This document shows positions 1 to 42,924 of a stretch of 42,924 nucleotides of DNA, one piece after another. Every line of letters starts with the position of its first letter. The stretch's first letter is position 1. Location of the stretch: positions 62,001 to 104,924 of the forward strand of contig QPGO01000219.1 in NCBI GenBank assembly GCA_008632985.1. The letters run 5' to 3'. Position numbers and translations under genes: made by a program. A model generated the notes under the pieces. It saw nothing but the letters and a program-made list of their open reading frames with translations, did no database searches and was not told the DNA's origin. Source of the stretch: Psammoneis japonica (taxonomy: Eukaryota).

Positions 1-200
1 GAAAGGTGTTGTACACTAGATAGTTCCACAGTAACTCAATTGGGTTCATCTCAGGGGCTCGGGGGTGGGAGGAGCACGAGGCCAACTCGAAAGTTGTCCC
101 ACAACCGCTCATCCAAAATGTCATTGTCACCAGCAACGTGGATCTGTGCATTGTCACAAACAAGCACGTCTTCTTGGTGGCTTTGCGTGAAAAAAGGCTT
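1..200 (-). mobile_element. Tc1/IS630-like (DDE_3) transposase fragment, frameshifted, runs off the window edge
   Basis: Minus strand reads DVLVCDNAQIH...LWDNFRVGLVLLP. After a frameshift at the G-run near 61-70 it reads APEMNPIELLWNYL. This matches the DNAxxH...SPELNPIExxW motifs carrying the last two catalytic residues of Tc1/IS630 transposases. Confidence 0.75.
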
Positions 201-496
201 CTCTCTGTCCAAGTCTGCTCCCTCTGTTGGTGCATGTACGGCCGGTAATGCTCTAGCCCTGCAGCACTTGTGACTGAACAGGAAAAGCAAAGCGGGGTTG
301 AAGTTTCAGTTCCATAGATTTGCATTATGTTATATCGCTACTGGTTAAAGAAATAGATGATGATCCCTTGTGTACTACTATACATGGCTCTTGTTTGTTT
401 CAAACGAGATTGCAAATATGAGTCTCGTCGTCGTTGTTGTATATCCCCAAAACAGAGCATTCCTACCCAAGTTCCCAATTACTAATAATGTAGGTT

Positions 497-2095
497 TCAA
501 TCAATTGTATCCAGCTCCTTCAAGCTCTTTCGCTTTAGAAGGTCAAGTCGTGAGTGCAGCTCTTGCGTTTTCGTTTGGTTTGACTTGCTCATCATCTTTT
601 CCTGCTGCTTCTTCTGGGCTAGTCTGATCAATTCTTGTTGTAATTCATAGGAGTAACCACCCGATGAGTTGGATGAATACGACGTGTCGTCCGCATACTC
701 GTGTTTCGGCGACCCGTTGATTTTCGAGGTTTTTTCCTTCTTAATGTCATGGGACCCACGCTCGATAGTGTCATCAGCCGGCACGCCCTCAAAAGGTTCT
801 TCTTCGGGAATGCCGTGCGGCTTGTTCTTCAGCCCTAGATTGGTTTCGCTCTTTCTCTTTTGCTTGGCTGATAAGGGATCGTTCCTCTTCATTAGTTCCA
901 CAATCTTTTTGTTCTTCAACAGCGGCTTTCCTAGTATGGCAATATGACTCCCCGAGTATGTTTCTGGAATAGCCAAAAGGATCTCTCCCTTGGTGATGCG
1001 GGCGCAGCCCTCACCACCGTCGGAACTCGCCATGAGCTCCGTGTCGGTAATTTCCTTGCCATCCTTGGGTCGGCAGAGGCCGTAGTAGTCTTGATTGCCC
1101 AGCGCCGGCTCGGTTGCGTTGGACGGAATCATTTCGAGAATATCTCCCACAGTTGTAACGCTGGGAGAGTAAATGATTTGGATGAGCTCAAAGATCTTGG
1201 CTTTGGGTTGTAGCAGGAGAACAAATATTTTAAACGGATTGGAACATCCCACGACGGACCCAGCGCTCGACTGACTAAACTGACTCATCGAGTCATTAAG
1301 ATTTTGACTCGATCTCCTACTGAACGAACGGAAGGAGGACTCGCTCATGGCGGAGTCTTTTCGAAAGAGCATTCTCTCGCTTGAATCACGCTTCACCTTT
1401 GTCTTCTTTCCGTTGGCCAGACTGTACCTGATCTGTCTTCCTTCAGTAGTTGAGGGCGACGGAGTCAAGGGAGCAGAGTTGAGGAGAAAGTGACCGCTAG
1501 CTGTCTGCGGATGAACCATTCGTCTGACGCCATCATAAGGAACAATTTCACCACTTTTCATGATCGGAGAGTGTGGCACGGGCGGTGATCCTTCAGAATG
1601 AGAATGAGGCCACCACGAGTCTGCAGAGGATCTGTATTCATCATTATCATACTCCTGAACAGAGGTAGGCGAGATATTCCATCGATCGATTCGTTTCAAG
1701 AGCGAAAGTGGGGACAGAGGGATATCTCCCTTGGGCTTTTCGTAAGACGCGGGCGAAATCCCGATTCTGTCTCCGTCGTGTGTTCTGGGCACAATTGCTC
1801 GTTCTTCTTCGTTCGCGTAGTATGAAGGTTGAGTGATACCGATTCGCTCAATATCATACTCATCATGTTGCTCATCTTCATCATCGTCTGAGAAGGATGT
1901 AGAGTCATTCTGAGAATCACCTGCCGTTGGGGACTGATGAAAGAAAGCAAACGGGGTCACAATCTTGGAGGTTGTTGCCATTTTGCCGGCAGATGGCGAT
2001 CCATAAGTGAGACTGGTAGGCGCATGGTCTGACTGATCCATCTCCAGAGCCATCTTGATGTCCACTAGCAACGGAGGGGGGTTATCCGTGCTCAT
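497..2095 (-). CDS. Hypothetical protein: low-complexity Ser-rich N-terminus and a globular central domain (FKIFVLLLQPKAKIFELIQ...DILEMIP...YYGLCRP)
   Basis: Long intact ORF with normal TA/CG content. First ATG at 2095 (MSTDNPP); the ORF track starts at a non-ATG codon. Confidence 0.75.
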   Translation of the reverse strand: MSTDNPPPLLVDIKMALEMDQSDHAPTSLTYGSPSAGKMATTSKIVTPFAFFHQSPTAGDSQNDSTSFSDDDEDEQHDEYDIERIGITQPSYYANEEERAIVPRTHDGDRIGISPASYEKPKGDIPLSPLSLLKRIDRWNISPTSVQEYDNDEYRSSADSWWPHSHSEGSPPVPHSPIMKSGEIVPYDGVRRMVHPQTASGHFLLNSAPLTPSPSTTEGRQIRYSLANGKKTKVKRDSSERMLFRKDSAMSESSFRSFSRRSSQNLNDSMSQFSQSSAGSVVGCSNPFKIFVLLLQPKAKIFELIQIIYSPSVTTVGDILEMIPSNATEPALGNQDYYGLCRPKDGKEITDTELMASSDGGEGCARITKGEILLAIPETYSGSHIAILGKPLLKNKKIVELMKRNDPLSAKQKRKSETNLGLKNKPHGIPEEEPFEGVPADDTIERGSHDIKKEKTSKINGSPKHEYADDTSYSSNSSGGYSYELQQELIRLAQKKQQEKMMSKSNQTKTQELHSRLDLLKRKSLKELDTID

Positions 2096-3038
2096 TTTTA
2101 CGACAATGGTTGTGGGAAAAGAGACAAGACTCGAGTGGATGGGGCCCAAAAGAAACCGACTTAGGTTGAAGCTTCACGTTGTGTGCACCTTTGCTGCTGG
2201 GCATCGCTGTTCAGTTCGCTGTCACCACCAATCTGCTCGCGTTGCACTGGGCGAGCGGGAAGAGCGAATGCGGCGGTTTGATTTGTCGAAATTTAACCGA
2301 CACCAAAAATTCAAATCGTAAGTAATCAAAAGATTTGCATAAATTTCATTTCACAATACTTAACAGCGAATGCGGAAAGCGGTTATGCGACATTTGGACA
2401 TCGCTGAATTGACGACCAACAACGTACATACCGGTAGAAACTGGACCTACGTCAGAAGCTCAGTTATTCAGAACTTGATGCTGTTTGAGAGAGAGGGAAA
2501 AAAGCGCGGCGCGGCTCTTCTCGACCGTGGACCGAGTGGCGAAGGTCTTCCGTTGATTGCTGCGCGCGAAAGGTTGTGTGTTTGACGTTTGAAGACAAGA
2601 AGTCTTGAACCCAAATACATGTCAGAGACTCCTGCTGCACACCACAAAGCACCCAGCATCTGTCTGCACATGTCATTTCTGCTGTTCGCAGGAGATCATC
2701 AACAAACCTGTTGTGCCCTCCTGAATCACATTTCTGCTGCCACAAAGATCAGATTCACTCAAATCTCCAATGAGCCATGGCCAAGAAGAGGAAGCAATCT
2801 GGAGTGGGCCAGCAATGCAAGTCAGGAGCTGGTGACAGCACACCAAAAGCAAAAAGTGTCATCAAAAAGTTTTTTCTTTTCCAGGGCAACCCGCCACCTC
2901 TCCCAAATCGACGCCAAAAGAGCAACAGCCACTCTCCACCCAACCTCATCTGTGACAATGCTGCCATCACTCCCTCCATTTTACCCATGACCAACCAAAC
3001 TCCTGTCAACCTAAAACCCTCCACAGAATGCCTCTGCT

Positions 3039-4050
3039 TTGACTCTCAAGCCTTTGACAAAACCCCACAAAGATCCTCAAAACAAGCACTGTGTGTCACG
3101 TGCAGCAGTCAAAGCAAGAGATGTTGTCTCATCTTTTGCCACCATTCAGGAGCAAAAAGCCTGTGGTGCCTTGCTTTGCACATTGCAAGTGCCCAATTTA
3201 AATTTTGTTGTTGAGGCTTGTGGTTTGACGCTGCCAAAAACGAAGGGCGCTGCTTTGCAGATGACCAAGCAGCTTGGCAAAATGTGGGGACAAGGACGTG
3301 CCAAGGACAAAAGCAGCAGTGGTCAGTGCTGCGCTGACAACAAAAAATTTCTTGTCCATTTGGCAGCAATTGGAACCTCCTTTTCTCCCAAAAAATCTGC
3401 TGATGAACCCAAATTGCCTGCGAAGGACTGCTTTGCCAGAGCACTTGGTCTGAATCCAAAAGCTGTCTGTTGACAGATGAAACAGGGCAAGATCACCAGA
3501 GTGACCTTGATTGAGAACAAAGAAAATGCTGTGTGGTCTTTGTTGCAACCCCATCAGCATCCTCACAAAAATGTTTCCCCTGAGGCCCACAACGCCTTTG
3601 CACACCAGTTGGGAAATCATCCTGACACAGCGCAGCTGCCCAACTCAAGAGACACGACTCTCACTCAAGGTGAAGATGGAAGAAAAAATGAGTGAACCAA
3701 TGGTCATGCAACGTGTCCACATGTCAGCTCCACAATGACATGTTGAAGCTTGTGCCCATGATGCCAATGGCAAGACCCTGGCCAGCAACAGCCACCATGA
3801 TTCACTTTTTGATTCCCAAGCAACATTGAAAAATGACGAGCAGTCAAAGGTTTCAAGGAAGGCTTTTAAAAGAGATGCAGGTGGCACAGCAAAAATGGTT
3901 GAAAGTTGCAATGATGACCCTGCAACCTCTGAGAACTGTGGCAGTGAAACTGGCAAGAATTTGGAGAGTCAAACTTGCCATTGTCAAGAGGAAGCATTTG
4001 GCGCCAACTCCAATCACCTTTGTCCTGAAGCTCAACATGCAATTGTGACC
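3039..4050 (+). pseudogene. Degraded coding relic, probably from a mobile element
   Basis: Protein-like segments continue across frameshifts and TGA stops (..CFARALGLNPKAV.., ..NHPDTAQLPNSRDTTL.., ..QLHNDMLKL.., ..HFLIPKQH*KMT..). Family not identified with confidence. Confidence 0.35.
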
Positions 4051-4279
4051 ATCATTTGTGAGAGACAAGCTGAAAGGTGAGAGAGGTTGGTGATGATGAA
4101 ATCTTGATCACAAAGAGTCGCCAAATCTTTGACATCAGGAGCAATGGTGTCTTTTTTCTTCAATGCATGTGGGCTCCTCAAATTCCCCATCTGCTGTGTG
4201 TTCCAACACTGCCTTTGGAGCTTCAAGCTGGTGCACATGTGTTTCACCTCATGTTCCTCATTTCTAAGGCACCAATTTA

Positions 4280-5080
4280 AAACCACTTGGTGTCACTTGC
4301 TGGCAGCACAAAATGTTGGTTGGAGTCAAAGATCCACCCACAGCATGAGGCAATGCATTGGTTGTTCACTGGATGGCACAATGTCATGCACAGCCATCAT
4401 TGCAGGTCATCACATCAAATTTGTTGCCCACTTTCAAGGAAATGGCCCAATCCAAACTGCAGCGAAACTTCATTTTGGAGTTCCTTGGTGGGAACTTTCC
4501 TTTCAAATGGCTGCTCAGCATGCTCGTTGCAAATGATGCACAATTGTTGTCAGCTTCAATCTGTTTGGTGGATGTTTTGACATGAGATGCAATGTGATCT
4601 CTCATTTCCAAGTCATCAACATGATGAAGAACACTGGCCAGGGACAAAAAAATGCAAGTGTCTTTGTTTCCTTGCAAGAATTTCACAGGCAGGCTGCTTG
4701 TCAGCAAGCCTGGCCCAATCTCCATTGACGACAACATGTTTCCTTCCAGCAATGAGCAAAAACCATCCTCTGGCTTCCAATCTTTCAATTCCTTCCAAAC
4801 ATCTGGAAACCATGTCTTGAAATTGCACTCAGCCCAATCTTGGGTCAAACAGCATTGGAAGACCATCAATCTCCTCCTGACTCATTCTCTTGACTTTCAC
4901 AATCTGTGTTGAATTGCAAATCAAGTGTGCCTTCCACTGAATCTCTTCCATGCCTTTTTCATCTACAACCTGGACTTTGTTGGGCTTGTGCTTGGCACGT
5001 GCAATGACTTCAACACACCTGTTCATGGGACAGCCCCTAAATTCATTGGCAGTGTCACTGAACCGTTCTTCAAACAACAT
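4280..5080 (-). pseudogene. Degraded papain-fold (C39-like) cysteine peptidase-domain gene
   Basis: Ordered motifs PVKFLQGNKDTCIFLSLASVLH (Q..C helix), then ..PMHC.. (His), then WIFDSN at 4319-4336 after a frameshift, then VLNWC. This is the Q-C-H-D arrangement of papain-like folds. Confidence 0.5.
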
Positions 5081-5552
5081 GCAGCCACTCGTTCATAACC
5101 AAAAGGAAAGAAGGAAGAAAGGCTTTGAATGAAACAGTGTGTGCCTGAATGCGCTTCTCGTCATCGCATCAAGGCACGAAACAGTCAACGGTCTCTTGCT
5201 TGAAGAAGAAGGATTGAGTCGTCATGCGTCGCACCGTTACTTGAGTTCTCTTTGCTATAGCAAGCTAGAGTCTACGTTGCATACACAGCTGATTGACTGA
5301 TGGGGAACGAGAAAGACAACAGAAAGAGACGCATTGAACATGTCTGCGAAACAGCAGGTTGGAAGGTCTCTATCTGAGGCGTCAACCTCTCTAGCTACGA
5401 CATGCTTACTCCTTTCATCACAACGGCTTGAATCATTAGCTTTAGTTCATCTTGGCTGTTGTCGGAGGCGCTACAAGTCATACGTCGAAGCTGTTACTTG
5501 GAGAGCTGTTCATACACAAACATGGGCTTACGAGCACTTTCATAAGATGTTG

Positions 5553-6491
5553 CTACCATTCATTGCGCCTCTTTTCATGGCACACATGACGAATCGTAAT
5601 GGTGCGACCACAAGACTCCCTCAATCGATGGACAACATCATCCACGTGCGATGGCCGTGTCCAGTTGATCCTACACCAAGATTCTTCAACATGATCCGCT
5701 ATAGAAAGATGGGGGTCTTCCTCCTCCATACAAAGACTGCAGGATACCTCCTTTCGCAGCCACGTAAAAGATGCAAAGGTATGTTCGTCCCAGATCGCAG
5801 ATAAACGGGTTCGAAGTTTGGGTAGCTCTTCGATTACGAACCATTCCGTGTCGCTTCCATACGGCTCCTTCAGCTCGGGGCAGTCACGCGATGAACCGTC
5901 CTTTTTGAGTTGTCTGGCGCACAAGCACTGGAGTGTTGATGGTTTTGGTAGTTGTTGCTTGCGAGCCCAGAGTTGAAGCAAAGCAGCATCGGCGTGATTA
6001 CGATCCACGGAACTGGCCAGATCAAAATACGAAACCAAATATTGGTTGCAGGCATCCCGGTTACCAAGACCAAACTCAACCATGGAAGCAAGAAATAATG
6101 CTTCAGGCAAGTAGTATGCAGGCCAGATGCCTAGGACAGTACAATCCAAGAGCAAAGACTTGATAACTTCTTGGGCATCTGTCCACTTTTTGGCATCAAT
6201 CTGCAAGAATGCTGCCCACCACCGGATTGATGGAGCATCGGCTTCATCATTGTGATCTCTGGTAGTATCCAAGGCAGCCTGGATTGCGCTAGCGCGTTGG
6301 ACGTCTTCATCCGGTGACCGTGGGTCAAAGGTGAGCCTGGCCAATCGGACAATTCTTGGTGGGGGGACGGTGCAATCATTCAGCTCGATCCGACCGTGCC
6401 AGAGTGTCACAAACGGACAAGCACGAAGACCATCGCGAATGGCCGCCCATCCCGCTACGCGATCATTCCCGAACATGAGGGGTCTCATCAT
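5553..6491 (-). CDS. Hypothetical helical (TPR-like) protein with Cys/His-rich C-terminus; may be the 3' part of a gene that includes 6488-6868
   Basis: Intact 312-aa ORF with normal TA/CG/Tyr content between two mutated tracts. A decayed paralog lies at 7440-7700. Confidence 0.6.
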   Translation of the reverse strand: MMRPLMFGNDRVAGWAAIRDGLRACPFVTLWHGRIELNDCTVPPPRIVRLARLTFDPRSPDEDVQRASAIQAALDTTRDHNDEADAPSIRWWAAFLQIDAKKWTDAQEVIKSLLLDCTVLGIWPAYYLPEALFLASMVEFGLGNRDACNQYLVSYFDLASSVDRNHADAALLQLWARKQQLPKPSTLQCLCARQLKKDGSSRDCPELKEPYGSDTEWFVIEELPKLRTRLSAIWDEHTFASFTWLRKEVSCSLCMEEEDPHLSIADHVEESWCRINWTRPSHVDDVVHRLRESCGRTITIRHVCHEKRRNEW

Positions 6492-6868
6492 ATTCTTCTT
6501 GATCGAGTCATATGAATTGCTGATTCGTTGTAAAGCGCGCCTCGGCTTCTTTCGCGTAATACTTCACGTTCGCCACCAAACAATCCATTGATCAGTTTCT
6601 CATCTGCTGGCTTACCGGTTCGTGCTCTCTCCCGCATATCGCGAGTAACCAGCTTTGAGTATTCCCAGTTTGAAGCGCTTTCTGACAATTCGACAGATGC
6701 GTTGCGGGCTGTATCACGGAGCCCGCTGATCTGCTCGTGGAGACGAGAGGCAGCGGGACATAAGTCGCCCTTGATGGCATCCCTTGTCTCCCTGATCTTC
6801 GACTCGGCCGCCGACAAGCAGCCTCGTTCAAACAATGCAACGGCTTCATCCAAGGTGGTTGTTGACAT
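6488..6868 (-). CDS. Hypothetical helical protein (MSTTTLDEAVALFERG...)
   Basis: Intact ORF from the ATG of MSTTT. Its TGA overlaps the next ATG (ATGA). Confidence 0.45.
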   Translation of the reverse strand: MSTTTLDEAVALFERGCLSAAESKIRETRDAIKGDLCPAASRLHEQISGLRDTARNASVELSESASNWEYSKLVTRDMRERARTGKPADEKLINGLFGGEREVLRERSRGALYNESAIHMTRSRRI

Positions 6869-7439
6869 GGTTGCAGGTTTCTGCCTTTGATGGTGCTTTG
6901 AGGTGTATGGTGTCTCCGTGAAACTGACACTGTTTTTTAGCGGTTTGGAGCCAATCAGAATGGAGCACGAAATTTTCAACAGTGCGTAGACAGCAAGTAG
7001 ATAGAACCTTGTGCCACAAAATGCTCGAACAATGCAAATCTATTACGGGTGGTAGAGCGAACCCAGTTATTGCTACATTGTACGTTGTGATTTTGCGGGG
7101 CAACTCTACTACACTAGGCTTGTTTTTCTTGGCAAATGTATGCAGCTTGCATTCTCTCGTCAGCACTGCTCTCTCCTAAAAATCAGAGGCGCTCGGCTTC
7201 TTTTTCCATCGCCAACAGCCCAACCAATTCGTCAGTCCCTGTTGCTGACGACACGCCACGGCAAAAACCACCACACCATGAAGATGCAATCGACAGGCAG
7301 CTAACGTCGACGACGAGTGACTGTGATGCATCAGCAGAATCTTTGGGACCCACCAGGCACTGTCGTCATGCTTTTCCTTTGGCACTGAGCTCTCCACCAG
7401 GAGCACCAGTGTGTCGTCAGCAGCAAGGTCCTCTTAAAA

Positions 7440-7700
7440 GGCAGTGCAAACCAAGGGTGCAGACTTGACAATTTCTTTGGCATTGGTCCATTTTTGGCAT
7501 CAATCTACAAGAATGCCACCAACTGGCTTTGGACTGTTGGAGCATTGGATTCATCACAGTCATCTCTGGTGGCAGGCATCTTCCTCCTGTGCCGATCTTG
7601 TGACAGCCACTTTGTTGCAAATTTAACAAGTGCCAAAATGTCTCAAGCCCTGTCACAATGAAATCAAGCTCAAGGTCTCCCTGCCAGAAGAAATGACAGT
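7440..7700 (-). pseudogene. Decayed paralog fragment of the 5553-6491 gene
   Basis: cagtgcaaaccaag..gacttgacaatttc..tttttggcatcaatctacaagaatgc..ggagcattggattcatca..tctctggtgg aligns to 6137-6266. Protein FFWQGDLELDF aligns with TLWHGRIELND. Confidence 0.75.
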
Positions 7701-8989
7701 GCTGACCTTGCTGCTCATTTTCCATTGTCAGAAGCAAGTCTCCAGAAAGATGCTGCTTCAGCCCCTGTGCTTTTGTGTCTTGCCATGCTGACCCTTCTTT
7801 GTTTTTCTGTTGCTCTCCCTGAGCCCAAGTGCTTCACACCCTGGGCTTTCTGAAACATTGTTGTTGTGCCCAATCATGAGATTGCAGCTCAGCTCCCAAA
7901 GATGTGCCAACATTTTGAGCTGCCAGCTCCCAAGTGCACTGCCCTTGTGTCCACGGAGAAATTCCATTGTCTCCTCACCCCAACAATGGAAGCAGCCAAA
8001 CAAAGTTGGCACATCATCTTTTCTGTCAAATGCCAAGGGGCACAGCAAATCTGAAGGTTTTCATTGCACCCTTGGTGCCAACCAAGTGTTTGAGACATGC
8101 TTTTTTGCTTGGGTGCACATGGCAGAATTTTGAGTTTTTCATCAGATCTGTCTTTCTGGAATTGTCCCACTGCTGCTTGCCACAGATGTTTTAAAGTGAG
8201 GCTCTCCACTCTCAGAAAACTTTGCTGCTCCGGCCACTCCCAGAAAACTTTGCCACTCCAAATTCACTGACCCTCATTCTTGTTGCAGCACAAGCAGCAA
8301 CCTTTGAGTTCATTCAAGGGTGCCAGGCCCACCATCATTTTTGAAAATGTCTGCAGCAGGTGTCTTGGGCAAACAAGAATCAATGTCCATGCAGCCCAGA
8401 TTGTCTGCAACATGCCCAACAAGAGAAAGCACTGCCAACATGCAAGGAAGGTTGTCACGTGTGAAAACAAGAGTCGGGTGGCTCTGTTTCTTGTTTGCCA
8501 CCTGCTTGGCAATGTGCCACTCCAATCTCATTTCAAGCACTGGGAGGGGCAATGCATCAGCAAAAGTTTTTGTGATGTCTGTCAAGTCCCTGCAGTGATG
8601 GAAACACCTGTCAATCTTGAAAGCACATTCTGACACCAGGCATGGTCAGAAAGACACCCCAACAGCTGCTTTTGAGCTCATGATGCCATGTGAGTTGAAG
8701 TCATTGGTGTGGTGGCTCTGAATGTCATGTCAGCAGTCACATCAAAGTCAAACAACCAGGGCTCTTTTTGGCAATTTCAAAGTTGCACATTTTTGTTTCA
8801 GCAAGTTTGCTGCAAGCCAAACTGAGCACAGGTTGTCACAATCACAAACTCGTTGTCAATCTGTTCAGCAGCTGTCTTGCAACAAGGCACTTCATTGGGG
8901 TTCTCTGTTTCCTTTGCTTCAAATTTCAAGCCTTCAAAATTGTGCTTCTTGTGTGTGACATCTTTCAACCCCGGCAACTTAAAGTTCAT

Positions 8990-11376
8990 TGCAATTTTAA
9001 CAGCAAAAGAGAAGCAAGCTTTCCATCAGCTGTCTTTTGCTCAATTGCTGCTTCCACAATGTCACACAAACAAAGAATTTTGTTGGTGAAATCACACTTT
9101 GGCTTTGCTGCCTCATGCAGTCCTCTTGTGTTTTGATCTTTTTTCTTGGCATGCTGCTCCACTTGCCAACCATGGTTGTCAGTTTTGGCAAGTTGCACCT
9201 GCTCAAAGTTGGGTCCTGCTGATGGCCAGCACACAGATGCCACCTTTCCCTTGGAATCCAAGTCTGGCAGAAACCCCAGCTCACTGAGATCTTGGTGTGA
9301 CATTTGACCCCATTCTCCTTGAGTCTTGAGCAGCTTGCTTCTCTTCTGGCAAAGCTGAGGGGTGCAAGGGTGATGGCAGGTTTTCAACAACTCTTCAAAA
9401 ACTGGCATGGACTTTGTTTCTTTGTGTCTGACATTTCAGCACTGATGAAGCCATTGACAATGCTCTTGCCAGAAATGATGCAGCCTTCTCCAAGGCTGCT
9501 GGAAGACAGCAGAGGAACCCAACAAGAGCTTTTTTCTTTTGGCCCACCAGTTTGACATTGTGTTTGCTTTTGGCTCATTCATCATGGTGATGATGTTTGC
9601 GCTCAAGCCAACAATCAGGTCGTCTCTTGCTGTGGATTCATTTAGGATCTGCTTGATCAGTTCAAACAGTTCTGAGAGATCAGCTGGCTGCTGCACTCCT
9701 GTTGTTGTGCTGCAGAGCACTTGTTTTGGCACAGCAAATTGCTGACCTTGTCTGGCTTCTTGCATGTCTTGCACAAAAACATCTGAAGCTAATTTGCGCA
9801 ACCATCAGACCATGACACACCCTTCGACCAATCTGTGGCAGGATGACTGGGACTCTCATCTTGATCCCACCCAAGAGCCCACCAACAAACTGGCCAAAAA
9901 GCTCAGGCAGCAACACATGATCTTGCAGCACTGGAATTTTTTGTTTGCAACAGTGGCCCCACTCTCATCATTCTTGTTGGCATGCAGCAAGACAAGCAAA
10001 GCCATTGAGATCAGCAGGGGGGCAACATTTGTGGGTGTTCATTGTCAGAGACCAGGGATTTCAACAGCCAAAATGCCATCAACAGGGAGCTCCCCATCTG
10101 TTGAGCCAGTTGCCACAACATGCAGAGGCACCATTGGACCACCAGCTGCAAAAGTGAATGCAAGCCAAGGTCAAAGACTGCCACTGCTGAGTGGGTTGTT
10201 GTCCACCTTGTGCATCAATTAACCACCAGTCTCCTCAGCTAGATCAGTGAGCTTCCAGCTCCATTTGTGACTCGTCTTGGCACCTTCAAAAGCAGAAACA
10301 GTTGCATTGTGTCAGTTAAAAGGATGAGTTTTGGGTTCACCAGAAACAACTTTTTTGTGCTGCACTCAGCTTTTGCAAACTTGACAGTTTTCTTGGCTTT
10401 GATGCTGAGCCTGCTCCACTCTTGTCACAATGCTCCCACCCTCTCCATGACTTTGGTCCCTCAATGAGGTGTGCACTCAGTGCAGTGTTTTGACATGTCA
10501 GCGCCATTGGAATCAAATTTGTGCTGATGATTTGAGTCTTGGTCTGGGTTGCAGACTTCTTTTTAGTCAACAAGCAGCTTGCTCCCTCCACAGTCAACAA
10601 GCAGCTGGCTCCCTGCATGGCACCGGGGTCAATTGTCTTTTGGCAGTGTTGTTTGATGCTTCAACACCAGACTGCTCTTCCATTGTCTCTTTCATTTCTG
10701 TCAGGCCAAACTGTTCCCCAATCACAGCCTTCACCTTGGCCATCACCACAGTCTGTGGTGGTGTGTGGCTCATCATTCAGGGTTGGCCTGTGAAGCCAGG
10801 TCCATTTTGCATCAATTTGCACAAGCCAGAGATGTGAGCAATGAGGCATCATGTTGATTTCTTCAGGGCATGAAGCAAAACAGCAGCCCACCTTTCCTTG
10901 CTCTTGGCTGGGTGTCAGGAAAGATGCTCACAGAGCTCTGGGCTGTTTTTGACCAACCAACAGCTTTGCTGAAAGGGTCGCACATTGGCAGAGCCTTGGC
11001 ATTTTTTGGTGGCATGACAACTTTCACCCACTTTGAATTTCTTACATTGACATTTGCTTCAACCTCCTTTGATGGTTGCTTCAATGATGCTGCCATCTTT
11101 GCTGCCAGCGCTTTTTTGGAAGCCCAAGCAACAATTTTCAGCTGCAGCAAAGGGAGCAGAGGTGGACTCTCTCATCATTTGTCCACCTCAAGTGAGTCAC
11201 ATGACACCACAACATGCTTCACTTGTGAAAGTTGTGAAGATTGTCTTCATCCCTTGCAGCAAATCCACCCAGCTGCCTCCACAACAGCTCCAAGCTTGCC
11301 AACAACCCACCGAATCTTGGCTGCTTCAGCACCCTTCTTCAACAATTTCACCGCTTTCAAAATGTTTTTGACTTGA
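8990..11376 (-). mobile_element. Degraded pogo/Tc5-like (DDE_1) transposase
   Basis: Motifs in order on the minus strand: VNPKLILLTD (~10340-10312); LAFTFAAGGPMVPLHVVATG..ELP..EIPGL (~10165-10050); VSWSDG (D at 9804-9806); STTTGVQQPADLSELF (D at 9679-9681, compare TTxxLQPLDV of DDE_1). Multiple stops and frameshifts. Confidence 0.6.
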
Positions 11377-12399
11377 CCAAGCATCTCAAGTGTTCATCAT
11401 GCCCCTTGAACATGCCGGGTGTCCACAACTTACTTCGCCTTTTCTGGTTTGCTGCTGCTGCCAGTGTTGCCACTGCCTTGTTTGTTTGAAGCTGTTGGCA
11501 TGATGAGACTCAACTTTTTTGAGGATCATCACAAAATGTCACTCACATGCCACCCACACAAAGGCTCAAATTTAAGTTTTGCAAGACACATTTCTTCCAA
11601 GTGCTGACAGACCCTAAAAAAAATGCTGAAACCACCAAATTTGTGCACAAAAGACAGTGACCACCTTGAAAACTGCAGCATCTGCCCATTTGCCAACAAA
11701 AAAGCCCCGCAGGAGAGGAAGCTTTGCTGGATCAGCATGATGCCAAATGGGCATGATGCAGTGGTGATGTCAGTGCCTTGGAAGGCAACAGGGGCACAAT
11801 TGATGCTGTCAGGCACATCATTGGTGGGCCAGCTTGTCACACACAAGAAATGCCACATGCACGCAGATTTTTTGTTTCAAATTCTGCAATGTCACCAGTT
11901 TTTTAATTTGGCATCTTGTGGTCTCTCTCTGCACCTTCTCTTCAAAAGAGACCCAGACACAAGCTGACAACCAAAGCAACAAACCAGAACAAGAATGGAC
12001 ATGCTGCAGTGGGGGACCAGTGCACAGCTGGGGACTGCAACCTCAGCTGCCGGTGTTGGCCTGCCAGCATTTGTTGCAATGTGTCACACAGTGCAGGGCT
12101 TGTGCAAGGAACAGTTGGCTGATGCTGGGTGGAAGACAAAAAAGCCCCTGTGCCTCCACAACACACAGAGACAAACAGACAAACACAGTCAATCAAAAGC
12201 AAGAGTTCACAAAAAGAAGCCAGAGTTTGGCTCAGCAAAGCAACCAAACAAATGCAAAGCAAGTCCTGCTGAGCAACCAGGGTGCTTTTTCCTGCAATCC
12301 CACGAACTTGGCTCAGCCCAAATGAACTTTACAACCTTCAACATTGCTTGGGCATCATTGTGCATGTTCACTTGGTCATCTCCCTTTCTCATTGGTGGT

Positions 12400-14300
12400 G
12401 CCTGCTCATCTTGCTCAACTGAGCTGACAGTGCTCTTTGGGCTCTTGGTCTTGGTGTTGAGGTGCAAAAGCCACAAAGATCATTGCTGTCACTTGCTCCA
12501 GTGATGGATTTCAACATCATCTCCTTCTGGTGTTTGTGGTGTGCACCTTCCACCTTTTTCTTCTTCTTCTCTTCCTTTTTGTCTTTGAGCTGCAAGTTCT
12601 CCTCTGCAGCTGTGTCTCTGCCTCACCCAAATGATCTGCACTCATCTCCTCAGCTTCCATCTTGTGATGACAACAATGCATCCTTCTTCAAAGCAAGTGC
12701 CACTGTGGTTGGGGAGCTGCCTTGCACAAATCAGCAATGTGAGCCAGCCGCAAATTGAAATTTTCTTTCTTTTTTGCATCATCTGAGAATTGCTGTTGTG
12801 ACAATTCTCTGTCATTTGTGATGGCTTTTGCCAACTCAGAGCACCACTTTGGCAAAAAAGACTTGCACAAACAGCTGCACCTCAAGTCCAGAAAAATTCT
12901 TGCTGTCCTTGTCAGCCAAGAGAACATGCAAGAACACATGGTTGCACCACCTGCCAACAACAACATCATGCAATGCCTCCAACAGTGACACCATCCCTTG
13001 TCTTTGTGAGGGTGTGGACCAAATGTGAAAACTTTTCTGCAACCCTGAATGCCAGAACAACATGCCATGTGAGTGTCCTTTTCCACATTGTCCAAGAGTC
13101 ATCAGGATTTGTCCTGCTGCAACACTCATCATGAAAAACATGACCATCATTGTTGTGAATGTCAGACTTCTTCATCTTGTTCCACTTGACAACTGGAGCA
13201 TGACGCAGCTTGTTGTCCACCTGCTTCATCTGAGCACCTTCTGATGCAATGGAATGATGGTTGTTTGTTTCACACCAATCCCCTTGACCGTAAAAAGGGG
13301 CAGCACTTTGTGACATGTGCAAACTTGACGTGCAATCCCTTCAACACCAAATGTCCAATTTGTTCTTCTTTTCTGACAGCATCTTCACTCTCTGACAACT
13401 GTCAAACACAATCTTGCCAAAAGGTGGCTGCACAATCTTTTTCATGTGTCACGGCTCAACTTTTCAGGTTTGCACTCTTCCAAATCACCAACATTGACCT
13501 GGCTTTCTTTGTGAGTTTCAAGCCTGACAGTGCCAAAATGACTCTCTCACCAATGTCGCTTCTTTTGTCAAGTGGTTTGTCCCAAACTCAGGATTGGCAC
13601 TTGCTTGTTGCAGCTGCATGGTGGGTGATGTGCTTTTGGCTGGAGTGAGGCCTTGCCAGAACAACTCCAGAGCTCGCTGGAGCAACCAGCTTCTTTGCAC
13701 ACAGCACAAAAGTGTTGTCTCCATCATTTGCCATGAGAGCTTCTCCCACTCCCAGCGCTCCTTGCAGACCCCCACTTTCAAGTCTGAGCAGTGAGACATG
13801 GCACCCACAACATTCTCAAAACCCAACACTTCCTTGTGACAAGACAACAATGTCTTCTGACAATGAAGACATGCACCCCACTTGTTGTTCACACCAAAAG
13901 AAATGGCTTGAACAAGCCCATCCAAAAAAAGACAACCACACAATGCAATTGGATGGTGCAATTGTCTGTTCATCATCACCCACCCCAATCATCAAAACCA
14001 AAAAGTTTCTTCACATGCTGAACATGGTCAACAAGCACACCAACTCCACTCTCTTGACATGGTGCAACAAAATGGCAACAGCAAGACATTTCTTTGTGGC
14101 GCCCCTTTCCAACATTCCTGCCCAGCACCAACATCATCACCATGTTGTTGTTCTTGTCACCCAGACATTTCACAGTTTGTGGTCCATTCTCATGGCAAAA
14201 TTGTTCTTCAACAAACCAATCAGCAACAATGTTGTGGAATGGGTTTTCTTGTTGTTTGATGGATTTGAACCCCCATCAACACCATTCTTGTGATGAACAA
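12400..14300 (-). pseudogene. Further degraded coding relic(s), unidentified
   Basis: Minus-strand protein-like pieces (QLKDKKEEKKKKK; KWCSELAKAITNDRELSQQQFSDDAKKKENFNLR; KWNKMKKSDIHNNDGHVF) broken by frameshifts. Confidence 0.3.
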
Positions 14301-17300
14301 TGTGAGGTGGGACAGAAGGCTGGTCTTTTGGGTTCCAGAATCTTCTGTGGTCAACTCACTCAGCCACACAAGACCTTGTGGGCACCACATCTGGGGATCA
14401 GTTGCAGTTTGAAGACATTGCCAGTGCCAAGTTTTAGAGACACCCTGCTTTGAACAATGTCTTTCCATTGTGTTGACAAACCTCTTGACTTGAGGGGACA
14501 ACTTTGGCAAAAAAAATTGTTTGCTTGAAGGGTGCCACCACCAACAGAAGAATCTGCCAGCTCTTGTCTTTTTTTGGTGGCTGCTGCAGCTGGCATGACC
14601 ACTGTGATTGCACTGATCACACACTTGTGTGTCTGCATGACAGATGCACTCCAGAGAGGGGCCCAACATCAGCCAACACAAAATTGAAATGGATGGACAG
14701 AGGCAGCCTCCAAGGCAGTTCCAGATGACAAAAGCACCAAGACACTGAGAATCACAGCAAACAAACTGAAACAGGAGTGCAGCTGGTGCACTGGTCATGC
14801 ACTTGTGTTTGTGCAACAAATGCACTGCAGAGAGGAGGTCAACATCAGTCACCACAAAATTGAAACAGGTGAGCAGAGAGGCAGCCTCCAAGGCAGCTCC
14901 AGATGGCAAACACAAAACACCAAGCATTGCAGCAATCAATTGAGTTGTTGTTCAAGACAGTGGCAGTTTTTGTTCAGAAACTGTTGGGGTGAAGAAGAGT
15001 TTGGCAGAAATTTGGAATGAATGACGAAAGCAACTGAAAAATGATGTGTGCAAAGCAACCAAAAAATGACATGTGCAGTGCCTCTTGCATGAATGGCACC
15101 AGCACTGAAGTGCAAACAAAAAAATGAAAGAGATGGGGTTGTCCACAAGAATGAAAGTGACTGTGCACAGACACAATTGTCTTGTGATGACAATGAGACA
15201 ACTTTCAAATAAAAACAACAGACAGCTCTGTGCAATGCAAAGGGAAAGAGGGGGTTGCAGAGTGGCAACAGCAGCATGCTGCATTGTGGCTCATGCATGT
15301 GGAAGTCAGCATTGATCAATGCACTGTGAGAACAACATTGCATGCCATCTGATGCCGTTCTTTTTGTGACAAAAGTGCACTCCTTTTTGATTGAAAACAT
15401 GATGCACTCTCATCATCACAATTTTGTGTCATCATCAAACACTTTGATGTTTGCCGAATGCCCAAAAATGTGATCTCTGCTGGTGGAGACAAAATTGTCT
15501 GGTGCTGAAACCCGCATTGAAAATCTCACATGACATGTTGCAGATCACCTGGAGCTGGAACAGGCCACCAGGTGACATGCAAACTGACACTTTTGTCAAC
15601 TTGTTGCACATGTCAAACACACATTTGAGCACACACATCTTCAATGCCAGCATGAAAAAATAAAATGCCTCATCTGCAGGTGCCATGCTCCAAGGGGCTT
15701 AATTTCTCAATGAGAAACAAACTCCAAAAGTGACAAACAGCATGCTCAATGAGAAAATGAAATGACAGCACAGGACAGCAGCTGCTTCCTCCACCTTGTC
15801 ATGACAGGAGCAGTGCCATTCAGGCCACCACACTTTGCTTGGTCTGTGGATTGTGGATGCCATTTCTCTTTTGTCCACAGCAAGCAATGGTCACAGACCT
15901 GCCTGCAGTGATCTCAGTGACTTTTCATTGAAAAGTTTTTGCACCTTCTTCTCAGGCCATTTTGCCCCCACCCTGCTTTGCAGCCAATCAACTTGAAAAT
16001 GTGATGCCATTAAATTTGATGCCCTGATGCTGCACAAAGAGTGGCGCACACTTTTTAGATGATGTCACACAGCCCACAGCCTGTGTGTCAACAAAAAGCT
16101 TGCAACAAGTTGAACAAGGTCACATGCATCATGCATGTGTGATGCTGACTGGTGGGTTGAAAGTGCCAGCCTTTGTCATTGAAAAGCAGCTGCTTTTGTC
16201 AGTGAAAAAAATGATGGCTGCTTTGGGCAACTTCCTCCAATTGTTTCAATCTTTGTGCACAAGAGTTTGTTGAATGACGTGGCATGACATGGCATCTAAG
16301 AAAGAGAGAGAGAGAGTTCCAAAACCTTGTGCAAATTTGTGTGCTGCTGTGTGAGTTGCACAGAGGTGGAACCCAGTTTTCATGGCTTTGATCTTGCTCT
16401 GCAGCTTTGGCAGAGCTGGAGGGCAACAAAAAAAGCTTCTGTCAGTTGCTTCAACTGGGTGTCATTCAGCAACTGAAGCCCTGCTGCTGTTTGCTGCGTG
16501 GCATTGGTGTCCAAATGAGCCCACATGGTGCATTGTTTCTGTGTTGCACAGATCTGTTTTGGGGGCCTTGCGCACAAGGAGTCTCATGGTGCACCAGAGC
16601 AGGCATCACACTCATCCAGATTTGCTTGGGATTTTTCCATGCACAAAGGGGGGGGTTGGATGCAACCCTCTGTGCACAGCTGGCAAGTCAATGCTGTCAC
16701 TGAAAGGGAATCCCATTGGGCTTTCTGTCCCACTTGATGCACTCCTTGCCTTGGCAATCTGCAATGGCTGTGGGGGTTGCCACAAGGTGTCAATGCAAAG
16801 TGCAAAGTGTTGCATGACAACAGGTGCCTGCTCACACCCAATGCAACAAATTGTGTGAACCAAGTGACTCGCTCCAAAGAGTGAGGTGAAAAAGAAAAGG
16901 CAAGGGCTGGTGACTCTGAGACTCTTTTTGCAAAGTCACTCAGCAAACCACATCAGCACATGAGCTAAAACATCTTTCCTTCAACATGTCTGGGTGCCCT
17001 GCAGTGCTTTAAAGTTGGTCTGGTGGCAGCACTGAGGATTGGCGTTGCTTCAGCGCTGACTTCTTTCAAGTCAGAGCTGGGCAGATTGGTGCACTGTCTC
17101 CCACCAGAGAAGCCAACCAATGCCAGTGTAGTGGCGGACACATGCACTCACAAATTTCTGTGCTCCGCATCTCTGTGCTTTCATGTGCACTCCCCACTGC
17201 ACTGTGCCCTCTTTGTCTGCAGGGCACCCCACTTCAGCAGCCAGAAGGGATGGGATCTCATCCCAAGCAAATTTTGGTCATCCCTCTCTTCCTTTGCATC

Positions 17301-17564
17301 AACAATCAACTGACACAAATCTAAAACATCGCGACGGATGCAGGGGTTGTCACTCAACTGACTCTTTCTGCTCTCGAGCCATCGAACCATTTCAATCCTT
17401 GCCTTCTGGAATTCCTCATTCTGAATTCCTTCCATTGTCATGGCCACATCCATTTGCAGCTGCTCTCCGTTTTCATTACGTGTCGTTCCCGTGAGGAGCA
17501 TCTCGCCCATGTCTCCCAGCTCTCTAAATTTACACCAGTAATTCCGCGGCCACCGCTGGGCAAA

Positions 17565-17758
17565 GTGGCAGTCGGTCTAGTACAACACGGCCTCCTCGGC
17601 CAACGATGACGGAATCGAAACATTGGAGTCACATGGGTGTTGACACAGCTGGTGACAAAAGGAACAGCTCTCGAGTAGGGAGGGGATTCAAAAAGTTTGG
17701 AGCCGGTTCAGCAAAGTTTTGTCCCGCAACAATCTTCGGACAAGCCGCCTTATCTGAA
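17565..17758 (-). pseudogene. Local duplicate of an internal EPL1 segment (source 18206-18432)
   Basis: 194 bp alignable to 18206-18432 with 12 substitutions and deletions of 8 and 25 bp. Confidence 0.95.
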
Positions 17759-17882
17759 CGCCCCTCGGCAATTTGCAAGATTGCCGACCATTTCTGCTCC
17801 CACTACTCTGCATACTTATCTACAGAATGAGCAGATACAGCATCTGCAGTCAATTCTAGAGTCTATCATTTAGTCTTGCTGG

Positions 17883-19682
17883 CTAGAGCGGACCGATAGC
17901 GAACCTCTCTTCGCCCCAAAGCTGATCATCTGTATCCAACCAATCATCAACCTTCACAAGGACGGCTTCCCCATCGTTATCATCTGTTTCCGGAGTGGCT
18001 CCCGCAGTACCCGGTGCAGTTGCAGGAGTTTCGAAGTCATCCTTGAGAGCAGCAACACATATTTCTTCGATTCGCCGACTCAGATTTACATGGTCTAAAG
18101 GTTGAGGTAAAAGGTCAATCAGCCGTTCCTTGGGCTTGTCCGATCGCTTCACGCAGTCACCAGCTGTGTAAACCGTTGGTGGCGGCATTGTCGGGTGACC
18201 AGGATGTGGTAGTCGGTCCAGTACAACACGACCTCCTCGGCCAATTCGTGGACGATGACGGAATCGAAACGTTGGAGTCGCATGGGTATTGACATAGCTG
18301 GTGACAAAAGGAACAGCTCGGTCCCAGGATGTGACATATGACTCTCGAGTAGGAAGGGGATTCAAAAAGTTTGGAGCCGGTTCACCAAAGTTCTGTCCCG
18401 CAACAATCTTCGGACGAGCTGCCTTATCTGAAGACATCCCTTGACGAGCCGCTGCACTCTCATCGATTATATCCCCCGACGTTGGCATTGGAGAGCGTCT
18501 TGATGAATCGAGCTTTCGCTTCCTTCCTCTCTTCGCGGCAGCCTCAGATGTATCAAAACACTTTGGTACGTCAAGTAGACTATCCAACGCTTGACGACTC
18601 AGATTAGAGCTCAACCGACACCACCCACTCGTGTCAACAGCATCGTACATTCGCTGATCAAACAAGTCTGCTTGCATTTGAATCATTGATCGATTCAACT
18701 CTTCTCGTCTCTTGACCAAGTCCAGCATGACGCGAACCATGTCAAAGTCACTTCGTAGCTGCTTCATTTTTCGAAACGCTTCCATGTCATTTTGACGCTT
18801 CTTTCGTAGCTTGTACTTTTCCTTCTCGCGTGGCCTAAAGACAAGATGAGGATTGGTATCATCGGTAGCCGTAACAGGCCAAAACCGTCGAAGAAGAGGT
18901 CGCTTCAATTTTGAACGCTTCTGCAACCAATAAGTGTAAACGTCTTGGATGACATGCTTGACTGTAACTATTCCAGCGCGTGCCTTTACAGGAAACAAGT
19001 GCAAAAGCTGTGGGACTTTAGAAAATAAAAGGCGCTCCGCGTGATCCGTAGTAATGATGGTTTCGAATCCTGTTTCCTTTTCGAGAGCGTCAATCATTTG
19101 TTCAAGCATACCAAGAGATATCTGTGGCCGACGACGAAGCGAAGTATGATCCAAACTATCATCACTTTGATGCGAATCAACAGTTGGTGTGGATGCGCCG
19201 AATCTGGTGTTGCTCTGGAGCCATGCCTCGTCTTCTGCGTCAGCATTGTATTCCAGTTCTGTCGATAGTTGCTCCTCCGTTGGTTTGCGATAACGAACAT
19301 AGGATCTTGGTATCTGGTAGTTTGAAGGAACATCGGTGCCATACGTTTCTACATCGATGATTCGCGGTGTCGGGATTTCCTTCTTGGGCTTGGGTTGCAT
19401 GGACGGCGTCTAAAATAGAGTGTTGCAAGATGAAAACTTCAAAATGTGAGAGAAATCACGTCAAGTCTGTATGTCAACCGACGCATTGCATCATGCAACC
19501 TGGTTACCGGTATGAATACGTACCGACGTTGATGCTGCCTTTCCCAAATCAGCCACTGTCTTTATGTTTCCATCGCTATCTTCATATTTCAGTGTATCTG
19601 ATGCGCGCCTCACTATCGCTATCTTTTTGTAGACATTGAGTGCCGACACTCCCTTGATTGCCGGTGCAGTCGGCGGCGCCAT
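17883..19682 (-). CDS. EPL1: Enhancer of Polycomb-like protein (NuA4/TIP60 subunit); exons 19682-19524 and 19409-17883
   Basis: EPcA motifs IPTPRI..Y..P.SYVRY, EYNADAEDEAWL, VYTYWLQKRSKLKRPLLRRF, DTNPHLVFRPREK, and FRHRPRIGRGGRVVLDR. In-frame GTACGT..TTTTAG intron at 19523-19410. Confidence 0.9.
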
Positions 19683-20260
19683 GATCTATCGTCGATCGAT
19701 GTTGGATTTTACCGACGAGGAAGGACGTTGTGTGCTCGAGCAGAGTTGACTTCCGGGTGCCTCTCCAGTTTCTGTATGATAATTCAATATCACATTTCAT
19801 CATGGATATATTCAAAAAGTGTCACTATCAAAACGATGAACTTTAGAATTTTTCCCTTTACGATCCAACGGATGGTCAACCTAAACCGGATCTATCCATA
19901 ACATACAATTACGGAATTAATCATAAAGAAGACATTTTTCATAGCTGACGGTTGGCGGCATTTTCGTATATTTTATATATAGAATATAAAAAACTTACAT
20001 AAGTCTTCTCTTCGAAATTTGGGTCACGTACGTTTTCACGTCATCGTGGTACACACGCAGATTTTCGATCAACCAACAGAGCACTGCGCTGGACGGGCGG
20101 AGGAGTTGCTTTTGCGTTGTTGCGTTGTTGAGGTAACCGCGAAGGCAGTCCCAGTCAACTGTAGAAGAACGTTCCGCTGCAATTCATATCTCCCGTGTCT
20201 TTGCAAAGAGTACTTCCCAAGGCTTCACGAGGAACCCACGGGATTGTTGTTGAGAGAGAA

Positions 20261-21948
20261 ATGGGACTCATGGACAACAACAGAAACATCGACCGAACGA
20301 GAGAACCTGAGAGCTTCAATACCAGCAGCAACAACAACAACCTCTTTGACGACGAGCAACCCATGATGGACAGATCGCGAGTAGCTAACCAAAGCATGGC
20401 GCCGTCGGAGAACGTTCCACATGATCTTGGGATGGGGTTGGGCGATCAAGCTACCTCTGAAATTGAAGAAAGTAAAGCATCGCGATCCTTTCGGCGTCGA
20501 AGTTTACTCAAAAAGAAGAAGAAGAAAAAGGGCAGTCAAAAGAAACTCCCCAAGGAAGATATGGATCCTTATGATTCGGACCCTGGCGAGAGCTATCGTC
20601 AGCATTGCCTTCGCGTCAAAGGTATCAGTACTAGGACCTGTTTCGCAAGACCGAACTTTATGCGGCCGGCGACGGATGACACGGTTGCGACAGACCCTCC
20701 CTCGCCCCTGAGCGAACCGGAGGATGTGTTGAACCAGACACCCGTTTCTCTTCCAGCCGGAGTCGATCCTGTGCGATACTCGCTTCGAACGGCTATAGGG
20801 GACGGCTCAGAGGAGCAACCAACGGGACCGAGCGTAATGGAACGCCGGGAGTTAAGGCCCAATGGGGTACACGTGAATGTAAGCCACTGGAGTGCTACTG
20901 GAGCAAGACCTTACATGGAAGATCGGTAAGTTTTCTTTGATGCTTTGCTTTGAGGAGGTCTGATAGCCTGTGCTCACTTTTTGTTGCTGTACTGTTGAAA
21001 ACGCAGATATGTCGTGGAAGACATGGGTACCGTTCAAGTTAAAGTGAGCCCTGTTGTAAAGGGATCCCCCGCTGACGGTGGTGTAGAAGTTGCTCACGTG
21101 TCCCGTCCTCAGCGACGCCTAAAGATGCCACTCGGCTTCTTTGGGGTCTTTGATGGCCACGGCGGAGAAAAGGCAAGCCAGTACTGCGCAGACTGGATGT
21201 CCTCCTACGTTAAGACTCGAGATACCTTTCCTTACGATTTGGGCTACGCTATGAAGAACGCCTTTAATTCGATCGACGACGACTTTATCAACACGGGATA
21301 TCCAGATGGCACCACTGCCTGCGCTGTGTCATTGGTGGGAGGCCGCAGGATAGTCTGCGCCAACGCGGGTGATTCTAGAGCCGTTGTGGTGCGCAGAGAC
21401 GGGTCGGTGGTGCGACTCAGTAGGGATCACAAACCGGGGATTCCAGACGAGACCCGCCGCATATCGGCGCTTGGTGGGCGCGTCATTTACTGGGGGCGTT
21501 GGAGAGTTGAGGGGCTTCTTGCTGTATCTCGCAGTATCGGCGATGCTTCTCTCAAGCCGTACGTGACGGCCGAACCTGAGGTCTGCGAGTATGACGTTGG
21601 GGAAGACGACTGGTTCCTTGTAATATCTAGTGACGGCGTTTGGGATGTCATGGATAATGAGGAGGCTGCGCATGTCATTATTGCCACATCCTGCGTGATG
21701 GAGGATGGTAAACTTGTTATTGACACTGATCGATTTAAGTGGGCAGCAAGAAATCTGTGTGAGCATGCAAAGTAAGTGCTACGTCAGCCTGGTATTTGTG
21801 CCTGTTTCGTTTCGTGTGCCCTGATACTTATTGCCGCTTCTTTCATTCCAGATCATGCGGTTCAACAGACAATTTCTCTGTTGTTTGTGTAGATCTGCAG
21901 AGCTGCAGAAGTTCCAACTCAACGTCTGGTCGCTACGAGCCAAGATAA
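20261..21948 (+). CDS. PP2C/PPM Ser/Thr phosphatase with long N-terminal extension; exons 20261-20925, 21007-21771, 21852-21948
   Basis: Motifs GARPYMEDR, FFGVFDGHGG, DGTTA, NAGDSRA, DHKP, LAVSRSIGD, SSDGVWD and GSTDNFSVVCVDL, joined in frame by GT-AG introns. Confidence 0.95.
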
Positions 21949-22123
21949 TTATGTATTGCGCATCAACAGGCAGCAAAGCTTCATCCCTGATAGATATTGT
22001 TTACGGTAGATTAGCGTTGTCAATTATTTTAAAGAAACGACAACAAAGTACCCATACCACACCTACGCTTCTCCTTGGGGTTGGGAATGCATGAGTTAGA
22101 ACAATTGTTCAAAAGGTTATTAT

Positions 22124-24599
22124 TTATTGCGAACTTCTTCCAACATGCTGCTGTGTGATTCTAGGAGCGGATCGTTTGGCACTCTGTCGAGTTCTTGTGC
22201 TCTTTTTGCCTCCCCGTGGAGCATATCTTGTCCATTGCCGTGGCAGTCTCCTCATACTGAATCGAAGAGTTTCGCCTGGTTTGGACAAGATGGCAGGACC
22301 CATCAGCTCCACAAATCTTTCTTCGTCAACAGCTTTCCGGAGTTCCGAAACGACAAGCGTACTGAGCTGACCGGCCTCACAGCATTGCCAGAACGTCGTT
22401 TCCGCGAGATCTAATCGTAGGTCGTTCATTGGCATATGATTGGCAATGGCATTCAGCACATTCCCGTACGTCACATGGTTGGGCCACCCATACCTTGGTG
22501 CTACCGATTGGAACTCTTCTAGTATTGAAATAACGACACCCATGATTTCTGCACGGTCTTCCTCGCTTGCTGCAGTTTCATGGACGCATGCGTTCAGCAT
22601 AGTGTTACAAGTGATAATGTCGGGCTTGGCATCGGGGTTCTTTCCAGATTCGTAACGTTCCAACATTAACTTGAATAACTTGTACGCATTGCGTCCCTTC
22701 TGCTCTTCGAAGCTCCAACCCCACGCATTTATGGCGGCATTGTAACACACGACGTCGGGTTGCACATCTTCATCTCCCATTTCATATAGATGTTCCATTT
22801 GGTGCAAGAGAGCCTCGGCACGTTCTGGGTTCTTTCGGCTTCGTCCAATGGCATTAATCACCTGTGATGAGGAATAGAACAGGAATCAGAAGCAGAAAAC
22901 TCGCTGACGTCTTACGTAACAATCAAGAACAATGCTTCTTACCGATGTATAAGTGCGAACGTTTGGCTTGCATTGCGTGTATCCCTTTTGTTTGTACTCT
23001 TGCTCAGCTTCTTCCAACATTCTTTCTGCTTGTTTCGCAGAGTCAACAGAACTCTGTTTCGCGAGCGTGTCAATGACTGACGTGTATGTGATAATGTCAG
23101 GACGACAATCGTCTCGCCCTTCATCAAGGTAGCGCTTCTTCATAAAGTTCAAAACCTCAATCGCGTGTTCACCAGCTTTTGGGTCTTTTGACTTTGACCA
23201 AACTAAGGACGTGGCACAGCAGGTGAGAATCAGCCTACGGGCATCGTCAAAGTACCTCCCACTTTTCTTGTCACCTACCATTAATTATTGCATTGTAGGT
23301 CATTGCGTTGGGACGGGCGTTCTTGTTTCCTTTCTGATAGGCGCGCTCCATTCTATTCAAGACTCCTTCTGATCGCTCGGCCCCTTGCTTGTCGCTGCGT
23401 TTTGCCCATGCTGTGAGAGTTAAAAGGGGAATCAGTACGTGGATAAAACTATGCGAAGAAACTATTGCACCAAGACTTTGATACAATCAACTCACCGTCA
23501 ATCACTGTCGTATACGTGGCGACATCAGGTGCTACTTCTGTTGTATTCAACTCGTATCGACGCTCCATGTGTCTCAAAATCGCCTCAGCTCGGCGCGAAG
23601 AGGAAGGTTCGCGACTCTGTTCGAGTACAAATCGAAAGCAAACAAAAACATAGATTTATGAAGTCCCATCTGAAAAGAAAGAGTCAAAAACACAGATGCA
23701 ATGCTTTTTCCATTGAAGTTCCATGCCACTTACCTTTGCCCATGCTCTGATAACGGTATTAAAAGAGAAAACGTCCGGTTGGCAATTCGTCCTGTTCATA
23801 GTTTCCATACTAAGTAGTAGCTCCTCCGCTCGTCGTTCATAACCCCGCTCTCGGCTCATTGCTGAAAGAACGGTGTTGTACGTGATAGTATCAGGCCTTA
23901 ATTCTGGTCGGTTCTCGCTCAATCTTTCCATTCTATCCAATATCTTTTCGCAGCGACGAGCTGCGCCTTGGACACGAGACTGACTCCATGCATTCCTACA
24001 ATAAACAACAACAGAAGGATACGGCACACACGCGAAATTGAGAATCCGTTTGTTCATAATGACATAGTAAGGCATCGTGATACTCACAAAACAGCATTGA
24101 CGCAGGAAGTAGTGGGACCCAGATGTTCGTAGCTATGGCTAAGCTCCTCCAGTTCATCCAAGAGCTCTTCCGATCGTTGAGCAGCGCGCTTCCTCTGATT
24201 GCTACGAGCCCATGAAGTGATTACCGAAGCATACGTAGCCACTGTCGGAAGAAAGTCGCGAACTCCCGTCGAGTTGTAGACTTCCCAGCAGTGTTGCAGA
24301 TAGGCCTCGGCATGCGTCGGACTCATTTGACAGAGCGCCGCGTCAAGATCAGTTATCGATCGGAACTGATTCAAATCGGGAGCCCACTCAGTGCTTTCTG
24401 TTTCCAAATGATCACTCAGAGCTTCAATTGTCGAACTGACACGGCCACCCCTTCTGAAAGGAGCTTTGTAAACCGGGCGAGGAACAAAAGGAATCGACCC
24501 ATGCCGTGCCGATGCAGCGCAATTATTGGTGCCTGATTGAAATGCCTGTGGCTGGGCAACGTACATAAAAATCAAAAGAAGTCGAAAGGGAGCACACAT
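22124..24599 (-). CDS. Pentatricopeptide-repeat (PPR) protein, multi-exon, probably plastid-targeted
   Basis: Repeated PDxxxYNxVIxAWAK-type motifs (PTVATYASVITSWARS, PDTITYNTVLSAMSR, PDIITYTSVIDTLAK, PDVVCYNAAINAWGW) over several short exons. N-terminus MCAPFRLLLIFMYVAQPQAF resembles a signal peptide plus AF motif. Confidence 0.88.
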
Positions 24600-25119
24600 G
24601 ATGCTAAAATACTTTCTCAACGGGAAAGAAAGGGACAGGCAGCAGCGAAAAGGACGACGTTTGACGCTATCATCGTCACCTGCCATGATAGTACCGCTGA
24701 TGTCGTTGGAAGACGCATGTTGAAGTTGAAGGACGGACGGACCATCCGATGACAAACAATCGATGAGACGGACAGACAAACGTGGGAATTTAATTTGAAC
24801 CTACGGATCCAGATATTTTCAAATAATAATGACTCAATTTCATGCTGGAGATTTTGATTTCCCTGATTTCCCGCCAAAATGGATTTCACCTTGTGGCATC
24901 GCATCACATTATTCACACTGAACGTCCTCCTCAAAACCTTAGTTGAACCGCGTCCTTACGATGTTCAACGCATTCACGTCTCCATCCGACACGACCACAA
25001 AACCAACCACCGCCGTGGGATTGGCGACGACCGATTTTTCGTAGTTCGCCAACTCTCACACTACACGCTGGTTGGCACAATTCACATTGGTAGTCAACAT
25101 CACATCGTAGCCGTCGAAG

Positions 25120-26766
25120 ATGAACTTCTTGTTCCAAAGCAAAGCATCCCAACCCCCTCCAGCCGCGGAGTCTCCACCCATGCATGCGTCCGAGGGAAGT
25201 AAGGAAGGTACTGACTCCGTCGATGAAGAGATTGACGGCATCCTAATCGTGTCAGGCGAAAAGCCTTTGTATGATGATGCAACTCCAGGTTTGGTGATCA
25301 CGAAGGAAGAAGGACTCGTCACCTCCGATACGAAAGTCGAGGACTCGTTCACGAACAAGCTTGCGACCGAAGTTAAAACCCCTGAACCTAACGATAACTT
25401 CGTCTCCGCCGAATCTGTGGACGCGGACCAATTCGACGATGATCCTCAGTTGATCGTCCCGTCCAGGTCGAATTCGGACCTATCGGTCCCTTCGAATGTT
25501 GGAATCTCGATCCTTCACGGGTTAGAGCTGAGCGGAGAAGTCGACAACGAGTCTCACAATGGTGAAGAGATCCTCGCTTCCGTCGCTTCCGAAGAAGAAG
25601 AAGCCAAGACGTTGCCAGAGGATTCTGCTCTTTCGAAGCTCACCTCAAGCTATGGCGCCCACGACGCAGAGGCTTTCATGAATGTCGGGAATTTACTGCA
25701 AGACCCACCGAAGGAAACGAGCAAACTCATTATTTCTGATAAGAGCAAGGCACCTTCGAGTGCAGGAGACGCCTCGGATACAGCGTTGCAGGGACGAATG
25801 ATCGGGAAGATGAAACAGTTCGCACATGTCATTCGAAGCTATGGGAAGGCGACCTCTGACAAGGAGAGTGTAAAGGAAGAGGAATCCAAGCCATCGAACT
25901 GCGCCCGGCAAGAGCACGCATCGTCCGCAACTGACAAGAAAGCTGATTTGATTTCATCTTCGATTGTCAAGTCTCAGACGAGCAAGTCTAGCCCCCCGCC
26001 TTTAGCGGCTGCACCGATGAAGTTGCGGTGGGTCATTATGGGGATTGTTTTCGTGACATTTGCCGTCAAGTACAGGCACACCGACCCAAAAGTCGAAGTC
26101 CTTGTATACCCGGAAACTGAGGACGTGGCAGATCCTTTAATTTTTGAAACTGACACCGACCCAAAAGTCGAAGTCCCTGTATACCCGGAAACTGAGGACG
26201 TGGCAGGTCCTTTAATTTTTGAAACTGATGTGGCAAATAGCAGCATTGTTGAATCTGTTGCAGCCAGCATGGAAAATGCTGTTTCTCCGTCACCGCTAAG
26301 CATTGAAACTGTTCCAGGGCCAACGTTCACCTACGACGGATACGATGTGGCCGCCGAAGAAAGCACGGAAAACTCCTCGGAAGGACGTAGCTCGCTTTTG
26401 TGGCGAGTTGTCGTTCTTGCCATGATTGGCTTGTGCAGCATCTTCCCGTCTCGGTTTAACACTGTTGCAGAGCCGCCCTCGAAGAAGAAGAAAATGAGGG
26501 GATCCTACCAGAAGCTACCTAAGGACGTTGATTTGACCAAATACAAGGAGCTTCGCGTCGTTGATCTGAAACCGTTACTCAAAGCCCGACAGCTGAAAGT
26601 TAGTGGAGACAAAGCCAGTCTTGTCCAGCGCTTGGTTACCGATTACGAGAAAGAGCTTTGGGGCAAGACGGTTGTGTCACTACGAGCCAGCCTCAAAAAG
26701 AAAGGATTGAAGCAGGCAGGCCTGAAGCACGAGCTAGTGACACGTCTCGTGGAGGCTGGTCTTTAG
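25120..26766 (+). CDS. Two-transmembrane protein with C-terminal tandem SAP domains
   Basis: Hydrophobic segments WVIMGIVFVTFAV and LLWRVVVLAMIGLCSIF. SAP motifs LRVVDLKPLLKARQLKVSGDKASLVQRL and TVVSLRASLKKKGLKQAGLKHELVTRL. Confidence 0.85.
   Translation: MNFLFQSKASQPPPAAESPPMHASEGSKEGTDSVDEEIDGILIVSGEKPLYDDATPGLVITKEEGLVTSDTKVEDSFTNKLATEVKTPEPNDNFVSAESVDADQFDDDPQLIVPSRSNSDLSVPSNVGISILHGLELSGEVDNESHNGEEILASVASEEEEAKTLPEDSALSKLTSSYGAHDAEAFMNVGNLLQDPPKETSKLIISDKSKAPSSAGDASDTALQGRMIGKMKQFAHVIRSYGKATSDKESVKEEESKPSNCARQEHASSATDKKADLISSSIVKSQTSKSSPPPLAAAPMKLRWVIMGIVFVTFAVKYRHTDPKVEVLVYPETEDVADPLIFETDTDPKVEVPVYPETEDVAGPLIFETDVANSSIVESVAASMENAVSPSPLSIETVPGPTFTYDGYDVAAEESTENSSEGRSSLLWRVVVLAMIGLCSIFPSRFNTVAEPPSKKKKMRGSYQKLPKDVDLTKYKELRVVDLKPLLKARQLKVSGDKASLVQRLVTDYEKELWGKTVVSLRASLKKKGLKQAGLKHELVTRLVEAGL
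26078..26227 (+). repeat. In-frame 75-bp tandem duplication (2 copies, 2 mismatches)
   Basis: acaccgacccaaaagtcgaagtc...tttttgaaactg at 26078 and 26153, encoding 25-aa TDPKVEVxVYPETEDVAxPLIFET. Confidence 0.95.
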
Positions 26767-26953
26767 AAGGGCTTAGCTCTTGTTAGGGAGTTGTACGCAG
26801 TATTCGCTCTTAAACCTTAATCGATGTATTAAGAAACAACGAACGAGTGTCGAATGGTTTAGAAACATCACATAATTAGGAAACAAATTTACGTCATGTA
26901 AAACGAAGAGCATTTTAATTATGATGCTCTAGGGGAACTCTCTCTAGAGAGTG

Positions 26954-29371
26954 TCAATCGCTCATTGAACTTCGTGCAGCGGCCTTCACGTCTAATCGTC
27001 CGTCTCGTTGCTTGTTCCGTTTCGTCACTTGATGATAGATATAGATCAAGCTCTGCGGTGTCACGCCGCTTATTTGGGATGCTTCAGCAAATGTAGTTGG
27101 CTTTATCAGGTTGAGCTTTTCCAGTTCCTCTTTACTCAAGGTCGGCAGTGCGCTATGTTCATAGACAAAATCAGGGGGAATCCGAACTCCTCGGGCCCGT
27201 CGCCAACTCTCCATATCTCGATTCTGCCTTGTCACGTACGATTGGTACTTAATGGAAGCCTCCACCGTATCGTAGACGGACGGTGGCGAGGGCGAGACTT
27301 CAGGCTTTGCGTCCGCGGTATCATTGGTTTCATCTTTAGATACCGCTAGCATGATGTCTTCCACATGTTTAAGAGTCACATGTGGCATTCTCAATACCTC
27401 CTCTGCCGTTTTCTTTTGTCCAGCATTCTTGTTCATTCGCGCTCCGCCCATCAAGTCGTTGCCACCTCGCTCAGCCCAATCTGTAACCTTCAATTGAAAC
27501 TTGCGCAGCTCCTCAATACGGTCTTCAATGACGTACTCCCGAGATTCAAGCGCTGCAATACGTTCTTCGTCACGGACAAGACCATTTTCCATCCCGCGAC
27601 GGGTCAGTCGGATATCTGCGTTGTCGGCTCGTAAGCTGATTCGATACTCTGCCCGCGAGGTAAACATTCGATAAGGTTCCGACGTTCCTCTTGTCACCAA
27701 GTCATCAATTAACACACCAATGTATCCTTCGTCGCGCCCGATGACAAAAGGCAAAGGAGCTTTTTCTCCTCTACTTGCCGCACCAGCAGCACGGCCAGCA
27801 TTCGCACCGGCAATAATACCCTGAGCGGCAGCCTCTTCATAGCCTGTGGTACCACAAATCTGTCCCGCAAATACAAACCTCCAATACTTTTGGTTTCAAG
27901 CGTATGTGTCAAGGACTGCGGATTGACAAAGTCATACTCCACGTCGTACCCCGGCCGAACAATGTCGCATTCTTCCAAGCCTTTCATGCTCCTCATGATT
28001 TTCAATTGAATCTCTTCCGGGTCTAAAACGCGAGGCAGGAAATATAATAGTGAAACACAAGCTGGACGAAACTCAACATAAGCCATCAGTTCACTCTGAA
28101 TCACTTACAAGGCCCACTCATTCCATTTGGATAGACAATGTCGGTGTTTAGCCCCTCCGGTTCCAGAAAGCAATTGTGACTGCGCCGCTCGGGGAAACGC
28201 TGTACTTTCTTGTAGATTGATGGACAGTAACGTGGGCCGTTCCCATCACCATTCATACCGTCATAAACAGGGAGGAGGTCTTCATACTTCATGACAAGTT
28301 GGTGTGTCTCGTCATTTGTGGCGGACTGATAACACTTTATCAACTTGTTTGCTGCGATCATCGGAGGTTGCTCTCCGTTGAACTGAAGCAAATGAGAAAA
28401 GGAGAAGCAGGTATCTCTGACGGCTGTTCTGTGCAGACATCCCAATTGATAGTTCGGCCATCAAGACGAGGCGGCGTTCCGGTTTTGAGACGTCCCAAAG
28501 GAAACTGAAATCTTTCCAGGGTTTTTGCTAATCCAACAGATGGCGGTTCCACCTTTTCTGAATCCCGCAAATGACGACCACCACTGTAACGATCATGCCC
28601 AAGCATCAAGACACCACGTAAGAAGGTACCCGTCGTAATCACAACAGCACGAGATATCAATTCAATGGTCGATCCATCATCTTTAGTAGCCACGATACCA
28701 CGAATGCGAGCACGGTGATCTTGCAAGGCTGCAGCGTCCATGAGTTTCTCAATCGAGTTGGAATCACTTCCAAACGAGCTCGAAGAAGACGCTTCGGATG
28801 AGGATGGCGCCATCATGGGTGCAAGAGACTCCAATTTTGCTTTTGAGGATTCATCCAACAATAGATCCTGAACACTTGCTTCTACGAGAAATAGATTATC
28901 ATAGCTCTGCAATGTTGTTTGCATTGCAGCCTTGTACAAATCCCGATCCATTTGAGCTCTTGGTCCTCGAACAGCCGGGCCCTTACGTCTGTTCAGAACT
29001 CGGTAATGAATTCCAGCTTCATCCGCAACTTTACCAATGAGCCCATCCAGAGCATCTACTTCTCGAACTAAATGGCCCTTTCCAATCCCTCCAATAGACG
29101 GATTGCACGATAACTCTCCGACGGTATCGAGTCTCTGAGTTACGAGAGCTGTTTTGGCACCAGTCCTCGCAGCCGCTGCCGCCGCATCACACCCAGCATG
29201 ACCGCCCCCAACTACAATCACATCAAACTCCGTCTCAGAACTAGCACTCATTGAAAGCGGTCGTTTCATGGCCGACGCAACACGAGACGGGGTTTTCAAC
29301 ACGAATGCATGAGCACTTTGCCGAAGAGACAGCAACAGCGATACCATGATCAAAGCTCGGCTGTTATTCAT
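26954..29371 (-). CDS. mnmG: tRNA uridine 5-carboxymethylaminomethyl modification enzyme GidA/MnmG (MTO1 family); intron 28108-28023; two single-base frameshifts in T-runs
   Basis: Motifs [82 protein letters not shown] and [14 protein letters not shown]-terminal signal peptide ending SAHA-F. Confidence 0.95.
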
Positions 29372-29759
29372 TTGATATCAGCTCTGTAACTATGGGGACT
29401 TTAAAGCTCGCCTTTTATTCGTTTTCTCTCAAGTTCTCTCCTGTTTTGTCCTTTCCCATCACAACATCAACATGTCCAGCATGCCTGTTTCTTTCTGCTG
29501 ACGCCAACCACCGATTGCATGATATTGCATGTTGCTTTGTACGTACCGGTATGTGTTTGTGTGCGTGAGCCGTCCCACCCCCGCGCGCTTGGAGCGATTC
29601 GCGCTCATCACGCTCAAAGTTGATTTTATTTATCAATTAATTAAATCATCAATACATAATAGTTTAAATATGATATATTGAATGTAAACATAAAAAATTA
29701 ATAATATATTACTTACATGTGTGTCACAGGGGTATTGAGAGAAGAATATTCTGCGATAC

Positions 29760-29771
29760 TATGACGTCATA
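29760..29771. promoter_or_regulatory. Perfect 12-bp palindrome TATGACGTCATA (bZIP/CRE-type site) in a divergent promoter
   Basis: Contains TGACGTCA. Lies beside an AT-rich tract (29620-29715) between divergently transcribed genes. Confidence 0.4.
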
Positions 29772-30063
29772 ATACAAAGTGAGCAAAACCAGCGACACTT
29801 TTTTCTGCGAAACCCCGCCAAAAAAGCAAACGACAGAGGGGGAACTATAACCACGATCACAAGCGGGACATCAAACCCGGGCGATAAAGATCGCTCACAA
29901 GACCAACGTTTTGTTTAATCACGCTTGTATCGGCGACATGCCCCGCATCTTTACATTTCATTGTTCCGAAGTTGCCAGTAACAACGCGTTCGTGTCTCCG
30001 TGTTGTACATCCTCATCGGTTTGTCCACAAGTCACAAATACAAGCGTGGTGAAACAAAACAAA

Positions 30064-30489
30064 ATGGTCGCTTCTTCCCATCACGAGCATCTGTATGAAA
30101 GCAAATGCATCCCCATGTCGCCGATTCGACGACGTCATGGCTCCAAGATGAAGCGGGTATTGCGAAAGAAATGGCTAAGGATACAAATCCCAGACAACAT
30201 CCCGAACAACATCCCGTACTCCCCTGTGTCATCATACAGGAGTCTAATGCAACATAAAAGACAGAGTTTGAAATTGGGACAATCCTCTAGCCAGGTTGAG
30301 CTACTTACCTTGACCGAAGATGCGCTAGAAAGTCTGTGCCGTCGATTTGAAAAGGTTTTGACTCATGAACGCGAGTTTGACAAGGAGAACCAATCAGACG
30401 GGACACACGTATCTGACAAACTAGATGATTCAGGGGTGTCCAACCATGGGGAGGAAACAGATGAAACGGTGACGGGGAGCGAAAACTAG
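30064..30489 (+). CDS. Small hypothetical protein
   Basis: ORF from ATG (MVASSHHE...) with normal composition; no recognisable domain. Confidence 0.45.
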   Translation: MVASSHHEHLYESKCIPMSPIRRRHGSKMKRVLRKKWLRIQIPDNIPNNIPYSPVSSYRSLMQHKRQSLKLGQSSSQVELLTLTEDALESLCRRFEKVLTHEREFDKENQSDGTHVSDKLDDSGVSNHGEETDETVTGSEN

Positions 30490-30786
30490 TCGTACGGCAA
30501 GGAGTGGGGCCGCTATTGACGTTGGCAGCACTCTCATGAAGAGCATAGAAATTCACATCAGACAAAACTAAGTATAGAAAAAACCTTCTTATAAGCTACC
30601 TCAAGTATTCATAAGGTTGTGCCCTACATCTATGACCGTGCTATTCATTTTCCGCAGACTCTGGGCGGAACGTGCACAAGTGACGTTTAACTGCATTAGT
30701 TTGTTTCAACTTAAAGTAAATTGTTTTCAACGTGATGCGCCCGATACCTTTAATATATTTTAATGCTCAAAAGGCTTGCACGGAGA

Positions 30787-31861
30787 TTACTCACTCAGAG
30801 AATCGACCTCCGAATACCGCTGAACTCCTCTGACATCATCTCGTCCGATGGACCTAACAATAGCACAAGCTAGTGCCTGAACTGAGACAGGGCGATCCAC
30901 AAATGGCAAACCCACTTTGTTCCCAACAAAGAAAGCTCCTACTGGTAAGAGGCTTCCCGGTCGATCTAAGCTGTAAATGAGCGAAGGACGAAAGATTACT
31001 GGGCGAAGCTCCTTGGATGCCAATAGCTTCTTCTCGACTTCACGCTTGGCGGCGAGGTATCGCTTCAACCAGTCGGGAGCCAAAAATCTTTCAACGAATT
31101 CTCCTCCCCTCATCTGAGGCCAGCCGGCCTCAGCTGCTGAAGTAAAACTGAACGGTAGGGGTTGCTTGTTGGTAAGTTTGGCGTACTGTTCAGCGGCATC
31201 AATCGCATTGAACGCTGTTACGCGGGTAATTGTGTCATAAGTCGAGCCTTCGTCGGGAACAGATCCTGATCCAGAAGCAAAACGATTCCATGAGCCCAAG
31301 CCTGATTCATCATCTAGAAGCAGACCAATACAGTGCACCACACCGACATAGTCGCCTTCGTTTAAAACATTAAGAATAACTGAATCTTTTCTCGCATCTC
31401 CCTGACGGTAGTCCACCGCAGCTGCGTCAGCATCGTCTAGGGGATTGCCACGACGCGATAGGCTTGTGACCGTATAACCCTCCAGGAGCGCTCGCTTGCT
31501 AACAGCTTGACCTAGAAAACCTGGTTACATTCGAGGAGGGGGAAAGCAATGATGAATGACGGCTTCTAGTCCACATTCATAACCGCAATAAAGGTGGTCA
31601 ATGCTCATCGATGATCATGCTATTTGTTCTAACAATTCAGTAAACATGGCGCATAGATTTACCTGTGCCCCCTAATACGAGTAATTTTCCTTTTGTTGAT
31701 GTACCTCCGACACCGGCACTACTAGACATTGACAGAGTCGATTGACTGCGGATCACGGTGGCAACATGACGTGCGACTAATCCGTTGCAACCATGCAATG
31801 TCAAACCAAGAGACGACATGATCATACTGAAGAAAGTATTCCAAATGGCAAAACGTGCCAT
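30787..31861 (-). CDS. NAD(P)-binding Rossmann-fold epimerase/dehydratase-like protein; intron 31662-31521
   Basis: Spliced KLLVLGGTG|FLGQAVSKRALLEGYTVTSLSRRG, followed by GVVHCIGLL, YLAAKREVE and IFRPSLIY. Confidence 0.88.
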
Positions 31862-32588
31862 TCTAGTGCGAGCTGCTGTATCTGTGAAATGTTTTAAACA
31901 ACGATGTGGTCTATAGTCGGCTGCACTGTTGCTTATTGCGTTGACGGCGCTCGCCTGTGTCACTGTGTCATCGTCATCGCGAAAGAAGCGCGAGGGCGCT
32001 GACGACGTGCTCACATTGTTTCGGTTGGCGCAGCTCAAAGTGAGCATGGCACGTCACACCCATTTGTAAGCCACAATGACTGCGATCCGGCATTGACCGA
32101 CTTGGCGCGAAGAAATCGGTTGCGGAAACTCCCATGGGCGTGTTTCATGCCTGACACCAATGCCTTGATAAGAGAATGAAAAGTGCCAATTCGTTGTTCT
32201 TTTAGGAATCGTAAGTACTTGTACGTAAGTTACTGAAATCGGAATGGGAGAAGCAAGAGACATTTACCTTGCCGGACCTTCTGAAACGACTTGGAAGCAA
32301 ATGGCATTTATGACATTGGTCCTTTGACATTAGTCCCAATGTTGCACACACGGTACAACAAGTACCTACGATTATGCCCTCTAGCCATACATCACGATTA
32401 GGGCAGCTCGCCACGTCAGATGTCAGTACCATTCGGCAATCGGTGATGGCAGGTGTCAGCGTGTCATCCATTTGTCTTTTTAGAATTCTCGTTTCCTGGA
32501 ACTACGAGTAGCTTTCATCTTTATGAAAAACATAGGTATGCTGATTTAGGTTTTACTTCTTATCGAATAGACTGTATATTATAGAACT

Positions 32589-33227
32589 TTAAATCTTGGT
32601 TCGCTTTGGCTGATGAGAACTTGTCTCGTCCAACGGAAAACTAGCACTCCTTCGTCTACCTGGTGCCGTCGGTTCCCTCATGCTGTTTTGCCTTCCGATC
32701 GACGTGGATGTTGAACTCGAAACTTTCGTTTGCGCCAACTTGGAAGCAGACAATTCCTGTAGATGATAATACACATCTCTTGGCATCATAGGAGTGATAA
32801 GAGAAATCGGTGTGCTTGTCGTGGTTGGTGCTTCTGATGAATTGACATTCGCGTGAGCCGTGTATGGGAACAGCATTGAAGCAACTTTGGAATTGCGCCT
32901 TTGGTATCGTCGCCGATTCTTCTTTTCTTCCTGAAGAGAACCTTTCGTTGGTACAACAATTGGTTCTAAGTAGACGTATGCAGAGTCCCTAGGCTCCTTG
33001 CCCTTGTCGAAAGGTGTATCGTCCAACGAGAAGGGCTTCTTGGTCGAAGCAGCGATGTCTTGTTCCTCTTTCTCATCAAAGTGATTTGTTCCCACATTCG
33101 GGTCTTGCTCCACTTGAGAGAAGCCAGCTACAGTGCTCGTTGATGCCATCATGGGTGCTCTAGAGCTTTTCGGAAGAGGGGAGCATCCGTCTCTCGAGAG
33201 TGTATGCTGACGACGAACTAACTTCAT
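32589..33227 (-). CDS. Hypothetical low-complexity protein with an RRRYQRRNSKVASML motif
   Basis: Intact ORF from the first ATG (MKLVRRQ); start uncertain. Confidence 0.55.
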   Translation of the reverse strand: MKLVRRQHTLSRDGCSPLPKSSRAPMMASTSTVAGFSQVEQDPNVGTNHFDEKEEQDIAASTKKPFSLDDTPFDKGKEPRDSAYVYLEPIVVPTKGSLQEEKKNRRRYQRRNSKVASMLFPYTAHANVNSSEAPTTTSTPISLITPMMPRDVYYHLQELSASKLAQTKVSSSTSTSIGRQNSMREPTAPGRRRSASFPLDETSSHQPKRTKI

Positions 33228-33780
33228 TCGTAGATTTGTAAGAGTGGGACTTGACCGGTTTTTCCCCTCGAATTTGAATTCCGATTTGAATACCGGCACA
33301 GTAGATGGGTCACAACTCGTGATCGGTTAGTGGCTTCTCTAATTATTAAGAGACATTTCTGTGTAGATTGGATACAACAGATGACGTTCAGTAGAGCAAT
33401 GAACTTCCTCGTGTCCATATTACTCATACATTCTAGTGTTGCAAGAGGCAGACGTTGTTGTGACCTTTGAAATGTCTTTTCAAGATTGTGGCTGTGCTTG
33501 TGTTGTCCAATGTACGTGAAAGGCAGGCACTGTACAGTAATCTGAACAGAGGCAAAGACATGAGCGAACAGTCATTGGTAGCTAGAGACCTCTCTATCAT
33601 TCAGCATCCAGTGACCACATGTCTTTTGTTCGTACATGCCGCATCATCGCATCTGTTGAGGCTACTCTCTATTGTACTAGGCCCTTCCATTGAACAGCCA
33701 CAGCCAACGACGGGCTCCTTGACGATGCAGTTGACGGAAGATTTATGCCGGTCTGGTCTGTCTCTATCCATCCAGCCTCC

Positions 33781-36510
33781 TGAAGCGGTGCCGGCATGGA
33801 AAGACATTTTTTCAGTTTGTCGAACGTGCTTGTAGACTCGGAGTGCGCACAGAGCAACAGAACACGAACTTCAGCTGTTGCAACATGTTTTGTGAGAGAA
33901 CGTTCATCATCGTGAAGCTTGCGGCCCCCTCACCGCTGACCTTCACCAGCGTCTCTTGTGGTTTTGGCGCGTGCAAACCATCGTCGCGCTCTTGGGCTCT
34001 CCAGAGGTGTCTGCAGTGGGACAGACACTTCTTTCCAGCAGCATGTCTATGACCAATGAGTTGCAAAGACAAAGGAGGAAATCTGGGCAAGTGCGCTGGT
34101 CTTGAGAGTTCCTCCGCAAAACCTTTGAGCTCTGGCAAGAAGACCGTTTCCCGCATGAGGCCAAAGCATCGCCGATCCCCCAGCGCACACATTGCGGTCC
34201 AGGAGATGCTCCTGTCCCTTGCAGAGGTGTGTCTGTGTTCGAAGTCCCATCTCGCCAAAGAGTTGCAAAGACAAAGGAGGAGATCCAGGCAAATGTGCCA
34301 GTCTTGAGAGTTCCTCCGCCAAACCTTTGAGCTCTTGCGAGAAGACCCTTTCCCAAGGCCAAAGTGTCGCCGAGCCCCCAGTGCACACATTGCGGTCCAG
34401 GAGATGCTTCTTTCCCTTGCAGCAGCATGTCTGTGTTCAAAGTCCCATCTCGCCAATGAGCTGCAAAGACAAAGGAGGAGATCCGGGCAAACGCGCCAGT
34501 CTTGAGAGTTCCTCTGCCAAACCTTTAAGAGCTCTTGCGAGAAGAGTGTTTCCTGAGGCCAAAGCATCGCCGAGCCCCCAGCGCACACATTGCGGTCCAG
34601 CAGATGCTTCTTTCCCTTGCAGCAGCGTGCCTGCATTCTAAGTCCCATCTCGCCAACAAGTTGCAAAGACAAAGGAGGAGATCCGAGCAAATGCGCCAGT
34701 CTTGAGAGTTCCTCCGCTAAACCTTTAAACTCTTGCGAGAAGAGTGCTTCCAAAGCATCACCGAGCCCAAAGCGCATGCATTGCGGTCCAGGCGATGATT
34801 GTAAAGACAACTCATGGCAGCTGAGCCAAGAAATGGACAAAATGATGCGAGGCACATGTCAGCAAAATCAGTCCTCAAAGCACACGTTGGGGATTCATCG
34901 CCAGCATGGACGTGCGAAACATGTCGCAAACAAAGACACACCGGCATTGTTCATTTGGAGATTCATCACATGGCCCACCTGTGCAGCTTTCATGTGTGTG
35001 TTTCCGGAAGCTTGGAAAGAAGCATTGCAGAGAATGGCATGAGATGTTCTTCATTAAATTCGCAACAAGCGATCGGAACGTTGTGACTTCAAACGATCTT
35101 GCAAGGGGCCCGACGTCATTGCCAATGTCGTTGGAAGGAGTTGGTTGAAGCGGCGCCGGCATGGAAAGACATTTTTTCAGTTTGTCGAACGTGCTTGTAG
35201 ACTCGGAGTGCGCACAGAGCAACAGAACGCGAACTTCAGCTGTTGCAACATGTTTCGTGAGAGAACGTTCATCATCGTGAAGCTTGCGGCCCCCTCACGG
35301 CTGACTTTCACCAGCGTCTCTTGTGGTTTTGGCGCGTGCAAACCATCGTCGCGCTCTTGGGCTCTCCAGAGGTGTCTGCAGTGGGACAGACACTTCTTTC
35401 CAGCAGCATGTCTGTGACCAACGAGCTGCAAAGACAAAAGAGGAAATCCGGGCAAATGCGCTGGTCTTGAGAGTTCCTCCGCAAAACCTTTGAGCTCTGG
35501 CAAGAAGACCATTTCCCGCATGAGGCCAAAGCATCGCTGATCCCCCAGCGCACACATTGCGGTCCAGGAGATGCTCCTGTCCCTTGCAGTGGTGTGTCTG
35601 TGTTCGAAGTCCCATCTCGCCAAAGAGTTGCAAAGACAAAGGAGGAGATCCAGGCAAATGCGCCAGTCTTGAGAGTTCCTCCGCCAAACCTTTGAGCTCT
35701 TGCGAGAAGACCCTTTCCCAAGGCCAAAGTGTCGCCGAGCCCCCAGCACACACATTGCGGTCCAGGAGATGCTTCTTTCCCTTGCAGCAGCATGTCTGTG
35801 TTCAAAGTCCCATCTCGCCAATGAGCTGCAAAGACAAAGGAGGAGATCCGGGCAAACGCGCCAGTCTTGAGAGTTCCTCCGCCAAACCTTTAAAAGCTCT
35901 TACAAGAAGAGTGTTTCCTAAGGCCAAAGCATCGCCGAGCCCCCAGCGCACACATTGCGGTCCAGCAGATGCTTCTTTCCCTTGCAGCAGCGTGCCTGCA
36001 TTCTAAGTCCCATCTCGCCAACGAGTTGCAAAGACAAAGGAGGAGATCCGGGCAAATGCGCCAGTCTTGAGAGTTCCTCCGCTAAACCTTTAAACTCTTG
36101 CGAGAAGAGTGCTTCCAAAGCATCACCGAGCCCAAAGCGCATGCATTGCAGTCCAGGCGATGATTGCAAAGACAACTCATGGCAGCTGAACCAAGAAATG
36201 GACAAAATGAGACGAGGCACATGTCAGCAAAATCAGTCCTCAAAGCACACGTTGGGGATTCATCGCCAGCATGGACGTGCGAAACATGTTGCACACAAAG
36301 ACACACCAGCATTGTTCATTTGGAGATTCATCACATGGCCCACCTGTGCAGCTTTCATGTGTGTGTTTCCGGAAGCTTGGAAAGAAGCATTGCAGAGAAT
36401 GGCATGAGATGTTCTTCATTAAATTCGCAACAAGCGATCGGAACGTTGTGACTTCAAACGATCTTGCAAGGGGCCCGACGTCATTGCCAATGTCGTTGGA
36501 AGGAGTTGGT
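33781..36510. repeat. Tandem duplication of a 1365-bp unit (33781-35145, 35146-36510), each containing about four ~200-bp subrepeats
   Basis: tgaagcgg(t/c)gccggcatggaaagac at 33781 and 35146. Subrepeat anchor (t/c)tgcaaagacaaaggagg at 34061, 34263, 34461 and 34661, and again at +1365. Confidence 0.97.
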
Positions 36511-37215
36511 TGAACGGGCTGGCATCACTTCTCGTTTTACCAACATGGACAGCTTCGAGATTCCCACCCTGGCGAACCCAAGAAGCCAGCAATTCACGTG
36601 GTCGGTGCAACAACGGGCCATGAACAAGCACTTGTGTCTTTTCGTTATTTGTCATGTTCAAATTTTCCATCGAGGCTTCACCTTGAAGCCATCGCTCAAT
36701 GTCTGCGTGACAGCAAAAACGCGTCAATCCTCCGGCACCAAATCTGGCCTGTTCGCGACACATCTGAGGAAGCAGCTTGACATTGTTTCTCCATGATTCC
36801 TCTCTTCGACTGTGGAGTCAAAGCTGTGTTGGCTTTCTTGATGATGAATTTTTTTCAATGATGAGAGCTGCCAGCAATTGCCTTTGCCTGTTTCGTTCCA
36901 AGATTCAATTCTTCGTGTGAGTTGCTTCTCGGACGACGGACGCTTCAGAGCAGGCAAGCAGCGTGCCAGCACTCCAGAGGCCGTGAGTGTGCAGCAGTAT
37001 TTGACAATGACAAAAGCTTGTAGCTTGACCAGCATCAGCAACAGCCAGCACCACGGGGGGTGCCTCATTGCAAATGTGAGAGACGAAAGATGACACAACT
37101 GCGTTCCAAGCCTGCCCTTTTTCGTTCCAAGCCGTTTCACTTTCAAAAATGAAAAATTGAGCAAGAGCAACTCCAAGAGGGCGATGCTCTTGTTGTGGCA
37201 CGCTTTGTCAGTTCT
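33781..37215. other. TpA-depleted but largely CpG-retaining tract III
   Basis: TA is rare and mostly TTA/TAA, while CG is still common (e.g. tcgtcgcgct, ggcgcgtg). Confidence 0.85.
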
Positions 37216-37339
37216 TCTACTACATGTTTTCGCGATTACTCTCTAGCTAGAAATGACAGCATCTGCATGGGCGATGGATCTTTTGGATCTTGAATTTTTT
37301 TTTGAAGAATCCAAAAAATTCAGTCTCAGTCCATTTTTT

Positions 37340-37520
37340 CCATATGCATAAATACATAAGAACATTTTATTATAGATATAATTATTAATGTATTATAAAT
37401 ATGTCTAGCCAAACAGCCGTTGTGGAAAGATTTCTAGTTGTACATTTTTTATAAAATTATTTCAAAGATAAGCCTAAACGTTTTTATCATCATATTCATA
37501 GTTAATATTATAATCACTCC
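37340..37520. other. Very AT-rich intergenic tract upstream of the TPR gene
   Basis: Dense in TA (tattatagatataattattaatgtattataaatat), directly abutting the TA-free tract III. Confidence 0.6.
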
Positions 37521-37692
37521 TACTGTAGATACGATAATAAAAAGATGCTCAACCGCTCGATTTTGCGCCCCCAATAACAGGGACGTGCGACGACCGACGA
37601 TGCTGTTATTCCTCACCCGTACCCCCCCACCTACCTACCCTCCCTGACAACCGCAATAAGCCAAGACAACGACAGAGCCGACGGTATCAACC

Positions 37693-40600
37693 ATGTCGGG
37701 CGACAATGACGACTACGACAAGACTTATTCTATCCATCCACCTCGTATTGTAGTTCTTTCAGAAGATGAAGAGCAACCGCCGTCCCCGTTGGACTCTGAA
37801 TCGGACACGCCTCGTCATTACGCGCTGGACGATGAACTCTGGGACACGTCGCGCCGTCCTCTCGAGCTTTCGTCGATTGATGGGGCGTCCGCAGGAGCTT
37901 TGCTTCAACCCATGGGGATGAGATCCTCTCGTGTTCGGTCATCTCCAAAGCCGCCACGGTTTCGAAAGAAGGCAGAGACGATCAAAGATGACGCAGTCGA
38001 TGAAGACGACAGCAGTGAAGCAGAGGAAGAGTCTGATGAAAGCAGCGACAAGGAGCGGAAAACAAAGCGAGCGTTGATCCCGAAAGCAGACGATGCTGAA
38101 AGAACCATACAAAATGACGGTTTGAATCGAATTGCGCACTTACCGCGGCCAAGAAAGGAAGCAGTGATGCTTACCGATAGCACAAAGAAGGAAGCTGTGA
38201 TACTTTCGGATGGTAGTGAGCCGAGAGAACGAAGAAGAACCAGTCGGCTATCTAAGGAGAACGAGATTTCTCAGAAAAGAACTTATCGTCTTACACCCTC
38301 AGCGGACTCGAGGCCGCTTGACGAGCACCAGCATTTGAACGATTCGGCTGTGAGTGGGTATGACAGCTCTCGTCGCCATGCTCGCGACGAAACTGATGCT
38401 TCAGAGGAGACGGAAACTGCCGAGAATTCCAATGTTTCAGAAGAACGCAGAAGTACTCAACAAACTAAGCACAAAAAGGAACTCAAATCTCGAGAGCGGG
38501 CAACAGTTTCAGAAGAGAAACCTGAATCAAAACCTCCTCTTCCCACTATGAGCAAGCCGACGCCAATGGAACGACCTGATCCTAATCTGGCACCCGCGGA
38601 CGAAGTCACGTCGAACAATGCATTGCTTCTCAGAAATGCACAAGCACTAGAGTCGTCGGAAGTTTCAGCGCTTCAAGTAGACACGGAAATATCGGAAATC
38701 AAGAAAGGCATTGAGGAGTTGGAAGCTCTTTTGGAGGCTGCGCGAAAAGCCGAAACAGAGGCTTCCAGCAAAAAGAATACAAAAGAATCTGATACGGAAA
38801 AGGTCCCAATGAAAAACGAAGGTCTGACTGACTCCATAGAACATGCTGACAAGGAGAGCAGAAATACCGTGACCACAGCATCTACCCAGTTTTTAAAGAG
38901 CGACGGTTCCCACCAAACTTCCGTCACTGCCAGTATAAAGAGTGACGAAATTGAACAGAACGACAAGGACGCATTTTCATCCAAAGCGGTATCTGCGGCA
39001 CCAAGTAATATGAACGCCGCACAGCTCAACGAGGAGGAGGAAGAGACGGAAGAGGAAGACAGCAATACAGACGTTGCGTCTACTCTGGCGGCTGGTTTCT
39101 CTGAGGCTGCGGCATTGACCCTTTTATCTGCGGGGCAGACAGTAGAAAACCTTTTGCTCGGAGAGGCCGAGGCATCCTCCGAAGACGTACCCGTTCAATC
39201 TGAACATTCAACTGCAAGTGCCCCGCGAGGCGCGCGAAGCCCAACAGGCATGCAAAATAGTTCGGGTGTCACTCGTGTTGTCAGGGACACCGGCGAGACC
39301 CCTGAACCGAAGGACAAAGACTCAAAGGAGGAACTGAAACTGCAATCATATAGAACAGAACAAGGCATGGACGATTACTCCCCTCCTTATAAAGACGAAA
39401 CAAACGAAAGAGCGAACCGCCGAGATTCTCCTGCTTACCCAGAGCAAGGGCTACCAAGGACCAGAGGCCACTCCAATTCAAAAGACAATAGCTCGCTACG
39501 GAACTCTCAGATTACTCTTTCAACGACGGCTTCGGCTTACGACGAGCATAACTCGGGAGCACTGCGAAGGGTCAAGAGCCGTGACGACTCGTACACTTTG
39601 ACCCCACCCCTTCCTCCCAGACCAGCAGGTATCACCCGAGGCACCTTGCAGCCGTCTGAATCACCAATACAGCTTGATAATGATGCGACTGCAGCTGGTG
39701 GTCTGAAAACGAGGTATGGAAAAAATAGAACTCCTACCCGATCAGGTACAGCAGAAGAGTTAGCCGACGCTCGTAGCCATTTGGATGAACGTGCTGTGCT
39801 GTCTGGTGCATTCTCGCGAAAGTCATCATTGAATCTAGGAAATAATTTGGAGACCAGCGCAAGGTCTTGGGACGAGAAACAGGCCAAACAGACCATCGAC
39901 GGCCACGGCGATCACCAAAGTCCTTCTCAGCAGGCTATCTCCGGGTACAATGTTGGACTGCAGGTGTCACCGCGTCGCCCAGATTCTGCCAATAATATTC
40001 TCTTACCCAAGCTGAACGATGAACAGATGGTGACACCCCGTGCTCAGACAGTGTCGGGGGGCATGGCTCACGACCGAAGTTATGTCAAGCCACAGCTTCG
40101 GACTTTTTCGCCTTCTCGCGCCTCCTACGATACGCCTCCAACTACAAGCGCGCCTCCAACCGCACCCTCAGATGAACGCGCCGTCAGGCGGAATGACACT
40201 GCCCACAAACCACTCGAGCCTAGGTTTTCTCCTTACAAGGACACAAACGCTGACAACAGGTTGGATCCGGCTGTGCTGAAGACGGCTTTAAGTGAGGACT
40301 CGCAATCTGTACAGGAGGTTTCAAGTGTCATGTCCTCTCGTGGGAGAGCCGATTCCCAGTCAGAGATAGACAGCCCTCATAGATTGTCTCGTGCGGACGA
40401 GTCGGAGTCGGAGTCGTATTCACGTCAAAAGGTAGGAAAGGCCTCCTTGTCCGCTGTCTCAGCAATTGGCGAGCACTCTGGTCTTGGCGAATCTGAGTTC
40501 GTCGACTTTGGTCGCGATGACGAATCTATCATTCCAAGCCAATATCTGGCCTCAGTCGGTAGATCTCTCGTGAGTGAAACGAACGAAATTGGCGCTTCGT

Positions 40601-42261
40601 CAGAACCCGAAGACGCAAGCATCGTTGCTCCACTCACTGCGAGCCATGGTGTTGCTAGTGGCGATATTATGCTCTCACTTTTGGATGAGAGTGGGGGGCA
40701 ATCTGGATCTGAGATCAAAGGAAAGGACAAGGTACATGCTGCAATATGGAGGATGCGCGATCTACGACTCAGACACAAAAAAAGCCAACCGCAGTCCTCC
40801 TCACACAATTCTCCTCCTAGGAAGATTAATGTCCCTGGTGACGTTGACAGAGGCCGAGGTGTCAGAGGTATCAAGCATATTAGAGCACTACAAAATGCTG
40901 CAGTCTCTCATTTGGAGGTGAGTTTCGCGATGTAAGTTCAAAACAATAGCTTAAACAATGTTTCTGAGCATTTGCTCTCGCTCCGCAGGTCGGTGAGTTT
41001 GATGAGTGCATCGAGACATACGAAGATATAATTTTTGCCTACACAGAGTCTTTAACAAGATCGGAGGATCTTGCTACCGGAAAGAAGTCTCATGCTTCAG
41101 ACCAGGGGCAGGAGGACTACGTTTCTCATATCGGGGTTTCGCTCCTGAACATCGGAATAATTTTTATGCTGAAAGACGATTTCGAAGAAGCCAAGTCTTT
41201 CTTCAATAAGGCGTCCGCCATGTTGAAAACGTCTGTAGGAGAAAGTCATCCAGATTATGTGGTAAGGCGGATATGTAAACGTCGAATGTTGCACTTTCAC
41301 ATGTCCAGCACTGACTTTTTGTTTCGCCTTCGTTTCTCTATTTAGACGTGTTTGGTCAGATTAGCAATGTGTAACTTTGCGCTCGAAGATTTCCCGGAGT
41401 CTCACCAGATGCTAGACGAGTCTCTCGCTCTAGCGAAAGGCAAGAACAAGAGTCTGTCGGATGTCGCACAAATCGGAGAGATTTTGAACAATCTAGGGTG
41501 CTTATCTTTCATGAGCGGAAGTAAACCGAAGGCAGTGAAATTTTTTAAGGAATCGTTGGAAGTTCAGTTCATAGGCTTGAGCCAATCGCTTTACGGACTT
41601 TCGGCTCATGCGAGAGATGCGATCTCCCTAAATATCTCCATAGCGAGAGCGAATGTTGCATACATGAAGCTTGTCTCCAAAGATATCAAGGCGGCTGTTA
41701 CAGGGTTTGAAGCAGCGTTAATGGTTCGTGACAGACGCGTCTTCATTTTCACTCTTTTCGTTCGCCCCGCCAAACTAATGTTTCCCACGCTCTTCTGTAC
41801 AGCACCAACAGTTGATTCTGGGCGACGCAAATAACACTGTTGTTGCAACGATGGACAATTTAGCAATAGCTAACCTTCTACTCGGAAAGAAAGGAAAAGC
41901 TCTCCTTGTAAGTTATCATTTACGGTGTCTTATAAGAATTTGTCTCCGTGGCGAACCGTGATTGGACCTATGCATCTTACCTTGTTCGCCTCGCCTGTCG
42001 TCTGAGTAGATGCTGAACCGAATTCTGTACGCACAACTTCATGCATATGGACCGGACGACCCAAGATGTTCCGTTTCACTTCACAAAATCGAAATGATTA
42101 AGACGCGGGAAAAGGATATCGTCGATCGTATTTCGAAGGCTAACAACGATACCCCAGACCGCAAGGCACGGGTCCAGAACGATGCTTCGCATAGGAAAGC
42201 TCAGAGAAAAGGATTCAGTTTGCGCAGTTCTTTGAGACTGAAGAAGAATCCCGGCAAGTGA
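37693..42261 (+). CDS. Large protein with disordered acidic N-terminus and C-terminal TPR (kinesin-light-chain-like) repeats; exons 37693-40917, 40989-41261, 41346-41723, 41803-41907, 42010-42261
   Basis: Four GT-AG introns keep the frame. TPR motifs LLNIGIIFMLKDDFEEAKSFF..GESHPDY, EILNNLGCLSFM..AVKFFKESLEVQ, ATMDNLAIANL and YGPDDPR. Confidence 0.85.
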
Positions 42262-42380
42262 GACTGCAAGGAAAGCGCGCAAAGGACCGTCATCTGTCAT
42301 GATGCACATGCCAACAGCGTCCACCGACTGAATAGCTGCAGCTAAAGGCTCTTATAGTTATGAATTTCCTACCATTCTCA

Positions 42381-42923
42381 TTACATGAAAACGATGTTGT
42401 GCTCCTTTGCTACACGCGGATCATTGGCATCCTTCAAGATAGCACGAAACCTTCCGACCAAGTAGTCCTCTGCAGAGATCTCTTCATACGATGGTTTGGG
42501 TCCGCAGTCATCTACAACTCGAACACGAGAAGCCACAATGTCGACGTACGAGTCCTTTCCTTTTTTCTCCTTGGACGCTTTTCTGCCGCGGCGGCTTTTG
42601 CGTGAAGTTTTATCAACCTTCTGCGCTGCACCAGGTGCTTGGTTGTCTTCCTTCGTATGCGTTTGACCACACGAGCTTTTCGCGTCTTCCGAAGGAGTCG
42701 ACGTGGCAATCTTCTTCTTGTTCGCCTTCTCTTTTGAATGAGGCGCCTTGACGTGGCCCGACTGATCGTCTTGCTTCCGATTTGATGAATTACAATTTCC
42801 CGGAGAGGAGGCTGAAGGGGGGGAGTTCTCACCTTCACTTTCAGGTTTCTCATTCTTCGCATCGACGCCGGTGTTGTTTGGGGAAGACTTCGCCGCCGCA
42901 GCTTTCTTTTCTCTTTTTGCCTT
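42381..42923 (-). CDS. 3' end of a Lys-rich hypothetical protein (5' end outside the window)
   Basis: Open frame from the window edge, KAKREKKAAAAKSSPNN...SAEDYLVGRFRAILKDANDPRVAKEHNIVFM*, with TAA at 42381-42383. It is absent from the ORF track, apparently for want of a start codon in the window. Confidence 0.65.
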   Translation of the reverse strand, partial: KAKREKKAAAAKSSPNNTGVDAKNEKPESEGENSPPSASSPGNCNSSNRKQDDQSGHVKAPHSKEKANKKKIATSTPSEDAKSSCGQTHTKEDNQAPGAAQKVDKTSRKSRRGRKASKEKKGKDSYVDIVASRVRVVDDCGPKPSYEEISAEDYLVGRFRAILKDANDPRVAKEHNIVFM

Positions 42924-42924
42924 T

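What the first reader, a model, noticed from the sequence alone, without database searches (positions are those of the whole stretch)
2470..2590. 100-200 bp halos at tract edges: TA gone, CG retained or enriched
Seen: at 2470-2590, 5140-5235, 7180-7400 and 17330-17520 the sequence is CG-rich (gcgcggcgcgg, tgcgcgcgaa, acgtcgacgacg, gcgacgg) but has no TA other than TTA/TAA. Normal TA resumes beyond. Inference: the TA-directed process spreads about one nucleosome or one repair patch beyond the CpG-decay zone, as expected of excision-resynthesis by an error-prone polymerase or of a chromatin-tethered enzyme.
Basis: partly seen in the sequence, partly recalled or inferred. Interest (0 to 1): 0.72.

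Follow-up and report, generated by a model that had tools for sequence, protein, structure and literature searches.

The report
TA-only rims of mutated DNA blocks
In this alga-like genome, blocks of repeated DNA have had nearly every TA and CG letter pair rewritten to TG or CA; at their edges TA loss typically reaches about 150 bases further than CG loss, and the surviving CG pairs appear spaced like nucleosomes, which hints that DNA packaging shapes a little-known mutation process.

Summary
The four halos are real and the offset is systematic: in 803 kb of this genome, 58 of 71 usable edges put the TA boundary outside the CG boundary (median 153 bp; shared-edge null -1). Copies elsewhere show that halos 2 and 4 lie inside continuous repeats and keep ancestral CGs. 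CG is not enriched on average: it is already partly lost in the rim and fades over about 700 bp; a fixed 147-bp step is rejected. TA loss runs about 8 times faster than CG loss, and multi-kb TA-only tracts exist, so a fading dose largely explains the rim. Error-prone patch repair is disfavoured: change is confined to TA (AAR 1 of 267), almost transition-only, without strand runs. Added here, moderately supported: surviving CGs peak about 90 bp inside the last TA and again every ~180 bp, out of phase with surviving TAs, so the rim looks like the first nucleosome of the block. Closest known: TpA hypermutation in Bigelowiella natans (one preprint). Enzyme unknown; adenine deamination is inferred. 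This scan noted the tracts and halos before on other contigs; the nucleosome phase was not in the notes shown.

The parts
2470..2590 (.). Halo 1: TA-free, CG-retaining rim at the left edge of tract 1
   Evidence: 13 CG, 0 TA; last sensitive TA 2448, stray ATAC 2616; offset 64 bp
2600..5130 (.). Tract 1: CG- and TA-depleted, TG/CA-rich block of repeated DNA
   Evidence: dinucleotide profile; 2754-2900 has matches on many contigs; 4866-5202 has a copy on C10
5140..5235 (.). Halo 2, inside a duplicated stretch (4866-5652) that runs on across the edge
   Evidence: 8 CG, 0 TA; in the deep-tract copy at C10:647447-648294, 12 of 13 TA and 17 of 18 CG of 5287-5652 read TG/CA
7180..7400 (.). Halo 3: rim at the left edge of tract 2
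   Evidence: 13 CG, one CTAA; last sensitive TA 7139; offset 189; no other copy found
7400..17320 (.). Tract 2: 9.9-kb CG- and TA-depleted block, with a mutated copy (7442-7570) of 6137-6263
17330..17520 (.). Halo 4, inside one repeat element (about 17126-17558) whose other copies lie deep in tracts
   Evidence: 10 CG kept where 46 of 54 cells in six copies read TG/CA; 18 further TG/CA sites swapped in a copy, i.e. former TA or CG sites
17565..17758 (.). Partial copy of 18206-18432 (EPL1-type gene) beyond halo 4, partly mutated
   Evidence: 3 of 6 TA and 3 of 13 CG turned to TG/CA; 12 mismatches in 194 aligned bases
33830..37200 (.). 3.4-kb TA-less but CG-retaining tract over a young tandem duplication: the halo state without a CG-poor core
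   Evidence: copies 33781-35162 and 35146-36525 are 97.5% alike, 15 CG<>TG/CA and 4 TA<>TG/CA differences, 61 shared CG
497..2173 (-). Intact gene whose 5' end faces halo 1
   Evidence: 558-aa frame; covered by contigs of run X2 at 373-2171; no Pfam family
5553..7039 (-). Intact minus-strand frames (5553-6563, 6488-7039) between halos 2 and 3
   Evidence: no Pfam family
17883..19409 (-). Enhancer-of-polycomb-like gene whose 3' end faces halo 4
   Evidence: PF10513 EPL1, E 1e-10; one X2 contig covers 17845-19696 and skips 19410-19523

Best explanation
A halo is the outer rim of a block of repeated DNA on which two mutation processes overlap. (1) Shown: a TpA-specific process turns TA into TG or CA (A to G on either strand, preferring TA followed by C or T), about 5-10 times faster than CG decay. 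(2) Shown as a pattern, inferred as chemistry: CG decays to TG/CA, as expected of methyl-cytosine deamination. (3) Shown: both start at about the same line near neighbouring genes; CG loss builds up over several hundred bases with a length that differs between edges, so TA is already saturated where CG is still mostly present. (4) Moderately supported: CG survival is modulated at about 180 bp, first maximum about 90 bp inside the last TA. Inferred: CG is lost mainly in linkers and kept in nucleosome cores, while the TA process also reaches core DNA, so the typical halo is the first nucleosome of the block. (5) Inferred: the TA process is adenine deamination in DNA by a TadA/ADAT-type enzyme guided by silent chromatin, fixed one site at a time over many generations.
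For: Offset 58 of 71 edges. CG-poor DNA is nested in TA-less DNA: TA-rich and CG-poor is 0.2% of 803 kb. Pairs of an intact and a tract copy: at 11% CG loss 69% of TA is gone, at 23% 84%; rate ratio 8.5 in 11 pairs; this ratio predicts TA survival 0.12 where CG survival is 0.78, as seen in the first 100 bp. A gradient of variable length reproduces all four likelihood statistics, fixed and variable steps do not. Edges cross continuous repeats. Spectrum in 13 low-divergence pairs: TAY 71 of 90, TAR 24 of 62, AAR 1 of 267, AAY 10 of 190; 95 transitions, 4 transversions at TA. Phase: period 178, maximum at 89 bp, 7 of 500 jitters; free fits in halves give periods 174-198, maxima 69-96; CG-TA antiphase in CG-poor tracts 0 of 150, 7 of 400 held out. 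TadA/ADAT2-like gene and two A_deamin loci present. TA preference of TadA enzymes: passages of PMC12265680. Linker CG methylation in DNMT5 algae: passages of PMC9998398 and PMC12633428.
Against: No methylation, nucleosome or histone data. The edge phase vanishes with a blurrier anchor (451 of 500), is weak at the fixed period in the first three contigs (40 of 400), and a GC control also scores 3 of 200 (GC overlaps CG). CG-CG periodicity in CG-poor tracts did not replicate in held-out DNA (55 of 400; search loci alone 139 of 400; window tracts 192 of 400); CG-TA antiphase is not significant in CG-rich TA-less DNA (18 of 150); the test on copy pairs was inconclusive. Antiphase could arise from new TA being made by C-to-T change in linkers. 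Which phase is core is not shown. The 8.5 ratio comes from pairs chosen for low CG loss and is biased upward; TA survival in the first bin is biased down by anchoring. DNMT5 was not identified. tRNA deaminases are general housekeeping genes, so their presence is no evidence of activity on DNA. 13 of 71 offsets are negative.
Confidence: 0.6

Rival explanations
1. Separate reach: a chromatin-tethered TA mutator acts a fixed distance, about one nucleosome, beyond a sharply bounded methylated domain, leaving CG in the rim untouched.
For: Median offset 153 bp in all, in non-window and in later-fetched edges; first CG maximum about 90 bp inside the last TA; with the last-TA anchor CG in the first 150 bp is 38-58/kb against about 54 outside; CG-TA antiphase implies different geometry.
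Against: Fixed 147-bp step: KS p 0.0085, spread too wide p 0.01; likelihood contrast +34.6 observed against -56 +/- 10 expected; CG goes on falling to about 700 bp; 18 already converted sites against 11 kept in halo 4.
Confidence: 0.15
2. Advancing front: the silent block creeps outward over evolutionary time; rims are its youngest parts and, like young transposons, have lost the fast target (TA) but not yet the slow one (CG).
For: Same TA-first order in whole young copies; multi-kb TA-only tracts include a Copia-type RT frame of 1780 aa with 0.6% Tyr; variable rim lengths.
Against: Cannot be told from a static taper by sequence alone; a phase that stays coherent from the edge suggests edges anchored for a long time.
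Confidence: 0.15
3. One reading: T:G mismatches from methyl-CG deamination trigger excision and resynthesis by an error-prone Y-family polymerase (Pol eta type), whose patch overshoots the methylated zone.
For: TA loss encloses CG loss everywhere; Pol eta favours TA over AA and a 3' T (passages of PMC8749460); a slight excess at AAY (10 of 190 against AAR 1 of 267); five IMS-family loci.
Against: AA, the other half of the WA hotspot, is near background; 4 transversions against 95 transitions at TA (many more expected for Pol eta, recalled); neighbouring TA changes share a strand 105 of 211 times, null 107; TA is wiped out over tracts up to 16 kb where CG is largely kept.
Confidence: 0.07
4. 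Chance or composition: GC-rich promoter or UTR patches that never held many TA.
For: Each gap alone has p 0.01-0.10; halos 1 and 3 face 5' ends of frames; halo GC 0.52-0.55.
Against: Shared-edge null never reached the observed median (0 of 5000 resamples); TG/CA products rise in the rim; halos 2 and 4 are repeat interiors; offsets do not differ between 5'- and 3'-facing edges (33 and 32 edges, p 0.87).
Confidence: 0.03

Closest known systems
TpA hypermutation of integrated viral DNA in Bigelowiella natans (Mettrop et al., bioRxiv 10.64898/2026.01.13.699255; parts 1-3 of 5 read)
   Same: A to G / T to C transitions confined to TpA, in bounded regions; TA-poor, TG/CA-rich clusters with transposon domains; ADAT2-like candidate proposed, not tested.
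   Different: There measured as new mutations in two viral regions that still hold 3.3% and 9.2% TpA; here near saturation over 54% of 803 kb, on transposons and duplicated gene pieces, nested with CG decay. The words CpG, nucleosome, boundary, flank and diatom do not occur in its main text.
RIP and RIP leakage in ascomycetes (passages of PMC2973834)
   Same: Repeat-associated transition hypermutation with a gradient that fades with distance from the repeat.
   Different: RIP makes TA from CA; this destroys TA. Here the gradient can lie inside the repeat, whose gene-proximal end is spared, and intact copies persist beside mutated ones.
CG methylation of transposon islands in diatoms (DNMT5a; passages of PMC9998398) and methylation leakage in 200-bp TE flanks of Neurospora (passages of PMC7518705)
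   Same: CG to TG/CA decay in repeat islands within an otherwise CG-normal genome; edge gradients of a few hundred bases.
   Different: Does not account for TA loss; methylation itself is not observed here.
Nucleosome-linker CG methylation in DNMT5 algae (Huff and Zilberman 2014, seen only as cited in PMC9998398 and PMC12633428)
   Same: A nucleosome-length period in CG.
   Different: There gene-body methylation; here a weak period in CGs that survived decay inside silent repeats, out of phase with surviving TA.
Pol eta / mismatch-repair A:T mutagenesis of antibody genes (passages of PMC8749460)
   Same: TA is the best target, 3' T helps, spreads from a cytosine lesion.
   Different: AA is not a hotspot here, transversions are rare and no strand runs are seen.

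Membership tests
B. natans-type TpA hypermutation | A:T to G:C change confined to TpA | tested here: met
   TAY 71/90, TAR 24/62 against AAR 1/267, AAY 10/190, CAY 12/241, GAY 3/182
B. natans-type TpA hypermutation | Almost only transitions, both strands | tested here: met
   of 135 TA: TG 50, CA 48, kept 27, other 10 in 13 pairs
B. natans-type TpA hypermutation | Regional, on foreign or mobile DNA | tested here: met
   bounded tracts; RVT_2 frame in one; repeats; also host gene duplicates
B. natans-type TpA hypermutation | About 1000-fold raised rate of new mutations, in some lines only | not testable with these tools
   needs mutation-accumulation lines
B. natans-type TpA hypermutation | Caused by an ADAT2-like deaminase (proposed only) | tested here: inconclusive
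   TadA/ADAT2-like gene on C38; activity on DNA unknown
RIP | C to T at CpA, creating TA | tested here: not met
   CA to TA 15 and TG to TA 13 against TA to CA 242 and TA to TG 222 in 40 pairs
RIP | All copies of a duplication are hit | tested here: not met
   40 pairs with one intact and one mutated copy, some under 3 kb apart (pairs were selected for this contrast)
RIP | Gradient at repeat edges | tested here: met
RIP | RID/DIM-2 dependence, sexual stage | not testable with these tools
   27 C5-methylase matches, not sorted into families apart from one DNMT3-like
Pol eta / mismatch-repair patch mutagenesis | WA hotspot including AA | tested here: not met
Pol eta / mismatch-repair patch mutagenesis | Strand-coordinated clusters | tested here: not met
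   105 of 211 (null 107); low-divergence pairs 20 of 49 (null 25); repeated rounds could blur runs
Pol eta / mismatch-repair patch mutagenesis | Y-family polymerase encoded | tested here: met
   6 matches at 5 loci; Pol eta itself not identified
Methyl-CG decay in diatom TE islands | CG to TG/CA in repeats | tested here: met
Methyl-CG decay in diatom TE islands | 5mC present at these sites | not testable with these tools
   no methylation data
Methyl-CG decay in diatom TE islands | DNMT5 gene | tested here: inconclusive
   two divergent candidates examined: one DNMT3-like, one unassigned; four other candidate loci not examined
Linker-phased CG methylation | Nucleosome-length period in CG | tested here: inconclusive
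   significant; mixed in held-out DNA

The most novel reading that the evidence does not exclude
This lineage runs a genome-wide, chromatin-guided adenine-editing defence that acts on nucleosome-wrapped silent DNA, in the opposite phase to linker CG methylation and independently of it; the rims record the first silent nucleosome beside each gene, so nucleosome positions and the age of silencing can be read from sequence alone.
Probability: 0.3. Interest if true: 0.88.

Novelty: new variant of a known kind. Interest (0 to 1): 0.66.

Why it matters
A natural process that rewrites A to G in chromosomal DNA at TpA has been reported in one preprint, with no enzyme shown. Here its footprint covers about half of the DNA examined and lies on top of CG decay, so tract edges give a ruler for both: TA first, CG later and nucleosome-modulated. 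That narrows the mechanism (against patch repair, towards a site-by-site deaminase on silent chromatin), gives sharp predictions for methylation and nucleosome maps, and points to a natural DNA adenine deaminase, an activity otherwise known mainly from engineered base editors.

Tried and rejected
Fixed one-nucleosome step, variable sharp step and one common gradient all failed against simulation. Gene orientation does not change the offset (genes approximated by long frames, 6 of 71 edges had none). No unmutated copy of halo 1 or halo 3 was found, so their lost TAs are inferred from the general pattern. Sequencing runs: 3 listed, one study, no RNA holder listed; the two laid runs gave no independent strain; X2 does not cover the tracts, which is not used as evidence. 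Phase test on copy pairs: underpowered. Poly-A as a linker marker: only a weak hint (TA-A4 0.047, 95% 0.001-0.119 in CG-rich TA-less DNA; three other combinations null). Protein atlas on two flanking genes: no hit above 0.85. Pfam on eight tract frames of the window: nothing. No match to the MPG glycosylase family (does not show absence), EndoV present. Paper searches for a diatom report of TA loss or of such edges returned only the Bigelowiella preprint; searches on periodicity returned 0 and 1 papers. The library lacks most subscription papers, and the preprint's supplements were not seen; its tables could bear on flank preference and edges.

Full report
Setting. The window is C221:62001-104924 of a 91-Mb, 597-contig genome. 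I call it diatom-like from gene content, my own recall and earlier notes of this scan; I did not test the taxon. Two tracts (2600-5130, 7400-17320) lack both CG and TA and are rich in TG/CA; a third (33830-37200) lacks TA but keeps most CG. 'Sensitive TA' below means TA neither preceded by T nor followed by A.

The observation. The four halos hold 13, 8, 13 and 10 CG and 0, 0, 1 and 1 TA, the two TA being CTAA and TTAC. Taken singly the gaps have chance levels of about 0.06, 0.10, 0.013 and 0.02. A sensitive TA at 2616 lies inside the CG edge of halo 1. Separate two-state segmentation gave 45.6% ordinary, 18.3% TA-less but CG-rich, 35.9% TA-less and CG-poor, 0.2% CG-poor with TA. Of 104 edges with 1400 bp on both sides, 33 were dropped for lacking a CG-poor interior. 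Of 71 kept, 58 have the TA boundary outside the CG boundary; median 153 bp, SD 168, range -199 to +556, 17 between 100 and 200. Without the window's four: 54 of 67. In the two contigs fetched after the first test: 26 of 31. A shared-edge null glued from real DNA has median -1, and 0 of 5000 resamples reached 153. The offset is real.

CG is kept, not enriched. Anchored on the fitted TA boundary, CG per kb runs 55-56 outside, 50, 37, 37, 24, 25, 22, about 15 at 400-500 bp and 8.5 beyond 700 bp; the first 150 bp hold 0.73 of the outside level (0.63-0.84), or about 0.88 if anchored on the last TA itself (38-58/kb). TG/CA o/e rises from 1.17 to 1.51 and GC from about 0.47 to 0.51 in the first 100 bp, so the GC-rich look is in part the product of TA loss. 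A fixed 147-bp step fails (KS p 0.0085; likelihood contrast +34.6 against -56 +/- 10), as do a sharp step of variable place and one common gradient; a gradient whose length varies between edges (best grid value 140 bp, log-SD 0.8) matches all four statistics within two SD.

The edges are positional. Halo 4 lies inside a repeat (about 17126-17558) with six copies deep in tracts (a seventh locus, L097, lies in little-mutated DNA, aligns over 114 bases only and was left out of the count). Its 10 CG read TG/CA in 46 of 54 copy cells, so they are ancestral survivors; 18 other TG/CA sites are swapped in a copy and so were once TA or CG. Converted sites run 16 of 18 inside, 18 of 29 in the halo, 1 of 7 outside; which of them were TA cannot be told site by site. 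Halo 2 lies inside a stretch (4866-5652) whose copy on C10 has lost 12 of 13 TA and 17 of 18 CG that the window keeps at 5287-5652. The part spared is the part next to intact frames. No copy of halos 1 or 3 was found.

Order and spectrum. From 76 alignments of ordinary DNA to tract DNA, 40 non-redundant pairs were kept, the ordinary copy taken as ancestral; reverse changes are rare (CA or TG to TA 28 against TA to CA or TG 464). TA loss is 69% where CG loss is 11%, 84% at 23%, 95% at 85%. The rate ratio is 8.5 in 11 pairs chosen for low CG loss, hence an upper-leaning figure. With it, CG survival 0.78 predicts TA survival 0.12, as seen in the first 100 bp (anchoring lowers this bin). The TA-only state is not an edge speciality: 123 of its 147 kb lie in 35 segments of 1 kb or more, up to 16 kb, among them a 1780-aa frame with a Copia-type RT domain and 0.6% tyrosine and the window's tandem duplication. 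In 13 low-divergence pairs A to G occurs at TAY 71 of 90, TAR 24 of 62, AAY 10 of 190, AAR 1 of 267, CAY 12 of 241, GAY 3 of 182, with 4 transversions against 95 transitions at TA; neighbouring changes share a strand 105 of 211 times in 32 pairs (null 107). Pol eta treats both TA and AA as hotspots (passages of PMC8749460); its transversion load is recalled, not read. Patch resynthesis therefore fits poorly, though IMS-family genes exist and repeated rounds could blur strand runs.

A nucleosome-scale signal. Distances between surviving CGs showed peaks near 180, 360 and 550 bp. With local repeats masked, CG survivors in CG-poor tracts have period 184-186, amplitude 0.07 (0 of 150 jitters), TA survivors in CG-rich TA-less tracts period 172-174 (0 of 150), and CG against TA is in antiphase in CG-poor tracts (-0.05, 0 of 150); GC, CC/GG and TG/CA controls are flat and ordinary DNA shows 0.008 and -0.009. 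In held-out DNA (C10, C31 and 21 search loci) the antiphase held (7 of 400) and CG-CG in CG-rich tracts held (0 of 400), TA-TA was borderline (23 of 400) and CG-CG in CG-poor tracts did not hold (55 of 400). At edges, anchored on the last sensitive TA, CG oscillates about its decay with period 178 and first maximum at 89 bp (7 of 500, free search); free fits in halves give periods 198, 178, 174, 186 and maxima 89, 69, 96, 78; random TA anchors in ordinary DNA give 0.013 against 0.15. Against: no signal with the fitted anchor (451 of 500), 40 of 400 in the first three contigs at the fixed period, a GC control at 3 of 200, an inconclusive test on pairs, and new TA made by C-to-T change could mimic the antiphase. 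I rate this as probable, not settled.

Mechanism. Shown: systematic offset, positional edges, TA-first order, TA-only transition spectrum, graded CG loss. Inferred: CG loss is methyl-cytosine deamination (diatom TE islands are CG-methylated through DNMT5a; passages of PMC9998398); it is linker-biased as in other DNMT5 algae (Huff and Zilberman 2014, seen only as cited), which would make CG-keeping blocks nucleosome cores and the halo the first core; the TA process is adenine deamination (TadA enzymes prefer TA; passages of PMC12265680). The genome holds a TadA/ADAT2-like gene, two A_deamin loci, many C5-methylases including a DNMT3-like one, EndoV and no MPG match; DNMT5 was not identified. 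None of this shows activity. A static taper and an advancing front cannot be separated from one genome.

What is known. Its text does not mention CpG, nucleosomes, boundaries or diatoms. RIP leakage gives a similar gradient with the opposite chemistry (passages of PMC2973834); methylation fades over 200-bp TE flanks in Neurospora (passages of PMC7518705). Searches found no report of this in diatoms. This scan has noted the tracts, the TAY preference and halos on other contigs; the 24 notes shown there did not mention a nucleosome phase, but over 3000 were not shown.

Verdict. New variant of a known kind; interest 0.66.

Noticed in passing
G000:C10:647447-648535 (L099, L002) against window 4866-5652 and 2214-2422: On C10 the match to window 5652 is followed directly by the match to window 2214, as if 2214-5652 were one unit joined tail to head (tandem or circular form); in the window both ends of the unit are unmutated.
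   Followed up: partly
window 1-2080 against 2051-20000: In run X1 the contigs over the first gene have depth about 150-160 and differ by about 2% from the window, while the rest has depth 60-70: a second copy or allele of that gene, or a hemizygous remainder. Window 2-170 also matches C10:530126-530291.
   Followed up: no
L034:1788-7127 (G000:C2:671788-677127): 1780-aa open frame with a Copia-type RT domain and only 0.6% tyrosine: TA loss removes TAA/TAG stops and Tyr codons, so long frames in TA-less DNA may be dead.
   Followed up: partly
G000 C43, C10, C59, C78, C27 and C297/C301 (L115-L122): Unusually many full-length C5 cytosine methylase domains; the copies on C297 and C301 lie in TA-less DNA themselves.
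   Followed up: partly
L110:313-1785 (G000:C79): Frame joining a deaminase-type zinc motif to a 2OG-Fe(II) dioxygenase (DIOX_N, 2OG-FeII_Oxy).
   Followed up: no
whole genome: No match to the MPG/AAG glycosylase family, which removes hypoxanthine from DNA in other organisms (recalled), while EndoV is present; may bear on fixation of A-to-G changes.
   Followed up: no
TA-less DNA in 803 kb: TA survival depends strongly on flanks: ATAT 0.00, ATAC/GTAT 0.02, CTAA/TTAG 0.40, TTAA 0.49 of the ordinary level in CG-rich tracts; TTAA is higher (0.60) in older tracts, hinting at new TA being made.
   Followed up: partly
window 34053-34800 and 35418-36165: Internal repeats of about 200 bp inside each half of the tandem duplication.
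   Followed up: no

Follow-up and report, generated by a model that had tools for sequence, protein, structure and literature searches.

TpA-depleted tracts in a diatom-like genome carry the footprint of probable TpA hypermutation

Results

Features of the locus

The window (the whole stretch of DNA analysed, 42,924 nt) contains three tracts almost devoid of TA dinucleotides, hereafter referred to as T1, T2 and T3. Tract edges were defined as maximum-likelihood change-points in TA content, and composition was assessed as the ratio of observed to expected dinucleotides (o/e), with sliding windows of 500 nt. The features referred to below are as follows.

2466-5238, no strand: T1, TA-poor (o/e 0.05); CG is depleted in the core at 2587-5064 (o/e 0.30 for the tract overall)
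4335-4901, no strand: segment of T1 with further copies elsewhere in the genome (summed word depth 1066, versus about 60-70 for single-copy sequence)
5239-7177, strand -: island of normal composition separating T1 from T2 (TA o/e 0.58, CG o/e 0.90)
5553-6491, minus strand: intact ORF of 312 aa in the island, a conserved diatom gene with no assigned function
7178-17477, no strand: T2, 10.3 kb (TA o/e 0.04); its core, at 7315-17330, is poor in CG (o/e 0.10)
7442-7570, plus strand: hypermutated gene fragment in T2, homologous to segment 6137-6263 of the island gene
14541-15107, no strand: segment of T2 with the highest repetition (summed bin depth 950, reaching about 6800 at 14643-14662)
14609-14764 and 14787-14939: 155-nt direct duplication inside the preceding segment (self-match, 79% identity)
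17565-17758, plus strand: partial duplicate of a neighbouring gene (18206-18432), just beyond the right edge of T2
33766-37218, no strand: T3 (TA o/e 0.10), with CG mostly kept (o/e 0.73)
2466-2586, 5064-5237, 7178-7314 and 17330-17476, no strand: four shoulders, TA-poor with normal CG

The island ORF has three homologues (53-58% identity, 97-100% query cover), one of which is a hypothetical protein of Thalassiosira exigua, and contains no Pfam family. The flanking genes appear to be diatom-like, as supported by their homologues, which bears out the diatom origin assumed in the first-pass annotation.

Although transposase relics had been said to coincide with the tracts, no domain of any protein was detected there. 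Whole-frame read-throughs of the two tracts T1 and T2 (12 in all) yielded no Pfam family at E≤0.01, and none of the 61 stop-to-stop ORFs of at least 80 aa searched against Pfam, from a total of 106, reached the gathering score. For the ORF at 14223-14951, HMMER retrieved no homologue among 1.84 billion representatives. The loss of tyrosine codons and of TAA and TAG stops generates long spurious ORFs in the tracts and hides the origin of this DNA, the foreign or transposon nature of which is an assumption.

Composition of the tracts

TA-poor, TG/CA-rich tracts were recovered where they had first been reported (TA o/e 0.05, 0.04 and 0.10 for T1, T2 and T3, versus 0.61 in flanking sequence), with every change-point lying no more than 45 bp from the coordinates given at the time. 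T2 (7300-17200) contained 30 TA (o/e 0.04), 52 CG (0.10), 1191 CA (1.85) and 1088 TG (1.86), T1 (2500-5235) contained 10 TA (0.05) and 45 CG (0.30), and T3 (33781-37215) contained 20 TA (0.10) and 168 CG (0.73), whereas the background (17600-33700) contained 674 TA (0.61) and 960 CG (1.04). At the background rate, 414, 114.5 and 143.7 TA would be expected in T2, T1 and T3, respectively (binomial P=6e-138, 3e-37 and 3e-39). The island (5240-7180) was normal for both dinucleotides, as initially described, with 72 TA (0.58) and 106 CG (0.90). The CG-poor cores also ascribed to the tracts were confirmed for T1 and T2, but not for T3.

At the scale of 500 nt, TA o/e ranged from 0.00 to 0.14 across 7251-17500, with a mean TG/CA o/e of 1.62-2.13, as against a TA o/e of 0.33-0.96 in the flanking windows. 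CG o/e was 0.00-0.20 in the core windows of T2 (7501-17250) and 0.34-0.41 in two edge windows. The inner windows of T1 (2501-5250) had a TA o/e of 0.00-0.11 and a CA/TG o/e of 1.54-1.90, and the corresponding ranges in T3 were 0.00-0.21 and 1.19-1.60. T1 and T2 are complex sequence (0.86-0.94 distinct 8-mers per position, versus 0.93-0.95 in the background), with no large tandem arrays. TC was not depleted (o/e 0.96).

The combined share of TA and CG among dinucleotides decreased from 10.2% in the background to 0.8% in T2, a loss of about 9.3 percentage points, and that of CA and TG increased from 14.0 to 23.0%, a gain of 9.0 points close to that loss; G+C content was nearly equal (0.478 in the background and 0.469 in T2). 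When TA and CG in the window's own background were converted in a simulation, its trinucleotide frequencies came to correlate with those of T2 at r=0.95 instead of r=0.63, and at 0.86 instead of 0.52 for the 24 trinucleotide classes containing neither TA nor CG. TG and CA were present in T2 at about 48:52, and their order along the tracts was random (runs test z=-0.22 for T2, -0.32 for T1 and 0.03 for T3).

Separation of TA loss from CG loss

The loss of TA is independent of that of CG, as seen in T3 and in the four shoulders. In the latter (579 nt in total), only two TA were found where 24.2 were expected (P=6e-9), together with 42 CG (72.5 per kb, versus 59.6 per kb in the background). The TA-poor zone thus extends 121-174 bp beyond the CG-poor core, an overhang that did not figure in the first-pass annotation. 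A single deaminase acting on the A of TpA and the C of CpG could account for the coincidence of the two losses in T1 and T2, and a recent preprint (bioRxiv 10.64898/2026.01.13.699255) states that the ADAT2 homologues from amphioxus and Trypanosoma have activity on both A and C. The two footprints nevertheless differ, as T3 and the shoulders have lost TA while keeping CG; we therefore consider one activity for both losses unlikely, by comparison with TpA editing accompanied by separate decay at 5-methylcytosine (5mC).

The TpA process is also context-dependent: TTAA mostly escapes, and CTAA and TTAG do so in part. The sparing of TTAA is another feature not previously recorded for this DNA.

Copy number and variation between copies

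The tracts were initially described as the product of repeat-targeted mutation. However, six depth bins over 8304-11705 in T2 had values of 69-137, versus about 60-75 in the single-copy flanks, a finding that does not fit with targeting by repetition. At a likeness of at least 80%, about one half of the tract is thus present once only, a share that had not been noticed before.

T3 consists of a 1365-nt sequence present twice (33781-35162 and 35146-36525; 97.5% identity), with about four tandem units of 200 nt in each copy, and of a further 690 nt or so of TA-poor sequence that is unique; being partly a 200-nt tandem array within a duplication, it provides less independent sequence than its length implies. 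Among the eight units, six variable pyrimidine-purine columns are split between CA and TG only, with no CG or TA left, and nine columns with CG retain it in two to seven of the eight copies. At least one TA in T3 (35818) appears to have been newly created, as this unit reads TTACAAG, versus TTGCGAG or TGGCAAG in the other seven.

Paralogues of the tracts behave similarly. Among the 31 in-tract variant positions listed (from 40 listed of 935), there were at least three adjacent TG↔CA doubles, and at position 4814 the paralogues have TA (depth 1295/1673) where the window has TG. A split between TG and CA at the same site in different copies implies a TA or CG ancestor that changed after the copies had separated.

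Direction of change in gene fragments

Fragments of host genes in and beside the tracts made it possible to polarise the changes, with the functional copies assumed to be ancestral. The fragment at 7442-7570 has TG or CA at both of the TAs and both of the CGs of the island gene copy, and the duplicate at 17565-17758 differs from its gene copy by three TA→TG/CA and three CG→TG/CA changes. Overall, in this small sample with eight TA sites, TA→TG/CA changes were found at 5/8 sites, versus 2/50 for TG/CA→TA (Fisher P=2e-4), and CG→TG/CA changes at 5/15 sites, versus 1/50 for the reverse (P=0.002). The proposal of the first-pass annotation that a second process, besides CpG decay, converts T:A to C:G at TpA is supported by the mass balance, the simulation, the polarised pairs and the TG/CA splits between repeat copies.

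Other sources of the tract composition

An inserted element or virus might itself avoid TA and CG, for example through selection against nucleases or silencing, with no mutation in the host. The tract edges are sharp, to within tens of bp, and the listed letters found only in the paralogues are similarly poor (a count by eye gave 2 TA and 4 CG in a total of about 489 nt), such that the composition is common to the whole family. By contrast, host-gene fragments in and beside T2 have changed in the same way relative to their functional parents, copies are split between TG and CA at the same sites, and the trinucleotide spectrum matches that of converted host background (r=0.95). Furthermore, TAT and TAC are almost absent from T2 (0 and 0.4 per 1000 trinucleotides), so a native element would have encoded hardly any tyrosine, an implausible state if it had coding capacity. 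Native composition is, on balance, improbable.

Fungal ADAT2/3 mRNA editors favour a U before the edited A. ADAR also prefers a U 5' of the edited A (bioRxiv 10.64898/2026.01.13.699255). TA might, then, have been lost on an RNA or cDNA intermediate, by A-to-I editing with U at -1 for instance, followed by insertion of the mutated copy, a sequence of events consistent with the sharp, element-like edges. The editing of one strand nevertheless predicts TG only in the sense orientation, whereas the two outcomes are about equal and randomly mixed. Conversion also varies among the tandem units of one array, host-gene fragments are affected too, and Pfam searches of the T1 and T2 frames and of 61 ORFs gave no reverse transcriptase or integrase signal. 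Editing before integration thus seems slightly less probable still than native composition.

Support from the assembly

Contigs built from run X1, the only run containing the tract and possibly the source of the assembly, differed from the tract by 0-2 letters over lengths of 0.4-3.5 kb, and their depth (60-71) equalled that of the flanks, which argues against a miscall or a chimera. All four edges of T1 and T2 were bridged by exact contigs of single-copy depth; contig record 2 crosses the left edge of T1 and contig record 3 (4824-7860) crosses both edges of the island, neither with any other letters. Both TpA and CpG are plausible sites of modification, and run X1, the sole read evidence, is not clearly an independent technology; yet the misreading in heterochromatin of modified bases (T or A at TpA, 5mC at CpG) is very improbable, as the read-built contigs reproduce the tract, ordinary sequencing chemistries report 5mC as C, and misreading at a palindromic site predicts a mixture of CA and TG reads that would break contigs, whereas each site has one fixed state.

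Discussion

The tracts bear a strand-symmetric footprint directed from TA to TG and CA. We consider their most probable origin (probability about 0.72) to be mutation in place, through many independent A:T→G:C transitions at TpA in double-stranded chromosomal DNA. The substrate would be silent non-coding DNA, partly repeated, of a diatom-like nuclear genome, in which TpA would become TpG or CpA with about equal probability, to near saturation. A second and spatially narrower process, most likely 5mC deamination, would strip CpG from the cores. The TpA process would be held in sharply bounded domains, sparing the expressed host gene between two tracts.

This process had been thought not to have been described as a system. 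However, Mettrop et al. (2026) described hypermutation at TpA in NCLDV and virophage DNA integrated into the genome of the alga Bigelowiella natans, measuring TpA→TpG/CpA changes in mutation-accumulation lines (bioRxiv 10.64898/2026.01.13.699255). According to that preprint, two integrated viral regions acquired 231 single-nucleotide mutations, of which 230 were A→G or T→C, all of these 230 being at TpA; the local mutation rate was increased about 1000-fold, and an ADAT2 homologue was proposed as the candidate editor (10.64898/2026.01.13.699255). Both cases involve A:T→G:C changes at TpA, with TpG or CpA as the outcome depending on the strand, but in our case as a footprint rather than as new mutations observed. 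Both are confined to discrete genomic regions with long-term TpA depletion and CpA/TpG enrichment, detected in clusters of 1-kb windows in the preprint, and many of the affected sequences lack annotation in both. The inner windows of T1 and the whole of T2 display the depletion signature used for B. natans; T3 falls within the TA cut-off, with a CA/TG o/e (1.19-1.60) mostly below 1.52.

The two cases differ in host, a diatom-like member of Stramenopila here and a chlorarachniophyte (Rhizaria) there, and in extent, with depletion close to saturation here (TA o/e 0.04), versus a Rho of 0.45 reported for the B. natans NCLDV region. The narrower CpG-poor core also sets our tracts apart, CpG having 0 occurrences in the available text of the preprint, as do the TTAA sparing and the overhang, which are absent from its main text as available. 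The B. natans targets are viral, with a measured rate, whereas our tracts are known from their sequence footprint and are partly genomic repeats. This locus thus adds another lineage to TpA hypermutation, previously shown in one unrelated alga, and does so with a more extreme example; by analogy the process may be of the same kind in both.

Ascomycete RIP is also a dinucleotide-directed transition hypermutation of selected segments with sharp edges and a presumed role in genome defence. RIP converts CpA to TpA and raises TpA/ApT. Its direction is, therefore, opposite to that seen here, where TpA/ApT was 0.058-0.127, versus 0.64 in the background, and (CpA+TpG)/(ApC+GpT), which RIP should lower, was 1.76-2.0 in the tracts, versus 1.18 in the background; with its C→T signature at CpA failing on both indices, fungal RIP was rejected. 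About half of T2, moreover, is single copy. RIP hits both copies of a duplicate, whereas only one member of the gene-fragment pair is mutated here (7442-7570, with 6137-6263 unmutated), although this 130-nt pair may be too short for a fair test. Decay by 5mC deamination matches the change from CG to TG/CA seen in the T1 and T2 cores, including its polarity, but it cannot remove TA, and the CpG footprint does not reach as far as the TA-poor zone and is weak in T3. A-to-I RNA editing (ADAR, fungal ADAT2/ADAT3) and ADAT2/TadA share the preference for an adenine after a 5' U or T, but such editing affects one strand at the RNA level, whereas the changes observed here are in DNA, symmetric and randomly mixed. 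RNA- or cDNA-level editing of a retroelement, of the ADAR, ADAT or APOBEC type, is improbable given the lack of strand asymmetry or coordination (TG 1088, CA 1191; runs z about 0).

The TpA process may be carried out by an ADAT2/TadA-like deaminase acting on adenine in DNA, or by an equivalent activity that modifies thymine, with chromatin state directing its recruitment. The overhang, of about one nucleosome on each side of the CpG-decayed core, would point to recruitment by a chromatin mark rather than by 5mC. The process would probably serve in defence or silencing against invading DNA. We tentatively suggest, at somewhat less than even odds, that diatoms possess an editor of double-stranded DNA, targeted to domains, that erases TpA in silent or invading DNA until saturation, spares TTAA, is independent of repeats and CpG methylation and is recruited by a chromatin mark, as part of an old defence found throughout SAR.

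TpA-erased tracts call for caution in annotation, given the spurious long ORFs that they contain. Several features provide handles for tracing the editor and the signal that recruits it: the sparing of TTAA, the lack of coordination between strands, the extension of the footprint past the CpG-decayed core, activity on DNA present in a single copy and the exclusion of an expressed gene between tracts. Knockouts of candidate deaminases or chromatin factors would be feasible in diatoms, an ecologically dominant group with some genetically tractable members. With a saturated footprint in a diatom-like genome, the TpA process would not be a peculiarity of one alga; if it is indeed shared with Bigelowiella, TpA editing would be an old, SAR-wide genome defence and the mirror image of fungal RIP.

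TA and CG depletion of the three tracts

Change-points of TA delimited three TA-poor tracts, at 2466-5238 (T1), 7178-17477 (T2, ~10 kb) and 33766-37218 (T3). These limits agree with those proposed in the first-pass annotation, and the near-absence of TA that it had reported was confirmed both by observed/expected (o/e) counts and by comparison with the background rate (17600-33700): 30 TA were observed in T2 versus 414 expected (P 6e-138), 10 versus 114.5 in T1 and 20 versus 143.7 in T3. In 500-nt windows, TA o/e ranged from 0.00 to 0.14 over 7251-17500, with a mean TG/CA o/e of 1.62-2.13, and from 0.33 to 0.96 in the flanks. CG o/e was 0.00-0.20 in the T2 core windows (7501-17250) and 0.34-0.41 in two edge windows. 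T1 and T2 consist of complex sequence without large tandem arrays, ruling out low complexity as the cause of their pattern. T3 is formed by two 1365-nt copies, each containing about four 200-nt units.

Dinucleotide counts, with o/e in brackets
T2, 7300-17200: TA 30 (0.04), CG 52 (0.10), CA 1191 (1.85), TG 1088 (1.86)
T1, 2500-5235: TA 10 (0.05), CG 45 (0.30)
T3, 33781-37215: TA 20 (0.10), CG 168 (0.73)
Island between T1 and T2, 5240-7180: TA o/e 0.58, CG o/e 0.90
Background, 17600-33700: TA 674 (0.61), CG 960 (1.04)

The sharpest contrast of the window lies at the right edge of T3, where the sequence changes abruptly to very AT-rich DNA (37218-37500; G+C ~0.37, 31 TA in <300 nt), on the promoter side of a 1080-aa ORF starting at 37693.

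Authenticity of the tracts

We considered whether the tract pattern is an artefact, due to the misreading of a modified base. Over stretches of 0.4-3.5 kb, contigs from the public sequencing run X1 differ from the window by 0-2 letters, at a word depth of 60-71, and they cross the T1 left edge (record 2), both island edges (record 3, 4824-7860) and the T2 right edge (record 8). The tract is present in this run only, and X1 may be the source sample, such that its agreement is not independent confirmation; two other runs, X2 and X3, cover the flanks only, or nothing. No RNA run is listed as containing the tract, which has no bearing on whether it is expressed. If a modified base were being misread at a palindromic step, some reads of a given site would show CA and others TG, whereas each site here has one fixed state, and we therefore consider an artefact very improbable.

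At 9086, the window has G and X1 has T at full depth, the sole X1 difference within 5066-13676, which takes in the single-copy part of T2, among the 40 of 935 variant positions listed; either an error in the assembly or variation between strains could account for it. An X1 contig over 1500-2080, overlying the 3' part of a 550-aa ORF, has a depth of 160 (~2.5x single copy) and eight differences in 581 nt, and X2 has an exact copy; this gene could have a second allele or a paralogue of recent origin.

Direction and timing of the probable conversion

The combined share of TA and CG among dinucleotides fell from 10.2% in the background to 0.8% in T2 and that of CA and TG rose from 14.0% to 23.0%, with a near-constant G+C content (0.478 versus 0.469). 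Simulated conversion of TA and CG to TG or CA in the ordinary DNA of the window increased the strand-symmetrised trinucleotide correlation with T2 from 0.63 to 0.95, and from 0.52 to 0.86 for the 24 trinucleotide classes without TA or CG. Composition thus points to conversion, rather than to a foreign signature.

The direction of change was assessed with two host genes, parts of which are duplicated within the tracts or next to them.

Host-gene fragment pairs
6137-6263, island gene; fragment at 7442-7570, in T2
18206-18432, neighbouring gene; fragment at 17565-17758

With the gene copies assumed to be ancestral, TA had changed to TG or CA at 5 of 8 sites (reverse, 2/50; Fisher p=2e-4) and CG at 5 of 15 (reverse, 1/50; Fisher p=0.002), and 28 of 274 positions differed outside TA, CG, TG and CA steps. 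Two internal deletions mark the fragment at 17565-17758, which duplicates part of a 505-aa gene (17883-19400, minus strand) and lies ~90 bp beyond the TA edge of T2. This fragment carries three TA and three CG changes to TG or CA, which may be a spill-over of the process past T2.

Across the eight 200-nt units of T3, six variable YR columns are purely CA versus TG, with CG and TA gone from every copy, and nine columns with CG retain it in two to seven of the eight copies. The CA/TG-only columns are most simply explained as former TA, converted in all copies after the units had diverged, hence within this genome. Classification by eye of the 34 columns substituted between the two 1365-nt copies placed 20 on YR steps, including 14 CG<->TG/CA, four TA<->TG/CA and one TG<->CA double. 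The direction is not uniform: one of the TA differences (35818) is a newly made TA. Paralogues elsewhere in the genome were also examined. Of 396 contigs compared, 304 were under 95% alike, and the variants comprised 670 transitions versus 265 transversions. Among the 31 in-tract variant positions listed (40 of 935 listed in all), there were three adjacent TG<->CA doubles; TA was kept by the paralogues at one site and CG by the window at four. Judging from these sequences, the paralogues present the same picture as the gene fragments and T3 units.

Strands, sequence context and extent

TG and CA outcomes were near-equal and randomly mixed (runs-test z=-0.22 for T2, -0.32 for T1 and 0.03 for T3), with a strong TG/CA skew in none of the 1-kb bins. 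This mixture is consistent with numerous separate events affecting either strand of duplex DNA. It does not fit the editing of a single RNA or cDNA strand, and strand-coordinated editing is therefore rejected. The survival of TA depended on its context, with the highest value for TTAA.

TA survival by context (60 TA in 16,072 nt of tract versus 1038 TA in 25,927 nt of background)
TTAA: 0.61
CTAA/TTAG: 0.35
GTAA/TTAC: 0.10
CTAC/GTAG: 0.07
ATAA/TTAT: 0.04
CTAG: 0.03
ATAC/GTAT: 0.02
ATAG/CTAT: 0.01
ATAT: 0
GTAC: 0

In both T1 and T2, TA-poor DNA extends past either end of the CG-poor core, by 121-174 bp, and these four shoulders (579 nt) contain two TA, versus 24.2 expected, yet 42 CG. Likewise, T3 has lost its TA and retained most of its CG. 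The footprints of the two losses thus differ: TA loss proceeds independently of CpG decay, at a higher rate or with wider targeting.

The process had been described as repeat-targeted in the first-pass annotation, a description not supported by depth: six bins of T2 (8304-11705) had values of 69-137, versus ~60-75 in the single-copy flanks. As far as the depth bins can show, copy number does not govern where the process acts, and the intact host gene that separates T1 from T2 has escaped it.

Nature of the tract DNA and neighbouring genes

The tracts had also been said to coincide with transposase relics, for which we found no support. Pfam searches covering 61 stop-to-stop ORFs, out of 106 of at least 80 aa, gave only sub-threshold noise (best, L27_N, E=0.003, under its gathering score), and the six read-through frames each of T1 and T2, with X at stops, matched no family at E<=0.01. 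No Rfam match was found in the entire window. TAA and TAG are nearly absent from all frames of T1 and T2, and because TGA is the only frequent stop, these tracts yield many ORFs of 150-240 aa, with abundant Cys, His, Trp and Gln but no Tyr, which gene callers could take for genes. The longest, 14223-14951 (minus strand), had no HMMER match among 1.84 billion representatives and is probably not a gene, since its length is, by our estimate, about that expected by chance with TGA as the only stop left.

Segments 4335-4901 (T1) and 14541-15107 (T2) are repeated elsewhere in the genome; the degenerate YR pattern of the most repeated segment had no match in metagenome_contigs and two in the window. 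Contig joints connect ~4100-5080 with ~12200-16970 (sides of 21-75 letters, 80% likeness), a weak lead towards T1 and distal T2 being one repeat family, interrupted here.

Between the two hypermutated tracts, the island ORF (5553-6491, minus strand) is intact and encodes 312 aa. It matched no Pfam family and has only three homologues (53-58% identity), one of them a hypothetical protein of Thalassiosira exigua; from these matches, it looks like a diatom-restricted gene. When the island ORFs were compared by tblastn with the remainder of the window, the sole match was the 130-nt stretch shared with the T2 fragment at 7442-7570. The best named relatives of a flanking MTO1/GidA exon were from Bacillariaceae sp. 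(63%), Ectocarpus (56%) and Aphanomyces (52%), with further matches of up to 72-75%. The genes of the window are long, with few introns. The source is thus a diatom or a near relative of diatoms, and not Bigelowiella. Within a 548-aa ORF (25120-26766), a perfect-frame 75-nt tandem duplication (26078-26228, 97% identity) repeats a 25-aa acidic motif.

Relationship to known mutational systems

Fungal RIP acts in the opposite direction, and RIP indices are inverted in the tracts; 5mC decay accounts for the CG part only. A closer counterpart is provided by mutation-accumulation lines of Bigelowiella natans, in which, according to a preprint, 231 of 302 nuclear single-nucleotide mutations lay in integrated NCLDV and virophage sequences, 230 of these 231 being A->G or T->C, all on TpA, at ~1000x the genome rate, with an ADAT2 homologue put forward as the editor (bioRxiv 10.64898/2026.01.13.699255). 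In 500-nt windows, T2 and inner T1 pass the cluster cut-offs of that preprint; T3 passes the TA cut-off, but mostly fails that for CA/TG. CpG, diatoms and TTAA are nowhere mentioned in its main text. Among the work searched, the signature was described nowhere else, although it may be mentioned deep in a text; the accessible part of PMC12344493 contains nothing about TpA.

The central proposal of the first-pass annotation, a second process acting at TpA, is thus supported in kind, but its description as undescribed has been overtaken by the B. natans preprint. We infer both the enzyme and the targeting signal of the process here. Newly described here are the sparing of TTAA and of an embedded host gene, a footprint that exceeds the core with CpG decay, and activity in single-copy DNA. 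On this analysis, the tracts would represent the type of TpA hypermutation known from B. natans, occurring in a second lineage, distant from the first, and taken to saturation there.

Follow-up and report, generated by a model that had tools for sequence, protein, structure and literature searches.

A decayed EPL1 exon copy beside repeat tracts poor in TpA and CpG in Psammoneis japonica

The RIP process of ascomycete fungi, which is set off by duplicated sequence and requires a RID-type methyltransferase, changes only C to T, makes TpA from CpA and turns the DNA on which it acts AT-rich. Among A-to-I editors, a preference for U or T on the 5' side is found in ADAR hyperediting of retroelement RNA and in the action of TadA/ADAT on U33-A34 of tRNA. 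Gene-fragment pseudogenes, for their part, arise by local duplication, as templated filler DNA at repair junctions or through Pack-type transposon capture. CpG-type hypermutation of transposable elements has been reported in basidiomycetes (PMC3318451), and diatom transposable elements have been reported to be CpG-methylated (PMC9998398). A search of the full-text literature outside subscription journals and supplements found no account of diatom repeats that have lost TA together with CG, and the loss of TpA in situ beside that of CpG in such repeats appears to be undescribed so far.

The stretch of DNA that we analysed (the window; 42,924 nucleotides), from the pennate diatom Psammoneis japonica, contains three tracts of unusual dinucleotide composition, with a transition-compensated, context-dependent lack of TA and, in tracts A and B, of CG. 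Tract A (2587..5063), a repeat tract, has 8 TA and 22 CG in 2.4 kb, at observed/expected ratios (o/e) of about 0.05 and 0.17, respectively. Tract B (7416..17329) is repeat-derived and was delimited by composition, with a TA-poor zone that is wider than the tract itself (7178-17476). It averages o/e values of about 0.04 for TA, 0.09 for CG and 1.85 for TG/CA, with local ranges of 0.01-0.07 for TA, 0.02-0.14 for CG and about 1.6-2.3 for TG and CA; in absolute terms, it retains 28 TA and 46 CG in 9.8 kb, compared with 629 and 915 in 15 kb of background. The two transition products are found in similar numbers on the strand as read (TG 1078 versus CA 1180), and G+C is 0.46-0.47 in the tracts versus 0.48 in the background. 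Tract C (33766..37217) is built of tandem units of about 200 bp in two 1365-bp arrays that are 97% alike; it is poor in TA (o/e about 0.1) and has kept most of its CG (o/e 0.6-0.8).

These tracts are diverged repeats. By X1 contig depth, a rough measure only, their bins stand at 137-398 against about 60-63 in unique DNA, and 142 of the 241 X1 contigs placed on the region are only 88-95% alike. Tract A is joined to families of tract B in another genomic contig (joint 4106 to 16968). Reading tracts A and B in six frames through stops returned no Pfam domain, including no reverse transcriptase, and a Pfam search with 17 long ORFs found no real family in the tracts. Since the tracts are without TAA and TAG, they carry long spurious ORFs in all six frames. 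From 14688 to 17600, for instance, where TAA and TAG are lacking, every one of the six frames holds overlapping ORFs of 60-240 aa; tract C is open in many frames, and its 348-aa ORF (33812-34858) has no Pfam match. Gene finders could call spurious genes in such tracts, composition-based gene finding could be biased by them, and homology-based transposon annotation is defeated.

Beyond the right border of tract B, on the minus strand, lies EPL1 (enhancer of polycomb-like), a real, conserved and spliced gene. The coding part of exon 2 (17883..19409, with the stop codon TAG at 17883-17885) is defined by Pfam PF10513, homologs and a spliced contig; the 508-aa ORF matches PF10513 with E=1.1e-10. 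A GT..AG intron (19410-19523), skipped by a contig of run X2, separates it from the exon 1 coding sequence (19524-19682), which was taken from the spliced contig. The exon 2 ORF has 365 homologs, and all the named ones are from diatoms (for example Nitzschia, Epithemia, Seminavis and Cylindrotheca); the closest shows 61% protein identity in the search table and 64% in the ortholog alignment. Within this exon, the segment 18206..18432 encodes the conserved block ...AGQNFGEPAPNF...PTFRFRHRPRIGRGGR..., in which columns R384-R394 are invariant across 38 aligned sequences. The EPL1 transcript contig of run X2 ends at about 17845. Run X2 is labelled 'DNA?', yet its contigs are without the GT..AG introns of EPL1 (19410-19523) and of a PP2C gene (20925-21005 and 21772-21851), and it behaves as a transcript assembly in skipping these stretches. 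Within 2000-21999, its contigs give no cover over 2667-17340 or over the EPL1 copy described below, which is not evidence on expression.

Past the end of this transcript contig, at 17565..17758 on the minus strand, is a dead partial copy of EPL1 exon 2 that corresponds to ORF residues 326-402. MAFFT and a repeat search align it to 18206-18432 in direct orientation and in three blocks (92, 94 and 95% identity), which together cover 194 of 227 bp at 94% identity across aligned bases. Twelve substitutions separate the two sequences, 11 of them transitions. Listed from source to copy on the plus strand, in source coordinates, these are T>C at 18210 (in GTA), C>T at 18219 (in CCA, making a TA), A>G at 18231, G>A at 18271 (in CGT) and at 18280 (in CGC), A>G at 18288 (in TAT), T>C at 18295 (in ATA), A>G at 18354, C>G at 18385 (the sole transversion), C>T at 18393, G>A at 18416 (in CGA) and T>C at 18420 (TG to CG). 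Among the aligned sites, three of six TA and three of 13 CG differ in the copy, which has also gained one TA and one CG, and half of the differences (6/12) fall within the 38 bases of TA or CG sites. On the plus strand, A>G is seen as well as T>C, and the two together make up 6 of the 11 transitions. Changes affect 3 of 12 TA bases and 3 of 26 CG bases, compared with 6 of 156 bases that belong to neither dinucleotide (one-sided Fisher test, p=0.0185 for TA and p=0.12 for CG); both values are uncorrected and come from three events each, and the TA enrichment is only nominal. Our tabulation bears out the preliminary description of this DNA in full, including the 12 substitutions, 11 transitions, three lost TA sites of six, two deletions and CTC microhomology.

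The two deletions, of 8 and 25 bp, shift the reading frame between them. The larger has a 3-nt CTC microhomology (blocks end at 17670 and start at 17668), and the smaller a 1-nt overlap at 17603, where the end of one block is the start of the next. In the gene, the 25 bp and the 8 bp that the copy lacks code for TRESYVTSWD and RPRIGRGG, two blocks conserved in the orthologs, which makes both events deletions in the copy and not insertions in the gene. The copy thus shows homology to a parent that is a real gene, disabling lesions and no start or end of its own, as a pseudogene fragment does, and its replacements strike invariant residues (for example G342A). Homology past the fragment ends was not found by blastn (word 7), tblastx or purine/pyrimidine local alignment against 200 shuffles; since homology stops at these ends, a decayed full tandem duplication of EPL1 has no support. 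A purine/pyrimidine 36-mer self-search found no further hidden duplicates in the window, where the only long transition-blind (R/Y) matches are the EPL1 copy and a 75-bp tandem. The latter is an exact-register duplication (26078-26227, 97% identity) inside ORF 25111-26766, which has a SAP domain near its C-terminus.

Between the border of tract B and the copy lies a 235-bp spacer (17330..17564) with normal CG (13 sites, o/e 0.89) and low TA (4 sites, o/e 0.31). No homolog can be recognised for this spacer, and it shows no similarity to EPL1. A search with ORF 17181-17576, which runs into it, against 1.84 billion representatives gave a single weak match (E=3.6e-6) in the tract-derived part of the ORF, which was rejected as a usable gene fragment on these grounds. 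By the same rough measure of contig depth, 17341-18007 stands at 68, and the EPL1 fragment is a single-locus duplicate in single-copy DNA. Transposon-captured cargo of Pack or Helitron type does not fit this unique depth, and no multi-copy element is found over the fragment; the description of the fragment as 'captured' accordingly finds no support. The CG-poor part of tract B ends at 17329 and its TA-poor part at 17476, which places the copy about 90 bp beyond the TA-poor limit. Taken alone, the copy has a CG o/e of 0.86 and 4 TA where 6.8 are expected (P=0.2); together with the spacer (17330-17758) it has 8 TA against 15.3 expected (P=0.032). The preliminary view that host-derived sequence at the tract edge had been hit by TA loss has to reckon with a copy that sits outside the TA-poor zone and has a TA count that is not significantly low.

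We mapped the 12 differences on EPL1 codons and 37 diatom orthologs; the alignment polarises the five non-synonymous sites and leaves out the seven synonymous ones. At all five of the former, the gene allele fits the orthologs and the copy allele is never seen: T380M (T in 35 of 37 orthologs), A377V (P in 23 and A in 13, V in none), Y372C (Y in 26, C in none), G342A (G in 37 of 37) and R332C, a weakly conserved position from which C is absent. These five differences are derived in the copy, and comprise three CG losses, one TA loss (Y372C) and one transversion. The seven synonymous third-position changes include two TA 'losses' (CTA/CTG at L400 and AAT/AAC at N374) and the TA 'gain' (L397); they are not polarisable because they are unconstrained by the conserved protein and the closest ortholog has 61-64% protein identity. 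Of the transitions possible in the aligned segment, 68 are synonymous and 126 non-synonymous. From the four non-synonymous transitions seen, about 2.2 synonymous ones would be expected on the lineage of the copy and, if neutral rates are equal, about 2.2 on that of the gene, against seven synonymous differences observed. About half of these would thus be expected to have arisen in the gene itself, and for each of them an origin in the copy or in the gene is roughly a coin toss. The claim that TA loss is derived because the source is a conserved gene therefore stands for Y372C, one of three TA changes, and is a coin toss for the two synonymous ones, whereas the CG losses are polarised to the copy in all three cases. 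With one polarised TA loss, a nominal p value and a site outside the tract, the EPL1 copy alone is a weak witness of polarity. Using gene-fragment copies in this way is a sound idea, decisive only with many fragments and a close outgroup.

The simplest alternative is that the EPL1 copy is a small pseudogene fragment under neutral drift, its three TA changes reflecting chance and synonymous changes in the gene, so that it records no TA process. The nominal p value from three events, the large synonymous share of the differences (7/12, about half of it expected on the gene lineage), the normal CG of the copy, its insignificant TA deficit and its distance of about 90 bp from the TA-poor zone are all what drift would give. 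Against it stand the prevalence of transitions (11/12), the six differences that fall in the 38 bases of TA or CG sites, the TA deficit of the zone 17330-17758 and a second gene fragment deeper in the tract that shows the same pattern more strongly. We consider this alternative unlikely, though not negligible.

The second fragment (7442..7570, minus strand) lies inside the left edge of tract B and is 77.7% identical to 6137..6263 (minus strand), a segment of ORF 5553-6563, which belongs to a conserved diatom gene with three homologs (E 1e-105 to 1e-116). It contains no CG and one TA, which is newly made, having lost both of its core TA sites and both of its core CG sites. Orthologs polarise to the copy I134V (TA>CA), R114Q and D109N (CG>TG), as well as two two-step conversions, TG>CA at A117 and CA>TG at W115. 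One change runs against the trend: Q121stop (6203) is a TA gain and is likewise polarised to the copy. At 6230 (S112T, codon 112 of ORF 5553-6563), the copy has T like the orthologs (TTT) and the living gene has S, a difference better explained by a change in the gene lineage after duplication than by one in the copy; the caveat about gene-lineage changes is thus a real one. As judged from orthologs, the CG losses and at least one TA loss in each fragment are derived in the copies.

A further alternative is that the repeats were short of TA and CG before they arrived, as might follow from RNA-level editing or selection over many replication cycles, and that nothing happens in place. The six-frame Pfam search yielded no intact coding copy with which to compare, and paralogous contigs from elsewhere in the genome are poor as well (1 TA and 3 CG in 236 letters, counted by eye), both of which suit this idea. 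Yet depletion is just as strong in the host-gene fragment inside the tract edge, where losses are polarised, and the excess of TG/CA in the tracts equals the TA and CG deficit relative to the local background. When background TA and CG were converted in silico to TG or CA at random, the o/e of CA reached 1.89 and that of TG 1.94 at a G+C of 0.460, compared with 1.85, 1.86 and 0.469 in tract B; the simulation misses the tract o/e of AT (0.74), GC (1.30) and GA (0.88). Duplicates also show an excess of CA<->TG double differences, which require a short-lived TA or CG intermediate. The second fragment and its source have three where 0.47 are expected (P=0.012), and an intratract pair (14609-14764 and 14787-14939, 79% identity) has four where 0.65 are expected (P=0.0044); the EPL1 pair has none (0.08 expected). 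In tract C, six dinucleotide columns show only CA versus TG, and nine still show CG beside TG/CA.

The flanks bear on the same question. At three of four edges, TA-free gaps of 114, 148 and 122 bp extend outside the CG-poor borders (within 7178-7415; 17330-17476; 2466-2586) where CG is normal (P=0.009, 0.002 and 0.007), and such TA-free halos in CG-normal flanks are hard to reconcile with a composition inherited by the repeats. Together with tract C, they show that TA can be lost without CG. At its left edge, tract A is very CG-rich (12 CG in 121 bp). With all of these observations on the other side, we regard an ancestral composition as improbable; the preliminary claim that TA was lost in situ, and not inherited with the transposable elements, is backed by features of the window other than the EPL1 copy, namely the second fragment, the mass balance, the double differences, the halos and the TTAA bias among surviving TA sites.

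This bias is pronounced. In tracts A and B (2600-5000 and 7500-17300), TTAA accounts for 14 of the 36 surviving TA sites, compared with 5.8% of background TA and 7.2% of TG/CA precursors (survivor bias p about 1e-7 to 1e-8). TAA/TTA contexts hold 31 of the 36, and ATAT, ATAG and GTAC none; in tract C, TTAA makes up 6 of 20 surviving sites. A strand-additive model of the 3' neighbour, which assumes that the tracts began with background tetranucleotide frequencies, gives cumulative hazards of 3.36 for TAT, 2.12 for TAC, 1.19 for TAG and 0.34 for TAA, and reproduces all ten tetranucleotide classes (LRT chi2=64.5, 3 df). Tracts B, A and C have (TG+CA)/TA ratios of 81, 65 and 30, respectively, against 3 in the background; if the tracts are near equilibrium, TA there is tens of times more mutable than created. 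The two arrays of tract C, which are recent, differ at 39 positions, of which 15 are CG transitions and four are at TA, two in each direction; the latter could reflect ordinary TA gain from abundant TG/CA. Of 28 variant sites in paralogous contigs, 23 involve neither TA nor CG, which makes this set uninformative.

Selection rather than mutation might instead have removed TA and CG, were these deleterious in the tracts, for example as targets of nucleases or transposases or as spurious promoter signals. The preferential retention of the palindrome TTAA could in principle be accounted for by function. But neither a coding nor a conserved function can be detected in the tracts, and TA at an o/e of 0.01-0.07 across 10 kb, compensated exactly in transition products only and following a strand-additive hierarchy of neighbours, points to a mutational process, leaving selection very improbable. 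An assembly or sequencing artefact is scarcely credible, as the contigs of run X1 reconstruct the region, each piece departing from it by 0-2 letters, and physically link the tract to genes by spanning 4824-7860 and 15048-20989; the assembly may itself have been made from this run, whose agreement is therefore no independent check.

We therefore favour, with a probability of roughly 60%, a reading in which the copy is a non-functional, single-locus EPL1 duplicate beside tracts under in-place TA and CG decay. A 227-bp piece of exon 2 would have been duplicated, in the orientation of its source, to a site 641-674 bp downstream that lies shortly beyond the end of the mRNA, in the short single-copy spacer that leads from EPL1 to the 10-kb repeat-derived tract, probably by local templated repair or slippage and not by transposon capture. 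The copy would then have lost 8 bp and 25 bp in microhomology-associated deletions, and drifted. The repeat tracts, in turn, would be under two context-specific, strand-symmetric transition processes acting in place. One, presumably 5-methylcytosine deamination, would turn CG into TG/CA. The other would turn TA into TG/CA, that is, A:T into G:C at TpA, fastest at TAT/ATA and slowest at TAA/TTA, for which reason TTAA survives. This second process would reach about 115-150 bp farther into the flanks than the CG process and could proceed where CG is kept, as in tract C. The EPL1 copy would lie in or just past the TA-only halo, and its three TA and three CG changes are those expected from a weak dose of the two processes. 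In-situ loss of TpA beside that of CpG is reasonably well supported in this window. Elsewhere, the surroundings of EPL1 orthologs at 80 metagenome loci (448,679 bp, read in 1514 one-kb windows) contain not one such window in which TA and CG both have an o/e below 0.2, a count that does not show absence in other diatoms because metagenome contigs under-sample repeats.

As for the TpA step, we think a chromatin-targeted base modification or deamination most likely, with adenine deamination in a T-A context or a mispairing modified thymine as candidates. A tentative extension, which we hold to be doubtful at present, is a chromatin-targeted DNA mutator or genome-defence activity with a dedicated enzyme that erases TpA by A:T>G:C change, strand-symmetrically, in the order of hazard TAT>TAC>TAG>TAA, beside CpG decay but separably from it, and leaking about 115-150 bp into single-copy flanks. 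If true, this would be an 'inverse RIP' that scrambles repeats at constant G+C, with the EPL1 fragment and 7442-7570 as the first polarity witnesses of a TpA mutator and with an enzyme such as a DNA adenine deaminase of T-A specificity or a thymine-modifying oxygenase. The near-extinction of TpA (o/e 0.01-0.07 over 10 kb) would differ from the C>T processes RIP and CpG decay; the process behind it would be as strong as CpG decay or stronger, and separable, and would imply that the silent chromatin of diatoms is subject to a modification, to deamination or to biased repair.

How far, then, does the locus resemble the described systems? At the level of the fragment, the EPL1 copy is like known gene-fragment pseudogenes in being a short exon piece near its parent with microhomology at its later deletions, and differs from Pack-type capture in lying outside any multi-copy element, at unique depth. 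A-to-I editors share with the TA process the A>G outcome and the need for T or U 5' of the edited A, but they act at the RNA level, whereas the tracts were changed at the level of DNA and on either strand, as were a host fragment and flanks of non-retroelement origin. Hyperediting of RNA fixed by retrotransposition is likewise at odds with the near-equal TG and CA counts, with the presence of both A>G and T>C on the plus strand and with the lack of a reverse transcriptase in the six-frame Pfam search.

Decay of CpG by 5mC deamination, as in the methylated repeats of vertebrates and plants, is matched in the change of CG to TG/CA and the excess of TG/CA in silent repeats. Its marks are found here, with CG at an o/e of 0.09, TG/CA at 1.85 and polarised CG losses in both fragments (three in the EPL1 copy and two in the second fragment). 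As the whole cause it does not suffice, as TA is lost where CG is kept, in tract C and in the halos at three of four edges. RIP and the CpG hypermutation of basidiomycetes resemble the process inferred here in producing transitions in repeat-rich regions, in their dinucleotide context, in their leak into single-copy flanks and in the destruction of coding capacity. RIP itself does not fit on two counts. A>G and T>C supply 6 of the 11 transitions of the EPL1 copy, with polarised changes of TA to CA or TG at Y372C and I134V, and TpA is depleted (o/e 0.01-0.07) with no gain, at a G+C of 0.46-0.47 against 0.48. Where RIP creates TpA, the tracts lose it (o/e 0.04), with A:T>G:C making up half of the change and G+C remaining near 0.47. 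What the repeat tracts share with RIP and CpG decay, and the reason for likening them, is a regional, context-specific transition process on repeats.

Follow-up and report, generated by a model that had tools for sequence, protein, structure and literature searches.

Transitions confined to a particular sequence context are known from several systems. In fungal RIP, C is changed to T mainly at CpA, hence TpA becomes enriched. Decay of methylated CpG, as in vertebrates and silenced transposons, proceeds by CG>TG/CA, and the genome-average CG o/e of vertebrates is about 0.2-0.25. In animals, APOBEC3 and ADAR provide a defence by context-specific deamination of single-stranded cDNA or dsRNA, leaving a one-strand signature in the integrated copy. 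The 3′ preference of ADAR is G, and the preference of TadA is 'YAC'. The first report of a targeted hypermutation of genomic DNA at TpA dates from 2026 and concerns a single rhizarian alga (bioRxiv 10.64898/2026.01.13.699255). According to the text of that preprint (Mettrop et al.), TpA->TpG/CpA hypermutation hits integrated NCLDV and virophage DNA of the chlorarachniophyte Bigelowiella natans, with TpG or CpA as the product according to strand, de novo TpA>TpG/CpA changes arise at ~1000x background within delimited foreign regions and in some mutation-accumulation lines only, and 124 clusters are depleted in TpA and enriched in CpA+TpG. It also cites that ADAR favours U 5′ of the edited A. 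Diatom DNMT4 enzymes are stated to be related to fungal RID (PMC9998398).

Here, we analysed a stretch of 42,924 nucleotides from the stramenopile Psammoneis japonica (contig QPGO01000219.1, positions 62,001 to 104,924; "the window"), which contains three tracts depleted in TA:

2601..5000, no strand assigned: old tract A, TA and CG both purged (8 TA, o/e 0.05; 22 CG, o/e 0.17)
7401..17000, no strand assigned: old tract B, complex and non-repetitive (27 TA, o/e 0.04; 43 CG, o/e 0.08)
33771..37217, no strand assigned: tract C, TA-purged, CG-retaining, non-coding and intergenic (delimited by TA positions and change points)

Our main reading, to which we assign a probability of roughly 60%, is that two separate, domain-restricted transition processes are recorded, at an early stage, in the non-coding, intergenic tract C. 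It builds on what was observed, namely the compositions, the polarity and relative order of changes, the signatures of flanking bases and the nesting of the domain edges.

As in B. natans, where many targets lack annotation according to the preprint text, delimited regions are hit, and TpA depletion together with TG/CA enrichment is present in all of tracts A, B and C. Unlike the chlorarachniophyte, the host here is a stramenopile, as are the sources of 6 of 6 species-named PP2C hits, and the tracts yield no viral or transposon match. The purge of the old tracts extends to CpG, a dinucleotide with 0 occurrences in the main text of the preprint, and the depletion is deeper (TA o/e 0.01-0.10 vs a rho of 0.45 given there for the NCLDV region). 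The event order, the nested edges and the 3′-neighbour signature described below are absent from the preprint text, whose supplementary tables may hold contexts. Whereas de novo events were recorded in B. natans, the record here comprises the sequence state of the tracts and contigs of three runs from one sample. A literature search found a TpA purge described in that preprint only, and no report of stramenopile DNA purged of both TpA and CpG.

With fungal RIP the tracts share a transition-only, domain-wide alteration and a skewed dinucleotide profile, as would result from inactivation of unwanted or duplicated DNA. Opposite to RIP, TpA is depleted here, and CpA and TpG are the products and enriched. 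RIP acts on duplicates; tract C is duplicated as well, but its purge is probably older than the duplication, and within the window neither the ACGT nor the purine/pyrimidine comparison found a second copy of tracts A or B. The CG changes resemble methylated-CpG decay in their direction (CG>TG/CA), in a rate ~11x that of other sites, in losses far above gains and in a higher survival of G/C-flanked CG. Unlike such decay, they occur within tracts with sharp boundaries and follow a TA purge, and the CG end state of the old tracts (o/e 0.02-0.14) lies below the vertebrate average. A context-specific deamination acting as defence would be common to these tracts and to APOBEC3/ADAR; in contrast to the one-strand signature of the latter, TG and CA gains are symmetric here, and the 3′ preference is T > C > G >> A, unlike the 3′ G of ADAR.

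Tract C lies between two divergent ORFs (32589-33326, minus strand; 37660-40935, plus strand). As background, 45 windows of 1 kb within the 43-kb window were used, in which TA o/e was 0.60 ± 0.10 (minimum 0.39) and CG o/e 1.04 ± 0.11 (minimum 0.78). Positions 33781-37215 contain 20 TA (o/e 0.10) and 168 CG (o/e 0.73), the TA value thus being ~5 sd low. Per kb, this amounts to 5.8 TA in the tract vs 40.1 in the background, to a mild CG deficit (48.7 vs 59.8), and to 175.5 vs 137.9 TG+CA (TG o/e 1.36, CA o/e 1.44). An earlier reading of the sequence alone, made before this analysis (in the following, the sequence-only reading), had described the 1365-bp duplication in this tract as CG-rich yet nearly TA-free. 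The tract is indeed nearly free of TA, and its 'CG-rich' state corresponds to ~80% of the normal level. The last TA to the left is located at 33765 and the first to the right at 37218, and change points were placed at 33770 and 37215. The TA-poor zone of ~33771-37217 therefore takes in 707 bp to the right of a tandem duplication, and the elements inside it are as follows:

33781..35145, plus strand: copy 1 of the 1365-bp tandem duplication, from ungapped alignment with copy 2; 8 TA, 67 CG
35146..36514, plus strand: copy 2 of the duplication, from ungapped alignment with copy 1; 8 TA, 69 CG
34053..34797, plus strand: ~200-bp subrepeat array of copy 1 (U1 34053-34254, U2 34255-34452, U3 34453-34652, U4 34653-34797)
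35418..36162, plus strand: ~200-bp subrepeat array of copy 2, four units at the copy 1 positions +1365
36515..37217, no strand assigned: right arm, single-copy and as TA-poor as the rest

For the right arm, 4 TA (o/e 0.09) and 32 CG (o/e 0.75) were counted at 36511-37215. Gapless comparison of 33781-35149 with 35146-36514 gave 32 differences in 1369 bp; imperfect homology extends ~13 bp beyond the break of copy 2, to 36525. With 28 transitions and 4 transversions, the differences are mostly transitions, as the sequence-only reading had noticed. Of the transitions, 14 fall in a CG of one copy, and one more TG/CA pair occurs at a site with CG in other units. TA/TG or TA/CA differences are found at four positions (34049, 34537, 34555 and 34802), including both pairs named earlier (34049/35414 and 34802/36167). 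The subrepeats have a TRF period of 200 with 3.8 copies and 85% matches, and the individual periods of 202, 198 and 200 bp do not keep a reading frame. The eight units (four per copy) were aligned with MAFFT and show an identity of ~86% in ACGT and ~95% in purine/pyrimidine code.

Apart from changes at Y-R steps, the tracts are host-like DNA. Tract C has a Y-R step fraction of 0.230, tract B and the background both have 0.238, and all three tracts and the background lie within 0.230-0.238. Losses fitted for tract C were ~86% of the expected TA and ~19% of CG. When the losses of TA and CG that had been fitted were applied to background DNA, the predicted GC contents of 0.505, 0.463 and 0.467 compared with 0.517, 0.467 and 0.462 observed, and the predicted TG+CA values of 183, 230.5 and 225.6 per kb with 175.6, 230.6 and 217.2 observed. 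In the old tracts the products are abundant, with TG/CA o/e of 1.6-1.9 (tract A: TG 1.92, CA 1.60) and 230.6 TG+CA per kb in tract B.

Survival of TA in the old tracts depends on the flanking bases, with values of 0.53 for TTAA, 0.28 for CTAA/TTAG, 0.08 for GTAA/TTAC and <=0.04 for all others. A uniform TA survival was rejected (G=71.7, p=7e-12), as was a model with re-gain (p=9e-12), while a one-strand survival model with A 0.76, G 0.29, C 0.10 and T 0.04 fits these tracts (G=4.1, p=0.66). The values for tract C in the same order are 0.76, 0.40, 0.28 and 0.16. Between old tracts and tract C, the Spearman correlation is 0.71 for TA contexts (p=0.02) and 0.81 for CG contexts (p=0.005); for tract C taken alone, uniform TA survival is not rejected (p=0.26). 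CG survival is higher with G/C flanks (GCGC 0.31, CCGG 0.21) vs 0.03-0.09 in most other contexts. No strand skew of TG/CA beyond the background range was detected. To judge from these contexts, young and old tracts are shaped by the same process.

At the edges of the old tracts, the two losses are offset against each other:

2470..2590, no strand assigned: tract A left margin, TA-free and CG-normal (TA change point 2470, CG change point 2590)
5150..5235, no strand assigned: tract A right margin, TA-free and CG-normal (CG change point 5150, TA change point 5235)
7180..7315, no strand assigned: tract B left margin, TA-poor and CG-normal (TA change point 7180, CG change point 7315)
17330..17475, no strand assigned: tract B right margin, TA-free and CG-normal (CG change point 17330, TA change point 17475)

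At all four edges, the change in TA is placed farther out than that in CG, by 120, 85, 135 and 145 bp, respectively. The stretch 2466-2600 holds 0 TA and 13 CG, and 7178-7320 holds 1 TA and 11 CG. Of two paired copies, the normal one (6137-6263) carries TA and CG at 4 sites at which the one inside tract B (7442-7570) carries TG or CA; 1 site shows the reverse. A search for hidden homology between the tracts, by self-comparison in purine/pyrimidine code, gave nothing above the decoy score. The proposal of the sequence-only reading that TA and CG losses are separable, TA loss being faster or independent, is borne out by three observations: the fitted losses in tract C, the TA edges outside the CG edges at 4/4 places, and the majority consensus of the 200-bp unit, which has 0 TA and 10 CG. 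They support TA loss as the earlier or faster of the two.

For the timing of the TA purge, the aligned units are informative. Adjacent CA<->TG flips between units occur four times, at array columns 44-45, 116-117, 137-138 and 185-186, vs 0.02-0.10 expected (0 of 20,000 simulations reached 4), and the copy 1 and copy 2 units are concordant at all four. In the 12 CG columns, CG is retained in 62 of 90 cells; columns with total loss are therefore unlikely to be former CG and are probably former TA. Columns with a 2:2 TG/CA split, of which 2-3 would be expected under a purge after unit amplification, were not seen (0). From the sequences of the units, the TA purge probably fell after subrepeat amplification and before the large duplication.

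Changes since and before the duplication were polarised by parsimony with the other, paralogous subrepeat units as outgroup; parallel loss, or gene conversion from one unit to another, may lead this procedure astray. The sequence-only reading had held that TA erosion continued after the duplication. Instead, three TA gains stand against at most one loss, and both of the examples it had cited are gains: at 34049 the remaining units read TCTGTG, and at 34802 all 8 of 8 unit starts carry TTGCAAAG. Together with 35902, these sites gained TA through ordinary G>A or C>T, and 34555/35920 is the sole candidate for a post-duplication loss. With the subrepeats polarised, TA losses are at least balanced by gains, and in this weak test the continued-erosion part of that reading fails. 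The post-duplication counts argue against present activity of the purge, with little power, since the 6 TA common to both copies are mostly in the spared TTAA and CTAA contexts and 0 losses in 12 lineage-sites leave room for up to 22% TA loss per site. In B. natans, activity is episodic according to the preprint text, being seen in some lines only, which fits a purge of tract C that is not detectably active now.

CG, in contrast to TA, continued to be lost. On young branches, CG>TG/CA was polarised 10 times and TG/CA>CG 0 times; on older branches the counts are 5 and 1, and the single inferred CG gain may be three parallel losses. Transitions per site amount to 0.093 at CG vs 0.0083 elsewhere (11-fold; Fisher p=2e-8). 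Relative to other changes, CG losses stand at 10:6 on young vs 5:16 on deep branches (Fisher p=0.023). Among the other, non-CpG transitions that could be polarised, 7 were T>C or A>G and 6 C>T or G>A. The counts behind these results are small, with 16 changes polarised on young branches, 12 independent TA within tract C, and three tracts in one 43-kb window.

The mechanism that we propose comprises two processes. Process 1 would be a TpA-specific purge by TA>TG (TA>CA as seen on the other strand), symmetric on both strands, in which the A of 5′-TA-N is lost most with N = T or C, less with G and rarely with A, TTAA thereby being spared. It would have become nearly complete in the interval between amplification of the 200-bp unit and the large, 1365-bp duplication, and has left no sign since. 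By analogy with the proposal made for B. natans, it may be an enzymatic DNA adenine deamination aimed at a marked chromatin domain. Process 2 would be a decay of CpG to TpG/CpA, as from cytosine methylation and deamination, and presumably depends on 5mC. It would be slower, would have begun or accelerated later, and appears to be ongoing, at 11x other sites and with losses only, in a domain whose edges lie ~85-145 bp inward of those of the TA purge. In the long run, both processes together would yield TA-free, CG-free and TG/CA-saturated tracts such as A and B. The function may be the silencing of unwanted DNA. More tentatively, and as a possibility that could well prove wrong, stramenopiles may have a two-step RIP-like erasure of both self-complementary Y-R dinucleotides, in which a TpA adenine-editing burst (5′-TA[T>C>G>>A]) extends roughly one nucleosome beyond the core that is methylated later, and is followed by slower CpG methylation and deamination.

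Both losses could instead stem from one dual-specificity process, for example a deaminase that targets both the A of TpA and the C of CpG in one marked domain and is faster on TpA, so that their separability would be a difference in rate only. We consider this unlikely. The two depletions do coincide in tracts A and B with the same TG/CA end state, the edges are offset by merely 85-145 bp, the old-tract CG o/e of 0.02-0.14 is very low for passive decay, and ADAT2-type enzymes are reported to deaminate A and C in DNA, as cited in the B. natans preprint (bioRxiv 10.64898/2026.01.13.699255). However, after the duplication CG losses continued (10-15), in contrast to the 3 gains and at most 1 loss of TA, and in the older, TA-purging period CG decayed at a relatively lower pace (5:16 vs 10:6). 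The TA-less margins also keep a normal CG density, and in B. natans 230 of 231 hypermutations are, in the preprint text, TpA changes of the A>G or T>C type, and no C>T burst went along with them. That the tract or its founding unit arrived TA-poor, or is constrained to be so, with no TA-specific mutation in place, appears rather improbable to us. It would account for a consensus unit already at 0 TA, for datable TA changes in the array that are mostly gains, for a tract C to which no origin could be assigned, and for the uniform TA survival that is not rejected in this tract alone. It does not agree with a Y-R fraction, GC shift and TG+CA excess that match conversion of host-like DNA, with a flank ranking shared with the unrelated old tracts, or with four CA<->TG flips at homologous steps. 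Also, the single-copy right arm is equally depleted, the tract is non-coding, its period breaks the frame and no relatives were found.

The sequence-only reading had offered a T->C mutator at TpR as an alternative, which would drain TA irreversibly and regenerate CG from TG. Non-CpG T>C/A>G changes are in fact as frequent as C>T/G>A (7 vs 6), which is unusual for a eukaryote, but TG/CA>CG accounts for 0 of the 16 polarised young changes and one deep transition against 10 and 5 CG losses, and 0 of 5 polarised non-CpG T>C changes lie at TpA or TpG. We therefore reject this model as very improbable. Hardly any credence is due to an artefact, either systematic base-calling or polishing errors at modified TA/CG sites or two alleles assembled in tandem. 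Variants and small indels cluster at 36849-37631, and one contig combines copy 1 and copy 2 states. However, contigs of run X1, possibly from the same sample that the window was assembled from, reproduce tract C with 0-3 differing letters per piece, and their depth is 112-132 in pieces common to both copies vs 58 in the flanks. With matching contigs and ~2x depth, tract C and its duplication are no assembly or base-calling artefact, and the regularities in Y-R steps and flank contexts are unlike random error.

If the two-process reading is correct, the TpA signature in a stramenopile would extend the phenomenon to a second major lineage, and the TA purge would be coupled with CpG decay in space and not in time, in the order TA first and CG later. 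It would also provide two handles for a candidate enzyme or chromatin mark, namely the dependence on flanking bases (sensitivity highest at TAT and TAC, with TTAA spared) and the 85-145 bp by which the TA domain overshoots. Under the two-step RIP-like reading, TpA editing would be an old, SAR-wide genome defence and not a chlorarachniophyte peculiarity, and tract C a time-stamped intermediate. For annotation, the origin of such tracts would be concealed from similarity searches. Since only TGA stops are left, purged tracts carry long false ORFs in all frames.

Searches for origin and coding potential were carried out for all tracts. Pfam gave no family above cut-off for the 23 of 23 ORFs of tract C or for 96 ORFs from the two old tracts with their edges. 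With phmmer, the longest tract B ORF had 0 matches among 1.84 billion representative proteins, and a word search with the right-arm ORF of tract C (36724-37242, minus strand) also gave 0 matches. No viral or transposon domain was found in any tract, and foreign DNA is a putative origin that heavy editing may mask. RNA genes were sought with Rfam (0 matches) and ARAGORN (0 genes), and the subrepeat pattern had 0 matches in metagenome contigs. Among 33 PP2C loci of relatives (194 kb), no 1-kb window has a TA o/e <0.25 or a CG o/e <0.35. Synteny stops at the PP2C gene in these loci, and metagenome assemblies seldom contain repeats; relatives are therefore uninformative on tract C. An 18-nt inverted repeat (33571-33588 / 37240-37257) was considered as a terminal inverted repeat and rejected as weak: ~0.2 such pairs would arise by chance (rough estimate), and TA-normal DNA surrounds its left arm, 180 bp away from the TA-poor zone. 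Run X2 is without cover over 33401-37600 and is uninformative on expression either way. This run is RNA-like, one of its contigs skipping 142 bp with CT..AC ends.

Tract C (33771-37217), the tract under study, contains 168 CG and 20 TA dinucleotides, by which the TA-depleted but CG-retaining state described in the sequence-only reading was confirmed far beyond chance. It was compared with two old tracts, A and B, and with a background of 45 windows of 1 kb (observed/expected ratio, o/e, 0.60 ± 0.10 for TA and 1.04 ± 0.11 for CG).

Composition of the three tracts
2601-5000, tract A: TA o/e 0.05, CG o/e 0.17
7401-17000, tract B: TA o/e 0.04, CG o/e 0.08
33771-37217, tract C: TA o/e 0.10, CG o/e 0.73

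Tracts A and B are complex and non-repetitive, nearly without TA and CG (o/e 0.01-0.17) and with TG/CA at 1.6-2.3. TGA is their sole remaining stop codon, resulting in false long ORFs in all six frames; neither a protein family nor relatives could be assigned to these tracts. The window is eukaryotic, with a GC content of ~48% and densely spaced genes including an EPL1-domain ORF, a SAP-domain ORF, a PPR ORF, and the following:

Positions of two genes
20165-21775, PP2C gene
26954-29377, MnmG/MTO1-type gene

All six matches of the PP2C ORF bearing a species name are stramenopiles (57% identity for a diatom, 54% for Triparma, 44-47% for oomycetes and Ectocarpus; metagenome relatives without a name reach 80%), and therefore the organism is a stramenopile and not Bigelowiella.

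Within tract C, a tandem duplication (33781-35149 vs 35146-36514) aligns without gaps over 1369 bp, and 28 of the 32 differences between the copies are transitions, in agreement with the recent duplication and the prevalence of transitions noted before. Either copy carries four subrepeats (units) of ~200 bp, whose period (202, 198, and 200 bp) is not frame-preserving. The left edge of the tract (last TA of the flank at 33765) matches the left end of the duplication, while on the right the TA-poor zone extends over 707 bp of single-copy DNA. Contigs of sequencing run X1, which possibly derives from the same sample as the assembly of the window, recover the tract with a depth of 112-132 where the copies are identical vs 58 in the flanks (~2x); tract and duplication are therefore real. 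The tract lies between two divergently oriented ORFs, and its own long ORFs in all frames result from the near absence of TAA and TAG. Pfam scans of 23 tract C ORFs and of 96 ORFs from tracts A and B plus edges yielded no family above its cut-off, protein searches with tract ORFs gave no relatives, and neither an Rfam match nor tRNA genes were found. There was no copy of the subrepeat among metagenome contigs, no hidden homology among the three tracts, and neither a comparable tract nor synteny in 194 kb of relatives' contigs.

The fraction of pyrimidine-purine steps (TA, CG, TG, CA) is 0.230-0.238 across all three tracts and the background (per kb: background 238, tract B 238, tract C 230). 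For a prediction, the TA and CG of background DNA were turned into TG/CA, the fitted conversion being 86% of TA and 19% of CG for tract C and 93% of both for tract B.

Predicted vs observed composition after conversion
Tract A: GC 0.467 vs 0.462; TG+CA per kb 225.6 vs 217.2
Tract B: GC 0.463 vs 0.467; TG+CA per kb 230.5 vs 230.6
Tract C: GC 0.505 vs 0.517; TG+CA per kb 183 vs 175.6

TG and CA were gained about equally, and the strand skew is inside the background range. The tracts look like host-type DNA changed only at pyrimidine-purine steps. A short paralogous pair shows the states before and after: the normal member (6137-6263) has TA/CG at four sites where the one in tract B (7442-7570) has TG/CA, and at one site the reverse holds. 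This 130-bp copy (6133-6267 vs 7438-7574) comes from the ORF 5553-6563 on the minus strand, lies just within the left end of tract B and also has two TG/CA flips. The right margin of tract B, TA-poor and CG-normal, contains a partial copy of the EPL1-domain ORF (17565-17776 vs 18206-18452), which carries an 8-bp and a 25-bp deletion and differs at ~12 positions, almost all of them by transitions; TA of the gene faces TG/CA at three sites and CG faces CA at three, with one reverse case of each kind. A tandem pair within tract B (14609-14764 vs 14787-14939; identity 79% in ACGT, rising to 92% when bases are coded as purine/pyrimidine) has several TG-vs-CA discordances at homologous steps, as expected if the duplication preceded the purge.

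By maximum likelihood, the change point of TA density lies outside that of CG density at all four edges of the old tracts.

Change points at the old-tract edges
TA 2470 vs CG 2590: offset 120 bp
TA 5235 vs CG 5150: offset 85 bp
TA 7180 vs CG 7315: offset 135 bp
TA 17475 vs CG 17330: offset 145 bp

Together, the four margins contain one TA vs ~19 from a background of 40 per kb, with CG still dense; as the margins were set after data inspection, this deficit is no more than suggestive. The nested edges (sign test over the four edges, p=0.06) are independent support for two processes with different footprints. The proposed separability of the two processes, with TA lost before CG, also holds in the majority consensus of the units (198 bp), which has 10 CG, a background-like density, and no TA.

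In the old tracts, survival of TA, scaled to its density in the background, depends on the flanking bases (TTAA 0.53, CTAA/TTAG 0.28, GTAA/TTAC 0.08, ATAA/TTAT 0.03, remaining six contexts ≤0.04). Uniform survival was rejected (G=71.7, p=7e-12), as was an origin of the survivors as new TA from CA or TG, with 14 TTAA observed vs 2.6 expected (p=9e-12). All ten contexts were fitted (G=4.1, p=0.66) by a model in which the strands are hit independently and the base 3' of A in 5'-TA-N sets survival (A 0.76, G 0.29, C 0.10, T 0.04). The order is unchanged in tract C (0.76, 0.40, 0.28, and 0.16 for one copy plus right arm, 12 TA; alone not significant, p=0.26). Old tracts and tract C correlate in both TA contexts (Spearman 0.71, p=0.02) and CG contexts (0.81, p=0.005; best survivors GCGC and CCGG), and this common ranking links tract C to the two processes already completed in tracts A and B.

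For polarisation of the changes since the duplication, the eight units were aligned, the remaining units serving as outgroup. The array shows ten CG>TG/CA changes, no TG/CA>CG, one TG>TA, five other transitions, and three unpolarised changes. A T->C mutator at TpR, offered earlier as an alternative, would regenerate CG from TG and is rejected by this 10:0 ratio. Along the full duplication, CG sites have 0.093 transitions each vs 0.0083 for other sites, an 11-fold excess (Fisher p=2e-8). The sequence-only reading had also proposed that TA erosion continued past the duplication, which is not supported: both examples cited are gains, since the homologous unit tails have TCTGTG at 34049 and the unit starts have TTGCAAAG in 8/8 at 34802. 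With 35902 there are three TA gains and at most one loss (34555/35920, where units have TG, CA, and TA), a weak test because the six TA common to both copies are mostly in spared contexts and zero losses in 12 lineage-sites still allow up to 22% loss per site.

Double flips between CA and TG at adjacent positions occur between units at four places (array columns 44-45, 116-117, 137-138, and 185-186), vs 0.02-0.10 expected with independent substitutions; four were reached in 0 of 20,000 simulations. In the 12 CG-bearing columns, CG is kept in 62 of 90 cells, hence columns without any CG are unlikely to be ancestral CG. The simplest reading would be that the flip columns were TA in the ancestral unit, separately resolved to TG or CA after unit amplification, although this predicts two to three columns split 2:2 and none was seen. 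Both copies are concordant at all four flips, so that the resolution would predate the 1365-bp duplication. The ratio of CG losses to other changes is 5:16 on older branches, where parallel losses may make the CG count too low, and 10:6 on young branches (Fisher p=0.023), suggesting that CG decay began or accelerated late. The mechanism we infer is a targeted deamination of adenine, followed by CpG decay that depends on methylation.

tRNA adenosine deaminases target A34, for which U33 is regarded as the constant 5' neighbour; a YAC preference was characteristic of early TadA-based DNA editors. Such a deaminase would fit the TpA requirement and the 3' C, and would leave the 3' T unexplained. 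Repeat-induced point mutation (RIP) was rejected, as it enriches TpA. For the CG arm, the RID-like DNMT4 enzymes of diatoms, reported to be of unknown function (PMC9998398), are a candidate. The closest case is B. natans, from another supergroup lineage, which shares the TA signature: according to a 2026 preprint, of 231 de novo mutations found in an integrated NCLDV region and a virophage region, 230 hit TpA as A>G or T>C changes, with a rate ~1000x background and only some lines affected, the genome has 124 TpA-depleted, CpA+TpG-enriched clusters, and an ADAT2-like deaminase was proposed as candidate (Mettrop et al., bioRxiv 10.64898/2026.01.13.699255). CpG is never mentioned in its main text; relative to that text, the window adds a purge of CpG from these TA-poor tracts, the process order, the nesting of the edges, and the rule on the 3' neighbour. 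In the literature searched, no description of a combined loss of TpA and CpG in stramenopiles turned up.

Further features were observed around tract C. An 18-nt inverted repeat (33571-33588 / 37240-37257; 89% complementary, core CTAGCTAG) flanks it on both sides; the left arm is 180 bp beyond the TA-poor zone and the repeat is probably due to chance. Directly to the right, an uninterrupted Ser/Glu/Asp-rich ORF of 1091 aa without Pfam family spans 37660-40935. Across the right edge and the TA-rich promoter-like region beyond, X1 contigs have a cluster of 14 substitutions (36975-37383) and eight small indels (36849-37631), some at about half depth, including four CG/TG or CG/CA and two TA/CA differences; the 5.4 kb of single-copy flank is free of such variants. 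Elsewhere, the SAP-domain ORF (25111-26766) contains a tandem repeat (26078-26228; two copies of 75 bp, 97% identity). At 31519-31660, a contig of run X2 omits 142 bp with CT..AC ends, i.e. GT..AG on the minus strand, which is an intron of an NAD-binding/epimerase-like gene and suggests RNA as the origin of the X2 data, despite the label 'DNA?'.
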